Shown here: in pieces, positions 1-64,000 of the stretch
Layout of the letters: each line of letters begins with the position of its first letter
Position numbering within the stretch: position 1 is the stretch's first letter
Virus record (IMG/VR): IMGVR_UViG_3300042511_000631
Coordinates: 1 to 64,000 of that record
Source: a virus
Reading direction: 5' to 3' (one strand)
Length of the DNA: 64,000 nt
The notes under the pieces: generated by a model
Seen by the model: only the letters and a program-made list of their open reading frames with translations
Database searches by the model: none
What the model was told of the DNA's origin: nothing
Position numbers and translations under genes: made by a program

Positions 1-120
1 CCAACTCCTCCACCGCCAACTCCTCCACCGCCAACTCCTCCACCGCCAACTCCTCCACCGCCAACTCCTCCACCGCCAACTCCTCCACCGCCAACTCCTC
101 CACCGCCAACTCCACCGCCT
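1..120 (+). repeat. 15-bp coding tandem repeat (CCAACTCCTCCACCG)
   Basis: 7 perfect copies (1-105) plus one variant copy (106-120). Confidence 0.97.
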
Positions 121-240
121 CCGGCGTGTACCCCTGGCGCGGATTGCGCATCGTTCTGTAACGAGTTTGATGCTTTGTACTACTACTACTTGTATGATTC
201 AAGTTGTAACTGTGTTTACTCGGGCTATACGTTCTGTTAG
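1..240 (+). CDS. 3' end of a Pro-rich protein: (PTPPP)n followed by a 6-Cys C-terminal tail (5' truncated by window edge)
   Basis: Frame 1 is open from base 1: (PTPPP)x8-PACTPGADCASFCNEFDALYYYYLYDSSCNCVYSGYTFC-TAG; not in the ORF track. Confidence 0.8.
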   Translation, partial: PTPPPPTPPPPTPPPPTPPPPTPPPPTPPPPTPPPPTPPPPACTPGADCASFCNEFDALYYYYLYDSSCNCVYSGYTFC

Positions 241-252
241 GATGTGCTAATG
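235..252 (+). promoter_or_regulatory. extended -10 promoter, leaderless start
   Basis: TGt-TAGGAT (238-243), 6 nt, ATG (250). Confidence 0.55.
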
Positions 253-624
253 ATTGCAAAAGTTAGCGCACCTAAGCCGTACGCGGTGATGATTGATGGG
301 GAGTACGCTCTGCCATTTTTCTTTCCTTCAGAAGGCACAGATGAAGTGGTTATGATGACAGCGGCTCTTCAAAGCAACCCAACAATTACATATGTTGGTC
401 TTGAGGCTGACGGTAACTTATGCAAATACTCTGTTTCTGTAGAAGGAGAGTTTGTAGGGTTTATTCACTACATCAATAAAGCGGATGAACCGCACCCTGC
501 GGCGATCAACGCTGCCTTACAGAGCAATCCAACATTTATTCCGATCCCAGTAGATGGCCCAGTTAGGATTGATCAAGAGTGGACGTATGATGGTTCTACG
601 TTTACTCCTGTTGTTAAGGAATAG
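250..624 (+). CDS. hypothetical protein with an internal duplication
   Basis: AALQSNPT occurs twice; WTYDGSTF-type C-terminus often seen next to phage fibre genes. Confidence 0.75.
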   Translation: MIAKVSAPKPYAVMIDGEYALPFFFPSEGTDEVVMMTAALQSNPTITYVGLEADGNLCKYSVSVEGEFVGFIHYINKADEPHPAAINAALQSNPTFIPIPVDGPVRIDQEWTYDGSTFTPVVKE

Positions 625-626
625 CC

Positions 627-863
627 ATGTCGGAGTTATCGCCATGGCAAAAATATAAAGAAAAAATGGGTGATACTCGCCCGTGGGATTTACTAAACCC
701 TGAAAAGAATCGAGCTAGCGAGGAAGTCGCAAACACTCGGTATGAGGTGTGCTTAACCTGCCCAGAGTTTATTAACGTCACTAAACAATGTAAACAGTGC
801 GGGTGTTTTATGGCAGCTAAAACTAAGCTAGAAGCAGCTGTTTGCCCCTTAGGAAAGTGGTAA
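627..863 (+). CDS. small Cys-rich protein (DUF6171-like)
   Basis: RYEVCLTC...QCKQCGCFM...CPLGKW. Confidence 0.7.
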   Translation: MSELSPWQKYKEKMGDTRPWDLLNPEKNRASEEVANTRYEVCLTCPEFINVTKQCKQCGCFMAAKTKLEAAVCPLGKW

Positions 864-865
864 GT

Positions 866-1432
866 ATGTTTAACGCAAAAACCCAAGGAAACTTTATTCC
901 TCAAGACAAGGTTGATTACATCCTTGACATTGTTTCTAAGAACGATTACTGGGAGCCGTCAAGCAGTGAGTTCTGGGACAAGCGAGTTATTAATATTTCA
1001 AAGTCCTACAGCGTAGATAAAGATCTTGGAGACTTTTTAAAGGAAACTGCGCTTAGAATTAAAGAGTTTATTGAACAAGAATACACTTTAATGGATGAGG
1101 TGTACCCAGACGTTATGACTATCAATCGGTGGTTTCCCGGAATGGAACAACCGCCTCATGCAGATGACATGACTAACACAGATGTTAAAGGTCTAGAGCA
1201 TCGAGTCTTTGGGTCAATCATTTATTTAAATACTGACTATACCGGAGGTCATACTTACTACCCTAATCACGGGGTAGAGATCGTGCCAGAGGCGGGAAAG
1301 CTAGCGGTTCACCCCGGAAACGTAGAGCATCTACATGGTGTCACTAAGCTTGAAGGAAACACCCGATACACGTTATCTGCGTTTTGGGTTCACGATAAGG
1401 ACAAGTCAATTGCCTGGCCCCTATATCAATGA
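866..1432 (+). CDS. 2OG-Fe(II) oxygenase, prolyl 4-hydroxylase-like
   Basis: HAD...IIYLNTDYTGG...HGV...RY: HxD..H facial triad plus 2OG-binding Arg. Confidence 0.9.
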   Translation: MFNAKTQGNFIPQDKVDYILDIVSKNDYWEPSSSEFWDKRVINISKSYSVDKDLGDFLKETALRIKEFIEQEYTLMDEVYPDVMTINRWFPGMEQPPHADDMTNTDVKGLEHRVFGSIIYLNTDYTGGHTYYPNHGVEIVPEAGKLAVHPGNVEHLHGVTKLEGNTRYTLSAFWVHDKDKSIAWPLYQ

Positions 1433-2162
1433 CCCAGGGCATGAAGTCCCTGACAACACAATTTTAATTGTCCCACATTCTTTTGAGGACACCAGTAAGT
1501 ACAACGACATCATTCTTCCGTTAAAAGGAGAAGCTAAGCGCGACTGGTTTACATCGCATTTTTATTATTGTTTACCTCTAACCATTGGAAATCAATACGG
1601 TTTTGTTATTAAGTCTTTGCGGGATTTTGATGTGACTTGGTCAGGAGGCTTAGCTCAAGCTGAGATCACATTTACTGATGGCTTAAACGGCGCTCCTCAA
1701 ATTATTTCAAACGGTTTTGGGTCTGGGATCATTACCGTACAGAACTACTTTGCTATAAAAACTCCAATAGGCGTAAACGTCATGGTCATCCAACCGCCAA
1801 ATATGTTTACACCTGGACTTGTGGCAATGACAGCAGTTATTGAGGCTGATCAAATTCGCCGAGACTTTACCTTTAACTTAAAAATCACTGTGCCTAACTA
1901 CAAAATAAGTGTTAAGCGCGGGGACGCGGTGGGGGCATTTATCCCTATCCCTAGGTACTTTGTAGATAAGTTTGAAGTAGCTTCCGTCAAAGACGTTTTT
2001 CCTGATGAGCTTCATTTAAATGAGATATCTGAGTCAAACGCCTTAGGCCGTGAGAGGAACAACATTGACCGCAGCAGGCCACACGCGTCTGGTAGGCGGT
2101 ATTTTAACGGTAAACATGTAGATGACAGCTCCTACCCTGACCATCAAAAGCGAGTCCGCTAA
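1410..2162 (+). CDS. DUF6065-like protein
   Basis: RDWF..HFYYCLPLTIGNQYGF; similar to 24499..25221; TTG start after AAGGA. Confidence 0.7.
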   Translation: MPGPYINDPGHEVPDNTILIVPHSFEDTSKYNDIILPLKGEAKRDWFTSHFYYCLPLTIGNQYGFVIKSLRDFDVTWSGGLAQAEITFTDGLNGAPQIISNGFGSGIITVQNYFAIKTPIGVNVMVIQPPNMFTPGLVAMTAVIEADQIRRDFTFNLKITVPNYKISVKRGDAVGAFIPIPRYFVDKFEVASVKDVFPDELHLNEISESNALGRERNNIDRSRPHASGRRYFNGKHVDDSSYPDHQKRVR

Positions 2163-2245
2163 CCCTGACAAGTCCTAAATACTCTTAGACAATAGGAACT
2201 GCACCCCGATCAGGTGCTATACCACTCTAGAGAATAGGTCAATAA

Positions 2246-3187
2246 ATGGCATTAGACACTGGCGGAAACGTCAAAGTAGATTACGTATGGGGCAACTTCC
2301 CTATGCAACCAAATGATATTCGTACTGAAACAGCCGCATCTAATATTGGTGGCTCAACAGGGGATTACGGCTGGGCAGCTACAACAGCTGTAACAGGCGC
2401 TCGTCTTGACGCAGCTTTGGATAGCCACGCTATCGCAGAAGCAGGATGGTCAGGCTACCCAGATTTTACAGCTGGCACAGGCAACTACATCATCACAGCA
2501 GTTTCAGGTGATGGAACAACAGTTACATACACCTCACAGAACAAGCTTGCAGTTGGAGACTCAGTTAATGTGACTGGTCTTTCAGCAGGTGCTTACAACC
2601 TTTCAGCAGCAACTGTTGCTACAGCAGATGCTCTTAAGTTTACAGTGACCAACGCAGCTAACGCTGGAGCTTTAACAGGCCAGTACGGCAAGGTTCAGCT
2701 AACAACTGCTCTAACAGCAGCTGATGGCGCGGGCATCGGATACATCAACGTACCTAACGTACTTGGTGATACAACAGCCGTAGCTCTTGATGAGCTTAAG
2801 GATGCTGGTTACGAAGCGGCTAATATCACTACAGCTTCAGCAGCATCTAACGTCGGTAAAACTATTACAGCAGCAGCCCGTACAGCAGGTTCAGCGGTTA
2901 TCTCAATTACTTGTGCAAGCCACGGCTTTGTTGCAGGTAACAAGGTAACAGTCTCTGATGTTTCTGGTGGAGATGGCGTAAACGGAGTTTGGACAGTTCT
3001 TGCTGTTACAAACGCAAACGTGTTCACTGTAACTGGAACAGCCACAACAGTTCAGGCTCTAACAAGTCTTGCTGGTGTTGTTTCTGGTGTTGCTGGAACA
3101 ATCAAGACTCAGTCAGTTGCAGCTGGAACAGCTTCAGTGCTTTCAACAGCTACAATCACAATCACACCGTTCGCAACAGCTTCATAG
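2246..3187 (+). CDS. Ala/Thr/Gly-rich putative virion/adhesin protein with a PASTA-like segment
   Basis: VPNVLGDTTAVALDELKDAGY; two beta-rich repeats (LAVGDSVNVTG, HGFVAGNKVTVS). Confidence 0.6.
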   Translation: MALDTGGNVKVDYVWGNFPMQPNDIRTETAASNIGGSTGDYGWAATTAVTGARLDAALDSHAIAEAGWSGYPDFTAGTGNYIITAVSGDGTTVTYTSQNKLAVGDSVNVTGLSAGAYNLSAATVATADALKFTVTNAANAGALTGQYGKVQLTTALTAADGAGIGYINVPNVLGDTTAVALDELKDAGYEAANITTASAASNVGKTITAAARTAGSAVISITCASHGFVAGNKVTVSDVSGGDGVNGVWTVLAVTNANVFTVTGTATTVQALTSLAGVVSGVAGTIKTQSVAAGTASVLSTATITITPFATAS

Positions 3188-3200
3188 TCTCAACACAAAC

Positions 3201-3233
3201 AAAAAGCCCCCGGCTAATAACCGGGGGCTTTTT
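3201..3233. terminator. bidirectional intrinsic terminator
   Basis: AAAAAGCCCCCGG-ctaataa-CCGGGGGCTTTTT between convergent genes. Confidence 0.9.
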
Positions 3234-3234
3234 G

Positions 3235-3495
3235 CTATGTAAATTGTCTTTTAGACCGTCTTGATATATTTTTACGTTCGTCTTCCGTTGTTCCCGCCCA
3301 GATCCCGCGTTCGCGGTTTTCTAAAGCCCAAGTAAGGCAAGCGGCGTTGAAATCACATGTTCTACATATAGCTTTGATTTGTCGTGCCGCGGAAGCTTCT
3401 TCAATTCTATCCGTTGGAAAGAATGTTTCTAAGTCCACTTTACGACAAGGTTGTGTGCCATCAAAGGCCGGAGCCTTATACGTGCATTTGTCCAT
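3235..3495 (-). CDS. whiB: WhiB-family transcription factor
   Basis: C..D...FFP, CxxC, C, GIWAG turn motif. Confidence 0.92.
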   Translation of the reverse strand: MDKCTYKAPAFDGTQPCRKVDLETFFPTDRIEEASAARQIKAICRTCDFNAACLTWALENRERGIWAGTTEDERKNISRRSKRQFT

Positions 3496-3498
3496 GTA

Positions 3499-4008
3499 TT
3501 ATTCCTTTGGGAATGCTTTTAGGAAGCTCTCGTATCTTTCACCATTAGTTTGATTTTGGTACACCTTCCAAGATGACCAGTCTTTTCCACCGTTAGACAT
3601 GTGAAACGCTATCTCAGCGTTTGTAACGGGGTTAAAGAGGTCTGCGTTAGAGTCTAGGTTAAACTTTTTCCTTCGGTCTTCCCCTAGGCTTCCAATCATG
3701 TTGATCTGGAAGACTCCATATGAATTGTCGCCAGTGCCGCTATTTCCGTTGTGCGCTACTGGTCGACCGTTTGATTCTTTCATAGCAACTGCCCAAGCGG
3801 TCTTGAGAGCTTTTCCCTCAAAACCAACCGCTTCTAATAGATCTTTTAATTCTGCTTTGGTAAGAACCTTAGCTTCTTTAAATGTATCTAACGGGCTCAC
3901 AACTTTAATAACTTCTGGAACTACTGGTTCTGCCATTACTGGCGGACAGTTACCCCACAAAATTAAAAAAGTTGCTACTACTGCTGTACGTTTTCTGATA
4001 TTAAGCAT
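3499..4008 (-). CDS. secreted lysozyme-like/lytic transglycosylase
   Basis: N-terminal signal peptide; AVAMKESNG (catalytic Glu), YGVFQIN, W..W motif. Confidence 0.85.
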   Translation of the reverse strand: MLNIRKRTAVVATFLILWGNCPPVMAEPVVPEVIKVVSPLDTFKEAKVLTKAELKDLLEAVGFEGKALKTAWAVAMKESNGRPVAHNGNSGTGDNSYGVFQINMIGSLGEDRRKKFNLDSNADLFNPVTNAEIAFHMSNGGKDWSSWKVYQNQTNGERYESFLKAFPKE

Positions 4009-4127
4009 TGCTGCTCCTCTCAGTAGGCAAAAGCCGGTATCGCTACCGGCTCTGTCATGTTCTAGACTGCCACAGCCTTACAGCCAAAGTCAAGTGGAAG
4101 TAAATATATTTTGTTTACTATGACAAG

Positions 4128-4168
4128 TTATCCACAAGAAACTAACATTTAACAAGTAGTTATCCACA
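4128..4168 (+). promoter_or_regulatory. two consensus DnaA boxes
   Basis: TTATCCACA at 4128-4136 and 4160-4168 in an AT-rich divergent intergenic region. Confidence 0.6.
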
Positions 4169-4230
4169 TTTTTTGTGCTTTTATTCGGAAAACCATTCTG
4201 TGATCAAATTTAAATTGACATTTCTACAGA

Positions 4231-4464
4231 ATGGGTATATTTGTGGTCACGGCTGATAAGATTGTTATTGCTCTCTTCCTTCTTGCGCAAACAGGGGCAG
4301 CAATCAAGTACTTTATGCGCCTTGAAAAGCGTCTAGACAGGATCGACTACCAGCTATATGAGAATGGCGGGAGTTCGATGAAAGACCAAATGAACGATAC
4401 CCGCGATGATCTACAGGAGCTTAAGACCAGTTTTTTAGTCTTAAAGGCTAAACTAGGGGAATAA
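4231..4464 (+). CDS. small membrane protein of the lysis cassette
   Basis: N-terminal TM helix, NGGSS motif, coiled coil; lies upstream of the endolysin. Confidence 0.65.
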   Translation: MGIFVVTADKIVIALFLLAQTGAAIKYFMRLEKRLDRIDYQLYENGGSSMKDQMNDTRDDLQELKTSFLVLKAKLGE

Positions 4465-4480
4465 CCCCTAAGGAGATCAA

Positions 4481-5041
4481 ATGGCAGAGATGGGAACAGT
4501 CGAGAAGCTTATCGACGTAGCCGAAGATGAAATTGGTACTATTGAAGGTCCTAAGGACAATGAGACAAAGTACGGCGCTTTTACTAAGTCTAACTTTCAG
4601 CCATGGTGCGGAAGCTTTGTAAACTGGTGCGGTGACCAAGCGGGAGTAAAAATCCCTAAGACTGTGTACACCCCTTCCGGCGCAGACGCATTTAAAAAGT
4701 CTGGTCGTTGGGAAGACGCAGCCGCTGCCACCCCAAAGAAAGGCGATATCGCCTATTTTGATTTCCCGGCAGATGGCGTCAATCGAATCTCGCATGTTGG
4801 AATTGTTGTAAAGGTAAACAAAGATGGCACCGTTATGTGCATCGAGGGCAACACCTCAGGTGACAAAAAGGGTGACCAGCGCAATGGTGGAGAAGTTTGC
4901 TTAAAACTCCGCGGGTACAAGAAAAACCCAAAGAATGTTATGATTTCTATTGTTGGATTTGGACGCCCTAAGTTCGTCGAGGCTCCAAGTGCAGATGCCC
5001 CAGCCGCAGCTGCTGCAAAATGTCCAACCTGCGGTAAGTAA
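4481..5041 (+). CDS. CHAP-domain endolysin
   Basis: PWCGSFV (Cys), SHVGIV (His), IEGNT. Confidence 0.9.
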   Translation: MAEMGTVEKLIDVAEDEIGTIEGPKDNETKYGAFTKSNFQPWCGSFVNWCGDQAGVKIPKTVYTPSGADAFKKSGRWEDAAAATPKKGDIAYFDFPADGVNRISHVGIVVKVNKDGTVMCIEGNTSGDKKGDQRNGGEVCLKLRGYKKNPKNVMISIVGFGRPKFVEAPSADAPAAAAAKCPTCGK

Positions 5042-5055
5042 CTAAGGAGATTCAC

Positions 5056-5298
5056 ATGAGACTAAATAAAAAGACAAAGGCAATGCTGGCATCTTACGGC
5101 CGTTCATTTCTTTCTGCGGCAATCGCTGTAAACGCAACCGGTAACAACGACTTAAAGTCAATTGTTATTGCTGCTCTAGCGGCTACTTTGCCCGTAGCAA
5201 TTCGTGCAATTAACCCAAAAGACCCAGCATTTGGCGTAGCCGCAAAGATGGCTAGTGACGTACTAGCTAAGGCTGCAAAGAAAAAGACAACTAAGTAA
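5056..5298 (+). CDS. putative holin
   Basis: Two hydrophobic segments, basic C-terminus, directly after the endolysin. Confidence 0.7.
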   Translation: MRLNKKTKAMLASYGRSFLSAAIAVNATGNNDLKSIVIAALAATLPVAIRAINPKDPAFGVAAKMASDVLAKAAKKKTTK

Positions 5299-5308
5299 TT
5301 AACAACTT

Positions 5309-5337
5309 GGGGGGTAGGACACAACCTGCCCCCTTTT
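5309..5337 (+). terminator. probable intrinsic terminator
   Basis: GGGGGTAGG-acacaa-CCTGCCCCC-TTTT. Confidence 0.6.
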
Positions 5338-5356
5338 GTTGTATACTGGAGGAACT

Positions 5357-5563
5357 ATGACTATTAAATGTGCTAACTGCGACCGCGACGCTATCTACAC
5401 CTGTGCTGACCCAGGAGTTAATCCTGTGGACTATTGCGGAGAGTGCCTACCATCTTGGATGGCAGACCGCGCTAACGCAAACCATTTCCCATTGGTGACT
5501 CCTGAAAAGTCATCTAAGAAAAAAGCAGAGGCAACTGAGGCTCCTGCAAGTGAAGATAACTAA
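5357..5563 (+). CDS. hypothetical Zn-finger protein
   Basis: CANC...CGEC; GGAGG RBS. Confidence 0.7.
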   Translation: MTIKCANCDRDAIYTCADPGVNPVDYCGECLPSWMADRANANHFPLVTPEKSSKKKAEATEAPASEDN

Positions 5564-5813
5564 ACACCAAGCTATACAGGTTCATCCAGTCCCTAGCCAG
5601 TTAACTGCACCGCAAGGCCCGTTCCCTAAAGAACTCTTTAGAGAATCAAAAATTATTACAGATTACGCTTCTCAATATGCTGAGGATGGCGCAGAGTTTG
5701 CGCTTGGCGGAACTGTTCAAAATAACTTTAAGCCCATTAAATTTCTACGATGCGCGTATTGTTTAGTTCGTGTACCAGAGAACGAAACTCAAGACCATGA
5801 ATGTGACGAGTAA
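5550..5813 (+). CDS. hypothetical protein
   Basis: C-terminal CxxC...HxC; overlaps neighbouring genes. Confidence 0.65.
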   Translation: MKITKHQAIQVHPVPSQLTAPQGPFPKELFRESKIITDYASQYAEDGAEFALGGTVQNNFKPIKFLRCAYCLVRVPENETQDHECDE

Positions 5814-6349
5814 TGGCCGAAAGCTTTAGACCCAATAAAAAACAGCGCGAAACTATGCGCCGTCGATTTGACGAAGCTAAAGAAGAACTTGGCCGCCTAA
5901 ACGACTTTGACTCGCGTGTCCCTAAGGATGTAGTTGAAGCGGGTACTAAAATGGAAACCGCCCCTACTCGTATCCCAAGTCGCCCTAGAGCAAAAAGTAT
6001 TGGGTATAACTCGACCAGCAGAACTCTTTATATTATTTTTAGAGATAACGCTTGGTGGGAGTACCGCAACGTTCCAATTAAATACTGGGTTGGTTTACAG
6101 AACTCAAACTCTACCGGTGACTATCTAAGAACTGTGGGAAACCCTCCGTTAGATAAATGGCCAGATATGGGGCCAGCTAATCTAGACAATATGTCAACTG
6201 AAGCTAAAACTAGACTTAACGAAAACGCCCTTAGTTCAGAACGCATTCAAGCTGAGATAGACTTTGTTAGAGATAAGACTAAAAGGGTTGAAGCAAAGCC
6301 GATACCTGAAAAGTTTAAAACTACAGGGTTTAAGGGGATGTTTGATTAA
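5813..6349 (+). CDS. KTSC-domain protein
   Basis: SIGYNSTSRTLYIIF....WEYRNVP.......NSNSTGDY. Confidence 0.75.
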   Translation: MAESFRPNKKQRETMRRRFDEAKEELGRLNDFDSRVPKDVVEAGTKMETAPTRIPSRPRAKSIGYNSTSRTLYIIFRDNAWWEYRNVPIKYWVGLQNSNSTGDYLRTVGNPPLDKWPDMGPANLDNMSTEAKTRLNENALSSERIQAEIDFVRDKTKRVEAKPIPEKFKTTGFKGMFD

Positions 6350-6640
6350 ATGAAAGTATTCGGGCCAATATACGTCGGAAAGCTTTACTACTGGCACAGA
6401 CATTTACTGCCTATTGTTGAGGTGGGAACTACCCAAGAAACAGATATGCCTTACCGCAAAGGTAAATGCCTAGTCTTTCGTGCACCATTTACTAAGCCCG
6501 GGTACTACCTTGGTCTGTGGGTAGAGCGCCCTAAAATTGACTGGGATGACGACGACCGCATTGATAAGCTACTCTCTGATGCTATGAGGGGTCGTACCGC
6601 TTGGACTCCAGATAAAGGGGCTTACGATGATGTTTTTTAA
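6350..6640 (+). CDS. hypothetical protein
   Basis: ORF in a tightly coupled run. Confidence 0.65.
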   Translation: MKVFGPIYVGKLYYWHRHLLPIVEVGTTQETDMPYRKGKCLVFRAPFTKPGYYLGLWVERPKIDWDDDDRIDKLLSDAMRGRTAWTPDKGAYDDVF

Positions 6641-6872
6641 TAAGAAACCCCAAACATGGGATAAACCTTTTTCAGAAAAAGTAGCTAAGCGTGTTTCTAA
6701 GATCCCTACGGCTGAGCTAGAGATGTGGGTAGACCAAGCCATTTATGAAGTTGGCCGTTGTCTATCTGGGTTTTCTAAAAGCCGTGAACAAGTTTTCTTA
6801 GAAGAAGCTCGCACCGGCGCGGAGGCTCTTCACGCCGTAGTTGAAGAGCTTTACAAACGCAATACGCGTTAA
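6627..6872 (+). CDS. hypothetical protein
   Basis: ORF in a tightly coupled run. Confidence 0.65.
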   Translation: MMFFNKKPQTWDKPFSEKVAKRVSKIPTAELEMWVDQAIYEVGRCLSGFSKSREQVFLEEARTGAEALHAVVEELYKRNTR

Positions 6873-6936
6873 ATAGATTTGTCGACTTTGTGCTAGACTA
6901 CGCTTGCCTCTCTTCCTCTCCCCGTATGGTGGCACC

Positions 6937-6974
6937 AAAAGGCCCTGGGTTTAAACGCCCAGGCTTTTTGTTTT
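6937..6974 (+). terminator. intrinsic terminator
   Basis: CCTGGG-tttaaacg-CCCAGG stem followed by CTTTTTGTTTT. Confidence 0.75.
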
Positions 6975-6993
6975 CTTCTAGACTAAGGGCAGC

Positions 6994-8586
6994 ATGAGCG
7001 ATCAACCGATATTAGAAGACGATGAAGAAGAGTTCTTTCTAGACGTAGACGATGATGAAGATCTTTCTCCAGAAGAAGAGCCCGACGATGAACTTGACGA
7101 GCTCTCTAAAGAGTTTGTAAAAAAGATCGTAGATCGCTGCATTCAGTTTCAAACAGCCCTTGTAGGCCATGAGCTACACCCTTATCAAATGCCCCTTGCG
7201 CGTCGTGTTATTGAGTCTGTAATCATTAACGATGGTGAAGAAATTACCGCGCTTGCCGCACGTCAGTCAGGCAAGTCAGAAACTATTGCTAACACAGTAG
7301 CCGCGTTAATGGTGCTACTTCCACGCTTAGCTTTAATGTACCCAGATTTACTAGGTAAGTTTAAAGACGGTATTTGGATTGGTATGTTTGCTCCAGTTGA
7401 GGGTCAGGTAGAAACACTATTTGGTAGAACCGTTAACCGCCTTACATCAGAACGCGCACTAGAGATCTTGGGAGATCCTGAGATCGATGACTCCCTGGGT
7501 AAAGTGCCGGGCGTTACACGGCAGATTAAACTTAAGAACTCTGGCTCATCTCTAATGATGATGACAGCTAACCCCCGCGCAAAAATCGAGTCTAAGTCTT
7601 TCCACCTTATTGTAATTGACGAGTGTCAAGAGGCGGATGACTTTGTAGTGTCAAAGTCCATCTCCCCAATGCTTGCGTACTACTCAGGAACTATGGTTAA
7701 GACCGGAACCCCGACTACGCATAAGAATAACTTTTACCGCTCAATCCAGTTAAACAAGCGTAGGCAGACTGGCCGCAGCTCGCGTCAAAACCACTTTGAG
7801 TGGGATTGGCGGGATGTCGCTAAATGTAACGTGAACTACGGTAAGTTCATTAAGAAAGAAAAACTCCGTATTGGTGAGGACTCTGACGAGTTCCAGATGT
7901 CATACTCATGTAAATGGTTGCTGGAGCGCGGTATGTTCGTTACTTCCGCAATCATGGATGAACTCGGGGATACTTCTCAAGAGGTTGTAAAAGCTTGGCA
8001 CCGATCCCCAGTAGTTGTAGGTATTGACCCCGCACGAAAGTTAGACTCAACTGTAGTTACTGTTGTTTGGGTTGACTGGGATCGCCCAGATGAGTTTGGT
8101 TATTTTGATCATCGTATTTTAAATTGGATGGAGATCCAAGGTGATGATTGGGAAGATCAATACTTCCAAATTGTAAGTTTTCTCGCTAACTACGATGTAC
8201 TAGCTGTAGGTGTAGATGCGAATGGTGTTGGTGACGCCGTAGCCCAGCGCCTTAAACTTTTATTACCAAGAGCTGAAGTTCACGCTATAGGCAGTAGCCA
8301 GCCTGAGCAATCTAAACGTTGGAAGCACCTTAAAGCTCTTATTGATCGCCGTATGGTGGGGTGGCCGGCTCACGCTAAAACTCGCCGACTTCGTACTTGG
8401 AAACGTTTTTACCAGCAAATGACTGACTTAGAAACTAAGTTCCAAGGCCCTAACTTCTTGGCACATGCCCCGGAAGAAGCTCACGCCCACGACGATTTTG
8501 CCGACTCTTTGGCTATCGCGGTCTGTTTAACAATAGATCTAACTATGCCATCCGTAGAAGTCTCTTCATCACCGTTTTATAGATAG
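6994..8586 (+). CDS. terL: terminase large subunit
   Basis: ARQSGKS Walker A, LIVIDE Walker B, VVVGIDPA RNase H-like nuclease, HDDFADS. Confidence 0.95.
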   Translation: MSDQPILEDDEEEFFLDVDDDEDLSPEEEPDDELDELSKEFVKKIVDRCIQFQTALVGHELHPYQMPLARRVIESVIINDGEEITALAARQSGKSETIANTVAALMVLLPRLALMYPDLLGKFKDGIWIGMFAPVEGQVETLFGRTVNRLTSERALEILGDPEIDDSLGKVPGVTRQIKLKNSGSSLMMMTANPRAKIESKSFHLIVIDECQEADDFVVSKSISPMLAYYSGTMVKTGTPTTHKNNFYRSIQLNKRRQTGRSSRQNHFEWDWRDVAKCNVNYGKFIKKEKLRIGEDSDEFQMSYSCKWLLERGMFVTSAIMDELGDTSQEVVKAWHRSPVVVGIDPARKLDSTVVTVVWVDWDRPDEFGYFDHRILNWMEIQGDDWEDQYFQIVSFLANYDVLAVGVDANGVGDAVAQRLKLLLPRAEVHAIGSSQPEQSKRWKHLKALIDRRMVGWPAHAKTRRLRTWKRFYQQMTDLETKFQGPNFLAHAPEEAHAHDDFADSLAIAVCLTIDLTMPSVEVSSSPFYR

Positions 8587-8664
8587 TTACCACTTTAGGC
8601 TGTTTATCACCATCAAAAGTAGGACACTTTTACCGAGGTCCTCAAACCAATTTAGGAGTAAATA

Positions 8665-9063
8665 ATGGCAATTGCACCAGATCCAAAATTCCCAGAGCGT
8701 CCAGGCACAACTTACGATCGTAAGTTCTCACCTGCAACACCAGGACAGCGCGGCCCACTTCGTTTTGAAGAAGGTATCGCAACTGACACAGACGTGCCAA
8801 TGCAGTTCACAAACGGCGCCATGCAAGGCTACATGCCTGCAGCGGGTCGTCCAAACCGCAACGCACCTGTTCACACAAAGACAGCTGAAGAAACAATGCG
8901 CGAGCGTGCTCACGTAGGTTCTGCAGCTTGGGTAGAAGCCCCAGCAAGTCTAAATGACTTTGCTTCAGGTGCTTTCGCAGATCACGGCGACAACCGTTTC
9001 GAACAAGTAGTTCGCAGTGGCGCTCACCAAAATTCTGCTAACCCATCCGTAGTAAACGACTAA
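8665..9063 (+). CDS. hypothetical protein (head region)
   Basis: AGGAG RBS, codon usage like the highly expressed structural genes. Confidence 0.75.
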   Translation: MAIAPDPKFPERPGTTYDRKFSPATPGQRGPLRFEEGIATDTDVPMQFTNGAMQGYMPAAGRPNRNAPVHTKTAEETMRERAHVGSAAWVEAPASLNDFASGAFADHGDNRFEQVVRSGAHQNSANPSVVND

Positions 9064-9133
9064 TTAGCTTCTCGCAACCCTGCCTCAGTTACTTGGGGCA
9101 GGGGCGCGAGGCTTCCTATAATAGGAGACACAC

Positions 9134-9445
9134 ATGGCACTAATTAGAGGTCAAGAAGTTAAAGCGGGTCCTACACAGTACCCAGCTAATCCAAAGATGT
9201 ATAACACTATCGTTGTACAAGCAAAATCAAGATTTGCTAAATATCCTTCACCAGCTGCAGGTCACTGGGTACACGCTAAGTACACTCAAATGGGTGGAAA
9301 GTTTGTATCTTCAAAGCGTGAAGTTGATCCTCGTTTTAGAGATTATGTAAAAGAAGAGCAAGACAAAAAAGAAGCAGAACAAAAGAAAAAAGTTACTAAA
9401 CCTGTTGGCCGCGGCATGGTCGCGGGCGAATCTTTTAGAAAATAA
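9134..9445 (+). CDS. hypothetical basic protein
   Basis: AGGAG RBS. Confidence 0.7.
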   Translation: MALIRGQEVKAGPTQYPANPKMYNTIVVQAKSRFAKYPSPAAGHWVHAKYTQMGGKFVSSKREVDPRFRDYVKEEQDKKEAEQKKKVTKPVGRGMVAGESFRK

Positions 9446-9507
9446 GTTTTATCAGTTTATCGACATTTGTGGTACGCTACGTATGTTAAATATGGAAAGG
9501 TGGTTCG

Positions 9508-11220
9508 GTGAGCGGCATTGATTTCTCACCCCCGAGTTATCGGGCAGCTTCCTCTGACTTAACAATCTCGATCTCTCCATTAGGCTTGGTTGAACTAGCT
9601 GATGAAGAATTTGAAGTTCACGGCCCCCGCCTAAACCGTTACTCGCTTAACTGGGCTATGTATCTTGGCCATCATTACTCTTATCGCCGTCAAACTGGCG
9701 AAACACAAATGGTACTTAACTATTATCGTGCCTTTACTGACTTTGTACTAAACTTCACATTTGGTAAAGGGGTCTCCTTCCGTTCCCCGAAAGAAACGGA
9801 AGCTATTGTTCCTGACTTGCTAGAGCGAGTTTGGGAAGTAGATAACAACAAAGCCACAGTGCTTTGGGAGATCGGACAACAAGGAGGAGTATCAGGCGAC
9901 TGCTTTATTAAAGTTGCTTACGAAGAAGCTTATGTAGACCCATCAGGGTTAAACCACCCTGGCCGTGTACGTGTTCTCCCGCTTAACTCATCTTTTGCTT
10001 TTCCAGAGTTTCACCCCCATGACCGCGAGCGCTTAATCCGTTTCAAGCTTAAGTATCGTTTCTGGGGAACATCACTAGAAGGAACACGTCAAGTCTTTAC
10101 TTACACAGAAATCTTGACTGACGACGTTATTGAGGAATACATAAATGACGAACTTATTGACTCGCGTCCTAACCCGCTTGGCACTATTCCCATCGTTCAT
10201 ATTGCTAATGTGCGCATCTCTGGTAGTCCTTGGGGCCTTAGCGATTGCAACGACATTATTAATATTAACCGCTCTTACAATGAGATTGCTACAGACATTG
10301 CTGACATCGTTAATTACCATGCTGCGCCGGTTACAGTTATTATCGGAGCTAAGGCTTCACAGCTTGAAAAAGGCGCTAACAAAGTGTGGGGCGGTCTTCC
10401 AAAAGACGCTAAAGTAGAAAACCTAGAAGGCGGATCACAAGGCCTTAAAGGTGCTATGGAATTCCTTAATGTTATGAAGAAGTCTATGCACGAAATGATC
10501 GGTGTTCCTGAAACCGCACTTGGTCAAGCGCAGCCAATTTCTAACACCTCAGGTGTGGCTCTGGCTATTCAGTTCCAGCCTTTGATGAACCGCTACCATC
10601 AAAAAATTATTCAATATGCTCATGGCATAGAGCGTGTAAACGAGATTGTTTTGCGCAGCTTAGCCATCAAAGAGCCCGAAACTTTCTTCTGGGATCCAAA
10701 CACAGGTACCCCGTTAAAGGCGGGTCAAGTACCTCAATTAGATGAAAACGACCCAATCACCTATCGCTCGTATGTTCACTTCCCACAGCCATTGCCGTTA
10801 GATAAGTTAATTGCCCTAAACGAAGTTCAATCAATGCTTTCCCTTGGCTTAGAGTCAAAAGAAGGCGCATTGCGCACACTTGGCGAAGCATTCCCAGCAG
10901 AGAAGTTAAATGAGATCCGCCAAGAGCTCCTTGATGATGCCCGCGCAGATGGTGCACTTAAGCTCATCCAAACTCAGATTGAACAAGAGATTATGCAACT
11001 TACCGGAACCATGATGCCTGAGGGTGCCTCTGGCATGGCTCAAGGCGCGGATGGCGGAATGGGACAAACCCCTATGGGCGCAGCTATGGAACAACCATTA
11101 CTAGATGGTGCTGACATGCAAGCCCAACAAGGTGAAGCGGCACTTCGCACCGCCCTTGTAACTGAAGCTTACGGAACACAACTTCCTCAAAGAAGGGTTC
11201 CGTCAGGCTACGAAAAATAA
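9508..11220 (+). CDS. portal protein (SPP1 gp6-like)
   Basis: Size and position after terL; IPIVHIAN...WGLSD, SGVAL motifs. Confidence 0.88.
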   Translation: MSGIDFSPPSYRAASSDLTISISPLGLVELADEEFEVHGPRLNRYSLNWAMYLGHHYSYRRQTGETQMVLNYYRAFTDFVLNFTFGKGVSFRSPKETEAIVPDLLERVWEVDNNKATVLWEIGQQGGVSGDCFIKVAYEEAYVDPSGLNHPGRVRVLPLNSSFAFPEFHPHDRERLIRFKLKYRFWGTSLEGTRQVFTYTEILTDDVIEEYINDELIDSRPNPLGTIPIVHIANVRISGSPWGLSDCNDIININRSYNEIATDIADIVNYHAAPVTVIIGAKASQLEKGANKVWGGLPKDAKVENLEGGSQGLKGAMEFLNVMKKSMHEMIGVPETALGQAQPISNTSGVALAIQFQPLMNRYHQKIIQYAHGIERVNEIVLRSLAIKEPETFFWDPNTGTPLKAGQVPQLDENDPITYRSYVHFPQPLPLDKLIALNEVQSMLSLGLESKEGALRTLGEAFPAEKLNEIRQELLDDARADGALKLIQTQIEQEIMQLTGTMMPEGASGMAQGADGGMGQTPMGAAMEQPLLDGADMQAQQGEAALRTALVTEAYGTQLPQRRVPSGYEK

Positions 11221-11334
11221 ACGCGTTTAGCACGTTAATTTTCGTGGTGTAAGGCAAAATTTCATATAGAAATAACTGTTAGGTCATTTGTGCTCTCATA
11301 TCGGAAAACGACCCCTAGGACTAAGGATATAAGC

Positions 11335-12120
11335 ATGTCAGATACTGCAAACACTATGGCGGATGCTTTTGAAAGCGAAGCCGGAACAGCTCCAGTTGTA
11401 AATGTGTCGGGCGTTGACGCGCCTACTGTTACTACTACGGAAACAGCAAACACTCAGAAGTTTTATACTGATGAGGATTTAGCAAAAGTCCGTTCTCAGG
11501 AGAAGTCAAAGCTTTACCCAGAGATTGAATCTCTGAAGGAAGAGCTTAATGGACTACGAAAAGAAAAAGAAGAAGAATCAGCTCGCAGAGCAGCAGACGC
11601 GGAAGCGCAGGCTGCAAAAGTTAGAGAAGAAGCATTGGCCGAACTTGACACAAAGTCATACGCAGATGCTCGTCTAGCAGAGCTGCAGGAGCAGTTGGAG
11701 CGTGAGCGTCAAGAACGCGAACGAGCCTTCGCTCTTCTGGAGCGTGAGAAAGATTTTGCAGACTTACAGTCTTATCGCCAACAAGCAGTTGAACAAGAAC
11801 GTGAAGCAATTATCCCAGAGCTAGTTGATTTGATCGCCGGTAATACCCGCGAAGAAATCCAATCTAGCATTGAAGGGCTAAAAGAACGTTCAGCAAGAAT
11901 TCTTGAATCGGCGCAATCTGCAATGCAGAATGCCCGCAAAGAAATGAAAGGGACGAGTATTACTACTCCTCCCGCCGGACCATTGGAAACTAATTCGGAG
12001 AATCGCTCGTTAACGGCTGAAGAAATTCAGTCAATGTCTATGAATGAATACGCTAAATATAGAGACCGTCTGTTGACCCCAACCGCCCGCGGCAAATCTT
12101 CGGGAATGTTCGGGCGCTAA
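11335..12120 (+). CDS. capsid scaffolding protein
   Basis: Acidic coiled coil ending MSMNEYAKYR, between portal and major capsid. Confidence 0.8.
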   Translation: MSDTANTMADAFESEAGTAPVVNVSGVDAPTVTTTETANTQKFYTDEDLAKVRSQEKSKLYPEIESLKEELNGLRKEKEEESARRAADAEAQAAKVREEALAELDTKSYADARLAELQEQLERERQERERAFALLEREKDFADLQSYRQQAVEQEREAIIPELVDLIAGNTREEIQSSIEGLKERSARILESAQSAMQNARKEMKGTSITTPPAGPLETNSENRSLTAEEIQSMSMNEYAKYRDRLLTPTARGKSSGMFGR

Positions 12121-12153
12121 TACATCCCAATAACTAACAAGGAGTCAATTTAA

Positions 12154-13224
12154 ATGCCAGCAAGCATCACCGGTACCGGCAATTTAGCCGCAGCACCAAC
12201 AGCTTACTCGGGTACAAATACCCAACTGACACAAGCGATCCAGACAATCTGGTCTAAGGAAATTCTTTTCCAGGCCATGCCGATCCTTCGCTTTGAACAG
12301 TTTGCAGTAAAGAAGACAGAACTAGGCGTAGCGCCTGGTCTACAGATCAACTTCATGCGTTACAACAACCTAGGCTTTGCAAACAGCCTAGTTGAAGGTG
12401 TACGTATGCAAACAAACGCGCTTACAGCGCAACAGTTCTCAATCACAGTATCTGAGCATGGTTATGCTCTTGCTGTTTCAGAACTACTTTTAAACGCTTC
12501 ATTTGATGACGTAATGGCTTCAGCCTCACGTCTTCTTGGTCGTAACATGGCTATCTACCTAGATCAGCTTTCACGCGACACACTATACGCAGCAACCTCA
12601 ACAATCTACGGTGAAGACCGCTCAGGCCAAACAGCAGTTAATGCTTGGTATGCAGACGGAACAACCGCAGCAAGCCGTGCTGCTATGACAGGCACCTACT
12701 ACATGACACCTCACACAGTCAAGGACGCAGTAGAGAGCCTTGCAACCAAGAATATCCCTCGTTTGGGCGAAACTTACGTTGCATTCGTTCACCCTCACCA
12801 ATCTCGTAAGCTCCGCGATAATCCAGAGTTCATCGAAGTTACAAAGTACGCAGCTCCAGGTAACTTCATGCTCGGTGAAATCGGTCGTTTGTACGACACA
12901 GTATTCATTGAGACCACTCAGGTTCTCAAGGTTGTTGGCGGCGCTGGTGCTTCTTACACCACAGATACAACTGTTGCTAACCCAACTGTTACAGCCGGTG
13001 GTGGATATATCACTCCAGCAACAAAGACAGGTAACGGCGGATCAGATCGTTATGCAGCTATCTTCATTGGAGATAACGCATTCGGTCACGCAATTTCACT
13101 TCCTGTTGAATTACGCGATGGCGGTATTCTTGACTTCGGTCGTGAGCACGCTCTTGCTTGGTACTCAATATTCGGCCTTGGTCTAATCACTGACCAGTCT
13201 GTAATCATTGCAGAAACCAACTAA
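12154..13224 (+). CDS. major capsid protein (N4 gp56-like family)
   Basis: YVAFVHPHQ, GEIGRLYDTVFIET, DFGRE. Confidence 0.92.
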   Translation: MPASITGTGNLAAAPTAYSGTNTQLTQAIQTIWSKEILFQAMPILRFEQFAVKKTELGVAPGLQINFMRYNNLGFANSLVEGVRMQTNALTAQQFSITVSEHGYALAVSELLLNASFDDVMASASRLLGRNMAIYLDQLSRDTLYAATSTIYGEDRSGQTAVNAWYADGTTAASRAAMTGTYYMTPHTVKDAVESLATKNIPRLGETYVAFVHPHQSRKLRDNPEFIEVTKYAAPGNFMLGEIGRLYDTVFIETTQVLKVVGGAGASYTTDTTVANPTVTAGGGYITPATKTGNGGSDRYAAIFIGDNAFGHAISLPVELRDGGILDFGREHALAWYSIFGLGLITDQSVIIAETN

Positions 13225-13248
13225 TAACTTAATAGCTTGACCGTTGAG

Positions 13249-13270
13249 GCGGGGGTGTAAAAGCCCCCGC
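13249..13270 (+). promoter_or_regulatory. GC-rich hairpin after the major capsid gene (stabiliser or weak terminator)
   Basis: GCGGGGG-tgtaaaag-CCCCCGC with no U-tract. Confidence 0.55.
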
Positions 13271-13308
13271 CCAACACAAACTTTCAGACACTAAACCGGA
13301 GGATCTAA

Positions 13309-13674
13309 ATGGCAAGTAAAGTAAAGCCGACCGATGTAACTGGTCGCGCACGTGAAGAGCAGGTCGCAGCAAACGCTGAGGCACTAGCCGAACGTGCGGG
13401 AGAAATGTCAATGGCTACAGCAACATCTAAAGCCAAACTTGACGAAACGATTGACGCAACCGTCCCAGATCGCCAAACAGTAATTGTTGAATCAACAATT
13501 GAAGTTGGCGGAAGCAAAGATGACAAAGTTGAAATTCGTGTAATCGAAGACATTGAAAACATGACACTTGGCGCAGGAAACAACTACACCTTTAAAGCAG
13601 GTCAGAAGTACGCTGTTACCAAGACTGTAGCCCAACATCTTAAGGAAAAGGGTTACCTAGCTGGTGTCATTTAA
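13309..13674 (+). CDS. hypothetical head-associated protein
   Basis: GGAGG RBS; follows the major capsid gene. Confidence 0.75.
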   Translation: MASKVKPTDVTGRAREEQVAANAEALAERAGEMSMATATSKAKLDETIDATVPDRQTVIVESTIEVGGSKDDKVEIRVIEDIENMTLGAGNNYTFKAGQKYAVTKTVAQHLKEKGYLAGVI

Positions 13675-13782
13675 CCAGTAAAGAATCGGAGCGGCGGATC
13701 CTGTTTAGGGTCCGCTTCTTCGTTTGTAGAGATTTTTCATCAAAAAACTGCGACTATGTAAGTCGTAAGTTAGGAGCTGTGA

Positions 13783-14841
13783 GTGGCCGCAATAGCAGAT
13801 CTGGTATCTAGGGTTCGCCTAGAGCTAGGGGATATGCCTAAGCAGTTCTCCTTTACCGCTACTGGTGACGGCACTAACAAAGATTTTGATACTAAAATCA
13901 AGCCGCTTGACTCAACCACGCTTCTTGTAACTGTAAACGGCACCGCAATTGCTCAACCAGCAGGCTACACGGTTGAAAAAGATTTAGGTGTTTTTCACTT
14001 TGTCACTGCCCCAGCAAATAACGCGGTAGTTAAATTTGTGGGAACCTCTTACCGTTACTTCTCAGACTCTGACTTAACTACTTTTATCAACACCGCGGTA
14101 TCCCAACATGTAGACAACCGTACAGACCAGTTTGGTACCCAAGTAACCTTAGCATCTATACCGCCTGTTGAAGAGTATCCGCTGGCCATTCTAGCGACCA
14201 TTGAAGCCCTCTGGGCGCTTGCTACAGACGCTGCTTTTGATATTGACATCTCCGCACCAGATGGCGTGATGATCCCCCGCTCAGAGCGCTATCGTCAGCT
14301 TTCACAGATTATCGCTCAACGCTGGGATCAATATAAGCAACTTTCATCTGCTCTTAATATTGGCCTGTGGCGTATTGAAATGGGTACCCTCCGCCGAGTT
14401 AGCCGAACCACCAACAAGCTGGTTCCAATCTACCTTGCTCAAGAAATTGATGACTCTCGTAAACCAGAGCGTATCTATATTAATAATGATTTGAAGGGTA
14501 GAAGCCCACTACCTTCTTACGCGGGTACCTATGACATTATCCTTTATCAGGGTGATAACTGGTCGGGCACATTTGATTTCCCATTTGATGTAACTAATTT
14601 AAACTTTAAAGCTCAAGTACGAACCTACCCAAATAGCCCGGCAATTTATGCAACATTTACAATTACTAAAACCAACGCTGCTAATGGAACTATTCTATTA
14701 ACTCTTCCATCAAGTGCTACTAAGTACATGCCTGCACGAGCTTTTTGGGATCTACAAGCAACTATGGATTCTAACCCCGACTTTGAACAGACGTATGTTA
14801 GAGGCCAAATATTTACTCAACAACAAGTAACATTGGACTAA
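13783..14841 (+). CDS. head-tail adaptor/neck protein with additional beta domains
   Basis: LVSRVRLELGD...YFSDSDL gp6/gp15-like pattern; C-terminal BppU-like domain. Confidence 0.65.
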   Translation: MAAIADLVSRVRLELGDMPKQFSFTATGDGTNKDFDTKIKPLDSTTLLVTVNGTAIAQPAGYTVEKDLGVFHFVTAPANNAVVKFVGTSYRYFSDSDLTTFINTAVSQHVDNRTDQFGTQVTLASIPPVEEYPLAILATIEALWALATDAAFDIDISAPDGVMIPRSERYRQLSQIIAQRWDQYKQLSSALNIGLWRIEMGTLRRVSRTTNKLVPIYLAQEIDDSRKPERIYINNDLKGRSPLPSYAGTYDIILYQGDNWSGTFDFPFDVTNLNFKAQVRTYPNSPAIYATFTITKTNAANGTILLTLPSSATKYMPARAFWDLQATMDSNPDFEQTYVRGQIFTQQQVTLD

Positions 14842-14842
14842 T

Positions 14843-15139
14843 ATGACAATCCCTACTCACGTTCCAATTGTCGTTACAGTCACGCCGCCAGCAGCACCAT
14901 CAATAACTATAAACGATATTGTAGTTAGCGGTATAAACTCACCCGCAGTCGCGTATCATCATACGCAGGGAACTTCCTCAGCTACTTGGGTTATTGCTCA
15001 TAATCTGGGGTTTAAACCTAACGTTACCGTTCAGGACTCAGGCGGTTCAATCGTAGAAGGCGAAATTGTCTATACGAGCGTGAACTCCCTTACCGTTACT
15101 TTTACTGGCGCATTCAGCGGCAACGCGTATCTTTCTTAA
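14843..15139 (+). CDS. small structural protein
   Basis: WVIAHNLG.KPNVTV motif shared with the C-terminus of the next gene. Confidence 0.65.
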   Translation: MTIPTHVPIVVTVTPPAAPSITINDIVVSGINSPAVAYHHTQGTSSATWVIAHNLGFKPNVTVQDSGGSIVEGEIVYTSVNSLTVTFTGAFSGNAYLS

Positions 15140-15151
15140 AGGAGAAGGTAA

Positions 15152-16615
15152 ATGGCACGTAAGTTTTTAACCGCACTTGATCTAGGTAAGAACGAGCTTC
15201 AAAACGCTAGAGTTCAAAACCTAGCAACTGACCCAGCAAGTCCTGTCCTTGGTCAGATCTATTACAACACCGTATCTAATGAAATGCGTATCTATAACGG
15301 TACGATATTTGAAGCAATTGGTCTTAACGGTGTCACCGCAGATGCTGCGGAAATTAACATTCTTGACGGCGCTACGCTTACCACTACAGAGCTTAACTAT
15401 GTAGACGGCGTAACCTCTGCAATCCAGACACAGATTGATACTAAAGCTCCGTCAGCTAACCCAACTTTTACCGGTACAGTAACACTTGATACTGGCGTTA
15501 ACATCGTTTTTGAAGGCGCAACAGCCAACGCATTTGAGGCCACCCTTACAGCTGGCGACCCAACAGCAGATCGAACAATCACTCTTCCAGACCTTACAAC
15601 AACTCTTGTTGGTCAAGATACAACTGACACTCTTACTAACAAGACACTTACTAGCCCTGTTGTTTCAGGACTTACGCTTTCAGATGGGTCAATTGTTGTT
15701 GAAGGCGCTACCGCAGACGCCTACGAAACTACTCTTTCATTTGTAGACCCGACCGCAGATCGCACAATCTATGTGCCAAATGCTGACGGTACTTTAGCTC
15801 GCGTTGAAAACAAGCTTCACGATTTTGCTGTAGCTACTGCTTCAGTAGATCTTAACAGCCAAAAGATTACAAACCTTGCAACACCTACAGACCCAACAGA
15901 TGCCGCTAACAAAGGCTACGTTGACGCAGCTGTTGTTGGTATTGATTGGAAAGCCTCTGTTCGTGTGGCAACAACAGCAGCTGTTACTTTAGCAACAGCT
16001 TTTGAAAACGGAGATACTCTTGACGGAGTAACTCTTGCCACAGGTAACCGCGTTCTTGTTAAAGACCAAGCGGATGGATCAGAGAACGGTATCTATACAG
16101 TAAACGCTTCTGGTGCCCCTACCCGAGCAACTGATGCCGATACCGCAGCTGAAATCACAGCTTCTTTTGCAGTATTTGTAGAAGAAGGCACTGTTAACGC
16201 AGACTCAGCGTGGACACTTACAAACAACGGAACAGTTACTGTTGGAACTACCGTTCTTGTCTTTACTCAGTTTACAGGTCTTGGCCAAATCACAGCTGGT
16301 GCTGGTTTAACTAAGGCAGCTAACACTCTTGACGTTGGTGCAGGCACTGGTATTACGGTTAATGCTAACGATGTAGCAATTGACACAGCCGTAGTTGTTC
16401 GCAAGTACGCAGTTAGCTTAGGTGACGGATCAGCTACCTCTTACACAATCACACACAACTTAGGCACTCGCGATGTAACAGTTGCTCTCTACGAAGTTGC
16501 TTCACCGTACGCTGAAGTATTAGCAGATATTGAACACACAACTACAAACACCATCACAGTTAAGTTCTCAGTAGCACCTACAACTGATCAGTTCCGCGTA
16601 GCCGTACAGGGATAA
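15152..16615 (+). CDS. fibre/collar protein
   Basis: ITNLATPT...DAANKGYVD, RVLVKDQ....ENGIY fibre motifs; FEGAT..DPTADRTI modules. Confidence 0.75.
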   Translation: MARKFLTALDLGKNELQNARVQNLATDPASPVLGQIYYNTVSNEMRIYNGTIFEAIGLNGVTADAAEINILDGATLTTTELNYVDGVTSAIQTQIDTKAPSANPTFTGTVTLDTGVNIVFEGATANAFEATLTAGDPTADRTITLPDLTTTLVGQDTTDTLTNKTLTSPVVSGLTLSDGSIVVEGATADAYETTLSFVDPTADRTIYVPNADGTLARVENKLHDFAVATASVDLNSQKITNLATPTDPTDAANKGYVDAAVVGIDWKASVRVATTAAVTLATAFENGDTLDGVTLATGNRVLVKDQADGSENGIYTVNASGAPTRATDADTAAEITASFAVFVEEGTVNADSAWTLTNNGTVTVGTTVLVFTQFTGLGQITAGAGLTKAANTLDVGAGTGITVNANDVAIDTAVVVRKYAVSLGDGSATSYTITHNLGTRDVTVALYEVASPYAEVLADIEHTTTNTITVKFSVAPTTDQFRVAVQG

Positions 16616-16618
16616 CCC

Positions 16619-17077
16619 ATGAGCCGTAAATCGCTCGTACCTGTAAACGTCCCTGCACTATCTAGTGCTCCGAGCACGCCTACTTTACGCACGGGCGACC
16701 TGTACTTTAATACAACTGACTCCACTCTATACAGCTACAACGGAACAGCCTGGGCTGCATCTAGTGGTGCTGGCGGCGGTATTGCCGCTGCCGCGTCATC
16801 CGCCCCGGGTTCTCCAGTAGATGGGCAACTATGGTTCAATACAGTATCAAGGCGTCTATCTGTTTATTCTACAGGTGCCGCTGACTGGATTGTGCTTGCT
16901 AACTTTGCAGACGACCTTAGACAACATATTCATGATACCGATGTTGACGGCACTGGATTAATTATTTTTGTATTTGAAGACGCAGGGTTTTACGACTCAA
17001 TACTTATACCTACAGCAGATGCTGGATTTTACGATACAGATTCCTGGGCTAGTAGTTACGATGGCGCAAGTCTCTGA
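16619..17077 (+). CDS. fibre-associated protein
   Basis: GDLYFNT and GQLWFNT repeats. Confidence 0.65.
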   Translation: MSRKSLVPVNVPALSSAPSTPTLRTGDLYFNTTDSTLYSYNGTAWAASSGAGGGIAAAASSAPGSPVDGQLWFNTVSRRLSVYSTGAADWIVLANFADDLRQHIHDTDVDGTGLIIFVFEDAGFYDSILIPTADAGFYDTDSWASSYDGASL

Positions 17078-17109
17078 TATAGTAGTGAAGGTCTGGGAGG
17101 ACATATAAC

Positions 17110-19992
17110 ATGGCAACAAGAATGCAACAGCGTAGGGGCACTGCGGCACAGTGGATCTCTACTAACAGTGGCAACGGTCCTATCCTAAACGCGGGCGAAA
17201 TTGGGTACGAGAGCGATACAAACAAATTTAAAATTGGTGATGGAACAAATCACTGGATCAACCTTGACTATTTTACTGATGCTAATTCAACAGTAAATCC
17301 ATCATTTGGTTCAAGCATTACATTTGAAGGCGCAACAGACAATAATTTTGAAACTACGGTTTTGGTAACTGACCCTACAGCAGATCGTACTATCACACTT
17401 CCAAACGCAACTGGTACAGTAGCGTTTACTTCAGATATTCCTTCATCAACAACAGCACTTTCAGAAGGAACAAACCTTTACTTCACAGACGAAAGAGCGC
17501 AGGATGCCGTTGGAAACAGTGTTGGAACTGGGCTTTCATACAACGATTCAACAGGTGCAATTTCTGTAACAGCAAACACTTATGATGCGTATGGTGCGGC
17601 AGCAACTGCAAAAACAGGAGCAGAATCAACGGCTTCAGGATATGTGTCAACACACGCAAACCTTACAGAAACACATGGCGCAACTGGTGCGGTAGTTGGA
17701 ACAACTAATACACAAACCCTTACTAACAAGACTCTTACATCACCAGTAATCAATACACCTACTGGAATTACAAAAACAGACGTTGGTCTATCAAGTGTTG
17801 ATAATACAACCGATGCTAATAAGCCAGTATCCACAGCAACACAAACAGCTCTTGATTTAAAAGCGCCCCTAGCCTCACCGACTTTCACAGGAACAGTGTC
17901 CCTTGACACTGGTGTCAACCTTGTATTTGAAGGTGCAACAGCAGATGCGTATGAGACCACTCTTACAGTAGTCGATCCAACTGCTGATAGAACTATTACA
18001 TTTCCAAATGCTACAGGAACAGTGGTTCTTGCTGATGGCAACGGAAATGTAACAATATCAGGAGACGTGACGGTCAATGGAGTTACCACCGTTATTAATA
18101 GCACAGTGCTTGAAGTTCAAAATGAAATTAAATTTGAAGGTACAACCGCAGACGCATTTGAGACAAGCCTTAAGGTTGTAGATCCAACTGCTGATAGAAC
18201 TATTACATTTCCAAATGCTACAGGAACAGTGGTTCTTGCTGATGCGACTCAAACTTTAGACAATAAATCCATTAACTTAAACGGAAATACTGTAACCGGA
18301 ACTATTGCTTTATTTAACACAGCTCTTTCAGACGCAGACTTTGCAACACTTGCGGGCACAGAAACATTAACAAATAAAACCTTAACAACTCCAAATATTA
18401 ATGAAGCAGTTGCCCTTACAGCAACAGCTACAGAGCTAAATGTTCTTGATGGGGTTACCTCATCTACCGCAGAATTAAACCTTCTTGACGGCGTAACATC
18501 TTCAACCGCAGAATTAAACATTCTTGACGGCGTAACCGCAACAGCGGCAGAATTAAACCTTCTTGACGGCGTAACATCTTCAACCGCAGAATTAAACATT
18601 CTTGACGGCGTAACCGCAACAGCGGCGCAAATAAATGTTCTTGCAAGCTTAACTTCATCTGCAACAGAACTAAATATCCTTGATGGTGTTACAGCGACTA
18701 CAGCAGAGATAAATAAACTTGCTGGAGTAACTGCAACTTCAGCTGAGATTAATACCTTATCTGGACTCACTTCTACCGCTGCAGAACTAAACATTCTTGA
18801 TGGCGCAACCCTTAGCGTAACAGAACTTAACTATGTTGATGGAGTTACTTCAGCTATTCAAACTCAATTAGACGCTAAGCAAGCAGTTGTTGCCAACGTT
18901 TCAGACACAGAAATTGGATACTTAGACGGTGTTACTTCATCTATCCAAACTCAACTAAATGGCAAGCAAGCAACTGTTGCCAATGTTTCAGATGTTGAGA
19001 TTGGATATCTTGATGGAGTTACTTCAAGCATTCAAACACAGATGGATGCTAAAGCACCACTAGCCTCACCAACATTTACAGGTACTGTAACATTGCCTTC
19101 TGGTACTGTAACAAGCACAATGATTCTTGATGGCACAATTGCAAATGCAGATATTAATGCTTCAGCAGCAATTGATTGGACAAAGATTGCTCCTTCATCA
19201 ACAGTATCTGCTACTGAGCTTGGTTACCTAGATGGTGTTACATCAGCTATTCAAACTCAATTAGATGCAAAAGCAGCACTATCAGCTCCTACATTTACAG
19301 GAACAGTGACTTCTACAAACGATGTTGTAGTTAATGGAAATTTAACGGTAAACGGTACAACTTTTAATGCATCATCAACTTCTATTACAATTGAAGATAA
19401 TATGCTGCAACTTGCTCATCAAAATTCAGCAAATACAGTAGATCTTGGTATTGTAGTTGGATACACAGACGGTACCGCAAAGCATGCAGGTTTTGTAAGA
19501 GATGTATCAGATGCTAAGTGGAAGTTGTTTAAGGATGTAGCAACAGAGCCAGCAACAACAGTAGCATTTGGCGAAGGTTCACTTGATGCACTTGCAGTAG
19601 GAGCTCTTGAAGCAACAACTGTAACACCTTCATCTGGTGTAGTATTCTCAGACGGTACACAAACCCTTGAAGGAACTCCTTCACGTACACCAATTATTCA
19701 AAAGACAGCGTCCTACACTCTCTCAGCATTAACTGAAAGAGATAGTTTAATTGAAGTTGCTAGTGCAAGCGGTACAACAATTACTATCCCACTAAACTCA
19801 GCGGTCGCATATCCAGTTGGAACCTCAATTGATATCCTTCAAACCTCAACAGGTCAGGTAACAATTGCAGGAGATGCTGGAGTAACAGTAAACTCAACAC
19901 CAGGATTAAAGTTAAGAACACAGTGGTCAACTGCAACTCTTTTCAAAAGAGCAACAAACACTTGGGTTGTTTACGGCGATCTGACAGCGTAA
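17110..19992 (+). CDS. long fibre protein with Mtd-N/hyaluronidase-N-like N-terminus
   Basis: QQRRGTAAQW...GEIGYESDTNKFKIGDG; internal repeats; C-terminal WVVYGDL. Confidence 0.8.
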   Translation: MATRMQQRRGTAAQWISTNSGNGPILNAGEIGYESDTNKFKIGDGTNHWINLDYFTDANSTVNPSFGSSITFEGATDNNFETTVLVTDPTADRTITLPNATGTVAFTSDIPSSTTALSEGTNLYFTDERAQDAVGNSVGTGLSYNDSTGAISVTANTYDAYGAAATAKTGAESTASGYVSTHANLTETHGATGAVVGTTNTQTLTNKTLTSPVINTPTGITKTDVGLSSVDNTTDANKPVSTATQTALDLKAPLASPTFTGTVSLDTGVNLVFEGATADAYETTLTVVDPTADRTITFPNATGTVVLADGNGNVTISGDVTVNGVTTVINSTVLEVQNEIKFEGTTADAFETSLKVVDPTADRTITFPNATGTVVLADATQTLDNKSINLNGNTVTGTIALFNTALSDADFATLAGTETLTNKTLTTPNINEAVALTATATELNVLDGVTSSTAELNLLDGVTSSTAELNILDGVTATAAELNLLDGVTSSTAELNILDGVTATAAQINVLASLTSSATELNILDGVTATTAEINKLAGVTATSAEINTLSGLTSTAAELNILDGATLSVTELNYVDGVTSAIQTQLDAKQAVVANVSDTEIGYLDGVTSSIQTQLNGKQATVANVSDVEIGYLDGVTSSIQTQMDAKAPLASPTFTGTVTLPSGTVTSTMILDGTIANADINASAAIDWTKIAPSSTVSATELGYLDGVTSAIQTQLDAKAALSAPTFTGTVTSTNDVVVNGNLTVNGTTFNASSTSITIEDNMLQLAHQNSANTVDLGIVVGYTDGTAKHAGFVRDVSDAKWKLFKDVATEPATTVAFGEGSLDALAVGALEATTVTPSSGVVFSDGTQTLEGTPSRTPIIQKTASYTLSALTERDSLIEVASASGTTITIPLNSAVAYPVGTSIDILQTSTGQVTIAGDAGVTVNSTPGLKLRTQWSTATLFKRATNTWVVYGDLTA
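17974..18244 (+). repeat. 64-bp identical direct repeat inside the fibre gene
   Basis: gatccaactgctgatagaac...gttcttgctgatg at 17974-18037 and 18181-18244. Confidence 0.9.
18430..18850 (+). repeat. 39-bp (13-aa, ELNxLDGVTxxxA) tandem array including a perfect 78-bp duplication
   Basis: 18469-18546 is identical to 18547-18624. Confidence 0.9.
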
Positions 19993-20005
19993 TAGGGAAA
20001 TATAA

Positions 20006-21388
20006 ATGGCTAAGAAGACTGGTAAACGTTCCGCGGCATCAAACGACTTTTTAGAGCCATTAGCGCCAACAAGCGTATCTGCTACAGATGTTGGAACAGG
20101 CAGAGCGTTTAACAATGGTGCAGCCACGGTTACATTTTCTTTGCCCGCACTATCACCTGCTGCTACATCATTTACTGTAACTTCATCTCCTGGAGGATAT
20201 ACCGGAACCGGGTCATCTTCCCCAGTTACAGTCACAGGTTTGCAATCTAACACCGCCTACACATTTACCGCAACAGCAACTAACGCTTCTGGAACTTCTC
20301 AAGCATCTACGGCATCAGCTTCTATTACCGCAACAACAGTTCCTGCTCAAATGTCCGCCCCAACCCCAACTGCCGGGGTTAACCAAAACTCAATTGCTTT
20401 TTCAGCACCGGCAACTGGTGGAAAAACTATTACTAGCTTTACCATAACAGGCTCTGATGCCACTACTGGAACAGGTGCGACTTCCCCAATTACTATCGCT
20501 GATACTGGTGGAACGTCACAGACATACACAGTCACCGCAACTAACGCTAATGGAACAAGCGTTGCTTCTGCTGCGTCTGGCTCTATTACTACGTTATCCC
20601 CATTTTTCCCGCCATTCTTCCCACCGTTCTTTCCATTTTTCCCGCCATTCTTCCCACCGTTCTTTCCATTTTTCCCATTCTTCCCGCCTTTCTTCCCGCC
20701 ATTCTTCCCATTCTTCCCGCCTTTCTTCCCGCCATCATTTGGTCCTTTCTTCCCGCCATTCTTCCCATTCTTCCCGCCTTTCTTCCCGCCATCATTTGGT
20801 CCTTTCTTCCCGCCATTCTTCCCACCATACTTTGCGTATGTGCCGCCTCCAGCGTTTAGCAAAAACTCCCTAGGCCCTAACGTACTTGTTAGAGGAGAAA
20901 ACGGTTTAATTCGTGCACAAGATTTAGTACTTGGCGACGTTATTCACTCTCTTGATATTCCAGGAATTCCGCAAAACTTTAGAGAGATTGGGACAACTCC
21001 AGAGGATCTTGCGGCAATGTCTTGGGATGTAGAGGCGATCTTATCGGCAACCCCAGTACTAACTACAATTAATAGAATACAGATTGCGCAAAGAACTGGT
21101 GCGGTAATTGTAAGCGGTGAAATGTTTACACGAAACCACCGCATACTTATTGAAAGATCTGGAATTGTAAAGATTGTAAAGGCTCAAGAGCTTTTAGAAA
21201 CAGATAAGGTGTTCGATTACCAAACATCTACTTTTGTTGATATAACTCTAGAATTTATTAACGATATTGAGTTTTATTCGTATAGCATTAACTGTGAGCC
21301 GTACGATTTTTACTTAACAGAGTCTACGTTAACATTTGATAATATTGAATGGTACCCAGACGTAGACTCTCCAAACGCGGTAGAGTAA
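20006..21388 (+). CDS. FN3-FN3-(Pro/Phe)n-Hint domain protein
   Basis: Two FN3 repeats (VTGLQSNTAYTFTATATN); 86-aa P/F tract; Hint blocks SLGPNVLV, TRNH, YSINCEPYDFY. Confidence 0.8.
   Translation: MAKKTGKRSAASNDFLEPLAPTSVSATDVGTGRAFNNGAATVTFSLPALSPAATSFTVTSSPGGYTGTGSSSPVTVTGLQSNTAYTFTATATNASGTSQASTASASITATTVPAQMSAPTPTAGVNQNSIAFSAPATGGKTITSFTITGSDATTGTGATSPITIADTGGTSQTYTVTATNANGTSVASAASGSITTLSPFFPPFFPPFFPFFPPFFPPFFPFFPFFPPFFPPFFPFFPPFFPPSFGPFFPPFFPFFPPFFPPSFGPFFPPFFPPYFAYVPPPAFSKNSLGPNVLVRGENGLIRAQDLVLGDVIHSLDIPGIPQNFREIGTTPEDLAAMSWDVEAILSATPVLTTINRIQIAQRTGAVIVSGEMFTRNHRILIERSGIVKIVKAQELLETDKVFDYQTSTFVDITLEFINDIEFYSYSINCEPYDFYLTESTLTFDNIEWYPDVDSPNAVE
20600..20857 (+). repeat. PFF/PPFF coding microsatellite with a 57-bp higher-order duplication
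   Basis: FFPPFFPFFPPFFPPSFGP twice (atcatttggtcc at 20734 and 20791). Confidence 0.95.
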
Positions 21389-21391
21389 AAA

Positions 21392-21904
21392 TTGATTATT
21401 TATAATGACCATAAATCCATAAAATTTAATCCTGATATAAAAGAATATCCAAAAGAATTATCTGGATCATGGTTTTGTTTTACAAAAATAGAAGGTCATC
21501 CAATTCTTGCTGGGATGTGTGCTGTTTATTTTAATGACGAATACCCAAGCGGAACAATTATAGTTTCTAACTACGTACTAGATCAATATCCAGATATATA
21601 CGCTACATGGGATAAAGACTATATGTCAAATAGAATGTTTGTATCCCCAAAATTAAGAAAAAGCGGAAAAGGCAAAAACGCACTTATTGTCGGAGATCAG
21701 TTTATTAAGTTTTTAGGAAATGAGTTACAATATTCTTATGGGGATCATGAAAATGGAGATTTTCTTTTTAATGGGGCATACTCTTTAAATAAAAAAAATG
21801 AAAACAAATATGTTAATGACCTTAACATGTTTGACTTTAGAGACTCAGCCTACCCACTAATACATTTTGATAAAAGGTTCATAAAATATGAAGTATACGC
21901 ATAG
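21392..21904 (+). CDS. GNAT-like acyltransferase
   Basis: MFVSPKLRKSGKGKNAL matches acetyl-CoA-binding motif A (V.P..R..G.G). Confidence 0.5.
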   Translation: MIIYNDHKSIKFNPDIKEYPKELSGSWFCFTKIEGHPILAGMCAVYFNDEYPSGTIIVSNYVLDQYPDIYATWDKDYMSNRMFVSPKLRKSGKGKNALIVGDQFIKFLGNELQYSYGDHENGDFLFNGAYSLNKKNENKYVNDLNMFDFRDSAYPLIHFDKRFIKYEVYA

Positions 21905-22460
21905 AGATACAAAAGTATTTACTAAAAATATAGCTACATTAAACTCTGAAGATATCTTATCTTTAAAGAGTAGCACGCATAAAGATGTATACAGCTATGA
22001 GAACTTTAAAAAAATAGGATATGAAAAAATTAATAGCCCTAAAAATATATTTCAAGAATATAATGCAGAAACGTATAAAGTGTATAAAGAGATCTCAAAT
22101 CTACTAAATGACGCCTGTAATCATTATCTAATAGATCAAGAGCGGCAAAATTATTTTATTAAAGGTAAAGTGTTTGAGTACAACAAAGATCATAATAATG
22201 AGATTTTTGATTTTCCTGGGAGAGATATTCCAATTTTTCATGGGTTTGTTATTTTGGGCGAAGAGGGATTAAAGCAAACATACTACACTGATAAAAGTAA
22301 AAAAGAGTTTATTTTTAGTAAAAATACAATCACACTATCCGCACCAACAAATCTTATAAATAATAAAGTTAATAACAGCTGCAAAGTTATAGAGTACTAT
22401 ATATCCCCATTGTCATCTACTATTCAAAATGAAAAAAATCTTTGGGTTCCTATTTTATGA
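21888..22460 (+). CDS. hypothetical protein, possibly a degenerate DSBH/oxygenase fold
   Basis: Similar size and beta pattern to neighbours (FHGFVIL) but no clear HxD. Confidence 0.55.
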   Translation: MKYTHRDTKVFTKNIATLNSEDILSLKSSTHKDVYSYENFKKIGYEKINSPKNIFQEYNAETYKVYKEISNLLNDACNHYLIDQERQNYFIKGKVFEYNKDHNNEIFDFPGRDIPIFHGFVILGEEGLKQTYYTDKSKKEFIFSKNTITLSAPTNLINNKVNNSCKVIEYYISPLSSTIQNEKNLWVPIL

Positions 22461-23038
22461 AATCGTATAGCACAAACAACTTTTTAGAAACTGATGCCTT
22501 TAATGAAGTGCACTTAGCTTGTGTAGAAAAAAGTAAAAGCTTTAGAAATATACATTATGCGAGCGGGTATGGCAGATACGGCGTTTTTATAGACTTTTCA
22601 AAAGAAATTGAAGATATTTTTGTTAAAAAAGCAAGAGAAGCCTTTAAAACAGAGGATTTATTTATTACTTACATCCAATTAGTTAAATATCAGATAGTAG
22701 AAAACAATATCCCAAGGCTCACTCCCCATATTGATGACCTGCCAGGAACACGGGTTATTGACTTGTGTGTTGACACGACTTTGAGTAATTGGGGTCTTTT
22801 GGTTAACGATACGCTGTTTATAGATACGCCTAACACGGCAATATTTTTATATGGGCAAGAAGAGATCCACTCTAGGCCAGAGTACACTTCAAACAGCCCA
22901 AAAGACTACTCTTTACAACTACTTATAAACTTTGCGCCCAAAAACTTTTGGTTTTTTAAAGGAGACTACAAAAAAGCCTTAAAATATGTAATTCCTTCCC
23001 CGGTTATGTACGGCGATGGTGTTGTAACACAAAGTTGA
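22457..23038 (+). CDS. 2OG-Fe(II) oxygenase
   Basis: LTPHIDD...HSR; ATGA overlap with the previous gene. Confidence 0.75.
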   Translation: MKSYSTNNFLETDAFNEVHLACVEKSKSFRNIHYASGYGRYGVFIDFSKEIEDIFVKKAREAFKTEDLFITYIQLVKYQIVENNIPRLTPHIDDLPGTRVIDLCVDTTLSNWGLLVNDTLFIDTPNTAIFLYGQEEIHSRPEYTSNSPKDYSLQLLINFAPKNFWFFKGDYKKALKYVIPSPVMYGDGVVTQS

Positions 23039-23091
23039 ACACCAAAGCCAGTTGGTGCTATAGTTCGTAGAACTTTAAAAGTGGAGATATT

Positions 23092-23811
23092 ATGGATGTA
23101 TACAACGAGAATGAAAACCCCTGGTTTACTAAAGATCGGTCTGAGACAGCTTCCAACAGGGTTGTAAGACTAATGCCTAAAAGCAATATCCCTATTAGTA
23201 ATCCGGGACTAGGGTTAAATGTTTATCATAATACTTTTTCTTTGGATGACTCTAAAAGGTATATTAAAACGCTTGAGTCCAACTTGGCTAATGGCGGCAA
23301 ATATAAGTGGTCAGAAGCCCAAGTAACAAACTCTGACGTGCCGATTAAAAAAGCAAGAGATTGCGTAGACTTTAAGTACAAACAAGAAAATCTAGGGCCA
23401 AGAGACGAATCTAATAAAGAGTTACTTGATCTTCATGAAGAGATATATCAAAAACTAAAGATGTGTGTGGACGACTACGCACACTACTGGGGCATAAATG
23501 TTACATATTATGAAGCATTTAACTTTGTAAAATACGAAGGTGAGGGTACCCATTTTAATATTCATGCCGATCATGGCCCTGCTTACAACTGCACAGTCTC
23601 TGCGGTAATCTATATTAATGACGATTATGAAGGTGGAGAGCTTAAATTTCCAAGACTAGATAACCTTGTTCATGTCCCAAAAGTTGGTGATATAGCTATT
23701 TTCCCTTCAAACTATATTTATGAACACGCATCTTTGCCGATGAAAACAGGAACAAAATACTGTGTTGTTATCATGACAGATATAAATCTTTTAGGCCATC
23801 CGACAACTTAA
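23092..23811 (+). CDS. 2OG-Fe(II) oxygenase, prolyl 4-hydroxylase-like
   Basis: HADHG, YINDDYEGGEL, HAS...KY. Confidence 0.92.
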   Translation: MDVYNENENPWFTKDRSETASNRVVRLMPKSNIPISNPGLGLNVYHNTFSLDDSKRYIKTLESNLANGGKYKWSEAQVTNSDVPIKKARDCVDFKYKQENLGPRDESNKELLDLHEEIYQKLKMCVDDYAHYWGINVTYYEAFNFVKYEGEGTHFNIHADHGPAYNCTVSAVIYINDDYEGGELKFPRLDNLVHVPKVGDIAIFPSNYIYEHASLPMKTGTKYCVVIMTDINLLGHPTT

Positions 23812-23824
23812 ACTAGGAGAATAT

Positions 23825-24499
23825 ATGAGTACAGAACCTACAACCCCACAATCTTGGAGTAGTTATGAAGAGCTTGCTCCAGGAATATTTGTTTACCACG
23901 ACGTCTTACCAACAGGTCTAAACCTTGTTGATAGACTAGAGTCTGTTTTACAACCTTTAGGGTCTACTGGGTATGCTTGGCAACCAGCTTATGTGGGGTA
24001 TCAACAGCTAATGCCGGAGTATAGAGATTGTGTTGATTTTAAGTTTAAAAAAACAGATGTTCAAAAAGATAATTCAGAAAGCTCTAGGCAACTACAAGAA
24101 ATTTGGCAAGACTGCTACGATAGACAAGCGTTAGCGGTAGAGGATTATTGCCAACGATTTAACATCAACAACTTAAGGTATTGGGAAGCCTTTAACTATA
24201 TTAAGTATGAGGCGGGGCATCATTTTATGGAGCATCACGATCACGGGTTCTCTTATAACTGCACGCTGTCTTTAGTCGCCTATCTTAATGATACTTTTGA
24301 GGGTGGAGAGTTGTTCTTTAGACTTCAAGGGCTAACATATGTCCCAAAAGCTGGAGATGTTGTACTATTCCCGTCTAACTTTATGTACCCTCATCAAGCA
24401 AAAGTCGTTCACTCTGGGACAAAATACTCATTAGTAACAATGCTTGACTATAGTGAAAAGTACCATACACCAGACATGTATCATGAGACTGGATCATAA
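23825..24499 (+). CDS. 2OG-Fe(II) oxygenase, prolyl 4-hydroxylase-like
   Basis: HHDHG, YLNDTFEGGEL, HQA...KY; close paralogue of the previous gene. Confidence 0.92.
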   Translation: MSTEPTTPQSWSSYEELAPGIFVYHDVLPTGLNLVDRLESVLQPLGSTGYAWQPAYVGYQQLMPEYRDCVDFKFKKTDVQKDNSESSRQLQEIWQDCYDRQALAVEDYCQRFNINNLRYWEAFNYIKYEAGHHFMEHHDHGFSYNCTLSLVAYLNDTFEGGELFFRLQGLTYVPKAGDVVLFPSNFMYPHQAKVVHSGTKYSLVTMLDYSEKYHTPDMYHETGS

Positions 24500-25221
24500 T
24501 GTCAATTATTACGGCTTATAAAAAAACACCAACGGCGTTGATTATAGAGCCAATGTCTATTAAGCGCGACTGGATGGACGAAACTCCACAAGGCCATGCT
24601 TATAGGTGCCACCCGGTAACCTCCGCCAATGTTGTTGGTTGGAGCATATCTTCTCCAGTAGACATTAAGTTTATTTGGAACGGTATTAACGACACAAGCG
24701 GTACATCTGTAAAAATTTTAGAAGGTCAAACCTATGTTTATACAGGTAGAGGGCAATCTACAGTTAGCTTTAATACTGGTTTTATCCTTAAAACAAATCA
24801 AAATGTAAGTGTACTAACTGTTACACCTCAAAATTATTTTAATCCAGATATAGAAGTCATGTCTTCTTTGATATCTACATCCTTTTTAAGCACTGATTTC
24901 CCGTTAGCAATTAAGTGCCTGACAGCAAACAAAGAAATTACTATTAAAGCAGGAACTCCAATAGCAACTATCATTCCTATATCTTTGACCTCTTTAAAGG
25001 ATGAATCGGTTGAAGTTGTTGAGTTTGTTCAAACTAAAGAGTACACCGATGCGGTAACATCCTATGGCGCGGCCGCTCAAGAAATAAATAAAACCGGAGA
25101 GTGGACTGATTGGTATAGAAATGCTGTAAACGAAAAGGGGGATTCAGTAGGGTCCCATGAAGTAAAAAACTTAAAGCTTAGTGTTATTGATAATACAGGG
25201 GCTAATAATGAAAATAATTAA
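24499..25221 (+). CDS. DUF6065-like protein
   Basis: RDWMDET...AYRCHPVTSANVVGW. Confidence 0.7.
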   Translation: MSIITAYKKTPTALIIEPMSIKRDWMDETPQGHAYRCHPVTSANVVGWSISSPVDIKFIWNGINDTSGTSVKILEGQTYVYTGRGQSTVSFNTGFILKTNQNVSVLTVTPQNYFNPDIEVMSSLISTSFLSTDFPLAIKCLTANKEITIKAGTPIATIIPISLTSLKDESVEVVEFVQTKEYTDAVTSYGAAAQEINKTGEWTDWYRNAVNEKGDSVGSHEVKNLKLSVIDNTGANNENN

Positions 25222-25972
25222 TTTTATAAGCAATAGACCGTGGCTTACTAAAGAGAGTAAATCAAAACCGGTTCCGACCTCAAAGTCAATACCGCAATGG
25301 TACAAAAACGCGGATAGGTTTGCTAAAATGCCAACTGGAGAACACTACCAAGCAACAAAAGAGATGTGTCCATTCCCTAAAAAAGGCACAACTGATGATT
25401 ATGGGAAGATCCCTACATGGAAAGCTTGTCCTGCACTTTTGGATGTTTTAACAACAGGGTATACCTTGATCACTCCTTGCGACATAGAGTTTTTCTTAGA
25501 TAGCGCTGGGCAGATTGATTTTAAAATTGAAGACCCAATGTATAAAGAGTTTGTTAACAAACGCCCACCTATGCCACAATTTTATCACCCAAAGGGTTAC
25601 TACGAATATCATTTTGCTTGGTGGCCCGAATGGGCGGTAAAAGTTCCAGCTGGGTATAGCGTTTTATATGTATCTCCGTTTAATCGTTACGACATTCCAA
25701 TTATGACAGTTTCTGGGATTATTGATAACGACGAGGTTAACCTTCCTGGATTAATGCCATTTTTTGTACAAGAAGGCTGGGCTGGAGTTTTACCAGCAGG
25801 CACTCCTTACGCTCAACTGTTGCCTTTTTTAAGGGAAGATTGGAAGTCTGAAATTAACATTCCAAAAGAAGTAGAGATGATACAAAACAATATGGAAAAC
25901 AGCAAAAAGTATCGTATTGCAGATGGAGGGGTGTATCAGAAAGAGGTCTGGACTAGGCGGCTCTACGAATAG
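25208..25972 (+). CDS. DUF6065-related protein
   Basis: PQWYK, TWKACPALLD, SGIIDND, GTPYAQLLPF. Confidence 0.6.
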   Translation: MKIINFISNRPWLTKESKSKPVPTSKSIPQWYKNADRFAKMPTGEHYQATKEMCPFPKKGTTDDYGKIPTWKACPALLDVLTTGYTLITPCDIEFFLDSAGQIDFKIEDPMYKEFVNKRPPMPQFYHPKGYYEYHFAWWPEWAVKVPAGYSVLYVSPFNRYDIPIMTVSGIIDNDEVNLPGLMPFFVQEGWAGVLPAGTPYAQLLPFLREDWKSEINIPKEVEMIQNNMENSKKYRIADGGVYQKEVWTRRLYE

Positions 25973-25976
25973 GGAA

Positions 25977-25994
25977 TGGTATAATTAAAACATG
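25977..25994 (+). promoter_or_regulatory. extended -10 promoter, leaderless start
   Basis: TGg-TATAAT (25980-25985), 6 nt, ATG. Confidence 0.7.
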
Positions 25995-26672
25995 AAACAA
26001 AACAATGACTCATACACGACAGTTAAACGCACACCGTCTATGACCCCATCTGGTTGGTTTGGGGATAGCAAGGACATGATTGTCGAGCTAGAGAACTTCA
26101 TGACGCTAGAAGAAATAGAGTTTTTAGAAAAAGCTGCTAAATCTTTAACAATTTGGGATGTAACGCAAAGCCATACGAATGAAAATGGAACCGTTACCTA
26201 TGATTCAGATTATTGGAAAGATAGGGTTGCAAGTCAACCAACCTTAGATAAAAATGATCCAAAGATATCCCCAGTAATTGCTGGACTATTCATAAGATTA
26301 AAACCAATTATTGAAGAGTTTTATAAGGTAAAGGCCCAGCCAACAGGCACAACTATTGTTAAATGGCTCCCTGGGCAGTTTCAAAACCCCCATGCTGATA
26401 AAGAGCTTCATGAAGGGCCTGATGCTGGGACACCTAATGATTTTCCAAACTATGACCTTTCAAGTTTGTTTTATCTTAATGACGATTATGAAGGTGGCGA
26501 ACTATACTTCCCACTACAGGGGGTACAGTTTAAACCTAAAAAAGGCGCTGCTTACTTCTTCCCGGGAGATAAAAATTATATTCACGGGGTTACTGAAATC
26601 AAGAGTGGTTTAAGGTTTACATGCCCACTATTTTGGGAAATAACCCGACATACAGGGGATAGGCAACCGTAA
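25992..26672 (+). CDS. 2OG-Fe(II) oxygenase, prolyl 4-hydroxylase-like
   Basis: HADKE, YLNDDYEGGEL, HGV...RF. Confidence 0.92.
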   Translation: MKQNNDSYTTVKRTPSMTPSGWFGDSKDMIVELENFMTLEEIEFLEKAAKSLTIWDVTQSHTNENGTVTYDSDYWKDRVASQPTLDKNDPKISPVIAGLFIRLKPIIEEFYKVKAQPTGTTIVKWLPGQFQNPHADKELHEGPDAGTPNDFPNYDLSSLFYLNDDYEGGELYFPLQGVQFKPKKGAAYFFPGDKNYIHGVTEIKSGLRFTCPLFWEITRHTGDRQP

Positions 26673-26679
26673 TGACGGA

Positions 26680-26694
26680 TATAATACAATTATG
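26680..26694 (+). promoter_or_regulatory. -10 promoter, leaderless start
   Basis: TATAAT (26680-26685), 6 nt, ATG. Confidence 0.65.
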
Positions 26695-27465
26695 AAATCT
26701 ATTTATGATATCCCGCTTAATTCGGCCGAAGGGGCCCCTAGCTTCTTAGGCCAATTTAAGGGTAAAGTAACGCTGCTAACAAATACGACAGTGGGCTGTG
26801 GTAATGCTAATCAAATGGAAGTTCTCCAATGGCTTCAAGATAAGTACGGTGGAGATGATTTCCAAGTAGTTGCTATCCCTACTAATGACTACTGTGGCCC
26901 TGGCGTTACTAAGGGCAAGTGGTCACAAGGCATTACTTGTGGCTTAGACTCACAAGAGTATGGCAAAGACACTTATGGGACTACCTTTAAGTTTTCAGAG
27001 ATGGTTGCGTCAAACCCAAATAAAAGTGCTAATGAAATGAGCCCTCACAAAGGAAATGACTCTGTAAATGGGTTAGGTCAACCTAAACAAAAAACTCATG
27101 AGCTGTATAAAGAAATATCAGATCAAATGCTTGCGTATGCCGCAAAACAAAAAGAGCTCGGCATTCCAGATAGAGATGGGTATATGTCACCTTGGCTAAA
27201 TCAACCTGTCGCTAATGGAGCAATGCAAGGCGGAAACTTTGAAAAGTATCTTATTGATAAAGACGGATTTGTGGCAAATTGGTTCCAATGTACCGTTTTA
27301 AATTATGATATTGAAAAAACCCTTAAAGAAGATTTAATAGCTAAAGGCACCCCTGCTGCTATGGGAGAAGGCAGAACTCCAGAAGTATTTGAAGAAGAAT
27401 ATAACCTTGTTCAACAAGAGATAGAAAAATTAATTGCTGGAGATAAATCCCTTATAAATAACTAA
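26692..27465 (+). CDS. glutathione peroxidase-like (Cys-GPx) protein
   Basis: GKVTLLTNTTVGCG, VAIPTNDYC, NFEKYLIDKDG. Confidence 0.85.
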   Translation: MKSIYDIPLNSAEGAPSFLGQFKGKVTLLTNTTVGCGNANQMEVLQWLQDKYGGDDFQVVAIPTNDYCGPGVTKGKWSQGITCGLDSQEYGKDTYGTTFKFSEMVASNPNKSANEMSPHKGNDSVNGLGQPKQKTHELYKEISDQMLAYAAKQKELGIPDRDGYMSPWLNQPVANGAMQGGNFEKYLIDKDGFVANWFQCTVLNYDIEKTLKEDLIAKGTPAAMGEGRTPEVFEEEYNLVQQEIEKLIAGDKSLINN

Positions 27466-27481
27466 ACGGAGCACAAGCACA

Positions 27482-28237
27482 ATGAATCTAGAAAACAAAA
27501 AAAGAATAACAAAAGACATAGTTGTTTATAAGAACTTTATAAGCAGAGAAGACTGCAAAAAAATGATTCAAGCCTTAGATGCTCAAGCGGACAACGGGGC
27601 AATTTCTTGGATGCCTATTTCATTTTATGAGTCATACTCTTCAGTATTGCCACAAGACAACGATAAAGAAATAATTGATGCTGGGCTATCTCCAACTATA
27701 TTCTCAGACATTGAAAAAATAATGCCAGAGGCAATTGCTTCAGTTCACGACTTAGACCCAAAAACAATTTCTAAAATCGGGTATCACACACAAAAATGGG
27801 AGCCGGGAGCATACGCAAGAATCCACTCTGACAATACGGATGCGCATGGAAAGTCAGGGGCATTTACAAGAAGCCGTTACGCAGGTTTTCTATATCTTAA
27901 TGATGACTTTAAAGGAGGATTACTTAAGTTTCCAAGTCAACACATAGAGATCAAACCAGAAGTTGGAATGCTTGCCGTTTTTGACGGGGGATTTAACAAC
28001 ATGCACGAAGTATCTTTAATAGAGAGCGGAGTAAGGTACACCATTGGATCTTTCTGGGATGATAGAGAAGAGTCAGATTATCCGCAAGAACTAAGAGATG
28101 CTTGGGCTGCAGAAATGAAAGAGACTAGAGCTCAACAAGAAGTTGAACGAGCAGAGTGGCAAGATTTGCTTAAGCAGGGCTGGAAGCTAGATGCGGACGG
28201 TAATAAATACAAAGTAAAAGAGACTACAAATGATTGA
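27482..28237 (+). CDS. 2OG-Fe(II) oxygenase, prolyl 4-hydroxylase-like
   Basis: HSDN, YLNDDFKGG, HEV...RY. Confidence 0.92.
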   Translation: MNLENKKRITKDIVVYKNFISREDCKKMIQALDAQADNGAISWMPISFYESYSSVLPQDNDKEIIDAGLSPTIFSDIEKIMPEAIASVHDLDPKTISKIGYHTQKWEPGAYARIHSDNTDAHGKSGAFTRSRYAGFLYLNDDFKGGLLKFPSQHIEIKPEVGMLAVFDGGFNNMHEVSLIESGVRYTIGSFWDDREESDYPQELRDAWAAEMKETRAQQEVERAEWQDLLKQGWKLDADGNKYKVKETTND

Positions 28238-28889
28238 GCCCTTTAAACAACAGTTGATAGATAGCGGGTATGTAGTTACAGATATTACCCCAGAACTATT
28301 TTCTGTTGAAAACTTTTTATCACAAGATCAACTAAATACTTTTTGGGATATTATCCACAGTACGTCTCAAGAAGATTGGGAAGTAGAGTACCACGCAAAC
28401 TTAAAGTATTTTTGCATGGAAAAATTTGGCAGAGATGATGTTGATAACCTGGTTGCTGAAGGTAAGTTTGAAATTACTCAAAATTGGAAAGATAAAAACT
28501 TTAATATATTACATCACGAGATCCAGAGGCCATTATATGACGGCTTAAACTCAATGGTAGTCAAAGCTGATCCAGAGTTAATTTTAAGTGGTTTTGCAAC
28601 AATTCAAAGAATGCAAACAGGAGTAGAACTAAAAGCTCATACTGACCAAAAAACAGACCCCTCTATAAAATACGCTACGATTGTATATATTAATGATGAC
28701 TATGCAGATGGCGAGTTATTTTTTCCAAACCTGGGGATCCAGTTAAAGCCTAAACCAGGAACTATGTTGTTTTTTCCAGGTAATGAGCAATATGAGCATG
28801 GGGTTAAGCACGTAGGTGAGGGCCAAATAAGATACGTTCTTGTTGGCTTTATTAAAGAAAAATATCACTATCAAAATAATAAATACTAG
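28230..28889 (+). CDS. 2OG-Fe(II) oxygenase, prolyl 4-hydroxylase-like
   Basis: HTDQ, YINDDYADGEL, HGV...RY. Confidence 0.92.
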   Translation: MIEPFKQQLIDSGYVVTDITPELFSVENFLSQDQLNTFWDIIHSTSQEDWEVEYHANLKYFCMEKFGRDDVDNLVAEGKFEITQNWKDKNFNILHHEIQRPLYDGLNSMVVKADPELILSGFATIQRMQTGVELKAHTDQKTDPSIKYATIVYINDDYADGELFFPNLGIQLKPKPGTMLFFPGNEQYEHGVKHVGEGQIRYVLVGFIKEKYHYQNNKY

Positions 28890-28899
28890 GGAGCATTAA

Positions 28900-29589
28900 A
28901 TGGATAAAGAAATTTTAAATGAAAAAGTATACTACTATAAAAATGGCGTTAAAAACTTTGAAGAGCTTATGAAAAATGTTTATGAGTTAGACAATCTAGA
29001 TAACCCTCAACCTTGGGAAAACTGGACCGCATCCAACGACAAAAACTTTATCTATGGAAAAACCATGTCATTTGATAAAAACCAAATAGGAAAACTAGAA
29101 GATCCGTACAAATCTAAAATGTCTTATATTTTTGATACTATTATGGAATCATTTTATGATGTCTCTAAAGATTTTGCCATGTCTATTGGGGATACTGATG
29201 AACCTAGACTGTTTCCAGTATTTAATATTAAAAAATACAATGTTGGAATTGGAATGGGTGCCCATTTTGACCAGCTAGATGGGGATCAAACCCTAAGGTA
29301 CTCTTTAGTTATGTATTTAAACGATGATTTTGAGGGTGGAGAAATATCATTTAAATTATCTGACTATAAAAATATAGGGGAATTTCCAACTCCAAATCTT
29401 GATTATGATGTGGCTGTTGCAAATAATGAAATTGATTTTGGATTAAAACCTAAAGCTGGAAGTATTATTATTTTTCCATCTATGGCGCCATATCACCATA
29501 CTGCTCATATTGTAAAAACTGGATTTAAATATATGGTGCCAAGTCACTGGATCCATAATAATATGGACCTTCATCAAAGTCACATGTAA
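28900..29589 (+). CDS. 2OG-Fe(II) oxygenase, prolyl 4-hydroxylase-like
   Basis: HFDQ, YLNDDFEGGEI, HTA...KY. Confidence 0.92.
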   Translation: MDKEILNEKVYYYKNGVKNFEELMKNVYELDNLDNPQPWENWTASNDKNFIYGKTMSFDKNQIGKLEDPYKSKMSYIFDTIMESFYDVSKDFAMSIGDTDEPRLFPVFNIKKYNVGIGMGAHFDQLDGDQTLRYSLVMYLNDDFEGGEISFKLSDYKNIGEFPTPNLDYDVAVANNEIDFGLKPKAGSIIIFPSMAPYHHTAHIVKTGFKYMVPSHWIHNNMDLHQSHM

Positions 29590-29594
29590 TATAA

Positions 29595-30260
29595 ATGAAA
29601 ACAGCTATTGTAACTGGGGCAAGCAAAGGGGTAGGGTTAGCAACAGTTAAACGCCTGTCTGAAAATGGGTACAAGGTCATCGCTGTTTCAAGAGATCTTT
29701 CCAAAGTGTCTGAGCTTGTTTCTGATAACGTTGAGGTCTATAGGCTAGACATTACAGACTCTAAAGCAATAGAAATATTCTTTGAAAAATATAAAAATAT
29801 AACCCTAGACCTTTTAGTTAACAACGCAGGTGGCGGCTCTGGACCAACCCACATTATTAATGAAACTCCAGAAAACTTTAGAAGAGCCTACGATATAAAC
29901 GTAACGGGCCCTATGTATTTATCTCAACTATTTGTACCCTGTATGAGAAGGTCACAATCTCCAACAATTGTCTTTATTACCTCTTTTGGCGGTAAGGTGC
30001 CCTATCGCGGTGGGGGGAACTATACAAATGCCAAGAGGGGTGAGCGCGGTCTAATTGACACCATGAGGCTTGAGTTTCCTCAATTTGGCATTAAAATTAC
30101 AGATATCTGCCCAGCTACCATCGACACCCAAGAACAAAAACGGGATCAGGCGTTAACCGCAGAGGATTTAGCGGAAGCTATTTACTGGGTGGGGTCATTA
30201 CCAAGCCATGTTAATATAAATGAGATTGAAATTTGTCATATTAACAGTAGTAAGTACTGA
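29595..30260 (+). CDS. short-chain dehydrogenase/reductase (SDR)
   Basis: TGASKGVG, NNAG, YTNAK (YxxxK). Confidence 0.92.
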   Translation: MKTAIVTGASKGVGLATVKRLSENGYKVIAVSRDLSKVSELVSDNVEVYRLDITDSKAIEIFFEKYKNITLDLLVNNAGGGSGPTHIINETPENFRRAYDINVTGPMYLSQLFVPCMRRSQSPTIVFITSFGGKVPYRGGGNYTNAKRGERGLIDTMRLEFPQFGIKITDICPATIDTQEQKRDQALTAEDLAEAIYWVGSLPSHVNINEIEICHINSSKY

Positions 30261-30282
30261 AATTTGTGACATACTTGTTTAT

Positions 30283-30432
30283 ATGGGCAGAGACCATTTT
30301 TCTAAAACGTTTCACTCACCTTATTTTCAATCTAATTACTATAAGGAAGAAACCCCTGGCGGAAAATTTGAAACTAAAGTAGAGAACTGGCTTAAAAAAG
30401 TGTTCTTTCGTCCTAGAAAAGATACCAAATGA
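30283..30432 (+). CDS. small hypothetical protein
   Basis: ATG at 30283; ATGA overlap with the next gene. Confidence 0.5.
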   Translation: MGRDHFSKTFHSPYFQSNYYKEETPGGKFETKVENWLKKVFFRPRKDTK

Positions 30433-30950
30433 GATCATACACTCCGGGCGGTCGGTTTGACGCAGACTTTGAAACAGATGACCTACTCGTAGGTGTCGAT
30501 ACTGATCTTAAGAATCCAGTAGGCACCTCCGCGCTTTGGTACATCTACGACTCAGTCAATACTGTGGTTGACCCTATCTACGATACCGGCCAAGACTTAA
30601 GTGGCACCCTTGGTGGCAAAAAGTGGACTGGCCCATTTACCATCCCTGTGGTCAAAGCTATTATTGACCAAGGTCAAGCTATGACATCCGCGGTCGGTTT
30701 CTATAACGCCGACACCTTGCACCTTACCTTTAACATTGAAGATGTCCAGAAATACGCCCCTAATATCATTATCAAACCCGACACAAACAACCGCGACCGT
30801 GTCGTTTGGCGCGGTCAGGTATATCGCCCATTCTCAATCCAAGAACGCGGTATCATTTCCGAGAGATTTACGATCTTGTCTGTTGACTGTATTCAGGTCA
30901 TGCCTGAAGAAATGGTCAATGACGCTCAATTTCAGACCTACGCGTCTTAA
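30429..30950 (+). CDS. putative head-closure/neck protein
   Basis: DRVVWRGQVY SPP1 gp16-like pattern; position before the tail genes. Confidence 0.55.
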   Translation: MRSYTPGGRFDADFETDDLLVGVDTDLKNPVGTSALWYIYDSVNTVVDPIYDTGQDLSGTLGGKKWTGPFTIPVVKAIIDQGQAMTSAVGFYNADTLHLTFNIEDVQKYAPNIIIKPDTNNRDRVVWRGQVYRPFSIQERGIISERFTILSVDCIQVMPEEMVNDAQFQTYAS

Positions 30951-30958
30951 GGAAACAC

Positions 30959-31108
30959 ATGGCTAAAGACACTAACCCTTGTTGGGATGGCTACGTTCAA
31001 GTAGGCATGAAGATGAAGAATGGCAAGAAGGTTCCGAACTGCGTACCTGCGGGTTCTGGAAAGAAAAAAGTTGCAAAACCTACTACAAAGAAGGCTGGTA
31101 AAAAATAA
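30959..31108 (+). CDS. small Lys-rich protein (49 aa)
   Basis: MAKDTNPCWDGYVQVGMKMKNGKKVPNCVP...; AAGGA RBS; TAATG coupling. Confidence 0.8.
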   Translation: MAKDTNPCWDGYVQVGMKMKNGKKVPNCVPAGSGKKKVAKPTTKKAGKK

Positions 31109-31281
31109 TGTGCGCAGCATGTGGATGTGGAAAGAAAAAGGGCGAGCCAGGTTTTGGCAAGGGCCCAAAGAAGACTGCTAAGAAAGCGGCTTTAAAAGGT
31201 AAACAAAAGAATCTTGATGCAGATAAAGACGGCAAGCTAGAAGGCTCTGACTTCGCTGCGCTACGAAAGAAAAAGAAGTAA
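31108..31281 (+). CDS. small Lys-rich protein (57 aa), CxxCGC N-terminus and EF-hand-like loop
   Basis: MCAACGCGKKK...LDADKDGKLEGSDF. Confidence 0.8.
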   Translation: MCAACGCGKKKGEPGFGKGPKKTAKKAALKGKQKNLDADKDGKLEGSDFAALRKKKK

Positions 31282-31424
31282 TGTGCGCGACTTGCGGCTG
31301 TGGTCAACCAAAGAACAAGCACGGGATGAAGACAGTACAAGCAGCGAACAAGAAGTTTGCTGCCAAGAAAGCTGCGCCTGCAAAGGGCAGTAAGTCTTCA
31401 ATGGTCAGAAAAAAGGGTATGTAA
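31281..31424 (+). CDS. small Lys-rich protein (47 aa), CxxCGC N-terminus
   Basis: MCATCGCGQPKNKHG...; TAATG coupling. Confidence 0.8.
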   Translation: MCATCGCGQPKNKHGMKTVQAANKKFAAKKAAPAKGSKSSMVRKKGM

Positions 31425-31540
31425 TGGCTCACGATGACAAAAAATGGACCAAAGGCATGACCCCTGCTCAAAAGAAAAAATTTGAGAAAAAGGATGAAAA
31501 GAACGACGCTAAATTAGCTAAGAAGATTAAGAAGAAGTAA
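31424..31540 (+). CDS. small Lys-rich protein (38 aa)
   Basis: MAHDDKKWTKGMTPAQKKKFEKK...; TAATG coupling. Confidence 0.7.
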   Translation: MAHDDKKWTKGMTPAQKKKFEKKDEKNDAKLAKKIKKK

Positions 31541-31714
31541 ATGAAATCTCTCCCTAAAGGTGTTATGGATAAAGTTAACAAAAACGTTAACTCCGCCAAA
31601 GCGGCAAAGCCGCCCATGGCAGCTCCTGGGATGCCTGTAAAAAAGATTGTGACTAAAACAGTCCACTTTGGATCAGATGCCCCAAAGAAAGCGGCCCCGG
31701 CCAAAAAGAAGTAA
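31541..31714 (+). CDS. small Lys/Ala/Pro-rich protein (57 aa)
   Basis: MKSLPKG...KKAAPAKKK; abuts the previous stop codon. Confidence 0.7.
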   Translation: MKSLPKGVMDKVNKNVNSAKAAKPPMAAPGMPVKKIVTKTVHFGSDAPKKAAPAKKK

Positions 31715-31719
31715 AGCTT

Positions 31720-31743
31720 AAGCCCCGCGAAAGCGGGGTTTTT
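31720..31743 (+). terminator. intrinsic terminator
   Basis: CCCCGC-GAAA-GCGGGG-TTTTT. Confidence 0.9.
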
Positions 31744-31824
31744 GCTTTATCCTATAACTGAATTCATGCGAATTCGAAGCAGTACCCGTGCGTTCCACTT
31801 TGCCCAACTCCTTAGGAGATTGCC

Positions 31825-31974
31825 ATGTCTAACATAGACAAGCCAGATGAAGTAGCTTTTGCTAAAGCAATTGCGGAAAATATCCCTGGGCAAAAAGACA
31901 GCGATAAACTCTGGTACGGCTTAGTGGCGGCAGGTGTAGCACGGAAAGTTATAAAGAGTGTCAGAGCCCGGTGA
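31825..31974 (+). CDS. small hypothetical protein (49 aa)
   Basis: AGGAG RBS; MSNIDKPDEVAFAKAIAE... Confidence 0.6.
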   Translation: MSNIDKPDEVAFAKAIAENIPGQKDSDKLWYGLVAAGVARKVIKSVRAR

Positions 31975-32296
31975 CTTTGACGCGGTGGTATCTGACGCCG
32001 CATACTATCTAAATAAAGAGTTAACCCCTGAGCTTAAGACTGCCGCTAAACAAGCAGGCTGGCCAAAAGAAATTGTAGATGTGCTCTCAGTTCAATTTGA
32101 TGGCAAAGACGTCTATGTTGACTATCCGCCTCAGCTAGAATCACAAATTAACAATCTTACCTATGGCAATGGGCCGATCTCGCCAAACCCAGTCATCTTA
32201 CCTTTTCGTGCCCGTAGCTCAGAGACAGTAAAAAGCGTGTTAGCTAACCGCGTAGTTTCTAACCTGTTTCAGTTAGAGGAGGTCTTTGGTGAGTAA
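31958..32296 (+). CDS. hypothetical neck/tail-completion region protein
   Basis: Position before the sheath gene. Confidence 0.55.
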   Translation: MSEPGDFDAVVSDAAYYLNKELTPELKTAAKQAGWPKEIVDVLSVQFDGKDVYVDYPPQLESQINNLTYGNGPISPNPVILPFRARSSETVKSVLANRVVSNLFQLEEVFGE

Positions 32297-32915
32297 TCCT
32301 TTTATTATTGCTGAAGACTTAGCCCTTAAGACCCACATAACTGGTCTTACTGTTTCAGATGAGAAAAACGCTGCCCGCGTAGTTAAAGTGTGGTTTGGCT
32401 ACCCTGACGTTGAAGTTCGCAGCCAAGACTTTCCTTTTATTACAATTGATCTAGTAGATGTTGTTCCAGCTAATGACCGCCAACACCAAGGGCTAGTTAA
32501 TGACAGCGACTACCGTGGCACTATTGCTCCAATTGCAAATAAATCATTTACTTACGAAATGCCCGTAGCTTACGATTTGGTATACCAAGTCACTAGCTAC
32601 TGCCGCCACCCGCGGCACGATCGAACTCTTATGTACAAGCTGGCAGATAAATTTCCCTCAAAGTACGGCAAGTTAGCTGTGCCTAATTTCTTAGGCACCG
32701 AGACAGGCTACCGAAGCATGTTCCTTGATGGGTTTGTAAAAAGAGACGCAGTGGATGGAGAAACCGGTAACCGCCGTCTTCTCCGAAACGTCTACATGGT
32801 TAGAGTGATAAGTGAAATGACTCCAAGTCAAGCCGCTTCATCAGTCTGGGCAGTAGATACCGTCTTGATTAACGCTACTACCGCGAGCATCCCGATCCAA
32901 TACAAGCCGGTCTAA
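32289..32915 (+). CDS. putative tail terminator/completion protein
   Basis: FPFITIDL, YDLVYQV; immediately upstream of the sheath gene. Confidence 0.6.
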   Translation: MSNPFIIAEDLALKTHITGLTVSDEKNAARVVKVWFGYPDVEVRSQDFPFITIDLVDVVPANDRQHQGLVNDSDYRGTIAPIANKSFTYEMPVAYDLVYQVTSYCRHPRHDRTLMYKLADKFPSKYGKLAVPNFLGTETGYRSMFLDGFVKRDAVDGETGNRRLLRNVYMVRVISEMTPSQAASSVWAVDTVLINATTASIPIQYKPV

Positions 32916-32953
32916 CATATGAAACCTACGAATAACTTAAAGGAGACAAACTA

Positions 32954-34462
32954 ATGCCTTTCCAACGCCCTGGGGTATACGTTCAAGAAACGTTAAACCC
33001 TGTTCAATCAACCACTGGTCCTAACTCGGATTCAGTCGGTGCTTTTATTGGTGCTAACGACCGCGGTCCAACCACCCCAACTTTAATCACATCATGGAGC
33101 GATTACGTTAACAAGTTTGGTAGCTGGAACGTTTCAGCCTCAAACAACCTTCCGCTTGCTGCTTACATGTTCTTTTCTAACGGCGGAAGCAAAGCATACT
33201 TTGCTCGCGTAACAGCCTCAGCTGTTTCGGCTACACGTACTCTTGTTGACCGTGCGGCTACACCGTTAAACACCCTTACCGTAAGTGCTGCTAACGCAGG
33301 CGCATGGGGTAACAACATCAATATCTCTGTTTCAGACTCTACGAGCACTGGTCTATTTGATATCTCTGTTTACTACAACGGCAGCACCGATGCGTTTTTA
33401 GTAGAGCGTTATACAGACCTTTCAATGGCTGCTACTAATGCTCGATACGCCCCAACTGTAGTAAATGCAGGTTCTTTGTACATTACTTTGGGAGATCTTG
33501 GTTCAGCCACTGTTGGTACTTCTAAGAACCCAGCAGTTATCACAAACCAAGCTTTGGCTTCAGGAGCTAACGGCTCAGCGATTACTGCAGTCTCTTCCTA
33601 TTCAGTATTTGACACAGTTAACCAGTCTTTAATTTTAAATGTGCCTGGCTTTACTGATGCAACTACTGTAAACGCAGCAATTGCTTATGCGGATGCTCGC
33701 CAAGACGTGTTTGTTGTGATTGATGGCTCTGGTCTACCTGTTGGTGACGCAGTTACATCTAGCACTCAATTAAACTTAGCTTCTACCTACACCGCATCAT
33801 CTTATGCTGCTGTGTACTACCCGCCAATTACAATCTCTGACCCTACAGGTGGCGTCGGCTCAGCAACTGGGTCTACAAAAACTATCGGTGCAGGTGCAGC
33901 TGTTGTTGGTCTTTATTCAGCAACTGATGCCTCTCGTGGAGTTTACAAAGCACCTGCGGGTCTTCAAGCTCGTTTAGCGGGTGCCGTATCTGTAACACCT
34001 TTAACAAATGCTAATCTAGACAGCCTAAATAGCGCAGCTAAGCCTGTAAATGCTATTAAGTTTGTTCCAGGATCAGGCATTGTAGTAATGGGTGCTAAGA
34101 CACTTAAGGCTGGATATATTGACAAGTACATCCCTGTCCGCCGCACACTTATCTATTTGCGTAAAGCTCTTACAGACCTTACTGAGTTTGCAATTTTTGA
34201 GCCAAATGACCCAGCGCTATGGCGCCGTTTGAACGCAACTGTTAGCAGCTTCTTGACTAATTTCTGGTCACAAGGCGGTCTTGCTGGAACAACTCCGGCA
34301 AGCGCGTTCTTTGTAAAAGTGGATAGCACTAACAACCCACAACCATCAATTGACAATGGCGAAGTTAACCTTGAAATTGGTGTGGCCCTTCAGCGTCCAG
34401 CTGAATTCGTAATTATCAAGATCGGCCAGTTTGACGGTGGAACCACCGTTACTGTTGCGTAA
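32954..34462 (+). CDS. contractile tail sheath protein
   Basis: RPGVYVQE, KAPAG, YIPVRR, FEPND, PAEFVII. Confidence 0.95.
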   Translation: MPFQRPGVYVQETLNPVQSTTGPNSDSVGAFIGANDRGPTTPTLITSWSDYVNKFGSWNVSASNNLPLAAYMFFSNGGSKAYFARVTASAVSATRTLVDRAATPLNTLTVSAANAGAWGNNINISVSDSTSTGLFDISVYYNGSTDAFLVERYTDLSMAATNARYAPTVVNAGSLYITLGDLGSATVGTSKNPAVITNQALASGANGSAITAVSSYSVFDTVNQSLILNVPGFTDATTVNAAIAYADARQDVFVVIDGSGLPVGDAVTSSTQLNLASTYTASSYAAVYYPPITISDPTGGVGSATGSTKTIGAGAAVVGLYSATDASRGVYKAPAGLQARLAGAVSVTPLTNANLDSLNSAAKPVNAIKFVPGSGIVVMGAKTLKAGYIDKYIPVRRTLIYLRKALTDLTEFAIFEPNDPALWRRLNATVSSFLTNFWSQGGLAGTTPASAFFVKVDSTNNPQPSIDNGEVNLEIGVALQRPAEFVIIKIGQFDGGTTVTVA

Positions 34463-34477
34463 AGGAGAAAATAAATA

Positions 34478-35074
34478 ATGACAAGCAGCGTTATCAATCG
34501 CTTTTCAACGATTGCAACCGACCCGTTACGCAGTTTTCGGTTTTATGCGGAATTTACTGCGGCGGGTGAGACCCAGTTTGACAACAAAATCACCAGTGGT
34601 TTCACTGGCGGTTTTACAAATATCAGTGGTTTAAACATCACTACTCAGTCAATCCAATACCGTGAGGGTGGCTACAACACCACTGTTCACCAGATCCCAG
34701 GAATGACAACTTTTAGCCCAATTACGCTACAACGTGGTGTGTTAGCCGGTAACGACCAAGCTATCACTTGGATGCGTGGTTTATTTGCTGCCTCAAGCGG
34801 TGACGGACTCGACACCGGAACTAATAAGACTTTCCGCGTAAACGTGGATATCTATGTAATGGATCACCCAAACGCAAATGCGGCATCTACCAACCTCCCA
34901 AAAATGAAGTTCACGGTACACAACGCATGGCTTACTGGTCTAAACTACACAGATCTAAACGCAAATGATGGATCTCTTTTCTTTGAATCAATGCAGCTAG
35001 TCCATGAAGGATTAACTGTAGCCTTTACCAAAACAACTGCTGGTAAAGAATTTGAAGCAAACCGCGAGCAGTAA
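34478..35074 (+). CDS. tail tube protein (T4 gp19-like)
   Basis: DPLRSFRF, YREGG, ITLQRG, NAW. Confidence 0.92.
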   Translation: MTSSVINRFSTIATDPLRSFRFYAEFTAAGETQFDNKITSGFTGGFTNISGLNITTQSIQYREGGYNTTVHQIPGMTTFSPITLQRGVLAGNDQAITWMRGLFAASSGDGLDTGTNKTFRVNVDIYVMDHPNANAASTNLPKMKFTVHNAWLTGLNYTDLNANDGSLFFESMQLVHEGLTVAFTKTTAGKEFEANREQ

Positions 35075-35106
35075 TCTAACCGACTAACTATTTAGGAGTA
35101 TAAATC

Positions 35107-35901
35107 GTGACTGAAATAATCACAGACGCAGAACTTGTATCAAAATTTGCCGCACAGGCGATGGAGGAGCCCGAGAAAGTTATTGAAACTCGGGCACCTT
35201 CAGAGTCAGAAGTAGATCTACCGGGAGGTTTCATTGGAGTCAACCGCGAAGTGATTTTAACCGCTGAGGTTAGAGAGTTAAACGGAATGGATGAAGAGTT
35301 GATCGCTAAAGCGGGATCTTCAGCTAAAGCCTTTAACGTTCTTCTTCAGCGCGGGTTAGTAAAACTAGGTTCAGAAGATGTGACTAAGGATCAAATTGAT
35401 AGCCTGTTATCAGGTGACCGCGACGCCATCCTTATCGCTATCCGACGAGCAACCTTTGGAAACACTCTAGATCTAAACATTAACTGCCCTAGCTGTAACG
35501 CCCCGCAAACTACAAGTATTGACCTTGTAGACGATGTTCCAGTTAAGCGGTTAGAGGATCCAATTGCGGATCGAACATTCTATGTAGAGACAAAGAAAGG
35601 CCCGGTGGGAGTTGCTCTTCCAACGGGAGTAGTTCAAAAGCGTCTTGTAGACAACATGGATAAAAGCATTGCTGAGATGAACACTGTTCTACTAGCTGGT
35701 TGTATTTTATCTGTTAATGGTTCTCCATCTTCAGGCGCTTCAACCGCTTTAGCTTTAGGAATGGCTGATAGAACAAAAGTTCTTGACGCAATTACTGATC
35801 GTAACCCAGGCCCACGCCTTGGGGAGGTGAAGAAAGCTTGTCAGGCATGTAATGAGGATATTGAACTCCCATTAAGTTTGACAGATTTGTTTCGCTTATA
35901 G
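35107..35901 (+). CDS. tail/baseplate assembly chaperone (T4 gp26-like)
   Basis: VRELNGMDEE, GDRDAIL..IRRATFG, two CxxC motifs. Confidence 0.8.
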   Translation: MTEIITDAELVSKFAAQAMEEPEKVIETRAPSESEVDLPGGFIGVNREVILTAEVRELNGMDEELIAKAGSSAKAFNVLLQRGLVKLGSEDVTKDQIDSLLSGDRDAILIAIRRATFGNTLDLNINCPSCNAPQTTSIDLVDDVPVKRLEDPIADRTFYVETKKGPVGVALPTGVVQKRLVDNMDKSIAEMNTVLLAGCILSVNGSPSSGASTALALGMADRTKVLDAITDRNPGPRLGEVKKACQACNEDIELPLSLTDLFRL

Positions 35902-36049
35902 CACTACTGAGTACGAAGGCATTTTAAATGAGTACGAAGTACTTACTAGAACGTTTACAGGATGGACATTGACAGAGATCCGCGCATTATCAGTTAGAGA
36001 ACGATATAACTGGTTAGAGCGGGCTCAAAGACACACGGGAAGGAAATAA
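35882..36049 (+). CDS. start-less +1-frame extension of the chaperone (gp51/gpT-like)
   Basis: Open frame ...EYEGILNEYEVLTRTFTGWTLTEIRALSVRERYNWLERAQ* with no ATG/GTG. Confidence 0.6.
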   Translation, partial: QICFAYSTTEYEGILNEYEVLTRTFTGWTLTEIRALSVRERYNWLERAQRHTGRK

Positions 36050-36052
36050 CAA

Positions 36053-38119
36053 ATGGCAGATCCAAAGAGCGTCATTGTTGAAATAAAGAACGGCCTTTCC
36101 GACGTCCGTCAACAAATGAACTTGCTTAAGCAAGATACCGCGGCGTGGGTTAACAGTTTAGGCTCTGGTGTTTCCAAACTCTCTGGTGCTGGAGGCGGCT
36201 CAAGCGGTGGGGGCTCTACAGTAGCCTCTGAACCAAAATTTACCCCACCCGCTTCTCAGACTGGCGGAGGTGGCGGAGGTTCCGCCCCGTACCAACCTAT
36301 GGGTGGAAACCTTGTAGCTAAGAACCCATCTTTTAACCCACCAGCAGGCGGGGATGACGGCGGTGGCGGTGGCGGTGGAGGCGGCGCAGGTGGCGGGTAC
36401 ACCGGTAACACTAGCTTAACTAAATATTTAACAGAAAACGCAGCAGCCGGGTTCTTATACTCAGCTGCGTTAACTTCTGGAATGTTGGACCAACCCGGTG
36501 AAACTGTTGAAGCCCAGTTGTTAATGAAACGAACCGCTTATTTTAATGACAAGTCTTATAACAACATTCGCGATCTTCAATCAAGCCTTGGTAAAAAAGG
36601 AACTATTAAAGATAAGATGGATGTTTCGCGTGGTCTTGCTTCTGCGCAAAGCATTGGTGTTACCGGTCCAAACGTAACTCAAGGATCTAAAGGCATGGGT
36701 AGTGTAGCTGAAGGCGTAGCTGCAACCTCAAATCTTTTGCCTGGAGCTGGTTTTGAAGGCACAATGCGAGCTTTCTCGTCTATGCAGCAAGCTAGAAACG
36801 TAAACATGCTCCGCGGTATTGGTATCCAACTCCGCGATGAAAATGGAAATTTAACGCCTCCAGATAAAATTATTGACAGCCTTTGGAAAAAGATTGTTCA
36901 TGATTACCAACAAGCTTATGGCTCAGGGTCAATGCCAAAAGAACGCGAATTGCTTATTGGTATGCAGCCAGGTAACTCTATTGACTCAATGCTTGATATG
37001 TATTTTGGCAATGACCCAATGGCAAAACAACTTATTGCTAATGGTCTTTTGTACAAGGCAAAAACTGGCGGCGGCGCTATTGATAAAACTAAATTAACAG
37101 CCATGGGCGCCACCACAGAAGCAGTAGGTGCGTTTAGCCGTAGAAATGCTGCCGCTGGAACCCAATTAGGGCTTACCGCAAATGCTGGAGCATCGGGCTA
37201 CACAACAGCTGCAAACGCAATTGCTAACATTAGCGAAAACATATCTTCAAATGAAACTTTGTTAAAAGCCCTTCAAAAAACAACAGAAATTAATGCGCAA
37301 GTTGTTACTGTATTAGGGGCAGTAAACGGAACATTAGCAAAAGCGTTAGGCGCTCTTACCGGTATAGGCGGAAAATTAGGTCTTGGACTTGGGTTTGCTG
37401 GTTTAGCGGGGTTAGGTGTTGCTGGATTGGTAACTACTTCAGGGGATGACACTTCTGGTGCAAGTGACACCGCTCCTAGTGGTGGAGGCAGTTCTGGCAG
37501 CTCGGGCGCAAGCGGAGTCGGCCTCAGCAAAAATCCAAAAGCTGGACAAAAGTCTTTTGCTTTAGCTTTGCTAAGAAAATTAGATATTAAACCTACACAA
37601 ACCGCAATTGACGCACTTATGGCATGGCAACAAAGAGAGGGCGGTCACTGGAAAAATAGTGCGACGTACAACCCTCTGAACACTATGCTGCAAAAAGATG
37701 GATCCGTTAACTACATGTCTGGGCAAGAAGGAAAGGGCGTTCAAGCTTACATGTCTTTGGATCAAGGAATTGATGCTACAGCCGATACTCTTACTGGAAA
37801 AAGCTCTAAATCTCGAGGCTACGACAGAGTTATTTCAGCTTTAAAATCTGGCGATCAAACGGATATATACGCAGCAATTTTAGCTACTGAATGGGTTGGA
37901 AGAAACGAAGTTGACAGTGAAGGGAACCGAACAGGTGCCAACTACTCCTACAAAGGTTTTAAAGGGTTTAAGTCGACGACGGACGAGGGAAAAACCTACA
38001 ACATGGGCGGTGTTACCTTTAACATTGTCGGTACTGGAAAATCTGCGGATGAGCTTTACAAAGAATTTAAAACTTTAATGGATGCGGAAGAGCGGAAAGC
38101 ACAGGCGGCCAACGGATGA
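36053..38119 (+). CDS. tape measure protein with C-terminal lysozyme-like domain
   Basis: Position after the chaperone; Gly/Ala-rich; AWQQREGG....YNPLNT. Confidence 0.8.
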   Translation: MADPKSVIVEIKNGLSDVRQQMNLLKQDTAAWVNSLGSGVSKLSGAGGGSSGGGSTVASEPKFTPPASQTGGGGGGSAPYQPMGGNLVAKNPSFNPPAGGDDGGGGGGGGGAGGGYTGNTSLTKYLTENAAAGFLYSAALTSGMLDQPGETVEAQLLMKRTAYFNDKSYNNIRDLQSSLGKKGTIKDKMDVSRGLASAQSIGVTGPNVTQGSKGMGSVAEGVAATSNLLPGAGFEGTMRAFSSMQQARNVNMLRGIGIQLRDENGNLTPPDKIIDSLWKKIVHDYQQAYGSGSMPKERELLIGMQPGNSIDSMLDMYFGNDPMAKQLIANGLLYKAKTGGGAIDKTKLTAMGATTEAVGAFSRRNAAAGTQLGLTANAGASGYTTAANAIANISENISSNETLLKALQKTTEINAQVVTVLGAVNGTLAKALGALTGIGGKLGLGLGFAGLAGLGVAGLVTTSGDDTSGASDTAPSGGGSSGSSGASGVGLSKNPKAGQKSFALALLRKLDIKPTQTAIDALMAWQQREGGHWKNSATYNPLNTMLQKDGSVNYMSGQEGKGVQAYMSLDQGIDATADTLTGKSSKSRGYDRVISALKSGDQTDIYAAILATEWVGRNEVDSEGNRTGANYSYKGFKGFKSTTDEGKTYNMGGVTFNIVGTGKSADELYKEFKTLMDAEERKAQAANG

Positions 38120-39156
38120 GTCCTATCTTAGAACCATTAGACAACCCGCTAGTTGTAGCAACTTCAGCTACTAAAGCGGAGATTGCTGCTGCTGAAGCAA
38201 TTGAGCGTTGGAAACAAAATGAGTTAATTAGAACCGTATCGGAAGATATCGCAAATCAAACTCAATCTAGCTCTATATACAATGGTGCTGCGTTCCTAGC
38301 AACACAAGATAAGCCTAACTCAACGCAATCTTCTGCTATTGAGTACACGGGTACCCCTACCCCAATTGATTACAAGTTTAACTTGCCTCCGCACACTTGG
38401 AGCTTACCCCTGCGCCCAGGCGAAATTGAGCCAGAAATTGTGGGCTCTAGTACCGTTTACACAAATGATTCTTTCCATGGTTTCCGCCGTGGTCGCATTT
38501 GGTACTGGCAAACATCGGCTGATATCAGCAAAACTACTAGCGATAACTCTGCTGCTACCAGCGGAGCTGAGAAGCTATTACTTGACCGCAACTACGGCTT
38601 CCAGTTCCTATGGAACCCTGATGCTATCTCAGTAAACGTCTCTAGAAACATGGACATAACCCCAAACAGCGCCGATACTCTCCGCGTTGTAGCTGGTGTT
38701 TTTCCTGGTCAAGAAACCGTTTCTTTAACTATTGTTCTAGACCGCACTAATGACTTTGCTTACGCTAAAGCTACCGGTACTGGGGCCGCGGAGTACTACA
38801 CCGCAGGATTCCCATTAGCGGCAAAACAAGATTTTAATACACAACTAAAAACATTGTTAGAGCAAGGAACAATGGCGGACTTAGAATACCTTTTCCGCGC
38901 TATTAACGGTTCTGGCTCCGGAGACAAGCAGTGGACAACACTTTTAGGAAAGAAAACAGCAAACGTTGGTTACTTACAACCGACATTGCTTGGTGTGGCT
39001 CTTGGCCCAGATACCCAAAACAACTTGTCATATGTAGGTTGGATTTCTAACTTATCTATGAACCATACTGCCTTTACCCAAACTATGATCCCTCTAAGAA
39101 CAACAGTAACCATCTCACTCGAGTGCTTCTCTGGCTCAGGAATTACGGCGGGTTAA
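38116..39156 (+). CDS. baseplate tube-initiator-like protein
   Basis: FQFLWNPDAI; position after the tape measure gene. Confidence 0.6.
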   Translation: MSPILEPLDNPLVVATSATKAEIAAAEAIERWKQNELIRTVSEDIANQTQSSSIYNGAAFLATQDKPNSTQSSAIEYTGTPTPIDYKFNLPPHTWSLPLRPGEIEPEIVGSSTVYTNDSFHGFRRGRIWYWQTSADISKTTSDNSAATSGAEKLLLDRNYGFQFLWNPDAISVNVSRNMDITPNSADTLRVVAGVFPGQETVSLTIVLDRTNDFAYAKATGTGAAEYYTAGFPLAAKQDFNTQLKTLLEQGTMADLEYLFRAINGSGSGDKQWTTLLGKKTANVGYLQPTLLGVALGPDTQNNLSYVGWISNLSMNHTAFTQTMIPLRTTVTISLECFSGSGITAG

Positions 39157-39158
39157 AA

Positions 39159-39440
39159 ATGGCTATCTATCGCGGATCTCGTTACGAGTACTCAACTGTT
39201 GACTACTTTTCAACTACGGTAGAGGGTGCCGATGAGCCTGTCGTTTTTTACAGCTTTTCGGATCTTGGGTATGTTCGCTACTGGCAACACACGTATGTAG
39301 AAGGCGAACGTTTAGACCAGATTGCGTATAAGTACTACCAACGCCCTCAATTCTGGTGGATCATCCCTGAGTACAACCCGGAAATTACAGACTTAAACAA
39401 CATTCCCGCGGGAACCGTTTTAAGAGTGCCAAATGTTTAA
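39159..39440 (+). CDS. LysM/gpX-like baseplate protein
   Basis: GERLDQIAYKYY....WWII...NP.....IPAGTVLRVP. Confidence 0.8.
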   Translation: MAIYRGSRYEYSTVDYFSTTVEGADEPVVFYSFSDLGYVRYWQHTYVEGERLDQIAYKYYQRPQFWWIIPEYNPEITDLNNIPAGTVLRVPNV

Positions 39441-40779
39441 TTACATAAAGGTAAACTTCCCTGACTCAGATATACAACCAGAGGTTGTTTACTCTGCCAC
39501 TATCTCTCAAAGCCGGTTTGCCCACGAAACCGCGGTAGTAAAATTTAGAGACTGGAACGTTCAATACGACATCGTAGCTCCAGGCACACCTGTCCAACTA
39601 ACCCTTTATGGCATGAAAAACCGTAGAGAGTTTTATGGCTATGTGCACCACATTACCCCTGACCAAAGCCCAGGAAAAAACTTTACAGAAGTTGTAATTA
39701 TTGGGGCATCTTTTCCCATGAAACAACAATCTCAAACTATTTATAAAAACACTACAGCTGATCAAGTCATTCAGTCAATTGCTACAAAATACAATTTTGT
39801 TGCCTATACCGTTCCGCATCCACGCATTTACCCACAGGTGTCCCAAGCTGGCCACACTGATTGGGAATTTATGGTCCGTTTAGCTATGCAATCTGGGTAC
39901 TCTTTGCGTACAGAGAACACCGAACTTTATTTTCAACCCGTTATGGACGACTTTACAAATTACAGAGAAAGCGCCCCTAAGTTTATTATGCGACAAGCCA
40001 CCGATCCGGACGGCTCAACCATTTACTCTTTTAAACCTATTATTGGTGAGTCATTAGACTTTAAGGACTCAACTAAAGCGGCTGTTGCAATCAGCGGCGT
40101 AAATCAAAATGATGGCACTAGAATGGCCATTACCACTCAAATTAGAAATATTAAAACTAGAAAAAAGCAACAAATTGAGTTTTTTGACAAATTTGATACT
40201 TCTGTAGTCGCATCAGATATTCAAACAGCTAGCTTTGAAGCAAAAGCTGCTGAAGACAAAAACTACTTTCCATATCGAGCTACTGTAGAAGTTTTAGGCG
40301 ACCCTACCTTGCGCCCAGACTTGCCTGTATTTTTAGAGGGCATCGGGGACAACTATTCTGGTTACTGGGTCATTTTAAATACAGAGCATAAGATTATTGA
40401 AACTGAGCGGAATCAACAGACCTACACAACTGTGTTAACTGTAGGTATTGACTCTTTAGGCGCCGCTGCGTCGTGGAGTGACAACAAGACAATAAACTCC
40501 CCTGACTACATTCCGCGTAGAAAAATTATTCCGGGCGTAAAACAAACAAAGGTTGTTCCCGCTACCGCCTTAAACACCGTATCTCCTGCTGCGAGTCCTC
40601 AGCTAAAAAGCAGCTTTGGAACTTTACAAAATAGATCAAAGCCAAGCCTTAACCGCCGAGATCAATCCCCAACAGTTTGGAAGAGCACTACCTCTTCGCT
40701 TAATAACATAATTGTAGAAACTAAAAAGTCTCCAATTATCCTTGATCGGTTGCTAAAACGAGCGGCGTCTAACTTATGA
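39433..40779 (+). CDS. baseplate hub (gp27/gpD-like)
   Basis: Q...TDWEFMVRLA, GDPTLRP, YSGYW. Confidence 0.8.
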   Translation: MFNYIKVNFPDSDIQPEVVYSATISQSRFAHETAVVKFRDWNVQYDIVAPGTPVQLTLYGMKNRREFYGYVHHITPDQSPGKNFTEVVIIGASFPMKQQSQTIYKNTTADQVIQSIATKYNFVAYTVPHPRIYPQVSQAGHTDWEFMVRLAMQSGYSLRTENTELYFQPVMDDFTNYRESAPKFIMRQATDPDGSTIYSFKPIIGESLDFKDSTKAAVAISGVNQNDGTRMAITTQIRNIKTRKKQQIEFFDKFDTSVVASDIQTASFEAKAAEDKNYFPYRATVEVLGDPTLRPDLPVFLEGIGDNYSGYWVILNTEHKIIETERNQQTYTTVLTVGIDSLGAAASWSDNKTINSPDYIPRRKIIPGVKQTKVVPATALNTVSPAASPQLKSSFGTLQNRSKPSLNRRDQSPTVWKSTTSSLNNIIVETKKSPIILDRLLKRAASNL

Positions 40780-41018
40780 CCTTTGACAAGCGTTTTTATG
40801 GACTATATAAAGGTATTGTTGTAGACAACAACGACCTAGAGTTGCGAAAGCGCCTTACGGTTAAGGTTCCTCAAGTAACTGGGGACGCTGTAACGGGTTG
40901 GGCCGAAGTCTGCATCAATGGTAGCGGGGTTACCGCGCCAAGTGTAAACGACGTTGTATGGATATCCTACATAGCAGGAGACCCTAATTTTCCAGTATGG
41001 ATAGGAGTAACTACATGA
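40776..41018 (+). CDS. baseplate spike gp5/gpV N-terminal OB-fold protein
   Basis: YKGIVVDNND...VKVPQV, P.VNDVVW....GDPNFPVWIG. Confidence 0.85.
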   Translation: MTFDKRFYGLYKGIVVDNNDLELRKRLTVKVPQVTGDAVTGWAEVCINGSGVTAPSVNDVVWISYIAGDPNFPVWIGVTT

Positions 41019-41422
41019 TTGAAAAAGCAATAACGTTGCCTTTTTCCTTTGATTCAACCGGGGCGGTATCGCACTCAACGGATCAAAAGAAAATATTACA
41101 AGACCGCGTTGTTCTTGTGGTTATGACCAAATTAAGAGAACGAGTAATGCGTCCTACATTTGGCAGCGAAGCTAGTAACTCATTGTTTGAGAACGTAGAC
41201 TCAGCCGCAAATATGATCCGTCAAACTATTGGCGCGGCGTTCTCTAATTGGCTAAAAGGTTTACTTTTGACCAACGTTGAAATTTATGTAGATCCTTCTG
41301 AAGGCTATTTAATTGCGGAAGTGTTCTATAAGATTGATCTACAAGAGAATGAGCAAAGTGTAAGGATAAAAACGGCTATCCTTAGCCGAACAGGCGACGT
41401 ACTTCTGGAGGTAAATAACTAA
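41015..41422 (+). CDS. baseplate wedge gp25-like protein
   Basis: ERVMRPTFGS. Confidence 0.88.
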   Translation: MIEKAITLPFSFDSTGAVSHSTDQKKILQDRVVLVVMTKLRERVMRPTFGSEASNSLFENVDSAANMIRQTIGAAFSNWLKGLLLTNVEIYVDPSEGYLIAEVFYKIDLQENEQSVRIKTAILSRTGDVLLEVNN

Positions 41423-43170
41423 TGGCTACTAACTACATACCGCAGGTGGATTACACCTCCCGCGATTACTCGTCTATTCGCCAAGATTTGATTGATTTAA
41501 TCCCAGAATTTACCCCTACTTGGACTAACCGCGATCCAGCTGACTTTGGTATTACTATCTTAGAGATGTTCTCTTACATGGGTGACATTTTAAATTACTA
41601 TATTGATAAATCAGCTAACGAAGCATTTATTAGCACAGCTAGCCAACGCGACAGCGTGCTCCAGTTGGCTAAGCTTTTGGGATACACCCCAACAACCAGC
41701 ACAGCTTCTACTGTTACATTAACTTTTGCCGACACCCGCGGTGGTACCCCAGCTACCGCTTTTGTGGTGCCAGCTTTGACTCAGGTAGCAACATCTGCGG
41801 TAACAGATAGCAATACAAATCAAATTGTTTTTGAAACCAATTCTGCCGTAACCGTGCCCATAAACGGAACAATTACAGTTTCCGCCAAACAGGGCAAAAC
41901 TATCGGGATCTCTCCTGTGGAAAAAATTGGTGAGTCTAACGGACAAGCTAACCAAGTATTTAAATTAGCTCAATCGCCTGTAATTAACGGCAGTATTTCA
42001 GTCACTGTTGGCGGGGTTAACTATTACGAAGTTTCTTATTTAATTGACTACAATAGCTACGACCCAGTGTTCTCTACCTACACAAACGCCGATAGCGTCA
42101 CATATGTTTTGTTTGGCGATAACATCAGCGGCCGTATTCCACCAAATAACGCAGAAATTTTTGCCGTATACCGTATTGGCGGAGGCGCCGAAGGTAACGT
42201 AGCAGCAGGCACAATTAAATCTATTATTAGCCAAGCTGCTATTACACCTACTGCTTCTGGTTTAACTGTGCTTAACCAGTACATATCTGCCGCTAATGAC
42301 GGCTCAGCTTCTGGCGGAGCTGACGCGGAGTCTACTGACTCTATTCGTATTAACGCTCCGTTAAGCTTACGCGCTTTAAACCGCGCCGTATCTCTATCTG
42401 ACTATTCAGCTCTTTGTGTACAAGTTAGCGGTATTGCAAAAGCCATAGCTATTGCTGAAATTTATAGCAGCATTACTGTGTTCTTTGCTCCTTACGGTGA
42501 TCGCGGAGTAGAATCTGACAACGTAACCCCTACCGCAACCTTTAATACACTAAAGGCGACAGTACTAAGTTATATGGCTGACAAAGTTCCAGCTAACACC
42601 ACAATTACATTCCAACCACCAAGCTATGTAACTGCGCTAATAGACGCAAACGTTACATGCCTACCTCAATACAAACAAAACTTAGTAGAGGCCGGCGTAA
42701 ACACAATCTTGGCAGAACTATTTGCTTTTGACAACGTAGCGTTTGCTGACCGCATTACCCTACAAGATGTAATGTCTGCTATTTCATCTGTAGATGGTGT
42801 GGCGTACTCGCAAATAACAAAACTTGTCCGCGAAGATGAAGACATCACATTAACCGTAACCAACAAGGTTCTTTCATCAAATGTAGCAACATTAACTGTA
42901 GGTTCCTCACACGGCATTACTGTTGGAAATACAATTCTGGTTTCTGGAGTAGACGCTACGTTTAACGGTACGTTTGTAGTTACCGCAGTAGCATCCACTA
43001 CAATTTCTTATGTATGTATTGCTACTAACGTGTCTTCTACCGTAGTCTCCATTACTGATGGTGTAACAGTGCTAAAAGTTACTGACATCTTATGTTTAAC
43101 AAATGAAATCCCAGAGATTGACTACGAAACAAATCTTAATTTGACATTAACGGGAGGTATTCTTAACTAA
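41422..43170 (+). CDS. baseplate wedge J/gp6-like protein
   Basis: DYTSRDY, DFG...LE.FSY, GGADAES, RAVSLSDY. Confidence 0.88.
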   Translation: MATNYIPQVDYTSRDYSSIRQDLIDLIPEFTPTWTNRDPADFGITILEMFSYMGDILNYYIDKSANEAFISTASQRDSVLQLAKLLGYTPTTSTASTVTLTFADTRGGTPATAFVVPALTQVATSAVTDSNTNQIVFETNSAVTVPINGTITVSAKQGKTIGISPVEKIGESNGQANQVFKLAQSPVINGSISVTVGGVNYYEVSYLIDYNSYDPVFSTYTNADSVTYVLFGDNISGRIPPNNAEIFAVYRIGGGAEGNVAAGTIKSIISQAAITPTASGLTVLNQYISAANDGSASGGADAESTDSIRINAPLSLRALNRAVSLSDYSALCVQVSGIAKAIAIAEIYSSITVFFAPYGDRGVESDNVTPTATFNTLKATVLSYMADKVPANTTITFQPPSYVTALIDANVTCLPQYKQNLVEAGVNTILAELFAFDNVAFADRITLQDVMSAISSVDGVAYSQITKLVREDEDITLTVTNKVLSSNVATLTVGSSHGITVGNTILVSGVDATFNGTFVVTAVASTTISYVCIATNVSSTVVSITDGVTVLKVTDILCLTNEIPEIDYETNLNLTLTGGILN

Positions 43171-45704
43171 TGTCACGTTACGGTATTAATTATTACGGCT
43201 TAAGTACGTACGGCTCTTCCGCCGCCGTTCAGTACGTAGCTGGGGCTTTTACTGCCCAATCTAGAGGGTACGGGTTTATACGTATTGAATGGGAAAACCC
43301 ATCTGGCGCGTGGTCAAATGTTCGGTTAATAAGAAACTCTTACGGTTACCCCGTAAACGCGTATGACGGCGACGTATTAGTCAATGCGGCAAGAGAAAAC
43401 AATTTAACAGAGTATGACGATTCAACGTTAGCAAAAGGCGCATTTTATTACTACTCTTTATTTTTGTATGACACCTTAACTTATAGCTGGGTTCGTGCGG
43501 GAAATGTAACGGGAGTATCTGTAAAAAATTACAATTACGGTGCCAATATGTACAAATACATGCCGGACATTTACAAACTTACTCAAGCCTACGTGGCCTC
43601 ATCCGAATGGGATAACGACGACCTTTACAACTTTTTATCTTTATTTGGATTTCAACTTGACCACGCTCACACAATAACTAATTTATTAGTAAATCGGTAC
43701 GACTTAGAAAAAGTTGGCGGAGTTCTAATCCCGTCATTACTACAGCAGTTTGGCTTAACGTACGAGCCTGAAATTGGTTACCAGCAATCCCGCATCCTTG
43801 TACGTGACGCAGTTCAAATTGGCAAGAAAAAGGGAAGCGCAGAAGGCTTGCGTCAATTTATGAAAGCTTTTACAGGGTACGCAGTACCTCAACCAATTGC
43901 TGGAACCCCAAATCCAAGTGTAGACGGATTAGTGGTAGGCGAAAATATAATGCTTGATTACAACGATTCTTCATTTGAAGAGTCCGTTGGGCAATGGGCT
44001 TCATCTGACAGTACGGCTACCTTGACCCATTTAAAAAAGATGGACATTACAGCCGTATCTTTAACCTCTAACGTTGTCCGTTTAATTATTGGATCTCATG
44101 CGTTTAAAGTTGGAAACAAAATTAACACCTCTGGGTTTACTTACCCACTGTTTAACACGTTAGGTACTCAAAAGACTATTACCGCAATTGATGCTACGTC
44201 AATTTATTTTGCGTTAACTGCCAACGATGTGGCGCAACTACCGGCGTATAACAACTCCACTTCAAGTTACCCAGTAGTTATTCCCTACCCAACACCTTGG
44301 GATGAGCCAACAACTTTAACTCAATACCCAAATAAACAAAACGGTATTTTGGCTATAAAAAATAGCACGGCGTCAACAGCTACAATTAAAATTGAATGCG
44401 GGTTGCTTAACCCTGTTCTAAAAGGCGTTCCAGTAACCACAGGTTTAAATTATGTGTTTAGTGTGTACTCAGCTGCTGGGTCTACTCTTAAAGGAATTGT
44501 TCTTAAAATTAGATGGTATAGCCGTCTAGGTGATTTTCTTTCAGAGTCAACAGGCAGCTCAGTAAATAACGTAGTTGGCGATTTCTCAGCTCGTCCTGTT
44601 GTTTCGGACGGTGCCCCAGCTGACGCTTATTACGCTGTACCTGTAATAACAGTTGTTAGCGCCGGAGCAACATCGCTTAATGAATACCATTATTTTGATT
44701 GCGCTCAATTTGAACAATCAGCTTCAGTCACAGACTTTGATGAAGCGCGCCAAATACATATGACGTTAAGAGCTTCTAGAATTAACGAATTGCTAAACCC
44801 TCACTTTGCCTCACCGTTAACCCCCTGGGCGGTTACAGGAGCATCAACTTCCGTAGATGCAACAACAAAAGAGCCAGACGTTGACGTATTCTCAATTGCC
44901 TTTAAATCTTTAACTTCAAATGTAGCAATGCTTGAAACATCCGTAAGTCACAACTTGCGTCCGGGAGATGTAGTTGTCGTAAGCGGGGTTGGCGCACCAT
45001 TTGATGGAACTAAAACTATAGCAACAGTTAGAGTTAACGCGGCTAACCCAACGCAAGTGTCAAAAACTTTTACCTACGCTGTTACAAACACAAATATTGT
45101 TAGAGTGGCCGCAACAGGTACAACTTATAAATCTGGAGATGCTTTAAAACTTACCGCCTCTGGCACGTCGGTGTTAGTAAAATCAACAACAACAACTGCA
45201 GATTTAATGCCAATCCATTACCCAAGCACCTCTTACACATTTAGCGTATACGCTCAAGTTGCAACGGGAACAGAAACTGTAACCCCGGCTATTGTTTGGT
45301 ATGACTCTTCTAAAGTTGCAATAGGTTCACCTATATCTGGAACCGCTACAGCAATTACCGCAACAGGTACTGCTTGGAATCGCCCATCTGTAACAGCCAT
45401 CGCACCAAGCAACGCAGCATACGCGCACGTGCAACTGTCATGGACAGCTGTAATTGGCGAAGAACTTTGGCTTGATGCAGCTTTGTTTGAAAACACTTCA
45501 TCAATATCAACATACTTTGATGGAAGCTACGGCCCAGCTACAGCTAACGACTTGTTTTGGGAAGGCGGGGTAGTAGGTGGTTCCCGCAGCCATTACTACA
45601 AGCATCGGTACGCTATTCAAGATCGTTTGGCGGGAGCAGCGTTAGACTCTCAGTTAAACACGGGAACCACTGTAGCTATTTACTTGGCTCAACCAAAAAC
45701 GTAG
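43170..45704 (+). CDS. baseplate wedge/tail protein (P2 gpI/gp7-like) with carbohydrate-binding-like domains
   Basis: KKGSAEGL; DSSFEESVG and YTFSVY CBM-like repeats. Confidence 0.7.
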   Translation: MSRYGINYYGLSTYGSSAAVQYVAGAFTAQSRGYGFIRIEWENPSGAWSNVRLIRNSYGYPVNAYDGDVLVNAARENNLTEYDDSTLAKGAFYYYSLFLYDTLTYSWVRAGNVTGVSVKNYNYGANMYKYMPDIYKLTQAYVASSEWDNDDLYNFLSLFGFQLDHAHTITNLLVNRYDLEKVGGVLIPSLLQQFGLTYEPEIGYQQSRILVRDAVQIGKKKGSAEGLRQFMKAFTGYAVPQPIAGTPNPSVDGLVVGENIMLDYNDSSFEESVGQWASSDSTATLTHLKKMDITAVSLTSNVVRLIIGSHAFKVGNKINTSGFTYPLFNTLGTQKTITAIDATSIYFALTANDVAQLPAYNNSTSSYPVVIPYPTPWDEPTTLTQYPNKQNGILAIKNSTASTATIKIECGLLNPVLKGVPVTTGLNYVFSVYSAAGSTLKGIVLKIRWYSRLGDFLSESTGSSVNNVVGDFSARPVVSDGAPADAYYAVPVITVVSAGATSLNEYHYFDCAQFEQSASVTDFDEARQIHMTLRASRINELLNPHFASPLTPWAVTGASTSVDATTKEPDVDVFSIAFKSLTSNVAMLETSVSHNLRPGDVVVVSGVGAPFDGTKTIATVRVNAANPTQVSKTFTYAVTNTNIVRVAATGTTYKSGDALKLTASGTSVLVKSTTTTADLMPIHYPSTSYTFSVYAQVATGTETVTPAIVWYDSSKVAIGSPISGTATAITATGTAWNRPSVTAIAPSNAAYAHVQLSWTAVIGEELWLDAALFENTSSISTYFDGSYGPATANDLFWEGGVVGGSRSHYYKHRYAIQDRLAGAALDSQLNTGTTVAIYLAQPKT

Positions 45705-45716
45705 TAGGATGAGAGT

Positions 45717-45998
45717 ATGTTAAACCTCATACTCATTGGATGTTTTACTGCGTTTTTACTTGCCGCTCTTGGTCCTTTAATGGATATTTTAAGCATGTTT
45801 ATAGACAGTTTAATCCTCACCGCGTTTGCTTCTCTTGTCTTTTCTTTGGGGGCAACTTTGTTGTTAGGTACCCCGGACTATAGGTCAGCTACTGTCACAG
45901 TTGTTGCTGGCGCCTTTCTAGGATCTCTATTTTTAGCTTTGGCTGAACGCGTAGCTACCTACAAACCAGCCGTAATTAACCCCACTAGGACAAATTAA
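45717..45998 (+). CDS. small multi-TM membrane protein
   Basis: About 3 hydrophobic helices; TAGGAT-N6-ATG leaderless start. Confidence 0.7.
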   Translation: MLNLILIGCFTAFLLAALGPLMDILSMFIDSLILTAFASLVFSLGATLLLGTPDYRSATVTVVAGAFLGSLFLALAERVATYKPAVINPTRTN

Positions 45999-46038
45999 AA
46001 AAAATGTGTAGGGTAGGGACTCTTAAAGAGGAGACCTT

Positions 46039-46662
46039 ATGGAAAAGCATTATGTTGTAATTGCGGGTAATGGTGAAACTAGCCGCGCAAACCTTGAAGC
46101 CCTTATGGAAGACTACTTTTACACAAAAGGCGCAGACGGAATAGTCACAGTTCACATTGTTGTGGAAGGCGCGTTAAGCCCCGGAAAAACTTTTGCTACG
46201 CAGTACTCAGAAAGCAAGGGCAAAGAAGTTTTTCAACTGGGCGTAAAAGACAGTCTACAAAAAGCGGATCGAGTAAATACGTCCTGTTTCATCCTGTGGT
46301 CTGATGAAGACTCAGAGTGCCAGAAAGTTTTGGCGGTAGCCACCCAAATGGGGATCCCATGCTTTGACTTGACCGAAGGTCTTCTCCCAATCACCGCATC
46401 TAACGGAATCAAGGCTGCGGTGGAACCCGTGATCCCAGTACAGGAAACCTTGACCCCGCCAGTTGTTGAGGAGCCTTACGTTGAACCTGAGGATGAGGAT
46501 GTTGAAGAAGACGGCGAAGAGGAAGAAGCCGAGTACGACGAGGAAGACATGGATAGCCTCTATTTCGGCGTGGAGGCCATTGCCAAGATATTTGCAAAAG
46601 CTATGGTTAAGGAATTGACCGAGCAGGGTGTTTTAAAGCCTTCCAAGGCACCTGAGGCATGA
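46039..46662 (+). CDS. hypothetical protein with acidic C-terminus
   Basis: GAGGAG RBS. Confidence 0.75.
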   Translation: MEKHYVVIAGNGETSRANLEALMEDYFYTKGADGIVTVHIVVEGALSPGKTFATQYSESKGKEVFQLGVKDSLQKADRVNTSCFILWSDEDSECQKVLAVATQMGIPCFDLTEGLLPITASNGIKAAVEPVIPVQETLTPPVVEEPYVEPEDEDVEEDGEEEEAEYDEEDMDSLYFGVEAIAKIFAKAMVKELTEQGVLKPSKAPEA

Positions 46663-47531
46663 TTTCAGCCCGAGCCCTAGGCATCCTTTTGGAAATCGCT
46701 TCTACAGGCCTCCAAGGCGGTGCTGACACCCTTTCTCTCCATTTTAAAGAGGGGCGTGACGCCTGCCAGTCTGCCCTGACCGAACTACGCAAGGCCGGTC
46801 TGATAGAGACCAAAACCAACAAGTTCAATGGCGGGTTTAGCCGGTCAATTGAGGTCACGGAGCTAGGATTTACTTTCCTGGAAAGCCGTATAAGTATAAC
46901 CCTGAAAAGCCGTACATCCATACTGCTGTCACAGCCTAATAGCATATTAAGCACTAATAGCTTATTAGCAAATAAGCAAGAAATAGTACCCGACGGGGTC
47001 GGGGATGAAGAATTTTACAAGGTCGATTTAAAAACGGGAGGCGAAATGGATTTCTTAGGGCAAATGGATTTAGACCCTGATGACCGCGAGGAACAACTTC
47101 GCAAAGGGCGAGAACGCCGAAAGCTGGATTATCAAGACGCCAAGCAGCAAAAGCACGATGCTATGGTTGCTACAGCTGAAAATCGTTTACCGGCGATGTG
47201 GTCGACCAACCAAAGCTCATCGGAGTTCATCAAGCGCCTTGAGGACATGTGGCATGTAAAACCTTGGACTGTCAGTCAAGCCCCCTTCAGAGCATCCCTA
47301 GCCAACGCTAGAAAGGCCTACGACACAGACGGCGAGATTGAGATTTTGATGATGGATTTGTATTTTAAGCAGATTGCTCATGAAACTTCTATTGACAACC
47401 CTGAGCATATTTGGCGAAGATTCATCCAACAATTTAGCTCACTTGCGATTGAGGCAAAACGGTCTAGGGTTACCGACGACGATATTGAAACTGAAAAGAT
47501 TAAAGCCGCAAAGTCTTGGGAAGGTATTTAA
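46659..47531 (+). CDS. putative replication initiator (N-terminal wHTH)
   Basis: ARALGIL...EGRDA..SALTELRKAGLI; directly upstream of a DnaC-like ATPase. Confidence 0.7.
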   Translation: MISARALGILLEIASTGLQGGADTLSLHFKEGRDACQSALTELRKAGLIETKTNKFNGGFSRSIEVTELGFTFLESRISITLKSRTSILLSQPNSILSTNSLLANKQEIVPDGVGDEEFYKVDLKTGGEMDFLGQMDLDPDDREEQLRKGRERRKLDYQDAKQQKHDAMVATAENRLPAMWSTNQSSSEFIKRLEDMWHVKPWTVSQAPFRASLANARKAYDTDGEIEILMMDLYFKQIAHETSIDNPEHIWRRFIQQFSSLAIEAKRSRVTDDDIETEKIKAAKSWEGI

Positions 47532-48220
47532 TGTTTAATGTTAAAGATCTAAAGGTTCGTCGCCGATCTTGGGTACAAAGCGCGTCTATTCCTAGCGCCC
47601 GTGTGGGTTGGACGGTTGAGGATTGCGTAGATGTAGACAAGGATGACATTGAATCTATCCGCCGTTGGATGTCAACGGTTGAGTCGGGAAAGGTCATCCG
47701 CGCTGTCGGATCAAAGTTTTGTGGCAAAGGGTTACTTTTATACGGCCAACCGGGTCGCGGAAAGTCCACATTAGCTTTGGCTGTGATTCAAGACATGATG
47801 AGAACGTTTCCGTTAGAGGCTTTTGCTCCAGCTGAACACGGGGTAGTTATCCGCCCTTGTTATTTTGCAACTTTTAACAGCATTTTAGACTTAAAGGGGT
47901 CTTTAATGGGAGACCCTTCAATTGAAGAGCAAATAATTTATAACGGAATACTTGGGGAGTGCCAAGACGATGCTTATAACATACGAGTATTGATTATCGA
48001 CGATCTAGGTAAAGAACACGCTAGTTTGTCTGGTTGGCAAAAGAATTTACTTCATCACGTGTTAAGAACCCGCTTTAACAACGGATTGCCTACTATTGTC
48101 ACCACGAACATCAAACGCGATGATTGGGGAGGGCTCTACGGTGACGCAACTGAAAGCTTTGCAAACGAAGCTTTTGTTTATATGCCCATTGCTGTCACTA
48201 AAGGAGACCTACGTAAATGA
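47531..48220 (+). CDS. DnaC/IstB-like helicase loader ATPase
   Basis: GQPGRGKS, LIIDDLGKE, PTIVTTN. Confidence 0.88.
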   Translation: MFNVKDLKVRRRSWVQSASIPSARVGWTVEDCVDVDKDDIESIRRWMSTVESGKVIRAVGSKFCGKGLLLYGQPGRGKSTLALAVIQDMMRTFPLEAFAPAEHGVVIRPCYFATFNSILDLKGSLMGDPSIEEQIIYNGILGECQDDAYNIRVLIIDDLGKEHASLSGWQKNLLHHVLRTRFNNGLPTIVTTNIKRDDWGGLYGDATESFANEAFVYMPIAVTKGDLRK

Positions 48221-48531
48221 GCGAGTTCCAAATGACTGATGATTATCGTTTAGTTCAAGTGTTCTTGCCGCAAAACACAACCACCGGCCCTGGAATTTAT
48301 GAAGTGTCTATAAATGATACTGATGGTTTTTACTGTACTTGCCCGGGTTACTCTGGACGCGCTATATGTAAACATGTTAAGTTTGTCAGAGCGCGGATTG
48401 ATACTAATAACGGAACTTACCCGTTAGAGATATCTAGTAGAGCTACTATGGATGACGCCGATAAAGCTAAAACATCCAACAAAGAGTTCCGGCAATTTAT
48501 TATAAAATTTGGCAAGGTAGAGGTTATCTAA
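48217..48531 (+). CDS. SWIM zinc-finger protein
   Basis: CTCP.......CKH. Confidence 0.8.
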   Translation: MSEFQMTDDYRLVQVFLPQNTTTGPGIYEVSINDTDGFYCTCPGYSGRAICKHVKFVRARIDTNNGTYPLEISSRATMDDADKAKTSNKEFRQFIIKFGKVEVI

Positions 48532-48532
48532 C

Positions 48533-48940
48533 TTGCGAAACGGGGATATCAGCAACGAGCTCCCCAAAAGAATACTTGTAGTAAGTGACATATTCTTAAC
48601 TGTAGAGCTCACGTTTAAAAAAGTATTAAAAGTTTTTCCTGTCGCAAAAATTGATAAAAAGATTCGTCGTGACATTTTAAGTTATCTCTACTTGTACACC
48701 ACTAAACAAGGTGTTACTTTAGAACTTGTATCGTATGAGTTATCCGATGATGATCTAGCAAAAGTAATTGATATGCTTGACGACATGGGTACTAACCCGT
48801 TTAGATACTTCTCAGCGTACGAATCAGTGAACCATCTAGTAGCGGAATTGCCTTATCGTCCAGAAGTTGTTGGTGTGCTTGATACACCAGAGCGACTGTT
48901 ACGTTATGGCCATTGGGGATTGGACTTTAATAGACTATGA
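48533..48940 (+). CDS. hypothetical protein
   Basis: ORF coupled to dnaB. Confidence 0.7.
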   Translation: MRNGDISNELPKRILVVSDIFLTVELTFKKVLKVFPVAKIDKKIRRDILSYLYLYTTKQGVTLELVSYELSDDDLAKVIDMLDDMGTNPFRYFSAYESVNHLVAELPYRPEVVGVLDTPERLLRYGHWGLDFNRL

Positions 48941-50163
48941 ACAACCAAGTAAAACTCATCAGTAAGATTCTTTCAGACCGAGATGTAACTTTAGTTCTTG
49001 AAAAGAATATTAACGAGTCTTGGTTTTCAGACGCCACAGATAAAAAAATATTTAAGTTTATTCAACAGCATTTTGTTAATTATCAAGAATGCCCAAGCTT
49101 AGATGTAATACTCGAGAACTTTCCAACTTTTGAGATAACACCTTGCTTAGATAGCGTTGATTATTTAATTGATCGTTTAACTCAAGATCGTCGTAAGCAA
49201 AGAATTGTTGCCACACTTGGATCAGCTCTTGAAGCACTTGAAAGAGAACAAGACCACGAATCAGCTTTACTTGCTTTACAAAATGGAATTGTAAAGTTAG
49301 AAGAGGATGGGCTTAACAGCTCTACAGATTTAGAAATTACTATTGCTGCTAAGTCAGCGGTGGAAGAGTATGAGTGGCGAAAGAATAACCCCGGGCTATT
49401 AGGACTACCTACAGGGTTTCCTACTATTGATAGGGCTACTTCTGGTTTACAGAATGGCCAGTTAATTGTAATTATTGCTCCACCAAAAACTGGTAAGTCA
49501 ACTCTTGCGTTACAGATTGCTACTAATTGTCACTTGAATAACAAAGTCCCATTGTTTTATTCGTTTGAGATGAGCAACAGCGAGCAGAAGAGTCGGTACT
49601 ACGCCATGCGTGCTCGTATTTCTCACAAGCGTTTAATGGAAGGTAACTTAACTTCGGAAGAAGAAAGTCGTTATTACCGTGTTGTTAAAGGCATTGAGAA
49701 CATGCACGATAAGTTTTGGTTTAGCGACTCCTCTGGCGGTCAGACTGTAAGCGGTGTGGCTAGCAAGATTCAAAATAAGAATCCAGATATTGTTTTTATT
49801 GACGGAACTTACTTGATGATTGATGAGCAGACTGGTGAGGCAAATACTCCTCAAGCTCTAACTAACATCACTCGTTCTTTAAAGCGTTTAGCTCAGAAGG
49901 TTAACAAGCCGATTGTTATCTCTACTCAAGTACTGGCTTGGAAGATGAAAGGTGGAAAGGTAAACGCAGACGCTATTGGTTACTCATCTTCTTTTCACCA
50001 AGATGCTGACACTATCTTTGGTTTACAGCGAGAGACTGAAGATGTCGATGACACTCGTTTACTTAAAGTTGTAGCCAGCCGTAACTCTGGACTTAGCGAA
50101 GTTTCTCTATGCTGGGACTGGGACAGCGGTCAGTTCCGTGAGCTTGGGGTTGAAGACCTATGA
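48937..50163 (+). CDS. dnaB: DnaB-like replicative helicase
   Basis: GLPTGF, APPKTGKS, SFEMS, VFIDG, QDAD. Confidence 0.92.
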   Translation: MNNQVKLISKILSDRDVTLVLEKNINESWFSDATDKKIFKFIQQHFVNYQECPSLDVILENFPTFEITPCLDSVDYLIDRLTQDRRKQRIVATLGSALEALEREQDHESALLALQNGIVKLEEDGLNSSTDLEITIAAKSAVEEYEWRKNNPGLLGLPTGFPTIDRATSGLQNGQLIVIIAPPKTGKSTLALQIATNCHLNNKVPLFYSFEMSNSEQKSRYYAMRARISHKRLMEGNLTSEEESRYYRVVKGIENMHDKFWFSDSSGGQTVSGVASKIQNKNPDIVFIDGTYLMIDEQTGEANTPQALTNITRSLKRLAQKVNKPIVISTQVLAWKMKGGKVNADAIGYSSSFHQDADTIFGLQRETEDVDDTRLLKVVASRNSGLSEVSLCWDWDSGQFRELGVEDL

Positions 50164-51089
50164 CAGTTGAAGAGATGCAAGACACCCTTACGCGTTTAGG
50201 TATGGAGAGTATTGCTGTACGCGGAGATGAAATCCAGAGCTATTGTCCAGCTCACAAAGATAGAACTGGTCGTGAAGACCGCAACCCGTCGTTTTGGATT
50301 AACTCCGACACTGGAGCTTTTATTTGTTTCTCCTGTCAGTTTAAAGGAAATGTTTACAGTTTAATTAGTTATGTAAGCGGTATTGAGTTTGATAAAGCTA
50401 AAGAATGGTTTGCTTCTCCTTCGCTTTTAGTTACTCGGTTTAACCGACTTATTGAAGAAAAGCGGGGGCCAATTGAAGAGCCAACTATTATTACTGAATC
50501 GATGCTTAGTGCTTTTGTAGACCCCCCGCAGGAAGCTTTAAACGCTAGAGGGATATCTTTAGCTGCTGCAAGAGCCTACGAGATTTGTTGGGATGCTAGA
50601 CAAGACAATTGGATTATCCCTATTCGTGATTCTAAAACTCAAAAGCTTTTAGGCTGGCAGGAGAAGGGTTACAAACAGCGTTACTTTAACAACCGCCCGG
50701 CTAAGATTAAAAAAAGCAATTCTTTATTTGGTTACAGCCAGTATGTAGGCGGGGACATGATTGTGGTTGAGTCCCCTTTAGATGTAGTGCGCTTAGCCTC
50801 AGTGGGGATTATGGGCGGGGTGGCTACTTACGGAGCTTTGATATCAGACTCTCAAGTTGGGTACTTAAGAGGAGCCGACCGATTGATCTTTGCTTTAGAT
50901 AACGACGAAGCTGGAAAGAACGCGTCTATGAAAATGCTACATACCTGTAAGGCTCTTGATATGGAAGCGTGGTTCTTTAGTTATAGCAATACGGACATGA
51001 AAGATATTGGCGGGATGAGCCTTGATGAGGTACGTTTAGGGTTAACAAACGCCAAACACTTGGTACACGGATTGAGGGCAGTTCTATGA
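50160..51089 (+). CDS. dnaG: DNA primase (Zn finger + TOPRIM)
   Basis: CPAH...CFSC, VESPLD, LDNDEAG. Confidence 0.9.
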   Translation: MTVEEMQDTLTRLGMESIAVRGDEIQSYCPAHKDRTGREDRNPSFWINSDTGAFICFSCQFKGNVYSLISYVSGIEFDKAKEWFASPSLLVTRFNRLIEEKRGPIEEPTIITESMLSAFVDPPQEALNARGISLAAARAYEICWDARQDNWIIPIRDSKTQKLLGWQEKGYKQRYFNNRPAKIKKSNSLFGYSQYVGGDMIVVESPLDVVRLASVGIMGGVATYGALISDSQVGYLRGADRLIFALDNDEAGKNASMKMLHTCKALDMEAWFFSYSNTDMKDIGGMSLDEVRLGLTNAKHLVHGLRAVL

Positions 51090-51619
51090 TTATTGGTCTT
51101 TCAGGATATGCGCGTTCGGGAAAAGACACGGTTGCTGGAATGCTAATGGGTATTCATCATTATCAGCGAGTAGCTTTTGCGGACAAGATTAAAGAAATGT
51201 TGTATGAAATTGATCCGTTAATCATGTTTAATAGGAGAGATTTTAGGTTGCAAGACATTGTTGACTACAAAGGTTGGGAAACCGCCAAGACAGAGTTTCC
51301 AGAGATTCGCCGCTTACTTCAAGACCTTGGCGTAGGCGCTCGTGACATTTTTGGAACTGACTTTTGGATTGACCAAGCTTTGCGGAAGTACAACGTTACT
51401 GAAAAGATTGTTATTACAGATGTAAGGTTTAAGAACGAAGCCGCCGCTATTAAACGGCATAAAAATGGTCAAGTATGGCGAATTAATCGTATTGGTACTG
51501 GGCCAGCAAATGACCATGTCTCTGAAATAAATATGGACGACTGGGAATTTGACGCTGTTATAAACAACGACAGCGATATGCCCAATTTGATTCGCCAGAT
51601 ACGCGCCCTGCTAGGGTAG
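51086..51619 (+). CDS. deoxynucleoside monophosphate kinase
   Basis: GLSGYARSGKDT, RRLLQDLG, ITDVRFKNE. Confidence 0.9.
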   Translation: MIIGLSGYARSGKDTVAGMLMGIHHYQRVAFADKIKEMLYEIDPLIMFNRRDFRLQDIVDYKGWETAKTEFPEIRRLLQDLGVGARDIFGTDFWIDQALRKYNVTEKIVITDVRFKNEAAAIKRHKNGQVWRINRIGTGPANDHVSEINMDDWEFDAVINNDSDMPNLIRQIRALLG

Positions 51620-51623
51620 CTCT

Positions 51624-53213
51624 ATGACATTTACAGGCACACTTCTGCCTTATCAGCCAGAGGCTGTCGATCGCATGTGCGACCGTAACAAGATGCTGGT
51701 GGCCTATGACCTAGGGCTAGGCAAAACTGTTTTAACCATTGCGGCTTTAGAACGTTTGATGGATGAGCGGAAAATACTGGAGCCAGGGCTTATTATTTGT
51801 CTTTCAAGCCTCAAATACCAGTGGCATAATCAGATTGCGAAATTTACAAATGGAACTTCAAACTCTTTGGTCATTGATGGAACGCCGAAGAAACGCACAG
51901 ATCAATACGCCGAAGCGATGGACTGGCGGAATAGCGGGGTTGATTATGTCATTCTCAACTACGAGCAAATTGTTAATGACTGGGCATACGTCAGCCAACT
52001 CCCCCGAGGATTCGTGGTACTCGACGAAGCAACAGCTATCAAATCTTTCAGATCAAAACGATCAAAAGCTGTAAAAAAGTTAGGCGACGCTCCTTTTAAA
52101 TTTGCGCTTACCGGAACTCCTATTGAAAACGGTAAACCAGAAGAGCTGTATTCAATTATGCAGTTTGTTGACCCAACCGTGCTTGGAAGGTTTGACATCT
52201 TTGATTCAACTTTTATCGTGCGCAATAACTGGGGCGCGGTTAACTACTACCGTAATCTCCCAACGCTCCATACTAAGTTAAAGGAAGCTTGCGTTCGTAA
52301 AGCGCAAAAAGATCCAGACGTAGCGCCATTCTTACCAGACTCTATCCACAAAGAGCCAGTAAAGATTGTGCTTGATCGCAAGTCAGCAAAACTTTACCGC
52401 CGTATTGCTACCGATTTATCAAATGACTTAGAGGAAGCTCAAGAGTTGTTTGGCGCATCTTTTAACGTGCTAGCGCACTACGGGTTTGAAAGCCAACGCG
52501 GTGGGCCAGAGGATGAGATCCGCGGTCGTATTATGTCCAAGGTAGGTTGTCTAAAGATGCTGTGCTCTCACCCAGATCTATTAAAGACAAGCGCTCGCAA
52601 GTTTTTATTAGAAAACAACGAGGGCTCTGCTTACGCCAATGATTTAAAACAATCTGGGGCGCTGGATGATCTTGGTCAATCTACAAAGCTTGATTACTTA
52701 ATTCAATATGTTAAAGATTTCTTAGAACAAAACGACGCTAACAAAGTAGTTATCTTTGCTACTTACGTAGATATGCTAGACATGATGGCAGAAGCGCTGG
52801 GTGTAGACCAATGTCGTTTGTACTCAGGAAAACTGAATGCCAAAACTAAGGAGGATAACAAAATTGCTTTTAACACTGACCCTAATATTCGGGTGCTTAT
52901 TTCTTCAGACGCTGGCGGTTACGGTGTGGATTTACCGGCGGCTAATCTACTCATCAACTACGACTTACCATGGTCATCAGGAGCAGCGACCCAACGCAAC
53001 GGACGAATAATGCGTGCCTCATCCACTTGGCCTTCTATCGTTATTCAAGACGTGCTGATCCAAGGATCAATTGAAGAGCGTCAGCATGAAGCGCTTCAAC
53101 ACAAGAGTGCCTTAGCAAGCGCGGTGGTGGACGGAGAGGGTATAGACGACAAAGGGGGTATTCCAATGACAGTTGGGAGCTTAACTACCTTCCTACGGGT
53201 CTCTACGGTCTGA
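51624..53213 (+). CDS. SNF2-family helicase
   Basis: DLGLGKT, LDEA, LTGTPIEN, QRNGR. Confidence 0.92.
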   Translation: MTFTGTLLPYQPEAVDRMCDRNKMLVAYDLGLGKTVLTIAALERLMDERKILEPGLIICLSSLKYQWHNQIAKFTNGTSNSLVIDGTPKKRTDQYAEAMDWRNSGVDYVILNYEQIVNDWAYVSQLPRGFVVLDEATAIKSFRSKRSKAVKKLGDAPFKFALTGTPIENGKPEELYSIMQFVDPTVLGRFDIFDSTFIVRNNWGAVNYYRNLPTLHTKLKEACVRKAQKDPDVAPFLPDSIHKEPVKIVLDRKSAKLYRRIATDLSNDLEEAQELFGASFNVLAHYGFESQRGGPEDEIRGRIMSKVGCLKMLCSHPDLLKTSARKFLLENNEGSAYANDLKQSGALDDLGQSTKLDYLIQYVKDFLEQNDANKVVIFATYVDMLDMMAEALGVDQCRLYSGKLNAKTKEDNKIAFNTDPNIRVLISSDAGGYGVDLPAANLLINYDLPWSSGAATQRNGRIMRASSTWPSIVIQDVLIQGSIEERQHEALQHKSALASAVVDGEGIDDKGGIPMTVGSLTTFLRVSTV

Positions 53214-53255
53214 TTTCACCCAATAAAAACGGTTGGGTGACATTACACTTATCTA

Positions 53256-53399
53256 ATGCCTAACGCACCTAAGACTCCAACACGCACAATACGTGTACCT
53301 GATGACCTGTGGAAAGCCGTCCAGCTTAAGGCTGCCGATCAAGGCATAACTGTCACAAGCGTCATTATTAAAGCTCTTGAGGATTATCTTAAAGATTAG
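53256..53399 (+). CDS. ribbon-helix-helix (Arc/CopG-like) DNA-binding protein (47 aa)
   Basis: RTIRVPDDLWKAVQLKAADQGITVTSVIIKALEDYL; not in the ORF track; TACACT-N6-ATG. Confidence 0.8.
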   Translation: MPNAPKTPTRTIRVPDDLWKAVQLKAADQGITVTSVIIKALEDYLKD

Positions 53400-53437
53400 T
53401 TGACAAGGGCTTGGCTGGACATTAAGTTATCAGCATG
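53400..53437 (+). promoter_or_regulatory. sigma70/SigA promoter, leaderless start
   Basis: TTGACA-17 bp-TAAGTT-6 nt-ATG. Confidence 0.8.
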
Positions 53438-53824
53438 GACATGGAAACTATAAAAAACACAGTAAAGCAATACCTTGCGCTTAAAAAAGAAGCTGACATG
53501 CTTTCAGATCGCACAGGTGAGTTAAAGAAGCGTTTGACATCAGATGTTGAAGAGTTTGGTGAAGAGAACGATCGCGGACACATCGTTTTAGATGTGGATG
53601 GCGTAACCCTAACTAAACAGCGTAAAGTATCTAAAAACTTAGATATGGACGTTGCAGAGCAGATGCTTAAAAAGCGCGGTATTTATGACCGCTGTGTAAA
53701 AATGGAGCCAGTGCTTCAAGAAAATGAAATTTTAGCGTGCGTCTACACTGGCGACTTAACTGAAGAAGACATTGACGTTATGTTCCCGTCTAAAGTTTCT
53801 TACGCATTTCTTGTGAAGGAATAA
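53435..53824 (+). CDS. hypothetical protein (N-terminal coiled coil)
   Basis: ORF with its own promoter. Confidence 0.75.
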   Translation: MDMETIKNTVKQYLALKKEADMLSDRTGELKKRLTSDVEEFGEENDRGHIVLDVDGVTLTKQRKVSKNLDMDVAEQMLKKRGIYDRCVKMEPVLQENEILACVYTGDLTEEDIDVMFPSKVSYAFLVKE

Positions 53825-54288
53825 TGGAAGATTTTATCGAGTCAGCTTTTGCTGGTTTAGATGAGTACTACCCAGGTAGTAAACGCAAGCGCAAAAAAGC
53901 TGAGCCAAAGAAGCGAGAAGTAGACCCTGATCTTACTTGGGATGCAAAACCTTTTAAAAAGAGTTTGCCTAACGGTAGCGAGATTGAGATGTTTACTATC
54001 GGCGCGGTGGCTAGCGCTTTAGGTCGTCCTGTGATTACTATTAGAACATGGATAAAGGAAGGCTACCTTCCCGCATCTCCATACAGACTTCCCTCTAAGA
54101 AAAATATTAGAGGGGAAGACCAGAAGGGGCGTAGGCTGTATTCGCGCCAGATGGTCGAGTCATTGATTACTTTGTTTGGTAAGTCTGGACTTCTATATAT
54201 AAAACGTATAGAGTGGTCAGAACATCGGCAACTAAGCAATGAAATTGCAAAAGCGTGGGAGACAATCCGCGCTGATGAAACTAAATAA
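53824..54288 (+). CDS. MerR-like HTH DNA-binding protein
   Basis: FTIGAVASALGRPVITIRTWIKEG...RRLYS. Confidence 0.8.
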   Translation: MEDFIESAFAGLDEYYPGSKRKRKKAEPKKREVDPDLTWDAKPFKKSLPNGSEIEMFTIGAVASALGRPVITIRTWIKEGYLPASPYRLPSKKNIRGEDQKGRRLYSRQMVESLITLFGKSGLLYIKRIEWSEHRQLSNEIAKAWETIRADETK

Positions 54289-54321
54289 ACATACATAAAA
54301 CTAAGAGAAAAAAGGAAACAT

Positions 54322-55014
54322 ATGTCTATCGACCGGGAAGCAACACTTGCCCCTGAGAACGATGCGTTCTCAATTTCAACTGCCGTATTGGCAGATCGCC
54401 CAGCTCAAGCAACCAGTACAGTAATTCAATCTGGTTGGGATGCAGCTGAAAAAACAATTGCACCAGTTGGGGATTATCCAACTGAGTTCAAGTTTGTTGA
54501 AAACTCCTATCAAATCATTCGGTTTATGGATCCGCCTACTCCTCCTGCAGGACCATTTGCTATCTATAAGCAACACTTTTTAAATCAAAAGACAACAGGC
54601 AAGCGTTCATACGTTTGCTTGGAAAAGAGTTGTCCACTGTGCGTTCGTTTGCAGAACAAAGCAGAGGACAAGAAGGCGTTTACTGTAATTAATTACAGTG
54701 CTGAAGGCGGCCCACAGCGACAGATTCTTGTTGCTAGCGTCAAGTTGTACAAGCAGCTTGCCGGCATTCAGCATTCAACTTCTGGCCCTCTTATCAATAA
54801 GTACTGGTCTGTTACCCGTACAGGTAAGCAACAGACTACTAACTACATTATTACCCCAATCAAACCTCGCGACCTTCTTGAAGATGCTCCACATCTTGGT
54901 CTTGACGAGGCAGCTGCGGAAGAAGTTTTCCACCAGTTCCAAGCTTATGATCGTTCCGCTATTAAAGAATCAACTTGGGACGAACTAGAGGCAGTTGCTC
55001 TATCCCTGATGTAG
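54322..55014 (+). CDS. ssDNA-binding protein (gp32-like)
   Basis: IRF, H...C...CPLC, VTRTG; position before polA. Confidence 0.65.
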   Translation: MSIDREATLAPENDAFSISTAVLADRPAQATSTVIQSGWDAAEKTIAPVGDYPTEFKFVENSYQIIRFMDPPTPPAGPFAIYKQHFLNQKTTGKRSYVCLEKSCPLCVRLQNKAEDKKAFTVINYSAEGGPQRQILVASVKLYKQLAGIQHSTSGPLINKYWSVTRTGKQQTTNYIITPIKPRDLLEDAPHLGLDEAAAEEVFHQFQAYDRSAIKESTWDELEAVALSLM

Positions 55015-55020
55015 CAAGTT

Positions 55021-55062
55021 TGAAGAGGCTAGGTTCAGGAGTGCGCCTAGCCTCTTCATTTT
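55021..55062 (+). terminator. intrinsic terminator
   Basis: TGAAGAGGCTAGG...CCTAGCCTCTTCA-TTTT. Confidence 0.8.
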
Positions 55063-55075
55063 AATTGGGAGACAA

Positions 55076-57043
55076 ATGGAACATATAATTACAACGATAG
55101 AACAACTTAACGCAATGGTTGAGCATTACATGAAACAAGACGCATTTGCTTTTGACGTTGAAACTGTTGGCGATCGCAGAGGCGTGCCAGCTGTTAACGA
55201 AGTACTTTGGATTAGCTTTGCCACACACAATCGCGGTGACGTTATTCCGTTAGGGCACCCTCATGGAGAGTTTATTAGTGAGGCTTTCCCATTGACCGGG
55301 CAAGGAGAAAAGCGTGTGCTTGCTGGTTTACAGGCAAGAGATTCTGATTACTCTAAAGATAAAAAGAAAGCACTTAAATCTTTTGGCCCAGCACCAGATC
55401 AGTTAAACCCTGCCGAAGTGTTTAAAGCGTTAGCCCCTCTATTTTTTAATGACAAGATTCTAACTATTGGCCACAACTTAGGTTTTGATTTAAGTTCTGT
55501 TGCCAAGTATTACAAAGGGCAGATTCCAAGTGGCCCTTACTTTGACACTCTTATGGGTTCTTTTCTTTACGACAACAAAAATAAAAACAAGGTTGGTCTT
55601 GATGATTGCTTAGATCGCGAGTTTGGCTACAAGATGAAAAAAGGTATTGGCCACATGGTTGAGATTTATTCATTTGATGAAGTAGCTAAGTACGCATATT
55701 TAGATGCCAAGTACACGTTTCTTTTGTGGAAAGCAATTAAACCTAAGATTGTTCAAGCAGAGGTTGATTATGTTATGAGCGTTGAAATGGACGTGTTAAA
55801 AGTGTTATGCGACATGAAGCTTACTGGCGCACCTATTGACATGGAGCAGTTACAGATTTTGTATGACAAGTTAAACATTGAGATTGAAGAAGTTAAATCC
55901 GAAATTTATAAGATTGGCGGCATCTTTAATATTAACTCAAACTCCGATAAGCAATACTTGTTGTATGGCCCAAAGGAGGAGGGCTGCCGCGGGTTGAAGC
56001 CTATGATTCTTACAGGTAAAGGCGAAAAGAACGAAGGCGCATTAAACTATAAAGACTACTCAGTTTCAGCTGAGGCGCTAGAGCCTTTCCGTGAAAAGGA
56101 CGAGTTAGTAGGAACTATTCTTAAATACTCTGACTTAAACAAATTGCTTAGCACCTACGTTATTCCATACCTAGGCGGGGAAGTAACTAAGACTACAAAC
56201 GGAAAGACTAAGACAGAGACCAAGGACAGCTTGCTAGTCAATGGTCGAATCTACGCAGATTTTATTCAATGGGGCGCAGAAACCGGTCGTTTCTCTAGCC
56301 GTAACCCTAATTTACAGAACATCCCAAACCCTTCGGTAAGCGAAAATGGTCGCGCTATCCGTAATTTATTTAAAGCACCTGCTGGGTACAAGCTAGTGGT
56401 GGCTGACTATTCACAGATTGAGCCACGCGTTATTGCTGCCATGTCACAAGATCCAATTATGTTAGACAACTATCTAACGGGCGGGGATATCTATACAACT
56501 GTAGGAAACACTATGGGGGTAGACCGTAAAGCTGGCAAGGTGTTGGTACTGGCTATGGCCTACGGCGTTGGCCCGGACAAGATAGCTAAGAGCATCGGGT
56601 GTACCGTTACAGAGGCTAGAAAGCTTCTCACAGACTTTGGGGCTAAGTTTCCAGCGGTCAATGAGTACCGCCAGTTAGTCATTGGTGTAGCCCGCAATCT
56701 AGGGTATGTGACCACAATTCTTAAGCGCCGCCGATACCTACCAGATATTAACTCTAAAGTGGTTTCGTTTCGAGCAAGCTCAGAGCGACAAGCTTTCAAC
56801 ACGCGGATCCAAGGGTCTGCTGCGGATATTATTAAACTGGCTATGGTCAGAGCGCATGAGCGTTTGCCAAAAGAGGCTAAACTAATCCTTACAGTTCACG
56901 ACGAACTGGTAGCTCTGACTCCTGATAATCTGGTGGATGAGGCTAAAGAAGCGATTAGAGATGCAATGGAAGGTTTAATTCTATTGCCAATACCTTTAAT
57001 TGCCGATATCTCTGTAGTTGAAAGGTGGGGTGATGCTAAGTGA
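55076..57043 (+). CDS. polA: family A DNA polymerase with 3'-5' exonuclease
   Basis: FDVET, HNLGFD, TGRFSSRNPNLQN, DYSQIEPR, VHDE. Confidence 0.96.
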   Translation: MEHIITTIEQLNAMVEHYMKQDAFAFDVETVGDRRGVPAVNEVLWISFATHNRGDVIPLGHPHGEFISEAFPLTGQGEKRVLAGLQARDSDYSKDKKKALKSFGPAPDQLNPAEVFKALAPLFFNDKILTIGHNLGFDLSSVAKYYKGQIPSGPYFDTLMGSFLYDNKNKNKVGLDDCLDREFGYKMKKGIGHMVEIYSFDEVAKYAYLDAKYTFLLWKAIKPKIVQAEVDYVMSVEMDVLKVLCDMKLTGAPIDMEQLQILYDKLNIEIEEVKSEIYKIGGIFNINSNSDKQYLLYGPKEEGCRGLKPMILTGKGEKNEGALNYKDYSVSAEALEPFREKDELVGTILKYSDLNKLLSTYVIPYLGGEVTKTTNGKTKTETKDSLLVNGRIYADFIQWGAETGRFSSRNPNLQNIPNPSVSENGRAIRNLFKAPAGYKLVVADYSQIEPRVIAAMSQDPIMLDNYLTGGDIYTTVGNTMGVDRKAGKVLVLAMAYGVGPDKIAKSIGCTVTEARKLLTDFGAKFPAVNEYRQLVIGVARNLGYVTTILKRRRYLPDINSKVVSFRASSERQAFNTRIQGSAADIIKLAMVRAHERLPKEAKLILTVHDELVALTPDNLVDEAKEAIRDAMEGLILLPIPLIADISVVERWGDAK

Positions 57044-57522
57044 GTTGGTTTTCTGAGTTCTTTAAAAAGCAAGATGACTTTGAAGTAGAGTATAAAGATA
57101 TACCCGCTAGCACTTTGCTACGTTGGTATATTTATGACACCTCACTTGCGGATGAAAACGGTACAGCGGAGTTTATGGGGTTAAGCAGGGTTAGCCAAGA
57201 AGGCGATGAGAAAGAACGCGAAGATAGCGATCGTCGTTTAATTGACTCTAAGTTTTTATTTCCATACATTGACTACATCTCTAGTATTAGCTCAGACGTG
57301 GTAACTTCTGTGCAGTTAAGAGATTTAGCAGACAGCACGGATCAAGCAACAAAAGCTTTATCTGAAGAGTTAGCTGTAGATTTAGAAGTAATGCGAAAAG
57401 TGTACAAAGCTGTAGCCGCATCTACATTGTTGGGCGCGTTTTCAATAGCTTTACATGTAGGTTTGATTGATGCTGGAACCGTAGTACTATCTGAAACTGA
57501 CGAAGGAGATATTTATGAGTAG
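57040..57522 (+). CDS. hypothetical protein
   Basis: Coupled ORF. Confidence 0.7.
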   Translation: MSWFSEFFKKQDDFEVEYKDIPASTLLRWYIYDTSLADENGTAEFMGLSRVSQEGDEKEREDSDRRLIDSKFLFPYIDYISSISSDVVTSVQLRDLADSTDQATKALSEELAVDLEVMRKVYKAVAASTLLGAFSIALHVGLIDAGTVVLSETDEGDIYE

Positions 57523-57871
57523 CAATTGGTGGGCAAATAAACTAGGAACACCCGCACCGGCAGTTGCGCCTCAACAACCGCAACCAGTGCTACAACAACA
57601 GCTTCAGTACCAGCAACCGCAGGCACAGTATCCGCCTTCACAACAGCTGCAGTTGCCGGCACGTTGCCCAGGTTGCGGTAGTGGAAACTACGGCGGTACA
57701 GCTGAGAGCAGAGCTCGTTGTTATGACTGCGGTTACCCTATACAACAATCAGGTAGTGGAGTAGGCACCGGTATTGTTGGTCAAGGTGGTCAGGCATCCG
57801 GGCCCGCAACTCCAGCTACACAAGTAGCAGTTGGCGGCTTTAACCCAACAACAATCATTGGACACATTTAA
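57515..57871 (+). CDS. Gln/Pro-rich Zn-ribbon protein
   Basis: CPGC...CYDCGY. Confidence 0.7.
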   Translation: MSSNWWANKLGTPAPAVAPQQPQPVLQQQLQYQQPQAQYPPSQQLQLPARCPGCGSGNYGGTAESRARCYDCGYPIQQSGSGVGTGIVGQGGQASGPATPATQVAVGGFNPTTIIGHI

Positions 57872-58923
57872 TGAATATTACAGGCGAACTAGCAAAAGTA
57901 TTTAGCGACATTAACAAGAAGTATGGATCTGACACTATTGTTTTAGGATCAGACATTAGAGAAGATTTATTAGATCGTTTGACTACTGGCTCATTAGCTA
58001 TTGACATGGCTCTAGGCGGCGGGTGGCCGATTAACCAATGGCATGAGATCATTGGGGAAGCTAGTAATGGTAAGACGGCACTTGCGCTAAAGACTATTGC
58101 TGCTAATCAAAAGCGAGATCCAGAATTTACCACTGTCTGGGTTGCCGCTGAGCAGTGGGTACCTAAGTACGCAGAGATGTGCGGGGTTGACACCTCAAAG
58201 ATTTATGTAATTTCTACCAATTTAATGGAGGAAGCTTATGAAGCGGTTATTCGCATCGCTGAAAGCAAGGCTGTTGATTGCATTGTTGTTGACTCCCTTC
58301 CTGCTCTGGTTCCTGGCGCAGAAAATGATAAAGACATGGGAGAATTTACAGTGGGAAGAGGAGCTCTACTAACCAATACGTTTTTCCGTAAGGTTGGAAT
58401 GGCTTCAAAGCGCAGCTTAACTGAGCATGAGCGCCCTTTTATTGGGTTAATGATTAACCAATGGCGTTCAAAGATTGGCGTTATGTACGGGGATCCTCGT
58501 ACGACCCCGGGCGGTTTGGGCAAGGACTACGCGTTCTTTACCCGCATTGAAGTTAAACGCGATGAATGGATTGAAGAAGGAACTGGCCAAGAGAAAAGAA
58601 AGATCGGGCAGTCAATTAAAGTTAGAGTAATGAAGAACAAGTCAGCTCCCCCATCACAAGTAGCCGTTGTTGATTTTTACTTTTCTGATGGGAAGGCCGC
58701 TAAAGCTGGAGAGTTTGACTTTGCCAAAGAGATATTGTCTATCGGCATTCTGAATAAAGTCATCACACGTGCAGGTGCCTATTATCGTTATGCCGATAGA
58801 CAATGGCAAGGATCCGATGCTATGCTTAGCACTATTCGGGAAGAGTTAGACTTGAAAGAAGCCCTTGAACGTGAAGTACTGGATTCCATTAAAGCGGGAT
58901 CTAAGTTCGTTTATGAAGAGTAA
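57871..58923 (+). CDS. recA: RecA-like recombinase
   Basis: TGSLAIDMALGGG, GEASNGKT, VVDS, NQWR.KIG...TPGG. Confidence 0.95.
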   Translation: MNITGELAKVFSDINKKYGSDTIVLGSDIREDLLDRLTTGSLAIDMALGGGWPINQWHEIIGEASNGKTALALKTIAANQKRDPEFTTVWVAAEQWVPKYAEMCGVDTSKIYVISTNLMEEAYEAVIRIAESKAVDCIVVDSLPALVPGAENDKDMGEFTVGRGALLTNTFFRKVGMASKRSLTEHERPFIGLMINQWRSKIGVMYGDPRTTPGGLGKDYAFFTRIEVKRDEWIEEGTGQEKRKIGQSIKVRVMKNKSAPPSQVAVVDFYFSDGKAAKAGEFDFAKEILSIGILNKVITRAGAYYRYADRQWQGSDAMLSTIREELDLKEALEREVLDSIKAGSKFVYEE

Positions 58924-59254
58924 GGGTCAAATAGAGTCAAAGAAGCATGAGGTACGGCTAGCCAAGGAGATTGGCGGAACGCGTAATGCGGGAAGCGGAT
59001 CGTTTTGGAGTCGTAAAGGTGATGTCCGCAGTAGCGATCTACTTATTGAACATAAGTGGACGGGCAAAGCTTCCTTCACTGTCAAAGCGACAGTTTTGGA
59101 AAAGATTGTTAGAGAAGCAATTCTTGACAATCGGACGCCTGTCCTCGGCTTCAGTCTCAATAATGAAAATTATGTGATGCTCACTGAAGATGATTTTCTG
59201 GAACTACGCCAGAATCTTCAGGAGTGTACTTGTACCAAGACAACGAGCACGTAG
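58913..59254 (+). CDS. PD-(D/E)XK resolvase-like nuclease
   Basis: HE..LA, GSG, GDV, IEHK. Confidence 0.75.
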   Translation: MKSKGQIESKKHEVRLAKEIGGTRNAGSGSFWSRKGDVRSSDLLIEHKWTGKASFTVKATVLEKIVREAILDNRTPVLGFSLNNENYVMLTEDDFLELRQNLQECTCTKTTST

Positions 59255-59547
59255 AAAGCTGGCGCTACAACGCTAAGTGTCGCGGCATGGATACTGAATT
59301 ATGGTATCCCCCAAGAGATAAAACCAAATACAAAACTATTGCCGAAGTATCTAAAGCTGTGTGCTACGGCAAAGATGGTTTACCAGAGTGCCCTGTTCGT
59401 AAGCAGTGCTTGTTGTATGCAGACAAGATGGATGAGCAGCACGGTATCTGGGGCGGTATGTCACACCGCGAACGTAACGCATTAAAACGTAAAGCTACAA
59501 AAATGGGTTACTCTTTAAAAGATTGGGTAGAACGAAAGAAACCGTGA
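59224..59547 (+). CDS. whiB: WhiB-family transcription factor
   Basis: W...AKC.G.D...WYP, C...CPVRKQC, GIWGG. Confidence 0.92.
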   Translation: MYLYQDNEHVESWRYNAKCRGMDTELWYPPRDKTKYKTIAEVSKAVCYGKDGLPECPVRKQCLLYADKMDEQHGIWGGMSHRERNALKRKATKMGYSLKDWVERKKP

Positions 59548-59559
59548 TAGGGTGCCAGA

Positions 59560-60420
59560 ATGGCATACAAATCAACCGGATCATTAAAAAGTTTTATTGA
59601 AGCTGGCAAAAAAGAAACCCGTGTCCTAGGTTCTGTAGAGCGACACGTATTGGTTACTCCTCGAGATGAGGCTCCCCGCAGGCACGATGTCCTGCATCCT
59701 TCCGAAATGGCCGGAACAGATTGGTGCCACCGCGCCTCTTATTTTCAGTTGTTAGGTCACCCACCGGCCGATCGCAAGTTCTCATTTAAATTGCTATCTG
59801 TATTTGAAGAAGGCCACGCAATTCACGCAAAGTGGCAGGGTTGGTTTAAAGACATGAACAACCTATATGGAAAATACTATTGTACTGATTGCCGAGATAG
59901 TTTTTGGGGACTTCCCTCAGACCATCAGATTGATCCAAAAGCTTTACGTTACAACGAAGTGCCATTAGATTACGAACCTTTGCGTATATCGGGGCATTCA
60001 GACGGCTGGTTAATTGGTTTCGGTAACCCACTAATGCTTGAAATTAAGTCTATTGGTATGGGCACGCTTAGATATGAAGCGCCACAGTTGTTAAAAGAAA
60101 ATGACAATGATTTTGAGAAAACATGGAAAGCTTTGTCTGAGCCTTTTGGAAAACATGTTACGCAGGTACAGATTTATATGAAGTTAGCCGAGTTAATTGG
60201 TTACGAAAACGTACCGCAAGAGGCTGTATTGATTTATGAGTCTAAAGCTACGCAAGATGTAAAAGAGTTTGTAGTTCCAAAGAGCGATTTTTCTATTAGC
60301 CATATCTTTGCTGCCGCAGAAAAGATTGTTAAAGCTGTTGACAGCCGTTCACCCCTTGATTGTAATATTGGGCCAGTGAGTTGTTCAAAGTGTAAGGGGT
60401 ATAGCAATGAGTCCAATTGA
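59560..60420 (+). CDS. Cas4-like PD-(D/E)XK exonuclease
   Basis: HPSE..C, GHSDG, LEIKS, QVQIY, C-terminal C..CxxC; leaderless TGa-TAGGGT-N6-ATG. Confidence 0.85.
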   Translation: MAYKSTGSLKSFIEAGKKETRVLGSVERHVLVTPRDEAPRRHDVLHPSEMAGTDWCHRASYFQLLGHPPADRKFSFKLLSVFEEGHAIHAKWQGWFKDMNNLYGKYYCTDCRDSFWGLPSDHQIDPKALRYNEVPLDYEPLRISGHSDGWLIGFGNPLMLEIKSIGMGTLRYEAPQLLKENDNDFEKTWKALSEPFGKHVTQVQIYMKLAELIGYENVPQEAVLIYESKATQDVKEFVVPKSDFSISHIFAAAEKIVKAVDSRSPLDCNIGPVSCSKCKGYSNESN

Positions 60421-60904
60421 ATTACAAATGGCGGATGCTAGTAAAAGAGCTATAGACAAGCTTAAAGGTCAAGGTCTTAGCATAAACGAGGATTACACAT
60501 ATGATCCGCCATCATTACCTATGGATGTTACTTCTGTAGATGACGATGAGTTAATGGACATGTACGCTAAATATGTGGCTTATTTAGAGTTTATTAACCT
60601 CCAGCTGTGGTGCGCAAACACTGACAAGTCTGAGGCTGAAAAAGATATGGTTTTAGTTAAGTCTAGAAAAAAATTAACAATGAAGGCTGCCGGTACGGCA
60701 GTAGCTTTACTTGATGCTGAGATTGAAGTAGATGACGAGTACCGAGTTAAGGCTGATAAGTTTCAAGAGCTAGACAACTACCACAGCCTTATTCAAATTA
60801 TGTCTAGCAAGCTGTCTAAAGATATTTCGTTTATTAACCGTGAGATTACTCGTCGAGTGAATTTAAATAAAATGGCTGGACGAGGCCCGTGGCTAACCCC
60901 CTGA
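60407..60904 (+). CDS. helical protein, possibly a UvsY-like recombination mediator
   Basis: Coiled coil, size and position among recombination genes. Confidence 0.4.
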   Translation: MSPIELQMADASKRAIDKLKGQGLSINEDYTYDPPSLPMDVTSVDDDELMDMYAKYVAYLEFINLQLWCANTDKSEAEKDMVLVKSRKKLTMKAAGTAVALLDAEIEVDDEYRVKADKFQELDNYHSLIQIMSSKLSKDISFINREITRRVNLNKMAGRGPWLTP

Positions 60905-61437
60905 AAACATTCGGTAGCCCAGCCGAGCTTCTGGGCAGTCCAGTCTATGTAGGCATAGATCAGTCTTACAGCGGGTTTGCCACGACAATTTTGCGGGGCG
61001 ATAACCAGTGGACAACGGTATACAAGTCTGAGCAGCGCGGGATTGACCGGTTAAAAGATATACAAGCGCATGTAATGGAGTTGTTAGTTCAATTTGAGAT
61101 AAAAGATGTAGCTATGGAAGGCTACGCATTTGGATCTCAAATGGCTAATATGCTTGGTGAGCTAGGCGGAATGGTAAAGCTGACGCTGTTAGATTTTGGC
61201 GTTTACCCATTAATCGTGCCCCCTACAAGCTTAAAGAAGTACGTTACCGGCAAAGGCAACGGTATTTCAAAGAGTCAGATGCTGTTGTATGTTTACAAAA
61301 AGTGGGGCGTAGATTTTACTGACGACAATGCCGCTGATTCATACTCGTTAGCTCGCTTAGTGGCGGGAATGCACCAAACAGCTTATGAAAAAGAAGTGTA
61401 CGATAAACTCCAAGATCCAAAGTTTAGGGAGAAATAA
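60889..61437 (+). CDS. ruvC: RuvC-like Holliday junction resolvase
   Basis: VGIDQS, AMEGY, LKKYVTGKG, DNAADS. Confidence 0.88.
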   Translation: MANPLKTFGSPAELLGSPVYVGIDQSYSGFATTILRGDNQWTTVYKSEQRGIDRLKDIQAHVMELLVQFEIKDVAMEGYAFGSQMANMLGELGGMVKLTLLDFGVYPLIVPPTSLKKYVTGKGNGISKSQMLLYVYKKWGVDFTDDNAADSYSLARLVAGMHQTAYEKEVYDKLQDPKFREK

Positions 61438-61661
61438 TGAATAAAGAAGCCCGCGAAATACTGCGCAAATTAGAGAATGCTAAACTTGAAGTTAAATTTT
61501 TAGAGGCTGAGTACAGCGCCGTGTGCGAGTGCAACGAAAAAATTCCTGGTGTTAAATTTGAATCTCAGTCTTACCAAAAGCTTTATAAAACGTGTCAACA
61601 CCACGAAGTAAAACTAAGACATAGTCATTTCCCAGAAAGCCAACACCATGCCGGCATATGA
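61437..61661 (+). CDS. hypothetical protein
   Basis: Coupled ORF. Confidence 0.6.
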   Translation: MNKEAREILRKLENAKLEVKFLEAEYSAVCECNEKIPGVKFESQSYQKLYKTCQHHEVKLRHSHFPESQHHAGI

Positions 61662-61818
61662 CTTTGTATGTATGAAATGCGATCGCACAGTAGAGATGCA
61701 CTTTGCGTTTGATTCGGTTCAACGCCCGACTTGTTCTGAGTGCGGAGAGTTTATGACTAAGTCCTACACCCCACCATCTATTCAGTTTAAAGGCGGAGGC
61801 TGGGGAGGTCAAGGATGA
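61648..61818 (+). CDS. FmdB-like zinc-ribbon protein (56 aa)
   Basis: MPAYDFVCMKC...CSECG....FKGGGW; not in the ORF track. Confidence 0.85.
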   Translation: MPAYDFVCMKCDRTVEMHFAFDSVQRPTCSECGEFMTKSYTPPSIQFKGGGWGGQG

Positions 61819-62054
61819 GTAAGACTAAAGATAAAAGAGAAGCCCGTAAAGCAGAAGCTGAGTCTTTTGTAAAAGAACGGCGTCAAGTACAGATGGCGGT
61901 GTTTGAAAGTAACTTTAATGTAGGCCTTGATCTATACGAGCGAACTAAAGATAAGATGTCTAAAGAAGAACTTGCGTTAATTGAAGCAGAGATTGCTCGT
62001 AACCGTAAGTTAATTGATGAGTGGAAAGAGAGGTGGGGTAGTGAAGAAGAGTGA
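61815..62054 (+). CDS. hypothetical protein
   Basis: ATGA coupling. Confidence 0.7.
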   Translation: MSKTKDKREARKAEAESFVKERRQVQMAVFESNFNVGLDLYERTKDKMSKEELALIEAEIARNRKLIDEWKERWGSEEE

Positions 62055-62262
62055 AGACCAAGAGCTACGCAGCTGCGGGTACATGACCCCTGATGAATTT
62101 GTCGACAAATTAGTTCCAGGGCTTAAAGAATATTTAAACAAAAATTGGGGAATGGTTCCCGATCGGCTATACCATCCAGAGGATTTAGCGTCTAACGTTG
62201 CTATCTATATGGAAGTGGCTTATCACGTGCTTGTGGATTTCGGTGCTCGACCTCCGCGATAA
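62041..62262 (+). CDS. hypothetical protein
   Basis: GTG start after GAGGTG. Confidence 0.6.
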   Translation: MKKSEDQELRSCGYMTPDEFVDKLVPGLKEYLNKNWGMVPDRLYHPEDLASNVAIYMEVAYHVLVDFGARPPR

Positions 62263-62416
62263 GGAAGCCCCGCTGCACGTATGTGCCTGTGGGTCGACCT
62301 TATGGAATGTTAAAGTTATGTTTGAAGATGGGGAAATATCCCTATATATGCTTGATATGGAGTGTGCTTTGTGCGGAAGTCTGGCCACCGCACCTACACC
62401 TTTAGACACACAATAA
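62243..62416 (+). CDS. small Zn-ribbon protein
   Basis: HVCACGS...ECALCGS; start codon uncertain. Confidence 0.65.
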   Translation: MLDLRDKEAPLHVCACGSTLWNVKVMFEDGEISLYMLDMECALCGSLATAPTPLDTQ

Positions 62417-62475
62417 GCCGGTAATCCCTCATAATTGCGGGTACGGGGTTCCACTATTCGTTAAACGAGGTACAC

Positions 62476-62754
62476 ATGTCCGAGCAACCAGAAGAGCAGA
62501 TCCTGCGCGTAAGCGCTGGTTCTAACCCACAAGCCGTAGCATCAGCAATCGCACACAGCATTTATGAAACCCGTGCTTGCAAACTTCGTGCCGTAGGCGC
62601 AGGCGCTGTCAATCAAGCCGTAAAGGCCATTGCCATTGCCCGTGGATACACCGCACCAAGAGGGCTTGATTTAAGCTGTATTCCAGGGTTTTCCAGCATT
62701 GAGAGCCACGATGGGCAGATTTCTGCCATTGTATTCTCAGTAACTGCGAGTTAA
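62476..62754 (+). CDS. spoVS: SpoVS-family protein
   Basis: LRVSAGSNPQAVASAIA...AVGAGAVNQAVKAIAIARG...PGF. Confidence 0.92.
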   Translation: MSEQPEEQILRVSAGSNPQAVASAIAHSIYETRACKLRAVGAGAVNQAVKAIAIARGYTAPRGLDLSCIPGFSSIESHDGQISAIVFSVTAS

Positions 62755-62814
62755 GCCATTATTTTTAAGTAAATAGACATACGATTTATTTACCCTTCGG
62801 CCAAAGGAAATTAA

Positions 62815-63147
62815 ATGAAAAAAGATTCAACTAAGAACTCAGCACCACTAGCTCCAACTTCAGCAAAGCCTTCAAACGCTACTGGATCAAAGCCACGTGT
62901 TGCCATGCCTGAAAAGGGCACCCTTATAAAGAAAAAGAACACAGCTGCTGGCGATCCAACAAAGATGGCTAAGCCTTCACGTTCTTTTGTAACCGCAACA
63001 GGCGGAGCTCGCTACGGTATTCGTGTTAAGTACCAAGCATCAACAGCTCCAGAAGCTACTTCAACACAGAGCAACGGCCGCTTACTAGCAGCCGCTGTAA
63101 AGCGTTCAGCACCTAACTTCGCAGATGGAATGCAAGACTATAACTAA
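62815..63147 (+). CDS. basic low-complexity hypothetical protein
   Basis: AAGGA RBS; followed by a terminator. Confidence 0.7.
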   Translation: MKKDSTKNSAPLAPTSAKPSNATGSKPRVAMPEKGTLIKKKNTAAGDPTKMAKPSRSFVTATGGARYGIRVKYQASTAPEATSTQSNGRLLAAAVKRSAPNFADGMQDYN

Positions 63148-63157
63148 TCTTTAAAAA

Positions 63158-63199
63158 TAAAATCCCCGGTATCTTTCGAGATGGCCGGGGATTTTTTTA
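63158..63199 (+). terminator. intrinsic terminator
   Basis: AAAATCCCCGG...CCGGGGATTTTTTT. Confidence 0.88.
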
Positions 63200-63318
63200 T
63201 GTATACTACTGTTGACTAGATTCGCTACCTAGACACGACCTGAACAAGTCGGTAAAAGGTTCAATTTTCATTTCCTTGTGGTAATCTTAACGCGTCATGA
63301 TGACGACAAGGAGAGAAC

Positions 63319-63558
63319 ATGCTTGATATTTTAACTAAACACCTTGAGGAAAAAGCTTCTATTAACTGTGTAGTAAGCGTTTGGATTGAGTCATTAGAAG
63401 AGGCTGAAAAAGAAGCATTTGCTAAATTAAAAGAGAATAATAAAAACGTTGTTCTTGCTTCATTATATAAGGAGTTAGATAACGCAGATCCTATGCCTTT
63501 TGGGTTAACTGCTTTTCGTTCCCACTTGAGAGGTTACTGCACATGTCTGAAAAGTTAA
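63319..63558 (+). CDS. hypothetical protein
   Basis: AGGAG RBS; C-terminal H..G.C.C. Confidence 0.7.
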   Translation: MLDILTKHLEEKASINCVVSVWIESLEEAEKEAFAKLKENNKNVVLASLYKELDNADPMPFGLTAFRSHLRGYCTCLKS

Positions 63559-64000
63559 AGATATTGGGAAAAACCCTTATTAACGCTGATTTAAACGGCG
63601 TTGAGTCTGATTTAAAAAAAGCTAATACTCCGCCTGAATACAGAGCTCGCTTAGATGTTGGGCCAGAGGGCGGATATTTTGTTTCAACACCCCGCACCGC
63701 CGGTGACCTTCCAGATGCGGTAGAGATGTTTAAAGATTTTGATTTAGATCCAAATGTGTGGGAAGTTATTAGTGTTCGTAAAAGCCGTTGGCAACGTTAT
63801 GACGGTGAATGGTTAGAAGCAGCTCGCGTAAGTATTAAGCCAACCGGACAAATATCAGGCAATGATCTTGACTACGATTTGTTAATTGATGAGGTAAAAA
63901 AATGGAAGCCAAGCAAGAAGGAACCGCACAGTGGAGCACTGTTCGCTATCTACGCGATAGGCGATACACAGTATGGCAAGGACGCGGGCGGTGGAACGGA
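63543..64000 (+). CDS. 5' part of a probable metallophosphoesterase/Mre11-like nuclease (truncated by window edge)
   Basis: Frame open to the window end; ...AIGDTQYGK first phosphoesterase-like motif. Confidence 0.6.
   Translation, partial: MSEKLKILGKTLINADLNGVESDLKKANTPPEYRARLDVGPEGGYFVSTPRTAGDLPDAVEMFKDFDLDPNVWEVISVRKSRWQRYDGEWLEAARVSIKPTGQISGNDLDYDLLIDEVKKWKPSKKEPHSGALFAIYAIGDTQYGKDAGGGT

Follow-up and report, generated by a model that had tools for sequence, protein, structure and literature searches.

The opening of the DNA analysed here would best be explained as the distal part of an operon of phage fibre genes that bears a mobile “tip cassette,” in which an oxygenase hydroxylates the prolines of a Pro-rich stalk encoded by the same operon, a reading to which we give a probability of about 0.5. 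The window, i.e., the whole stretch of DNA that was analysed, covers bases 1-64000 of the 96,518-bp circular record of an uncultured lake phage, a tailed phage whose bacterial host is probably actinobacterial. To the first part of the proposed cassette, a fibre-region protein anchored by fn3 contributes its variable C-terminal half, which forms a Pro-rich stalk, presumably a polyproline-II helix, capped by a small Cys-rich knob, and the second part would be the set of genes that service stalk and knob. A PF13640 oxygenase, made alongside the late structural proteins, would most likely act on the stalk prolines in the host cytoplasm, before assembly, with hydroxyproline as the putative product. 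DUF6065 would be its obligate partner on the same substrate, contributing either substrate handling or a second chemical step, and DUF6171 would serve the knob.

The window opens within the stalk gene. An earlier note on this DNA had described a (PTPPP)x8 tract ending in a 6-Cys, Tyr-rich tail, and this is what frame 1 encodes, namely P(TPPPP)8 followed by a tail of 38 aa with 6 Cys and 7 Tyr (Table 1). The gene is open at the window start because the circular contig was cut within the repeat: the 113-bp “direct terminal repeat” at the contig ends coincides exactly with the perfect array that codes for PTPPP. When the circle is closed, the frame belongs to an in-frame protein of 392 aa, the gene of which starts at genome base 95467, past the window end, and runs across the junction. 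The upstream sequence, which the earlier note had proposed to retrieve, thus shows a complete CDS that is not truncated in the phage, and the possibility that frame 1 is not a real CDS is ruled out by this in-frame closure. Since the terminal repeat is the coding array, the copy number of eight may be a lower bound. The 392-aa protein is composed of two fn3 domains, a polyPro stretch, a beta domain, P5(TPPPP)8 and the 38-aa 6-Cys tail, and its N-terminal part matches the fn3 family in two stretches (PF00041, E 5.7e-16). Its ATG shares bases with the TAA that ends the fibre-like gene ahead of it (TAATG), and the two genes are translationally coupled. In related loci the fn3 gene likewise follows a fibre-like gene, an order that is conserved, and the fn3 N-terminus is 56-76% identical in the 80 loci that were retained out of at least 566 matches.

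Table 1. Features of the window, with positions counted from its first base.
Feature	Position	Strand	Description
Stalk protein, 3′ end	1..240	+	1-123, P(TPPPP)8; 124-237, 38-aa 6-Cys/Tyr-rich tail; 238-240, stop
Perfect 15-nt tandem array	1..113		CCAACTCCTCCACCG x 7.5; same sequence as the final 113 bases of the record
124-aa ORF	250..624	+	Internal duplication (..ALQSNPT.. twice); no family match; RBS AGGA 8 nt upstream
DUF6171-like protein, 78 aa	627..863	+	Six conserved Cys, CxxC...CxxCxC...C
Predicted 2OG-Fe(II) oxygenase, 188 aa	866..1432	+	Collagen prolyl/lysyl-hydroxylase type; PF13640
DUF6065 protein, 250 aa	1410..2162	+	TTG start; modelled dUTPase-like beta-barrel core plus C-terminal helices; invariant Cys
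Short GC hairpin	2201..2217		In the 83-nt gap behind DUF6065, the first sizeable intergenic gap after the operon
fn3 paralogue with PFF repeat (comparator)	20006..21388	+	N-terminus 53% identical to that of the PTPPP protein
Second oxygenase and DUF6065 pair	23825..25221	+	Oxygenase 23825-24499; DUF6065 24499-25221

Four tightly packed genes follow the stalk gene, separated by 2-9 nt or overlapping, and no promoter- or terminator-like site above chance level was found between them. They include the Cys-rich small protein, the P4H-like oxygenase and the DUF6065-like gene previously noticed within the first 2 kb, together with an additional 124-aa ORF that precedes DUF6171. Homologues of this ORF were found in related loci neither by tblastn nor by motif, except in L148, where a single-copy relative occupies the equivalent position. 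Whether the hairpin behind the operon acts as a terminator is uncertain. A blastn search of positions 1-6000 against GenBank phages returned no match, and there are no tRNA genes within the 64-kb window.

Profile and fold comparisons place the product of 866-1432 in the collagen prolyl/lysyl-hydroxylase type, with peptidyl-proline hydroxylation as its predicted activity. It scores 31.2 bits (E 4.5e-7) against PF13640 (2OG-FeII_Oxy_3), above the gathering cut-off of 27, and its top profile matches to solved structures are P3H1 (2.7e-13), the Bacillus anthracis P4H (7e-12) and the PBCV-1 P4H (1.7e-9). The model (pLDDT 96.4) adopts a double-stranded beta-helix fold closest to prolyl hydroxylases, for which the best Foldseek matches were P3H1 (query-normalised TM 0.79), vCPH, BaP4H, PPHD, PHD2 and LH3; LH3 and an L230-type lysyl hydroxylase are found among its sequence and fold matches. 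The catalytic site HxD...H...R is intact, H98, D100 and H157 being invariant and R167 nearly invariant (≥90%) in 54 sequences. The residue that binds the C5-carboxylate of 2OG is Arg in prolyl 3- and lysyl hydroxylases and Lys in collagen P4H. R167 stands at this basic 2OG-binding position, about 10 residues after the distal His, a point against the tip-cassette reading, since the regiochemistry and even the type of residue modified may differ.

The next gene most likely starts at TTG 1410, preceded by AAGGA 8 nt upstream; the mechanical ORF start, ATG 1335, was rejected, as it would create a 98-nt overlap with the oxygenase gene and the ORF of relatives can begin only at the position of TTG 1410. 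Its product scores 113 bits against DUF6065 (PF19541; gathering cut-off 26.6), a family for which 1002 cluster representatives were retrieved at E ≤ 1e-3. The model (pLDDT 95.5) has a predicted dUTPase fold, with a jelly-roll core as in trimeric dUTPases. The listed Foldseek matches are all dUTPases but one dCTP deaminase (best E 2.7e-5; target-normalised TM mostly 0.5-0.72), and in VIA-align the top 22 of 48,161 chains belong to the dUTPase superfamily (dUTPases, dCTP deaminases and herpesvirus dUTPase-related proteins; Z 10.2 to 5.3), with rank 23 taken by 1tul (TLP20), also at Z 5.3, after which scores drop to 4.1. A true dUTPase is nevertheless ruled out by sequence: a PF00692 search of the phage genome came up empty, although it scored in 12 of 14 control genomes, and the DUF6065 profile retrieves no dUTPase at E ≤ 1 among solved structures. 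The sole dUTPase motif left, judged by eye, is a motif-III-like G-V-V-E-T-D. Across 62 diverse sequences, a Cys and an Asn are invariant and Arg, Glu, Asp, His and Tyr positions nearly so; an E-x-D pair kept in most members is absent from the second copy of this genome. Bacteria also carry DUF6065, fused to TPR, sulfotransferase (Stf0) or glycosyltransferase-like (HPAT-like) domains, which counts against the tip-cassette reading. A tblastn search of DUF6065 against GenBank phages gave no match, and no literature naming DUF6065 or DUF6171 was found.

The DUF6171-like protein matches PF19668 with 24.1 bits (E 4.8e-5), under the cut-off of 27, and phrog_13558 with an E-value of 9.4e-17, and its six Cys are conserved in 28 distinct homologues. 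DUF6171 is located behind all 21 of the Cys-tailed proteins tabulated (20 distinct, the protein of the window being counted twice) vs. 2 of 10 other Pro-rich proteins, and appears to be tied to the Cys knob, not to the stalk. A fusion of DUF6171 to PF13640 exists (P0079); a separate search for longer, fused DUF6171 forms found none, which is weak as evidence. In L148, a Cys-tailed polyPro protein is accompanied by DUF6171 and no oxygenase is present in the 1.5 kb left on the contig, an observation that counts against the tip-cassette reading.

The proposal, already made in the earlier note, that the genes form a modular substrate-enzyme cassette finds support in related phages, in which Pro-rich C-terminus and enzymes are inherited together. 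Among 101 distinct fn3-family proteins, an oxygenase lies within 3.5 kb downstream of 14 of the 15 that are Pro-rich vs. 2 of the 86 others (Fisher 3.4e-14), and these two exceptions have short PPxF tracts and 8-Cys tails. The oxygenase followed by DUF6065 is a recurrent unit, present twice in this genome and adjacent in most of 51 related loci, and the two domains are also fused in both orders (PF13640-DUF6065 in P0122 and P0128; DUF6065-PF13640 in P0196). A Pro-rich repeat ORF, most often ending in a Cys tail, is found upstream in about 24 DUF6065-anchored loci, and two complete relatives have exactly one oxygenase and one DUF6065, beside their sole extreme polyPro/Cys-tail gene. That stalk and enzymes travel together in related phages suggests that the phage probably modifies a protein of its own particle. 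The adjacency in related phages is largely shared ancestry; supported branches of the fn3 trees hold only 1-2 contrasts (the best trees, 4-8), which is not enough for a sign test. Partners were found in only two of about 55 loci recovered by a scan of viral contigs for polyPro14-coding DNA, a noisy scan with many matches in non-coding frames or unrelated viruses; the stalk-enzyme link is therefore lineage-specific.

The genome holds a second oxygenase-DUF6065 pair, which had been reported to follow the PFF protein about 20 kb away. The pair is present, but not directly behind that protein; it lies 2.4-3.1 kb downstream, in an island with six PF13640 genes. The notion of two different Pro-repeat genes, each with its own enzyme set, likewise stands in part. 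The two enzyme sets share only 28-30% local identity, as deep paralogues, so the second is not a recent copy of the first; their putative substrates, however, are themselves paralogues, as their fn3 N-termini reveal. Oxygenase phylogeny does not track the adjacent repeat type, a comparison that had been suggested as a check: a single orthologous enzyme clade adjoins polyP, TPPPP, TTPPP, VTPP, PPIIAVT and PFF repeats, and the repeat unit varies freely within it. One enzyme per repeat type is ruled out by both the DUF6065 and the oxygenase trees.

A possible, if rather unlikely, alternative is that the oxygenase and DUF6065 act elsewhere, on a sugar or nucleotide-sugar, a small metabolite or a host protein such as EF-Tu, and that the fibre neighbourhood is a hypervariable site for accessory genes. 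The pair occurs without a Pro-rich neighbour in six to nine loci, among genes for UDP-glucose dehydrogenase, NAD epimerase/dehydratase, carbamoyltransferase and more oxygenases; in L027 and L031-L033 no Pro-rich ORF precedes it and its neighbours are nucleotide-sugar and carbamoyltransferase genes, and DUF6065 stands alone in L049 and L051. The fold of DUF6065 is of a nucleotide-binding type, its fusions to Stf0 and HPAT-like domains point the same way, and the structural matches of the oxygenase include bacterial P4H homologues with EF-Tu as their hydroxylation target. Furthermore, a dioxygenase array encoded with a dUTPase-fold protein in Syn9 was taken as secondary metabolism, with secondary-metabolite synthesis proposed and no protein substrate named (Iyer et al., 2010, PMC2938197). 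Syn9 and the lake phage both encode classical 2OG-Fe(II) dioxygenases together with a dUTPase-fold, Cys-bearing protein; unlike the Syn9 array, the present locus has a single oxygenase which, with DUF6065, is tied to a Pro-rich fibre-tip gene. Against a target outside the fibre, whether an oxygenase accompanies the fn3 gene changes with the kind of C-terminus that this otherwise conserved gene encodes, the only oxygenase of complete relatives stays beside their only polyPro/Cys-tail gene, and the genes are packed into a late fibre operon.

It is improbable that the enzymes modify the fibre tip at its Cys/Tyr/Asp/Asn-rich knob or at the junction, by hydroxylation or cross-linking, and that the Pro tract is an accompanying spacer. 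Nearly all neighbours of the oxy1 type end in a tail with 4-8 Cys, proteins with hardly any Pro tract and an 8-Cys tail still have DUF6171 and an oxygenase (L116 and L132), and the fusion in P0079 joins a 6-Cys DUF6171 to an oxygenase. Proteins of the PFF and VxPP types that lack a Cys tail (L036, L037, L039, L048, L050 and the PFF protein of the window) are nonetheless followed by oxygenases and DUF6065, and the tail sequences are unconserved, the common feature being proline richness. Least probable of the rivals is the view that DUF6065 and DUF6171 are assembly chaperones or structural partners of low-complexity tips and only the oxygenase is catalytic: it draws on the likeness of DUF6065 to trimeric dUTPases, on non-enzymatic dUTPase-fold proteins among the structural matches, on the second DUF6065 copy without the E-x-D pair and on distant DUF6065-like (phrog_7084-type) genes, which also speak against the tip-cassette reading and which in 10 of 77 loci come 127-989 nt after oxygenase-free fn3 fibres with Gly-rich tails, but the invariant and near-invariant residues of DUF6065 resemble an active site, and its bacterial fusions to enzymes and TPR domains involve no phage fibre.

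The closest parallel to stalk hydroxylation within a cassette is the chlorovirus-type system of PBCV-1, whose P4H hydroxylates (PAPK)n-type repeats of its own virus (Eriksson et al., 1999, as reviewed in PMC3634087). Both viruses encode a small monomeric-type oxygenase of the P4H family and proteins with short Pro repeats, and the PBCV-1 structure (vCPH, PDB 5c5t) is among the best profile and fold matches to the lake-phage enzyme. On the other hand, the lake virus is a tailed phage of a bacterial host, and its enzyme, a predicted hydroxylase, is linked to one fibre-region gene as well as to DUF6065 and DUF6171 and has Arg, not Lys, at the 2OG-binding position. A literature search for phage P4H with Pro-rich proteins found nothing relevant, PBCV-1 and the Syn9 array being the only precedents in the literature searched. 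The oxygenase also recalls LH3/PLOD3 and mimivirus L230 (hydroxylase plus glycosyltransferase), where a hydroxylase of the same superfamily is coupled to a second domain working on one common substrate, a role that a neighbouring gene or a fusion partner would have here; unlike in LH3 and L230, the partner fold is dUTPase-like rather than that of a glycosyltransferase, and the stalk is without Lys.

In plant extensins, Ser-Pro3-5 repeats are hydroxylated by P4H and subsequently arabinosylated by HPAT. The extensin likeness claimed for PTPPP holds for the repeat itself, since (TPPPP)8 is a Ser/Thr-Pro(3-5) repeat in which eight T-P4 units resemble the S-P4 motif, and a P4H-family enzyme is encoded alongside; its status as a P4H substrate is a sequence analogy only. 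A protein from a Planctomycetaceae MAG joins DUF6065 to an HPAT-like domain (PF23452, 24.1 bits, cut-off 23.9); a search of the phage genome for HPAT (PF23452) gave no match, and control genomes were silent too. Unlike extensins, the phage system operates without a secretory pathway, and the units of related phages differ widely (polyP, PPIIAVT, VTPP, PFF). A bolder and unlikely version would make these tips extensin-like throughout: the polyproline-II stalk would be hydroxylated, DUF6065, with a catalytic Cys and a nucleotide-linked donor, would add, e.g., a sugar to hydroxyproline, and DUF6171 would load or fold the Cys knob, held by disulfides or metal.

Few “auxiliary metabolic” genes of aquatic phages are as common as those for 2OG-Fe(II) oxygenases, and we know of no substrates established for these enzymes. 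The present locus provides a small, testable substrate-enzyme set, consisting of the 188-aa oxygenase, the stalk protein and two partner proteins. It also offers a way into two domains whose function is unknown, namely DUF6065, with more than 1000 cluster representatives and hydroxylase, sulfotransferase and glycosyltransferase-like fusions, and the Cys-knob-linked DUF6171. Were the extensin-like version to hold, the virions of tailed phages of freshwater bacteria would be decorated by a new pathway that modifies proteins in two steps and includes a new enzyme family. If the stalk is hydroxylated, its protein would be, to our knowledge, the first among the structural proteins of tailed phages to bear hydroxyproline, and such oxygenase genes would shift from “metabolism” to virion decoration and host recognition.

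The 96,518-bp record, whose bases 1-64000 make up the window, carries a direct terminal repeat of 113 bp (window 1-113 and genome, i.e., whole-record, 96406-96518) that is exactly the perfect PTPPP-coding tandem array, 7.5 copies of the 15-nt unit CCAACTCCTCCACCG. Given this identity, the assembler broke a circular or concatemeric genome within the stretch coding PTPPP, and the true number of repeat copies may be higher. Once the circle is closed, an in-frame ORF of 392 aa runs from an ATG at genome base 95467, which overlaps the stop codon of the fibre-like gene upstream (TAATG). The frame with which the window opens thus belongs to a real CDS, as the earlier note had supposed. Five related contigs (L009, L016, L028, L040, and L045) also start within their own Pro-rich repeat; assemblies of such phages therefore tend to break at the Pro-repeat gene and may understate repeat length.

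From this gene on, the block is compact: its three intergenic gaps measure 9, 2, and 2 nt, and its last two genes overlap by 23 nt. The TTG start of the DUF6065 gene is preceded 8 nt upstream by AAGGA, and its position is the only possible ORF start in relatives. No promoter-like or terminator-like site stands out inside the block, and an 83-nt gap with a hairpin lies directly 3′ of it. Further downstream are found a 313-aa ORF, whiB and SLT lysozyme genes on the other strand, a small ORF judged by eye to be holin-sized, and a CHAP endolysin gene. Window 3235-5041 takes in the minus-strand whiB-like gene (E 1e-16), the SLT lysozyme, which has a signal peptide, the holin-sized ORF, and the endolysin; this region points to an actinobacterial host. 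Since the block sits between fibre genes and lysis genes, it would be expressed alongside the late genes. The 124-aa ORF consists of a duplicated ~60-aa unit with an ALQSNPT motif; a single-unit version, L148:7343-7546, occupies the equivalent place, flanked by a polyPro/Cys-tail gene and DUF6171, and no other relative was found among the loci examined.

Features of the Pro-repeat protein, of the genes behind it and of distant DUF6065-like genes in related contigs
Feature	Position	Description
392-aa protein	N-terminal part	two fn3 domains (PF00041, E 5.7e-16)
392-aa protein	after fn3	run of 13 prolines
392-aa protein	middle	~95-aa domain, without relatives
392-aa protein	stalk	P5(TPPPP)8
392-aa protein	C-terminus	38-aa tail (knob), 6 Cys and 7 Tyr
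124-aa ORF	250-624	internal duplication, without family
DUF6171-like	627-863	78 aa
PF13640 oxygenase	866-1432	188 aa
DUF6065	1410-2162	250 aa
phrog_7084-type genes	127-989 nt behind fn3 gene	L071, L073, L090, L095, L100, L107, L112, L114, L117, L128

The oxygenase scores above the Pfam cut-off for PF13640, and when 54 homologues and paralogues are aligned, H98, D100, and H157 prove invariant and R167 nearly so. In having Arg at the 2OG position, it resembles P3H and LH enzymes. Among solved structures, its profile is closest to human P3H1 (2.7e-13), Bacillus anthracis P4H (7e-12), and PBCV-1 P4H (1.7e-9), followed by lysyl hydroxylases and an algal P4H; its AlphaFold model (pLDDT 96.4) best matches P3H1 (TM 0.79), then vCPH, BaP4H, EF-Tu prolyl hydroxylase, PHD2, and LH3. 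The label “P4H-like” is therefore correct at the level of the family.

DUF6065 is a large family (1002 representatives at E ≤ 1e-3) with invariant Cys, Pro, Gly, Asn, Phe, and Tyr positions and nearly invariant Arg, Glu, Asp, and His, and sequence comparison yielded no solved relative. Its model (pLDDT 95.5) has a dUTPase-like beta-barrel core, and the Foldseek hits listed are dUTPases except for one dCTP deaminase. In an all-against-representatives structure search, the top 22 chains (Z 10.2 to 5.3) belong to the dUTPase superfamily, i.e., dUTPases, dCTP deaminases, and herpesvirus dUTPase-related proteins; 1tul (TLP20) ranks 23rd, also at Z 5.3, before scores drop to 4.1. At the sequence level the family does not count as a dUTPase. 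Fusion proteins tie it to modification enzymes: PF13640-DUF6065 (P0122 and P0128), DUF6065-PF13640 (P0196), a cellular Stf0 sulfotransferase-DUF6065 (P0263), and, in a Planctomycetaceae MAG protein (P0135), DUF6065 plus an HPAT-like domain scoring 24.1 bits (cut-off 23.9). HPAT is the hydroxyproline O-arabinosyltransferase family. P0271 is listed with P0135 as a cellular fusion of this type, and, according to a protein atlas, phages may themselves commonly encode HPAT-like proteins. Other cellular proteins (P0136, P0138, and P0143) combine two DUF6065 domains with TPR repeats. In L052, a relative of the island around the second Pro-rich (PFF) protein of the genome, a single ORF (4769-6016) matches both the oxygenase and DUF6065 profiles and appears to be a natural fusion within a phage.

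Comparison of 51 related viral loci anchored on DUF6065 revealed that the order DUF6171, oxygenase, DUF6065 is kept in most of them and that, among those with enough upstream sequence, a Pro-rich-repeat ORF lies just upstream in ~24. Several of these contigs start within the repeat, like the window. The upstream ORFs mostly terminate in a short tail that has 4-8 Cys and varies in sequence, and their repeat units vary widely (polyP, PPIIAVT, TTPPP, VTPP, TPPPP, and PFF). In each of two complete relatives (94.7 and 104 kb), the only PF13640 gene and the only DUF6065 both adjoin the one extreme polyPro/Cys-tail gene of the genome. A search with the fn3 N-terminus gave at least 566 matches, of which 80 loci were kept; these share the two-fn3 module at 56-76% identity, but their C-terminal halves are swapped among several unrelated types, as expected of fibre tips. 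An oxygenase gene lies within 3.5 kb downstream of 14 of the 15 Pro-rich proteins versus 2 of the 86 others (101 distinct proteins; Fisher 3.4e-14, which ignores relatedness). The sole Pro-rich exception is L148, where only 1.5 kb of contig remains. On fn3 trees, both traits change ~4-8 times, always jointly, with too few supported contrasts for a sign test.

We favor, at about even odds (roughly 0.5), a mobile fibre-tip cassette in which the oxygenase would hydroxylate the co-expressed protein at its polyproline stalk, DUF6065 would be the enzyme's partner on this same substrate, and DUF6171 would serve the Cys knob. The main competitor, which we hold to be about half as probable, places the substrate of the oxygenase and DUF6065 elsewhere, for example in a sugar, a metabolite, or a host protein. 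Several observations count against the cassette: L027 and L031-L033 bear the pair without a Pro-rich neighbor, in L027 (3-1876) and L031 (953-5430) within a sugar-modification island, DUF6065 stands alone in L049 and L051, and when viral contigs were scanned for 14-proline-coding DNA, partners turned up in only 2 of ~55 loci; on the other side stands the 14 of 15 association. UDP-glucose dehydrogenase (L027) and NAD epimerase/dehydratase plus carbamoyltransferase (L031) are encoded near the pair, and these two contigs between them also hold further PF13640 genes and ORFs without family. Two further Pro/Thr-rich linker proteins are encoded 4-9 kb upstream of the oxygenase (genome 88069-88839 and 90464-92914), one of them an 816-aa protein whose N-terminus is signal-like and which has a (TP)n/(EP)n tract; in the complete relatives their homologues are 40-70 kb away from the oxygenase, so linkage to it does not hold for every Pro-rich tract. 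L175, apparently from a virus of eukaryotes, has at 4528-5929 an independent, PBCV-like pairing: a P4H-like protein whose N-terminus bears a hydrophobic segment and, immediately downstream of it, a membrane-anchored protein containing ~27 consecutive prolines.

That the knob rather than the prolines is the target seems improbable. The two non-Pro-rich proteins followed by an oxygenase have 8-Cys tails and short PPxF tracts. DUF6171, with six conserved Cys of its own and fused to the oxygenase in P0079, tracks the knob: it follows 21 of 21 Cys-tailed rows (20 distinct, the window's own protein being counted twice) versus 2 of the 10 Pro-rich proteins that lack a tail of this kind (raw p 5.7e-6). 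Slightly less probable still is that DUF6065 and DUF6171 are assembly factors and not enzymes.

The earlier note had seen two separate substrate-enzyme sets in this genome; besides the one at the start of the window, there is the PFF protein (20006-21388) with an oxygenase-DUF6065 pair (23825-24499 and 24499-25221). For the enzymes this stands: the DUF6065 copies are 28% identical, the oxygenases 30% over 53 residues, and the sets, deep paralogues of each other, fall in different, well-supported clades. It does not extend to the Pro-rich proteins, whose fn3 N-termini are 53% identical. The proposed comparison of oxygenase phylogeny with adjacent repeat gave no co-divergence, since the orthologous clade of the 866-1432/1410-2162 enzymes lies beside polyP, TPPPP, TTPPP, VTPP, PPIIAVT, PFF, or no repeat; as a coarse trend only, the clade of oxygenase 23825-24499 is always beside PPxF-type repeats. 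The second DUF6065 copy keeps the family Cys and is devoid of the E-x-D pair conserved in ≥90% of members; its activity may be lost or changed. Distant DUF6065-like genes of the phrog_7084 type, like window 25181-25972, follow fn3 fibre proteins with no oxygenase nearby; nine of these ten fn3 proteins have Gly-rich tails and that of L071 ends in a TGSGSIT-type domain. Members of the dUTPase-fold family may generally partner low-complexity fibre tips. By tblastn, 25181-25972 has relatives in 50 GenBank records (25-27% identity, E down to 2e-12), almost all haloarchaeal tailed viruses (Halorubrum HRTV and Haloarcula HJTV series) and annotated as hypothetical.

No publication on DUF6065, DUF6171, or the hydroxylation of phage fibres came up in a literature search. 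The closest precedents are the P4H of PBCV-1, which acts on Pro-rich repeats of PBCV-1 itself (PMC3634087), and the Syn9 dioxygenase array with its dUTPase-fold protein described by Iyer et al. (PMC2938197), which looks like the same combination as oxygenase plus DUF6065. The likeness to extensin and LH3 logic is by analogy only. The locus adds a Thr-Pro4/Cys-knob type, a negative answer on the matching of enzyme to repeat, the evidence from fusions, and the link between DUF6171 and the knob.

Follow-up and report, generated by a model that had tools for sequence, protein, structure and literature searches.

Gene organization of the island

The window analysed here is a stretch of 64,000 nucleotides (positions 1 to 64,000 of the IMG/VR record IMGVR_UViG_3300042511_000631), which comes from an uncultured lake phage. 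A preliminary description of this DNA had reported a gene with a Pro/Phe tract followed by 13 enzyme-like genes in the same direction, and the open reading frames, strand and coordinates of this layout were all verified (Table 1). The 14 ORFs, from P0001 to position 30260, lie on the + strand with intergenic gaps of -41 to +53 nt. We place them in the fibre block because a tail-fibre gene sits immediately upstream; structural genes return 3' of the island, as described, with a conserved 173-aa gene and a tail sheath gene at 32954. The island genes abut and no terminator-like site was detected on the + strand from 20006 to 31719. Their G+C content is 0.35-0.40, compared with 0.44-0.46 in the flanks; low G+C is a frequent trait of hypervariable auxiliary-gene islands.

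Table 1. Coordinates of the features discussed, with the evidence for each
Feature	Position	Strand	Evidence
Second FN3-(PPPPT)n protein, C-terminal end, Cys/Tyr-rich tail	1..240	+	ORF start at other genome end, L087:11437
Small Cys protein, DUF6171-like	627..863	+	PF19668 E 5e-5, below cut-off
Seventh P4H-type oxygenase of the genome, second minimal module	842..1432	+	PF13640, 32.8 bits
DUF6065 protein of second module	1335..2162	+	PF19541 E 2e-32
Tail-fibre protein, 960 aa	17110..19992	+	Mtd_N PF18454 E 3e-11; several PHROG tail-fibre families
P0001, 460 aa, FN3 x2 - (PFF/PPFF)n - Hint-like, candidate substrate	20006..21388	+	FN3 PF00041 E 3.7e-6
Pro/Phe tract, aa 199-284	20600..20857	+	40 F + 37 P per 86 residues (90% Pro/Phe)
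Hint/BIL-fold domain, aa 288-446	20867..21343	+	Structure model pLDDT 87; Foldseek matches
U1, 170 aa, possible GNAT acetyltransferase (lead only)	21392..21904	+	ESM features 0.92-0.93 toward GNAT clusters
U2, 190 aa	21888..22460	+	No family match (Pfam, PHROG)
OXY2, 198 aa, possible divergent oxygenase	22442..23038	+	HxD..H motif
P4H-type 2OG-Fe(II) oxygenase, paralogue 1	23092..23811	+	PF13640 E 7e-11; orthogroup, one member per locus
P4H-type oxygenase, paralogue 2	23825..24499	+	PF13640 E 2e-12; orthogroup support 0.99
DUF6065 protein	24499..25221	+	PF19541 E 1e-31
DUF6065-like protein (phrog_7084)	25181..25972	+	phrog_7084 E 8e-30; 889 homologues
P4H-type oxygenase, paralogue 3	25992..26672	+	PF13640 E 1.4e-8
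GPx-like protein with C-terminal extension	26692..27465	+	PF00255 E 2.5e-8, 33.9 bits (cut-off 27)
P4H-type oxygenase, paralogue 4	27482..28237	+	PF13640 E 9e-8; orthogroup support 1.0
P4H-type oxygenase, paralogue 5	28230..28889	+	PF13640 E 1e-10
P4H-type oxygenase, paralogue 6, ~23-residue insert	28900..29589	+	PF13640 E 4e-9; orthogroup support 1.0
Classical short-chain dehydrogenase (SDR)	29595..30260	+	PF00106 E 8e-40; TGxxxGxG + YxxxK in translation

The island encodes six clear P4H-type 2OG-Fe(II) oxygenases, one candidate recognized by motif (OXY2), a DUF6065 protein, a DUF6065-like protein, a GPx-like protein and an SDR, while the remaining two genes, U1 and U2, have no assigned family. 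Seven oxygenases and a possible degenerate one had been proposed. Paralogues 1 to 6 pass the Pfam cut-off for PF13640 and carry the HxD...H triad (6/6), and the seventh stands at motif level: OXY2 resembles by eye an ORF in the P4H module of a relative (L083:8080-8700), and its hhalign comparison with the P4H profile was not significant. U2, the supposed degenerate copy, showed no relation to this profile. The GNAT-like assignment of U1 survives as a weak lead from ESM features, the Pfam and PHROG searches giving no match, whereas the GPx-like and SDR assignments were confirmed by their Pfam matches. Two DUF6065-like proteins had also been claimed; one is DUF6065 proper and the other matches phrog_7084 and has a dUTPase/dCTP-deaminase-like fold (Z 9.0). 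The likely start of the latter is the ATG at 25208, and an exact copy on record begins about nine residues in. The stop of paralogue 2 overlaps the DUF6065 start.

The best solved relatives of the P4H profile are the P4H of B. anthracis (8e-12), P3H1, the P4H of PBCV-1 (5.5e-9), C-P4H, LH3 and PHD2, with TET reaching only 0.009. The nearest solved relatives are accordingly peptidyl-prolyl hydroxylases, the chlorovirus enzyme among them, as had been claimed. The HxD...H triad is invariant across the P4H-type oxygenases, and the paralogues appear to have been retained as distinct enzymes, since they fall into old orthogroups that each have a single member per locus. Among deposited phages, their only homologues are 2OG oxygenases of Synechococcus myoviruses, with 29-38% identity over the catalytic core. 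A search of about 50,000 deposited phage genomes gave no match to DUF6065 proper. Three representatives of the domain are fused to PF13640, and others to sulfotransferases and TPR; in bacteria it is found fused to Cupin_8/JmjC, as a neighbour of a PMT protein O-mannosyltransferase and directly 3' of two-partner-secretion or autotransporter adhesin genes. Among 80 bacterial DUF6065 loci, the phage-derived profile detected a P4H-like gene within 8 kb in only 2.

The repeat protein and a second, minimal module

The claim of an 86-aa tract made almost purely of Pro and Phe holds, the two residues accounting for 77 of 86 positions. Its DNA consists of a 33-nt repeat unit with mixed synonymous codons and includes a 57-nt exact duplication of 2.4 copies. 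The listed public short-read contigs end within the repeat (20630-20794) and do not bridge it, so that for the exact length of the tract we depend on the assembly.

The C-terminal domain had been taken for an autoprocessing-type domain, and the fold is indeed that of Hint: the best Foldseek match of the predicted model is the BIL domain 2lwy of C. thermocellum (E 2e-7), followed by inteins and Hedgehog. In an alignment with canonical C...HNK relatives, Ser288 occupies the Cys1 position, the TRNH of block B is retained and Asp-Asn replaces His-Asn, with a 14-residue tail after it. These two replacements make autoprocessing activity of this copy uncertain. In related contigs, too, the enzyme cluster comes after a P0001 homologue that shares this layout.

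P0001 is a paralogue of an FN3-(PPPPT)n protein encoded at the genome ends, which is accompanied by a DUF6171-like gene, a family that goes with Cys-rich tails, and by one P4H and one DUF6065 gene. The pairing of tract gene and enzymes is thus found twice in this genome. The (PPPPT)n tract is the most Pro-rich of the genome, yet it is paired with a single P4H. Further strongly Pro-rich ORFs occur elsewhere, such as that of a long Pro/Glu/Thr-rich protein near the genome end.

Association of the repeat gene with the enzymes in related phages

Pro/Phe-tract genes and P4H-type enzymes co-occur in hundreds of related phage fragments, and the co-occurrence check proposed in the preliminary description gives a positive result in both directions. 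In 80 viral contigs retrieved via the DUF6065-like gene alone, the gene order is fibre, FN3-(PFF)n, 0-4 small genes, P4H, DUF6065-like, P4H, DUF6065, more P4H and SDR, with 5-10 P4H genes per cassette; the tract gene lies at most six genes before the cluster in 42 of the 43 loci that have 2.5 kb or more of upstream sequence, and further up in the 43rd. When loci were retrieved with a degenerate DNA pattern of the repeat alone, enzymes were found within 4.5 kb after the tract ORF in 67/72 cases (tract ORFs followed by 3 kb or more of sequence). The five exceptions are one contig with a six-P4H cluster elsewhere, two with a second tract gene and cluster in the locus, and two small fragments. A single broad phage lineage, whose structural gene order is kept in any case, supplies most of these loci; the proportions therefore overstate the number of independent events, and part of the signal is due to shared inheritance of the gene order.

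The association persists in diverged and rearranged relatives. In those with DUF6065 proper, or with a DUF6065-like protein of only 29-38% identity, one P4H and one DUF6065-family gene directly follow another kind of Pro-rich tail (PGF, PSFG or PV repeats), and more distant metagenome clusters adjoin (PPYF/PPFF)n ORFs devoid of FN3, with the enzyme genes inverted. Oxygenase genes tend to be more numerous where the Pro-rich window is richer in aromatic residues (rho 0.62, n=69, kinship ignored); their number is predicted neither by Pro content alone (rho 0.19) nor by tract length (rho -0.12). The genes between repeat gene and enzymes co-vary with the C-terminal module of the repeat protein: every one of the 43 Cys-rich-tail proteins has small intervening genes after it, nearly all from a 145-aa and/or an 80-aa DUF6171-like family, 36/50 short-tail proteins have no intervening gene, and Ser-type Hint proteins are followed by U1-U2-OXY2, U1 recurring with U2 and OXY2 only behind proteins of this type.

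The content of the cassette varies among relatives (GPx, extra SDR, sulfotransferase). The SDR is the final enzyme in most complete cassettes, the GPx-like gene is present in a minority, and some relatives carry GT60 (PF11397), AspH-like or sulfotransferase genes in the same position, one of them having GT60 and no P4H. In some genomes a tract gene has no enzymes of its own and a cluster lies a few kb off, so that action in trans is needed anyway. The island is thus not confined to this genome, and its conservation as a cassette speaks against a random set of auxiliary genes.

Discussion

We found no published description of a phage cassette combining a Pro/Phe repeat with P4H and DUF6065 genes, and its parts recall several known systems. 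Like PBCV-1, whose P4H is known in structure (PDB 5c5t), the phage encodes both P4H-type 2OG oxygenases and Pro-rich repeats. The PBCV-1 enzyme reportedly accepts as substrates synthetic peptides patterned after repeats of the virus, (PAPK)n among them (Eriksson et al. 1999, J Biol Chem). It is, however, a single enzyme of a eukaryotic virus, its gene and those of its substrates having no fixed neighbourhood, whereas the phage cassette holds 5-10 diverged paralogues, each in its own orthogroup, with DUF6065 partners and an SDR, locked beside one Pro/aromatic polymer gene with exchangeable caps. Marine T4-like cyanophages also carry multi-copy PF13640-type genes in myophage genomes, for which, to our knowledge, no partner repeat protein has been reported; these are described as auxiliary genes, while the genes of the present cassette form an ordered, uninterrupted run linked to a candidate substrate. 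For the cyanophage oxygenases, roles in 2OG balance or DNA repair have been proposed (PMC3037559).

The cap resembles BIL/Hedgehog-type Hint domains. Relatives of P0001 have the canonical Cys1 and a terminal His-Asn followed by one residue or a short tail, which fits cleavage rather than splicing; the P0001 copy departs from them at both sites. We know of no description of a Hint domain capping a Pro/Phe polymer beside hydroxylases. In plant extensins and in Dictyostelium Skp1 with PhyA/Gnt1, prolyl hydroxylation of a Pro-rich stretch is followed by O-glycosylation, and phage relatives have a PF11397 gene (GT60, the Skp1-Hyp GlcNAc-transferase family) directly after P4H and DUF6065; GT60 is absent from the present genome, however, and the repeat is Pro/Phe, not Ser-Pro4. 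The proposed likeness to RiPP clusters holds for the layout, a repetitive precursor gene followed by co-directional tailoring enzymes with an autoproteolytic element present. It is otherwise loose, P0001 being a 460-aa multidomain protein devoid of leader peptide and recognition element, with no export or immunity genes.

The tailoring interpretation of the preliminary description finds partial support. On balance, we lean towards the view that the fibre-block FN3 x2-Pro/aromatic polymer-cap protein is the substrate of the P4H/DUF6065 enzymes that follow it, the tract being, as judged from their co-occurrence, their likeliest target. Inherited synteny could instead account for the arrangement, if the oxygenase and DUF6065 genes were auxiliary genes in a fibre-region hot spot, acting on host metabolites or 2OG/succinate balance, and the Pro/Phe gene merely an old neighbour. 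The low G+C of the island, its variable content, the mutual relatedness of the supporting loci, the independence of enzyme number from tract length and the lack of an assigned role for the Synechococcus homologues all agree with this explanation. We nevertheless consider it unlikely, as adjacency outlasts strand inversions, loss of FN3, changed repeat chemistries and duplication within a genome, the intervening genes follow the cap, the oxygenases have protein hydroxylases as sequence relatives, and bacterial DUF6065 is associated with protein-modifying enzymes and adhesins.

The enzymes might also act chiefly on another protein, such as collagen-like fibres, the long Pro/Glu/Thr-rich protein or host translation factors, the Pro/Phe protein being at most one substrate. 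EF-Tu and ribosomal protein uS12 are substrates of P4H-family enzymes in bacteria and eukaryotes, one relative has a P4H and DUF6065-like pair beside collagen-like GPT fibre genes with no PFF gene in the fetched stretch, and the additional Pro-rich ORFs and the implied action in trans point the same way. Yet the Pro/aromatic tract is the strongest and most immediate genomic partner, and oxygenase number tracks its aromatic content (kinship ignored), which makes this option quite unlikely. Nucleotide or DNA chemistry, in which dUTPase-fold DUF6065 proteins would bind nucleotides and, with the oxygenases and SDR, modify a nucleotide, a nucleotide sugar or phage DNA, appears very improbable. It draws on the top 22 fold matches to dUTPase/dCTP deaminase (Z 9.0-6.0, well above unrelated matches), on a GIIDxD stretch resembling dUTPase motif III, on distant homologues in haloarchaeal viruses and one cyanophage that adjoin thymidylate synthase and DNA polymerase (HSTV-2) or ribonucleotide reductase (S-RIM4), and on a sub-threshold Tet_JBP match of one paralogue. 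However, there is no sequence similarity to solved dUTPases even at E 10, the oxygenases are far closer to peptidyl hydroxylases than to TET or AlkB, the cassette lies in the late structural block away from replication genes, and DUF6065 is fused to protein hydroxylases, sulfotransferases and TPR.

If the repeat protein is the substrate, its Pro/aromatic polymer, carried between two FN3 domains and an exchangeable C-terminal cap, would be hydroxylated by several anciently diverged P4H-type oxygenases, by default on prolines in differing sequence contexts or ring positions and possibly on Phe side chains. DUF6065-family proteins would serve as oxygenase partner subunits, and the SDR, GPx-like and GNAT-like products may further process the hydroxylated product, a role that a sulfotransferase, an AspH-like protein or a GT60 glycosyltransferase would take in relatives. 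A Hint/BIL-type cap would cleave itself, leaving the polymer C-terminus free or transiently esterified. The analysis shows the gene content, folds and family assignments together with the genomic coupling and co-variation; we infer the substrate role of the tract, the modified residues, the order of steps and the virion location of the product. Hydroxylation of Phe, the redox or acyl steps and any influence on adsorption or defence would be pure conjecture. The region is best explained as a copy of a late-gene cassette that is conserved among uncultured freshwater myophages; the whiB gene of this genome points to low-GC Actinobacteria as their probable hosts.

Genomic setting of the island

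The virus record, of which the window covers the first 64 kb, is 96.5 kb long, carries direct terminal repeats and is rated complete. Its tail sheath gene marks the virus as a myophage, whose nearest deposited relatives by this gene are Streptomyces phages (about 39% identity). The presence of a WhiB-like gene and a G+C content near 0.44 agree with a low-GC actinobacterium as host. The same WhiB-like and lysozyme-like neighbours are found in two relatives (L083 and L084), and no tRNA gene was detected in the window.

All the open reading frames of the preliminary description exist; they run in one direction and lie close together, with between -41 and +53 nt from one to the next. The G+C content is 0.35-0.40 over the tract gene and the island (20000-30000), against 0.44-0.46 on both sides. 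Within the gene for a 960-aa fibre protein, three identical promoter-like matches spaced by 39 nt suggest that the fibre contains a tandem repeat of 39 nt (13 residues). Near letter-for-letter copies of the island occur in at least 13 lake-water metagenome runs, none of the listed sequencing runs being an RNA dataset, and megablast returned no match to the whole region among deposited phages.

Features of the window and of related loci (locus numbers designate fetched loci of relatives, L087 being the same genome beyond the window)
Feature	Position	Strand	Remark
DUF6171-like small protein	627-863		four to six Cys; goes with Cys-rich-tail proteins
P4H-type oxygenase	842-1432		PF13640
DUF6065 protein	1335-2162		PF19541, 113 bits
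WhiB-like gene	3235-3495	-	just past second P4H/DUF6065 module
Lysozyme-like gene	3499-4008	-	just past second P4H/DUF6065 module
Promoter-like matches	18485-18592		within fibre gene
P0001 (FN3, Pro/Phe tract, Hint)	20006-21388	+	candidate substrate
Part of the repeat with raised depth	20630-20794		within P0001
U1	21392-21904	+	GNAT-like by language-model features only
U2	21888-22460	+	under PF13640 cut-off
OXY2	22442-23038	+	oxygenase motif; under PF13640 cut-off
DUF6065 protein	24499-25221	+	PF19541, 110.6 bits
DUF6065-like protein	25181-25972	+	phrog_7084 only
Tail sheath	32954-34462		marks myophage
Pro/Glu/Thr/Ser-rich protein	L087:6464-8914		816 aa
GT60 glycosyltransferase	L083:9667-10719; L081:1665-2654		right after P4H/DUF6065
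Extra genes of canonical-Hint loci	L139:3929-5171; L221		between tract gene and P4H cluster
F1 family	L178 and others		126-148-aa protein; goes with Cys-rich-tail proteins

The candidate substrate P0001

P0001, the protein encoded immediately upstream of the island, carries FN3 repeats and the near-pure Pro/Phe tract noticed earlier, which comprises 40 Phe and 37 Pro among its 86 residues (aa 199-284). The underlying DNA repeats a 33-nt unit in which synonymous codons are mixed, and it also holds one recent exact duplication of 57 nt. Public short-read contigs run from the Hint domain across the first half of the island; none of the listed ones spans the repeat (positions 20630-20794), at the edges of which they end. 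Over the repeat, public lake metagenome contigs show a several-fold higher depth. Repeats of related phages probably collapse at this place, which leaves the recorded tract length uncertain.

The 160 C-terminal residues gave a confident fold model (pLDDT 87), for which Foldseek retrieved 2lwy (E 2.2e-7, TM 0.79 on the target), followed by 6y75 BIL2, inteins and Hedgehog (1at0). These matches to bacterial intein-like domains, inteins and Hedgehog bear out the name Hint proposed for this domain. The nucleophile position, Cys1 in relatives, is occupied by Ser288, and the TxxH motif of block B is kept as TRNH (aa 375-378). The C-terminal His-Asn is absent, the window copy and three close relatives having Phe-Asp-Asn and a short tail where other relatives have H-N-K; C-terminal cleavage by the window's domain is therefore doubtful. 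N-terminal cleavage does not need the His-Asn motif.

Enzymes encoded by the island

Six of the 13 island ORFs that follow P0001 and a further one (842-1432) score 32.8 to 50.2 bits against PF13640, the curated cut-off being 27 bits. Of the seven oxygenases counted previously, the six have both the family match and the HxD...H triad, and OXY2 stands at the level of the motif; U2, described as a possible degenerate oxygenase, found no support for any family. Across 11 sequences the iron-binding triad H158, D160 and H212 is invariant, and the basic residue for the 2OG C5 carboxylate is K or R in a G-x-(K/R)-(Y/F) strand. A profile built on these P4H-type proteins matched the P4H of B. anthracis, prolyl 3-hydroxylase 1, PBCV-1 P4H, collagen P4H, lysyl hydroxylase 3 and PHD2, with marginal matches only to TET-like enzymes; as judged by this comparison, their best solved relatives are peptidyl-prolyl and lysyl hydroxylases. 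The window paralogues belong to separate orthogroups, each with a single member in any one locus, which indicates that the duplications are old and that each copy was kept. Among deposited phages, the only P4H homologues are cyanomyovirus oxygenases. Since the first cyanomyovirus comparisons, aquatic phage genomes have been seen to carry 2OG-Fe(II) oxygenase genes in several copies, with no known substrate.

Among the other enzymes, the SDR assignment held (PF00106, E 8e-40), and the translation displays TGASKGVG (Rossmann TGxxxGxG) and Y-T-N-A-K (catalytic YxxxK), as predicted for a classical short-chain dehydrogenase. The peroxidase exceeds the PF00255 cut-off (33.9 against 27 bits, residues 4-110) with a Cys at the expected place in the translation, and we keep the label GPx-like; U1 is tentatively GNAT-like, by language-model features only. 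The likeness to a RiPP cluster is limited to layout: such clusters combine a short precursor made of leader and core with a recognition element in the tailoring enzymes, whereas the candidate substrate here is 460 aa long and made of FN3, repeat and Hint parts, and no island protein matched a RiPP-type family.

One of the two proteins described as DUF6065-like proved to be DUF6065 proper, as did a second protein at 1335-2162. The other remains DUF6065-like: a relative's homologue reached just E 0.041 against PF19541, and ESM features group it with DUF6065 clusters. Its 889 database homologues all lack names. Foldseek with its model gave only E values of about 1e-3, and a wide VIA search returned Z scores of 9.0 to 6.0 for 22 dUTPase or dCTP-deaminase chains, the next unrelated match having Z 4.1; the modeled protein is thus predicted to adopt a dUTPase/dCTP-deaminase-like barrel. 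The family profile retrieved no dUTPase at E up to 10 and nothing meaningful among solved chains, and GIIDxD and G-T-P-x-x-Q stretches recall dUTPase motifs III and IV by eye only. We do not annotate it as a dUTPase.

Conservation of the cassette in relatives

Searching with tblastn for island proteins within the 10 kb flanks of 80 sheath-anchored relatives returned almost none, and complete relatives have only 0 to 2 PF13640 genes each. The idea of an island private to this genome was rejected once loci were fetched via the DUF6065-like gene. In loci retrieved by this gene alone, the order is near-invariant: a fibre gene, an FN3-(PFF)n gene, 0-4 small genes, then P4H, DUF6065-like, P4H, DUF6065 and more P4H genes, which brings their total to 5-10, then GPx in some loci and an SDR in most. 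Among the 43 loci whose upstream DNA reaches 2.5 kb or more, the tract gene lies within six genes upstream in 42 and further up in the last one. Conversely, when a degenerate DNA pattern matching the repeat was the sole means of fetching loci, enzymes were found downstream of 67 of the 72 tract ORFs with enough downstream DNA; the five exceptions (one contig with the cluster elsewhere, two with it behind a second tract gene and two fragments) are not clean counter-examples. The co-occurrence proposed in the preliminary description is thus seen from both sides, most loci belonging to one broad lineage, so that neither 42/43 nor 67/72 is a count of independent events.

A third, more divergent set of metagenome contigs, fetched via a natural DUF6065-P4H fusion protein, has clusters adjoining (PPYF/PPFF)n ORFs; some of these lack FN3, and in some cases the enzyme genes are inverted. 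Three relatives have one P4H and one DUF6065-family gene directly behind a protein with a Pro-rich repeat tail (PGF, PSFG or PV), two of these tails with a canonical Cys...His-Asn Hint domain and one with a Cys-rich tail; in a fourth, the pair adjoins collagen-like fibre genes. A second, minimal module wraps around the ends of the genome studied here and consists of the gene for a Cys-rich-tailed FN3-(PPPPT)n protein, followed by two small genes, a P4H and a DUF6065 gene.

Co-variation within the cassette

The C-terminal module of the tract protein, or cap, is exchangeable (Cys-rich tail, canonical Hint, Ser-type Hint or short tail), and the genes between the tract gene and the first oxygenase track its type. 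Small genes follow all Cys-rich tails (43/43), nearly all of them a 145-aa family and/or an 80-aa DUF6171-like Cys protein; none follow 36 of the 50 short tails, and U1, U2 and OXY2 follow Ser-type Hint proteins, the window's included. The DUF6171-like protein and the F1 family, absent behind short tails, may fold or modify the Cys-rich tail. Some canonical-Hint loci insert a sulfotransferase (PF03567), an Asp/Asn beta-hydroxylase-like protein (PF05118) and a methyltransferase-like protein. Two relatives encode GT60 (PF11397), of the Skp1-hydroxyproline GlcNAc-transferase family; none exists in the window's genome, and G003, a relative with GT60 at its genome ends, is without any PF13640 gene.

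The number of P4H genes showed no correlation with tract length, and that of oxygenases no significant relation with Pro content; the more aromatic the Pro-rich stretch, the higher the oxygenase number, in a comparison uncorrected for relatedness. A single P4H accompanies this genome's (PPPPT)n tract.

Possible roles of the cassette

We lean towards a cassette conserved among phages, whose P4H-type oxygenases, with DUF6065 partners, would act as hydroxylases on the Pro/aromatic polymer in the fibre-block protein encoded next to them. It is rather unlikely that these are auxiliary genes standing beside the tract gene through inherited synteny. Protein hydroxylation directed chiefly at other targets also seems improbable. 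A possible further hydroxylase target is the 816-aa protein encoded beyond the window, which is rich in Pro, Glu, Thr and Ser over very long stretches and whose C-terminal part is conserved, with homologues in L081, L083 and L084.

Nucleotide chemistry, which we regard as very unlikely, draws on remote relatives of the DUF6065-like protein that haloarchaeal viruses and a cyanophage encode (23-29% identity): HSTV-2 gp40 (L274) adjoins thymidylate synthase and DNA polymerase, and the cyanophage S-RIM4 homologue (L275) adjoins ribonucleotide reductase. These neighbourhoods are quite unlike the cassette of the window. Against this reading, natural DUF6065 fusions involve PF13640 oxygenases, sulfotransferases and TPR repeats, and a scan of a genome collection with an 8-sequence DUF6065 alignment (example bacterial loci L278, L290, L312, L317 and L350) revealed fusions to Cupin_8/JmjC protein-hydroxylase domains in Novosphingobium and Sphingomonas, proximity to a PMT protein O-mannosyltransferase, and DUF6065 genes directly behind TpsA/TpsB (two-partner-secretion) or autotransporter adhesin genes in Caulobacter, Bradyrhizobium and Mesorhizobium. 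With our own P4H profile, only 2 of the 80 bacterial loci had a P4H-like neighbour. DUF6065 is absent from the cultured phages of the deposited collection.

Hydroxylation of the adjacent polymer could be part of a broader scheme, of which all parts have only a slim chance of holding jointly. A fibre-associated protein would bear a Pro/aromatic polymer with many hydroxyl groups, which some lineages would also oxidise further, sulfate or glycosylate, so that phages would have their own equivalent of extensins or mussel adhesive proteins; the 5-10 oxygenase paralogues would differ from one another in site or regiochemistry; DUF6065 would present substrates to 2OG protein hydroxylases as a new kind of subunit, also used by bacteria on secreted adhesins; and the Hint cap would make an ester at the polymer end, leading to covalent ligation to the virion or the host envelope.

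We found no description of the cassette in the literature searched. Its phages recur in lake-water metagenomes, and it offers a candidate substrate testable at the bench, a near-pure Pro/Phe polymer encoded right beside the oxygenases. Should the link fail, the strict co-inheritance of polymer gene and enzymes would still need explaining. If it holds, a phage-encoded multi-enzyme pathway would tailor a fibre-region protein of the phage itself, DUF6065 would gain its first functional context, in phages and bacteria alike, and the Hint domain would have a further use beyond inteins and Hedgehog.

What the first reader, a model, noticed from the sequence alone, without database searches (positions are those of the whole stretch)
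20867..21343. Non-canonical Hint domain: Ser nucleophile and TxxH retained, C-terminal His-Asn replaced
Seen: directly after the PFF tract comes SLGPNVLVRGENG (block A-like, Ser in place of Cys1), then FTRNH (block B TxxH) and YSINCEPYDFYLTE (block F-like). It ends LTFDN rather than xxHN, followed by a 15-aa tail. Established: Hedgehog and BIL Hint domains use the N-terminal acyl shift to cleave, or to attach a nucleophile to, the upstream domain. Inference: it may release the FN3-PFF part or ligate its C-terminus to another molecule or virion protein, rather than splice.
Basis: partly seen in the sequence, partly recalled or inferred. Interest (0 to 1): 0.75.

Follow-up and report, generated by a model that had tools for sequence, protein, structure and literature searches.

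The report
Self-cleaving Hint cap on phage stalk protein
An uncultured phage's particle-type protein (two fibronectin-like domains plus a proline/phenylalanine stalk) really does end in an intein-like "Hint" domain. That domain keeps the residues for the first self-cleavage step, so it probably cuts itself off the stalk, a step not described for phage proteins in any paper I found.

Summary
Residues S288-D445 of the 460-aa ORF (window 20006-21388, +) form a Hint fold. The AlphaFold2 model has pLDDT 90.6 and matches BIL domains, mini-inteins and Hedgehog HhC at Z 14-17.

Model residue 6 (Ser288) falls on intein residue 1 and on Hedgehog Cys258. Residue 163 (Asp445) falls on the inteins' terminal Asn. 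So "LTFDN" is read as Phe-Asp in place of His-Asn, with Asn446 as a non-nucleophilic +1.

The domain belongs to a large family known only from metagenomes: 89 clusters at 50% identity and 258 IMG/VR stretches. It always lies at or near the C-terminal end, behind an aromatic/Pro/Gly stalk.
- Residue 1 is Ser (109/115) or Cys (3).
- Block B [ST]xxH is invariant.
- The terminal residue is Asp (100) or Asn (11).
- The +1 residue is not conserved.

Orthologues of the FN3-stalk part end in this Hint, in a small Cys-rich knob, or right after the stalk.

Best reading: a BIL/Hedgehog-like self-cleaving cap that works by an N-to-O acyl shift at Asn287|Ser288. Whether the ester is hydrolysed or passed to another nucleophile is open, and no chemistry is shown.

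The scan has noted C-terminal Hint caps on phage fibres in other genomes. This one is a Ser1/Asp-terminal variant.

The parts
20006..21388 (+). Whole gene, 460 aa: basic N-terminal peptide (K-rich, NDFLEP), two FN3-like domains, Pro/Phe stalk, Hint domain, short tail
   Evidence: ORF list and translation. Pfam fn3 at aa 38-104, E 3.7e-6. The family profile matches tandem FN3 of titin and neogenin.
20600..20851 (+). Pro/Phe stalk, aa 199-282 (39 Phe, 37 Pro of 84)
   Evidence: Composition count. Across the family, the 40 aa before residue 1 are 20% P, 20% F, 14.5% G and 9% A.
20864..20869 (+). Predicted scissile junction Asn287 | Ser288 (Hint residue 1, block A)
   Evidence: Model residue 6 aligns with residue 1 of Mtu RecA, PI-SceI, Ssp DnaE and MchDnaB1 inteins, and with Cys258 of Hedgehog. 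The profile aligns it with gp41-1 residue 1. In the family it is Ser 109, Cys 3 of 115.
20867..21340 (+). Hint domain proper, Ser288-Asp445
   Evidence: AF2 pLDDT 90.6, pTM 0.84. Foldseek PDB top hits are 2lwy at 4e-8, 9hth and 6y75. VIA-align gives Z 14-17.3 and rmsd 1.6-2.4 A over 118-142 residues. dN/dS is 0.2-0.3 against six close homologues.
21128..21139 (+). Block B, Thr375-x-x-His378
   Evidence: S/T in 71 of 71 and His in 71 of 71 aligned family members. Aligned with block B of the Aes123 PolB1 intein 9hth.
21278..21340 (+). Blocks F and G (aa 425-445). Ser427 is at the block F:4 Asp position, Asp434 at the block F His position, and Phe444-Asp445 at the His-Asn positions.
   Evidence: Profile alignment to 9hth and gp41-1. 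Column counts: position 145 is S53/T8/C4, E149/P150/D152/T156 are nearly invariant, 162 is H36/Y16/F15, 163 is D55/N12/E2.
21341..21385 (+). 15-aa tail, Asn446-Glu460 (+1 residue Asn); NIEW.P[DE] is conserved only in the closest clade
   Evidence: pLDDT falls to 70 and then 53 here. Family tails have a median of 5 aa.
21392..21904 (+). Neighbour, not part of the domain: 170-aa GNAT-like gene that follows the Hint gene in most related loci
   Evidence: A homologue lies directly downstream in 68 of 79 loci. AF2 pLDDT is 67, and all top Foldseek hits are GNAT acetyltransferases but at E about 0.02. ESM Atlas neighbours are GNAT. This is a lead only.

Best explanation
Ser288-Asp445 is a genuine Hint (Hedgehog/intein) domain that still has its catalytic residues. 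It caps the C-terminus of a phage particle-type protein built as basic N-peptide, two FN3 domains and a Pro/Phe stalk.

Most likely mechanism:
1. After folding, the Ser288 hydroxyl attacks the Asn287 carbonyl. This is an N-to-O acyl shift assisted by block B Thr375/His378.
2. The resulting oxyester is resolved, most simply by water.
3. The roughly 19-kDa Hint cap detaches, and the FN3-stalk part ends at Asn287.

The +1 residue is Asn446 and only 14 residues follow it. The domain therefore behaves like a bacterial intein-like (BIL) or Hedgehog-type self-cleaving module, not like a splicing intein.

Shown: the fold, the residue-by-residue mapping of both ends, family-wide conservation of the first-step residues, purifying selection, and exchangeability of the cap among orthologues.

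Inferred: that the acyl shift and cleavage happen, and that water is the acceptor.
For: Fold:
- AF2 pLDDT is 90.6.
- All top PDB matches are Hint domains, with Z 14-17.3.

Ends:
- Model residues 6..163 align with residues 1..last of at least ten inteins.
- In the Hedgehog HhC alignment (model 6..165, HhC 258..402), residue 6 falls on Cys258.

Sequence homology:
- The profile hits 2lwy (BIL), gp41-1 and 9hth.
- 7 of 71 members hit Pfam Intein_splicing.

Signature of catalysis:
- Residue 1 is Ser 109 or Cys 3 of 115. The other 3 were read as Thr, possibly a pattern-matching error, so no member shows a non-nucleophile.
- [ST]xxH is present in 71 of 71, although the domains are only about 25-40% identical.
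- dN/dS is 0.2-0.3.

Not a splicer:
- The +1 residue is not conserved (S53, G27, N9, R7 and others), tails have a median of 5 aa, and the query has Asn.
- BIL domains that lack a +1 nucleophile give mainly cleavage products (PMC7664689).

The cap is dispensable for the mature architecture:
- Of 72 listed proteins with the same N-terminal motif, 51 end in this Hint, 7 in a small Cys-rich knob and 9 right after the stalk.
Against: - No experimental or proteomic evidence of processing exists for any family member.
- Two residues that help canonical inteins are replaced: block F:4 Asp is Ser427 and the penultimate His is Phe444.
- Oxyesters are less reactive than thioesters.
- N-terminal cleavage alone does not explain why the Asp/Asn at the intein Asn position is so strongly conserved (111 of 115). 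Some chemistry or contact at the C-terminal junction is probably also selected.
- The Hint-less forms that stop after the stalk could partly be assembly or frameshift artefacts in repeat DNA. One listed protein, P0118, is visibly frameshifted.
Confidence: 0.5

Rival explanations
1. Ligation rather than release. The Asn287-O-Ser288 ester is resolved by a specific nucleophile, such as a Lys or N-terminus of a virion protein, a cell-envelope component or a small molecule. The FN3-stalk part would then be tethered covalently through its C-terminus, as Hedgehog attaches cholesterol or sortase attaches wall-spanning adhesins.
For: - The first-step evidence is the same as for the best explanation.
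- The layout of binding domains, low-complexity spacer and C-terminal acyl-activating module resembles sortase substrates and Hedgehog (established knowledge).
- There is no recognisable virion-attachment domain elsewhere in the protein.
- A GNAT-like (acyl-transfer fold) gene follows in 68 of 79 loci.
Against: - No acceptor is identified and there is no sterol-recognition-like extension.
- The synteny comes from related phages and is not independent evidence.
- Orthologues that simply stop after the stalk, or carry a Cys-rich knob, cannot use this chemistry.
Confidence: 0.2
2. Non-cleaving module. The Hint fold stays attached and serves as a binding, anchoring or folding domain at the end of the stalk, comparable in position to the capsid-binding C-terminal domain of T4 Hoc.
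For: - It is interchangeable with a Cys-rich knob at the same position.
- It has family-specific conserved features outside the catalytic blocks: Trp58 (model numbering) in an insert between blocks A and B, and the E-P-x-D motif.
Against: - A purely structural role does not predict that residue 1 is only ever Ser or Cys and that [ST]xxH is invariant across 71-115 diverged members.
- Cys1 members also carry the canonical His-Asn.
Confidence: 0.17
3. Two-junction chemistry. Asp445 cyclises, as the Asn, Gln or Asp of class 1 inteins does. This cuts off the short tail or, in family members with Ser or Thr at +1, splices the tail onto the stalk.
For: - The terminal residue is Asp 100, Asn 11 of 115, and +1 is Ser or Thr in about half of the members.
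- One clade has a conserved 30-40-aa tail after H-D|S.
- C-terminal Asp is accepted among class 1 inteins (PMC7664689).
Against: - In this protein +1 is Asn and the penultimate residue is Phe.
- Across the family, +1 is often Gly, Asn, Arg, Lys or Val.
- Tails are mostly 4-7 aa.
Confidence: 0.1
4. A decaying intein remnant with no present function.
For: It has phage intein relatives (gp41-1 and the Aes123 PolB1 intein are among the nearest matches).
Against: - 89 clusters and 258 viral stretches share the same terminal position.
- dN/dS is 0.2-0.3.
- No interrupted host protein or C-extein is present.
Confidence: 0.03

Closest known systems
Bacterial intein-like (BIL) domains: C. thermocellum BIL (PDB 2lwy) and Tetrahymena BUBL BIL2 (PDB 6y75/6tmm)
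   Same: - Best structural and sequence matches: Foldseek 4e-8, Z 16.5-17.3, profile E 4.5e-6.
- N-terminal nucleophile and block B present.
- No +1 nucleophile, so cleavage is expected rather than splicing.
- Found in variable, non-conserved proteins.
   Different: - Ser instead of Cys at position 1.
- Phe-Asp (family: His/Tyr/Phe-Asp) instead of His-Asn.
- Always at the extreme C-terminus of phage particle-type proteins, behind an aromatic/Pro stalk.
- Not recognised by Pfam PT-HINT or Hint_2 models.
Class 1 mini-inteins of phages, including the Ser1, cysteine-less Aes123 PolB1 intein (PDB 9hth) and gp41-1 (6qaz/6riz)
   Same: - Both ends align residue for residue.
- Blocks A, B, F and G are recognisable.
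- 9hth also uses Ser1.
   Different: - No C-extein and no +1 Ser/Thr/Cys in this protein.
- Block F Asp is replaced by Ser, the block F His by Asp, and the terminal Asn by Asp.
- Not inserted in a conserved enzyme.
Hedgehog C-terminal autoprocessing domain (HhC; PDB 1at0, 6tyy)
   Same: - C-terminal Hint that uses only the first acyl shift to detach, and modify, the N-terminal functional part.
- Z 15.8-16.2, with Ser288 on Cys258.
   Different: - No sterol-recognition region follows the Hint (only a 15-aa tail).
- Ser instead of Cys.
- No evidence of a lipid or other acceptor.
Peptidase S74 intramolecular chaperone domain of phage tail fibres and spikes
   Same: A functional analogy only: a C-terminal module of phage fibre proteins rich in low-complexity sequence that cleaves itself off at a Ser after assembly (PMC7824862).
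   Different: - Unrelated fold and a Ser-Lys mechanism.
- No S74 match in this protein.

Membership tests
HINT superfamily (Hedgehog/intein fold) | Horseshoe-like all-beta Hint fold | tested here: met
   AF2 pLDDT 90.6. 81 PDB Hint chains at Z >= 8, best 17.3, rmsd about 2 A over 137 residues.
HINT superfamily (Hedgehog/intein fold) | Cys or Ser nucleophile as the first residue of the domain | tested here: met
   Ser288 aligns with intein residue 1 and Hedgehog Cys258. In the family it is Ser 109, Cys 3 of 115.
HINT superfamily (Hedgehog/intein fold) | Block B Thr/Ser-x-x-His | tested here: met
   Thr375 and His378. 71 of 71 members have S/T and His. Aligned to block B of 9hth.
Class 1 intein (splicing) | Inserted in a host protein, with a C-extein starting with Cys, Ser or Thr | tested here: not met
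   Only 15 residues follow Asp445 and +1 is Asn446. The +1 residue is not conserved in the family.
Class 1 intein (splicing) | C-terminal Asn (or Gln/Asp), usually preceded by His | tested here: inconclusive
   Asp445 occupies the Asn position, and Asp is allowed according to PMC7664689. The penultimate residue is Phe444, not His.
Class 1 intein (splicing) | Block F conserved Asp (F:4) and His | tested here: not met
   The aligned positions hold Ser427 (family S53/T8/C4) and Asp434.
A-type BIL / Pfam PT-HINT, Hint_2 | Match to the family models; conserved C-terminal His-Asn | tested here: not met
   No Pfam or NCBIfam hit for the query domain even at E <= 10. It ends in Phe-Asp. Only 1 of 71 relatives touches Hint_2 and 7 of 71 Intein_splicing.
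A-type BIL / Pfam PT-HINT, Hint_2 | No +1 nucleophile; located in variable, non-conserved proteins; cleavage rather than splicing | tested here: met
   Asn446 at +1. The N-terminal architectures vary (FN3, PASTA, Ig). Cleavage itself cannot be tested here.
Hedgehog Hog domain | Hint followed by a sterol/adduct recognition region; cholesterol transfer | tested here: not met
   There is no region after the Hint beyond a poorly ordered 15-aa tail.
Peptidase S74 intramolecular chaperone | S74 fold with a Ser-Lys dyad | tested here: not met
   No Pfam match, and the fold is Hint.
Any Hint autoprocessing domain | Demonstrated self-cleavage | not testable with these tools
   Needs expression with mutants, or MS of virions.

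The most novel reading that the evidence does not exclude
The Hint cap is a built-in "self-sortase". The oxyester at Asn287 is passed to an amine or hydroxyl on the virion or on the host envelope, possibly with help from the GNAT-like protein encoded next door in 68 of 79 related loci. The FN3 (or, in relatives, PASTA) adhesin would thereby be tethered covalently through its aromatic/Pro stalk. This would be a new way for phages to build or anchor particle decorations, and a natural protein-ligation tool based on Ser/Asp chemistry.
Probability: 0.15. Interest if true: 0.9.

Novelty: new variant of a known kind. Interest (0 to 1): 0.6.

Why it matters
Hint domains are known as inteins, BIL domains of secreted bacterial proteins and the Hedgehog processing domain. 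I found no paper describing a Hint cap at the end of phage particle proteins.

This family is large (89 clusters at 50% identity, 258 viral stretches). It is confined to uncultured phages and has its own catalytic make-up: Ser1, block F Ser, terminal Asp.

If it cleaves, it adds a second, unrelated self-removing end-module for phage fibres or decorations, beside the S74 chaperone. If it transfers, it would be a new covalent assembly chemistry and a possible cysteine-free protein-ligation tool.

It also defines the C-terminal end of the mature Pro/Phe stalk. That matters for reading the neighbouring prolyl-hydroxylase-like gene island.

Tried and rejected
- Pfam, PHROGs and NCBIfam scans of the domain alone gave nothing.
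- blastn and tblastn against 50,697 GenBank phage records found no relative of the domain. A 783-aa family member matched only through its N-terminal peptide.
- The first word-based protein search found a single homologue. The exhaustive HMMER scan was needed to find the family.
- Complex prediction of the Hint domain with the GNAT-like neighbour returned no verdict. It is reported here only and not used as evidence.
- The structure of the GNAT-like neighbour was only moderately confident (pLDDT 67), and its PDB matches were weak (E about 0.02). It stays a lead.
- Literature searches for phage C-terminal Hint or intein-like fibre domains found only ordinary inteins in terminase and polymerase genes, plus reviews.
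- I considered shifting the register so that Asp-Asn would match His-Asn. I rejected it because at least ten structural alignments and two profile alignments end at Asp445.

Full report
**The gene and its setting.** The window is the first 64 kb of a 96.5-kb IMG/VR virus record with direct terminal repeats. The finding lies in a 460-aa ORF at 20006-21388 on the + strand. Upstream are the genes for terminase, portal and major head protein, a protein matching a head-decoration family, and three fibre-like proteins. Downstream are an island of small enzyme genes, then the tail sheath and baseplate genes. So this is a myovirus-type structural region.

The protein has four parts:
- a basic N-terminal peptide (K-rich, NDFLEP);
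- an FN3 domain detected by Pfam (aa 38-104, E 3.7e-6), and a second FN3-like repeat;
- an 84-aa tract of 39 Phe and 37 Pro (aa 199-282);
- the segment in question.

**Checking the observation.** The coordinates are exact. 20867 starts the Ser288 codon, and 21343 ends Asn446 of LTFDN. All quoted motifs are present.

They are not chance resemblances. An exhaustive HMMER scan with the last 178 residues found 89 representative clusters (50 of them below 1e-10). In the listed rows the matched stretch nearly always ends within a few residues of the C-terminus, in proteins of roughly 170 to 920 aa. One 1108-aa protein carries two copies in tandem.

With a 71-sequence alignment, AlphaFold2 gave a confident model (pLDDT 90.6, pTM 0.84). 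Foldseek against the PDB returned only Hint domains at the top:
- the C. thermocellum BIL domain 2lwy (4e-8);
- the cysteine-less Aes123 PolB1 intein 9hth;
- Tetrahymena BIL2 6y75;
- many mini-inteins and Hedgehog HhC.

VIA-align gave Z 14-17.3 with rmsd 1.6-2.4 A over 118-142 residues.

Sequence profiles agree. The family profile hits 2lwy (4.5e-6), gp41-1 (3e-4) and 9hth (5e-4). Seven of 71 members reach Pfam Intein_splicing on their own.

**Mapping the catalytic positions.** In the structural alignments, model residues 6..163 pair with residues 1..440 of the Mtu RecA intein, 1..454 of PI-SceI, 1..159 of Ssp DnaE and 1..145 of MchDnaB1. Model residues 6..165 pair with 258..402 of Hedgehog. 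The profile alignments to gp41-1 and 9hth end at the same residues.

This gives the following assignments:
- Ser288 is Hint residue 1.
- Thr375 and His378 are block B.
- Ser427 sits where inteins have the block F Asp.
- Asp434 sits where inteins have the block F His.
- Phe444-Asp445 sit at the His-Asn positions.
- Asn446 is the +1 residue.

The Asn of LTFDN, however, is the +1 residue, and the Asn position holds Asp.

**What the family conserves.** I counted 115 non-redundant members in which both ends could be located. The results were:
- Residue 1 is Ser in 109 and Cys in 3. The remaining 3 were read as Thr by my pattern and may be mis-assigned.
- The penultimate residue is His 59, Tyr 30 or Phe 21.
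- The terminal residue is Asp 100, Asn 11 or Glu 2.
- The +1 residue is Ser 53, Gly 27, Asn 9, Arg 7 or others.
- The tail after the terminal residue has a median of 5 aa.

[ST]xxH is present in 71 of 71 aligned members. The few Cys1 members mostly carry His-Asn: two end His-Asn and one His-Ser.

The domain is under purifying selection, with dN/dS of 0.2-0.3 against six homologues of 56-73% identity.

Residue 1 is a hydroxyl or thiol nucleophile in every located member, and block B is invariant, in domains that are otherwise only 25-40% identical. That pattern is expected for a working acyl-shift site, not for a purely structural domain.

**Architecture and context.** The 40 residues before residue 1 are always low-complexity: P 20%, F 20%, G 14.5%, A 9%. 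The repeats are of the PFF, GAF, PFGFT or PPP type.

N-terminal parts vary. They include FN3 (21 of 71), PASTA (19 of 71) and Ig-like domains, usually behind a short basic peptide.

A scan of IMG/VR found 258 stretches, and 80 loci were fetched. No GenBank phage record contains the domain. The best BFVD matches are proteins of "uncultured Caudovirales phage", auto-named PASTA, Fibronectin type III or Hint-domain proteins.

In the fetched loci the gene has consistent neighbours:
- It follows a homologue of the 960-aa fibre gene in 69 of 71 loci.
- It is followed at once by a homologue of the 170-aa gene at 21392 in 68 of 79 loci.
- 2OG-Fe(II) oxygenase genes lie further downstream in 46 of 68 loci.

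These phages are related to one another, so this synteny is not independent evidence of functional coupling.

The 170-aa neighbour looks GNAT-like. It has a V-x-P-x-x-R-x-x-G motif, all its top Foldseek hits are GNAT enzymes, and its ESM Atlas neighbours are GNAT. The model is only moderately confident and the matches are weak.

**An exchangeable cap.** I searched with the N-terminal 198 residues and kept the 72 listed proteins that share the N-terminal motif. Of these:
- 51 end in this Hint domain;
- 7 end in a small Cys-rich knob directly after the aromatic/Pro stalk;
- 9 stop right after the stalk.

Some short forms may be artefacts of repeat DNA. Two independent clusters end in nearly the same way, so at least some are real. 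The mature architecture therefore does not need the Hint domain. This fits a module that is removed.

**Mechanism.** The best-supported reading is a BIL/Hedgehog-type self-processing cap.
1. An N-to-O acyl shift occurs at Asn287|Ser288.
2. The ester is then resolved, which detaches the cap.

Splicing is unlikely for this protein, because +1 is Asn, the penultimate residue is Phe and only 14 residues follow. BIL domains without a +1 nucleophile give mainly cleavage products (PMC7664689).

What resolves the ester, water or a specific nucleophile, cannot be decided here.

The strong conservation of Asp/Asn at the intein Asn position is not explained by N-terminal cleavage alone. C-terminal Asp is accepted among class 1 inteins (PMC7664689). 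About half the family has Ser or Thr at +1. One clade has a conserved 30-40-aa tail after H-D|S. Chemistry at the C-terminal junction, or even splicing of a short tail, may therefore operate in some members.

**Comparison with what is known, and novelty.** By fold and logic this is a member of the HINT superfamily. It is closest to BIL domains and to Ser1 phage mini-inteins, and it works most like Hedgehog HhC or BIL.

It fails the defining features of a splicing intein: there is no C-extein nucleophile, block F Asp is missing, and the penultimate His is missing. It fails those of A-type BIL models (no His-Asn, no model hit) and of the Hog domain (no adduct-recognition region).

I found no paper describing C-terminal Hint caps on phage particle proteins. 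The S74 chaperone is the known functional analogue (PMC7824862).

Earlier AI notes of this scan report C-terminal Hint caps on phage fibres in other genomes, so the phenomenon has been seen before on other DNA. This family is a distinct variant: Ser1, Asp-terminal, linked to an aromatic/Pro stalk.

I rate it a new variant of a known kind, with interest 0.6.

Noticed in passing
window 21392-21904 (+): A 170-aa gene with no Pfam, PHROG or NCBIfam hit follows the Hint gene directly in 68 of 79 related loci. It has a GNAT-like V-x-P-x-x-R-x-x-G motif, weak GNAT structural matches and GNAT neighbours in the ESM Atlas.
   Followed up: partly
proteins P0095, P0098, P0165, P0178, P0182, P0208, P0213: Orthologues with the same basic N-peptide, FN3 domains and aromatic/Pro stalk end in a small Cys-rich knob (4-9 Cys in about 20-40 aa) instead of the Hint domain. 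Others (P0149, P0210, P0130, P0197) stop right after the stalk.
   Followed up: partly
protein P0090 (1108 aa): It carries two Hint domains of this family in tandem, separated by an 18-aa linker. The first ends Tyr-Asp|Ser and the second ends Asn-Asn.
   Followed up: no
proteins P0057, P0073, P0064, P0084: This clade has a conserved 30-40-aa tail after His-Asp|Ser, containing an L-x-x-L-Y-x-x-W helix-like motif. It is a candidate real C-extein.
   Followed up: no
family N-termini: Three recurring N-terminal types occur in front of the Hint-capped stalks: K-rich peptide with NDFLEP plus FN3; R/K-rich peptide plus PASTA domain; and W-K repeat peptides (for example x-V-x-x-G-x-W-K). PASTA hints at Gram-positive, possibly actinobacterial, hosts.
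   Followed up: no
window 23092-30260 (+): A run of small genes that includes several 2OG-Fe(II) oxygenase (2OG-FeII_Oxy_3) paralogues, a DUF6065 protein (24499) and a glutathione-peroxidase-like protein (26692). Oxygenase homologues follow the Hint gene in 46 of 68 related loci.
   Followed up: partly
window 17110-19992 (+): The 960-aa fibre has an Mtd_N-type N-terminal domain and many 'ELN-x-LDGVT' type repeats. Its C-terminal part is the most conserved upstream neighbour of the Hint gene (69 of 71 loci).
   Followed up: no
Hint domain, aa 318-348 of the ORF (window about 20957-21049): A family-specific insert between blocks A and B holds two short helices and a nearly invariant Trp (Trp340). 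The motif E-P-x-D (aa 431-434) replaces the intein block F G-x-H. The function of both is unknown.
   Followed up: no
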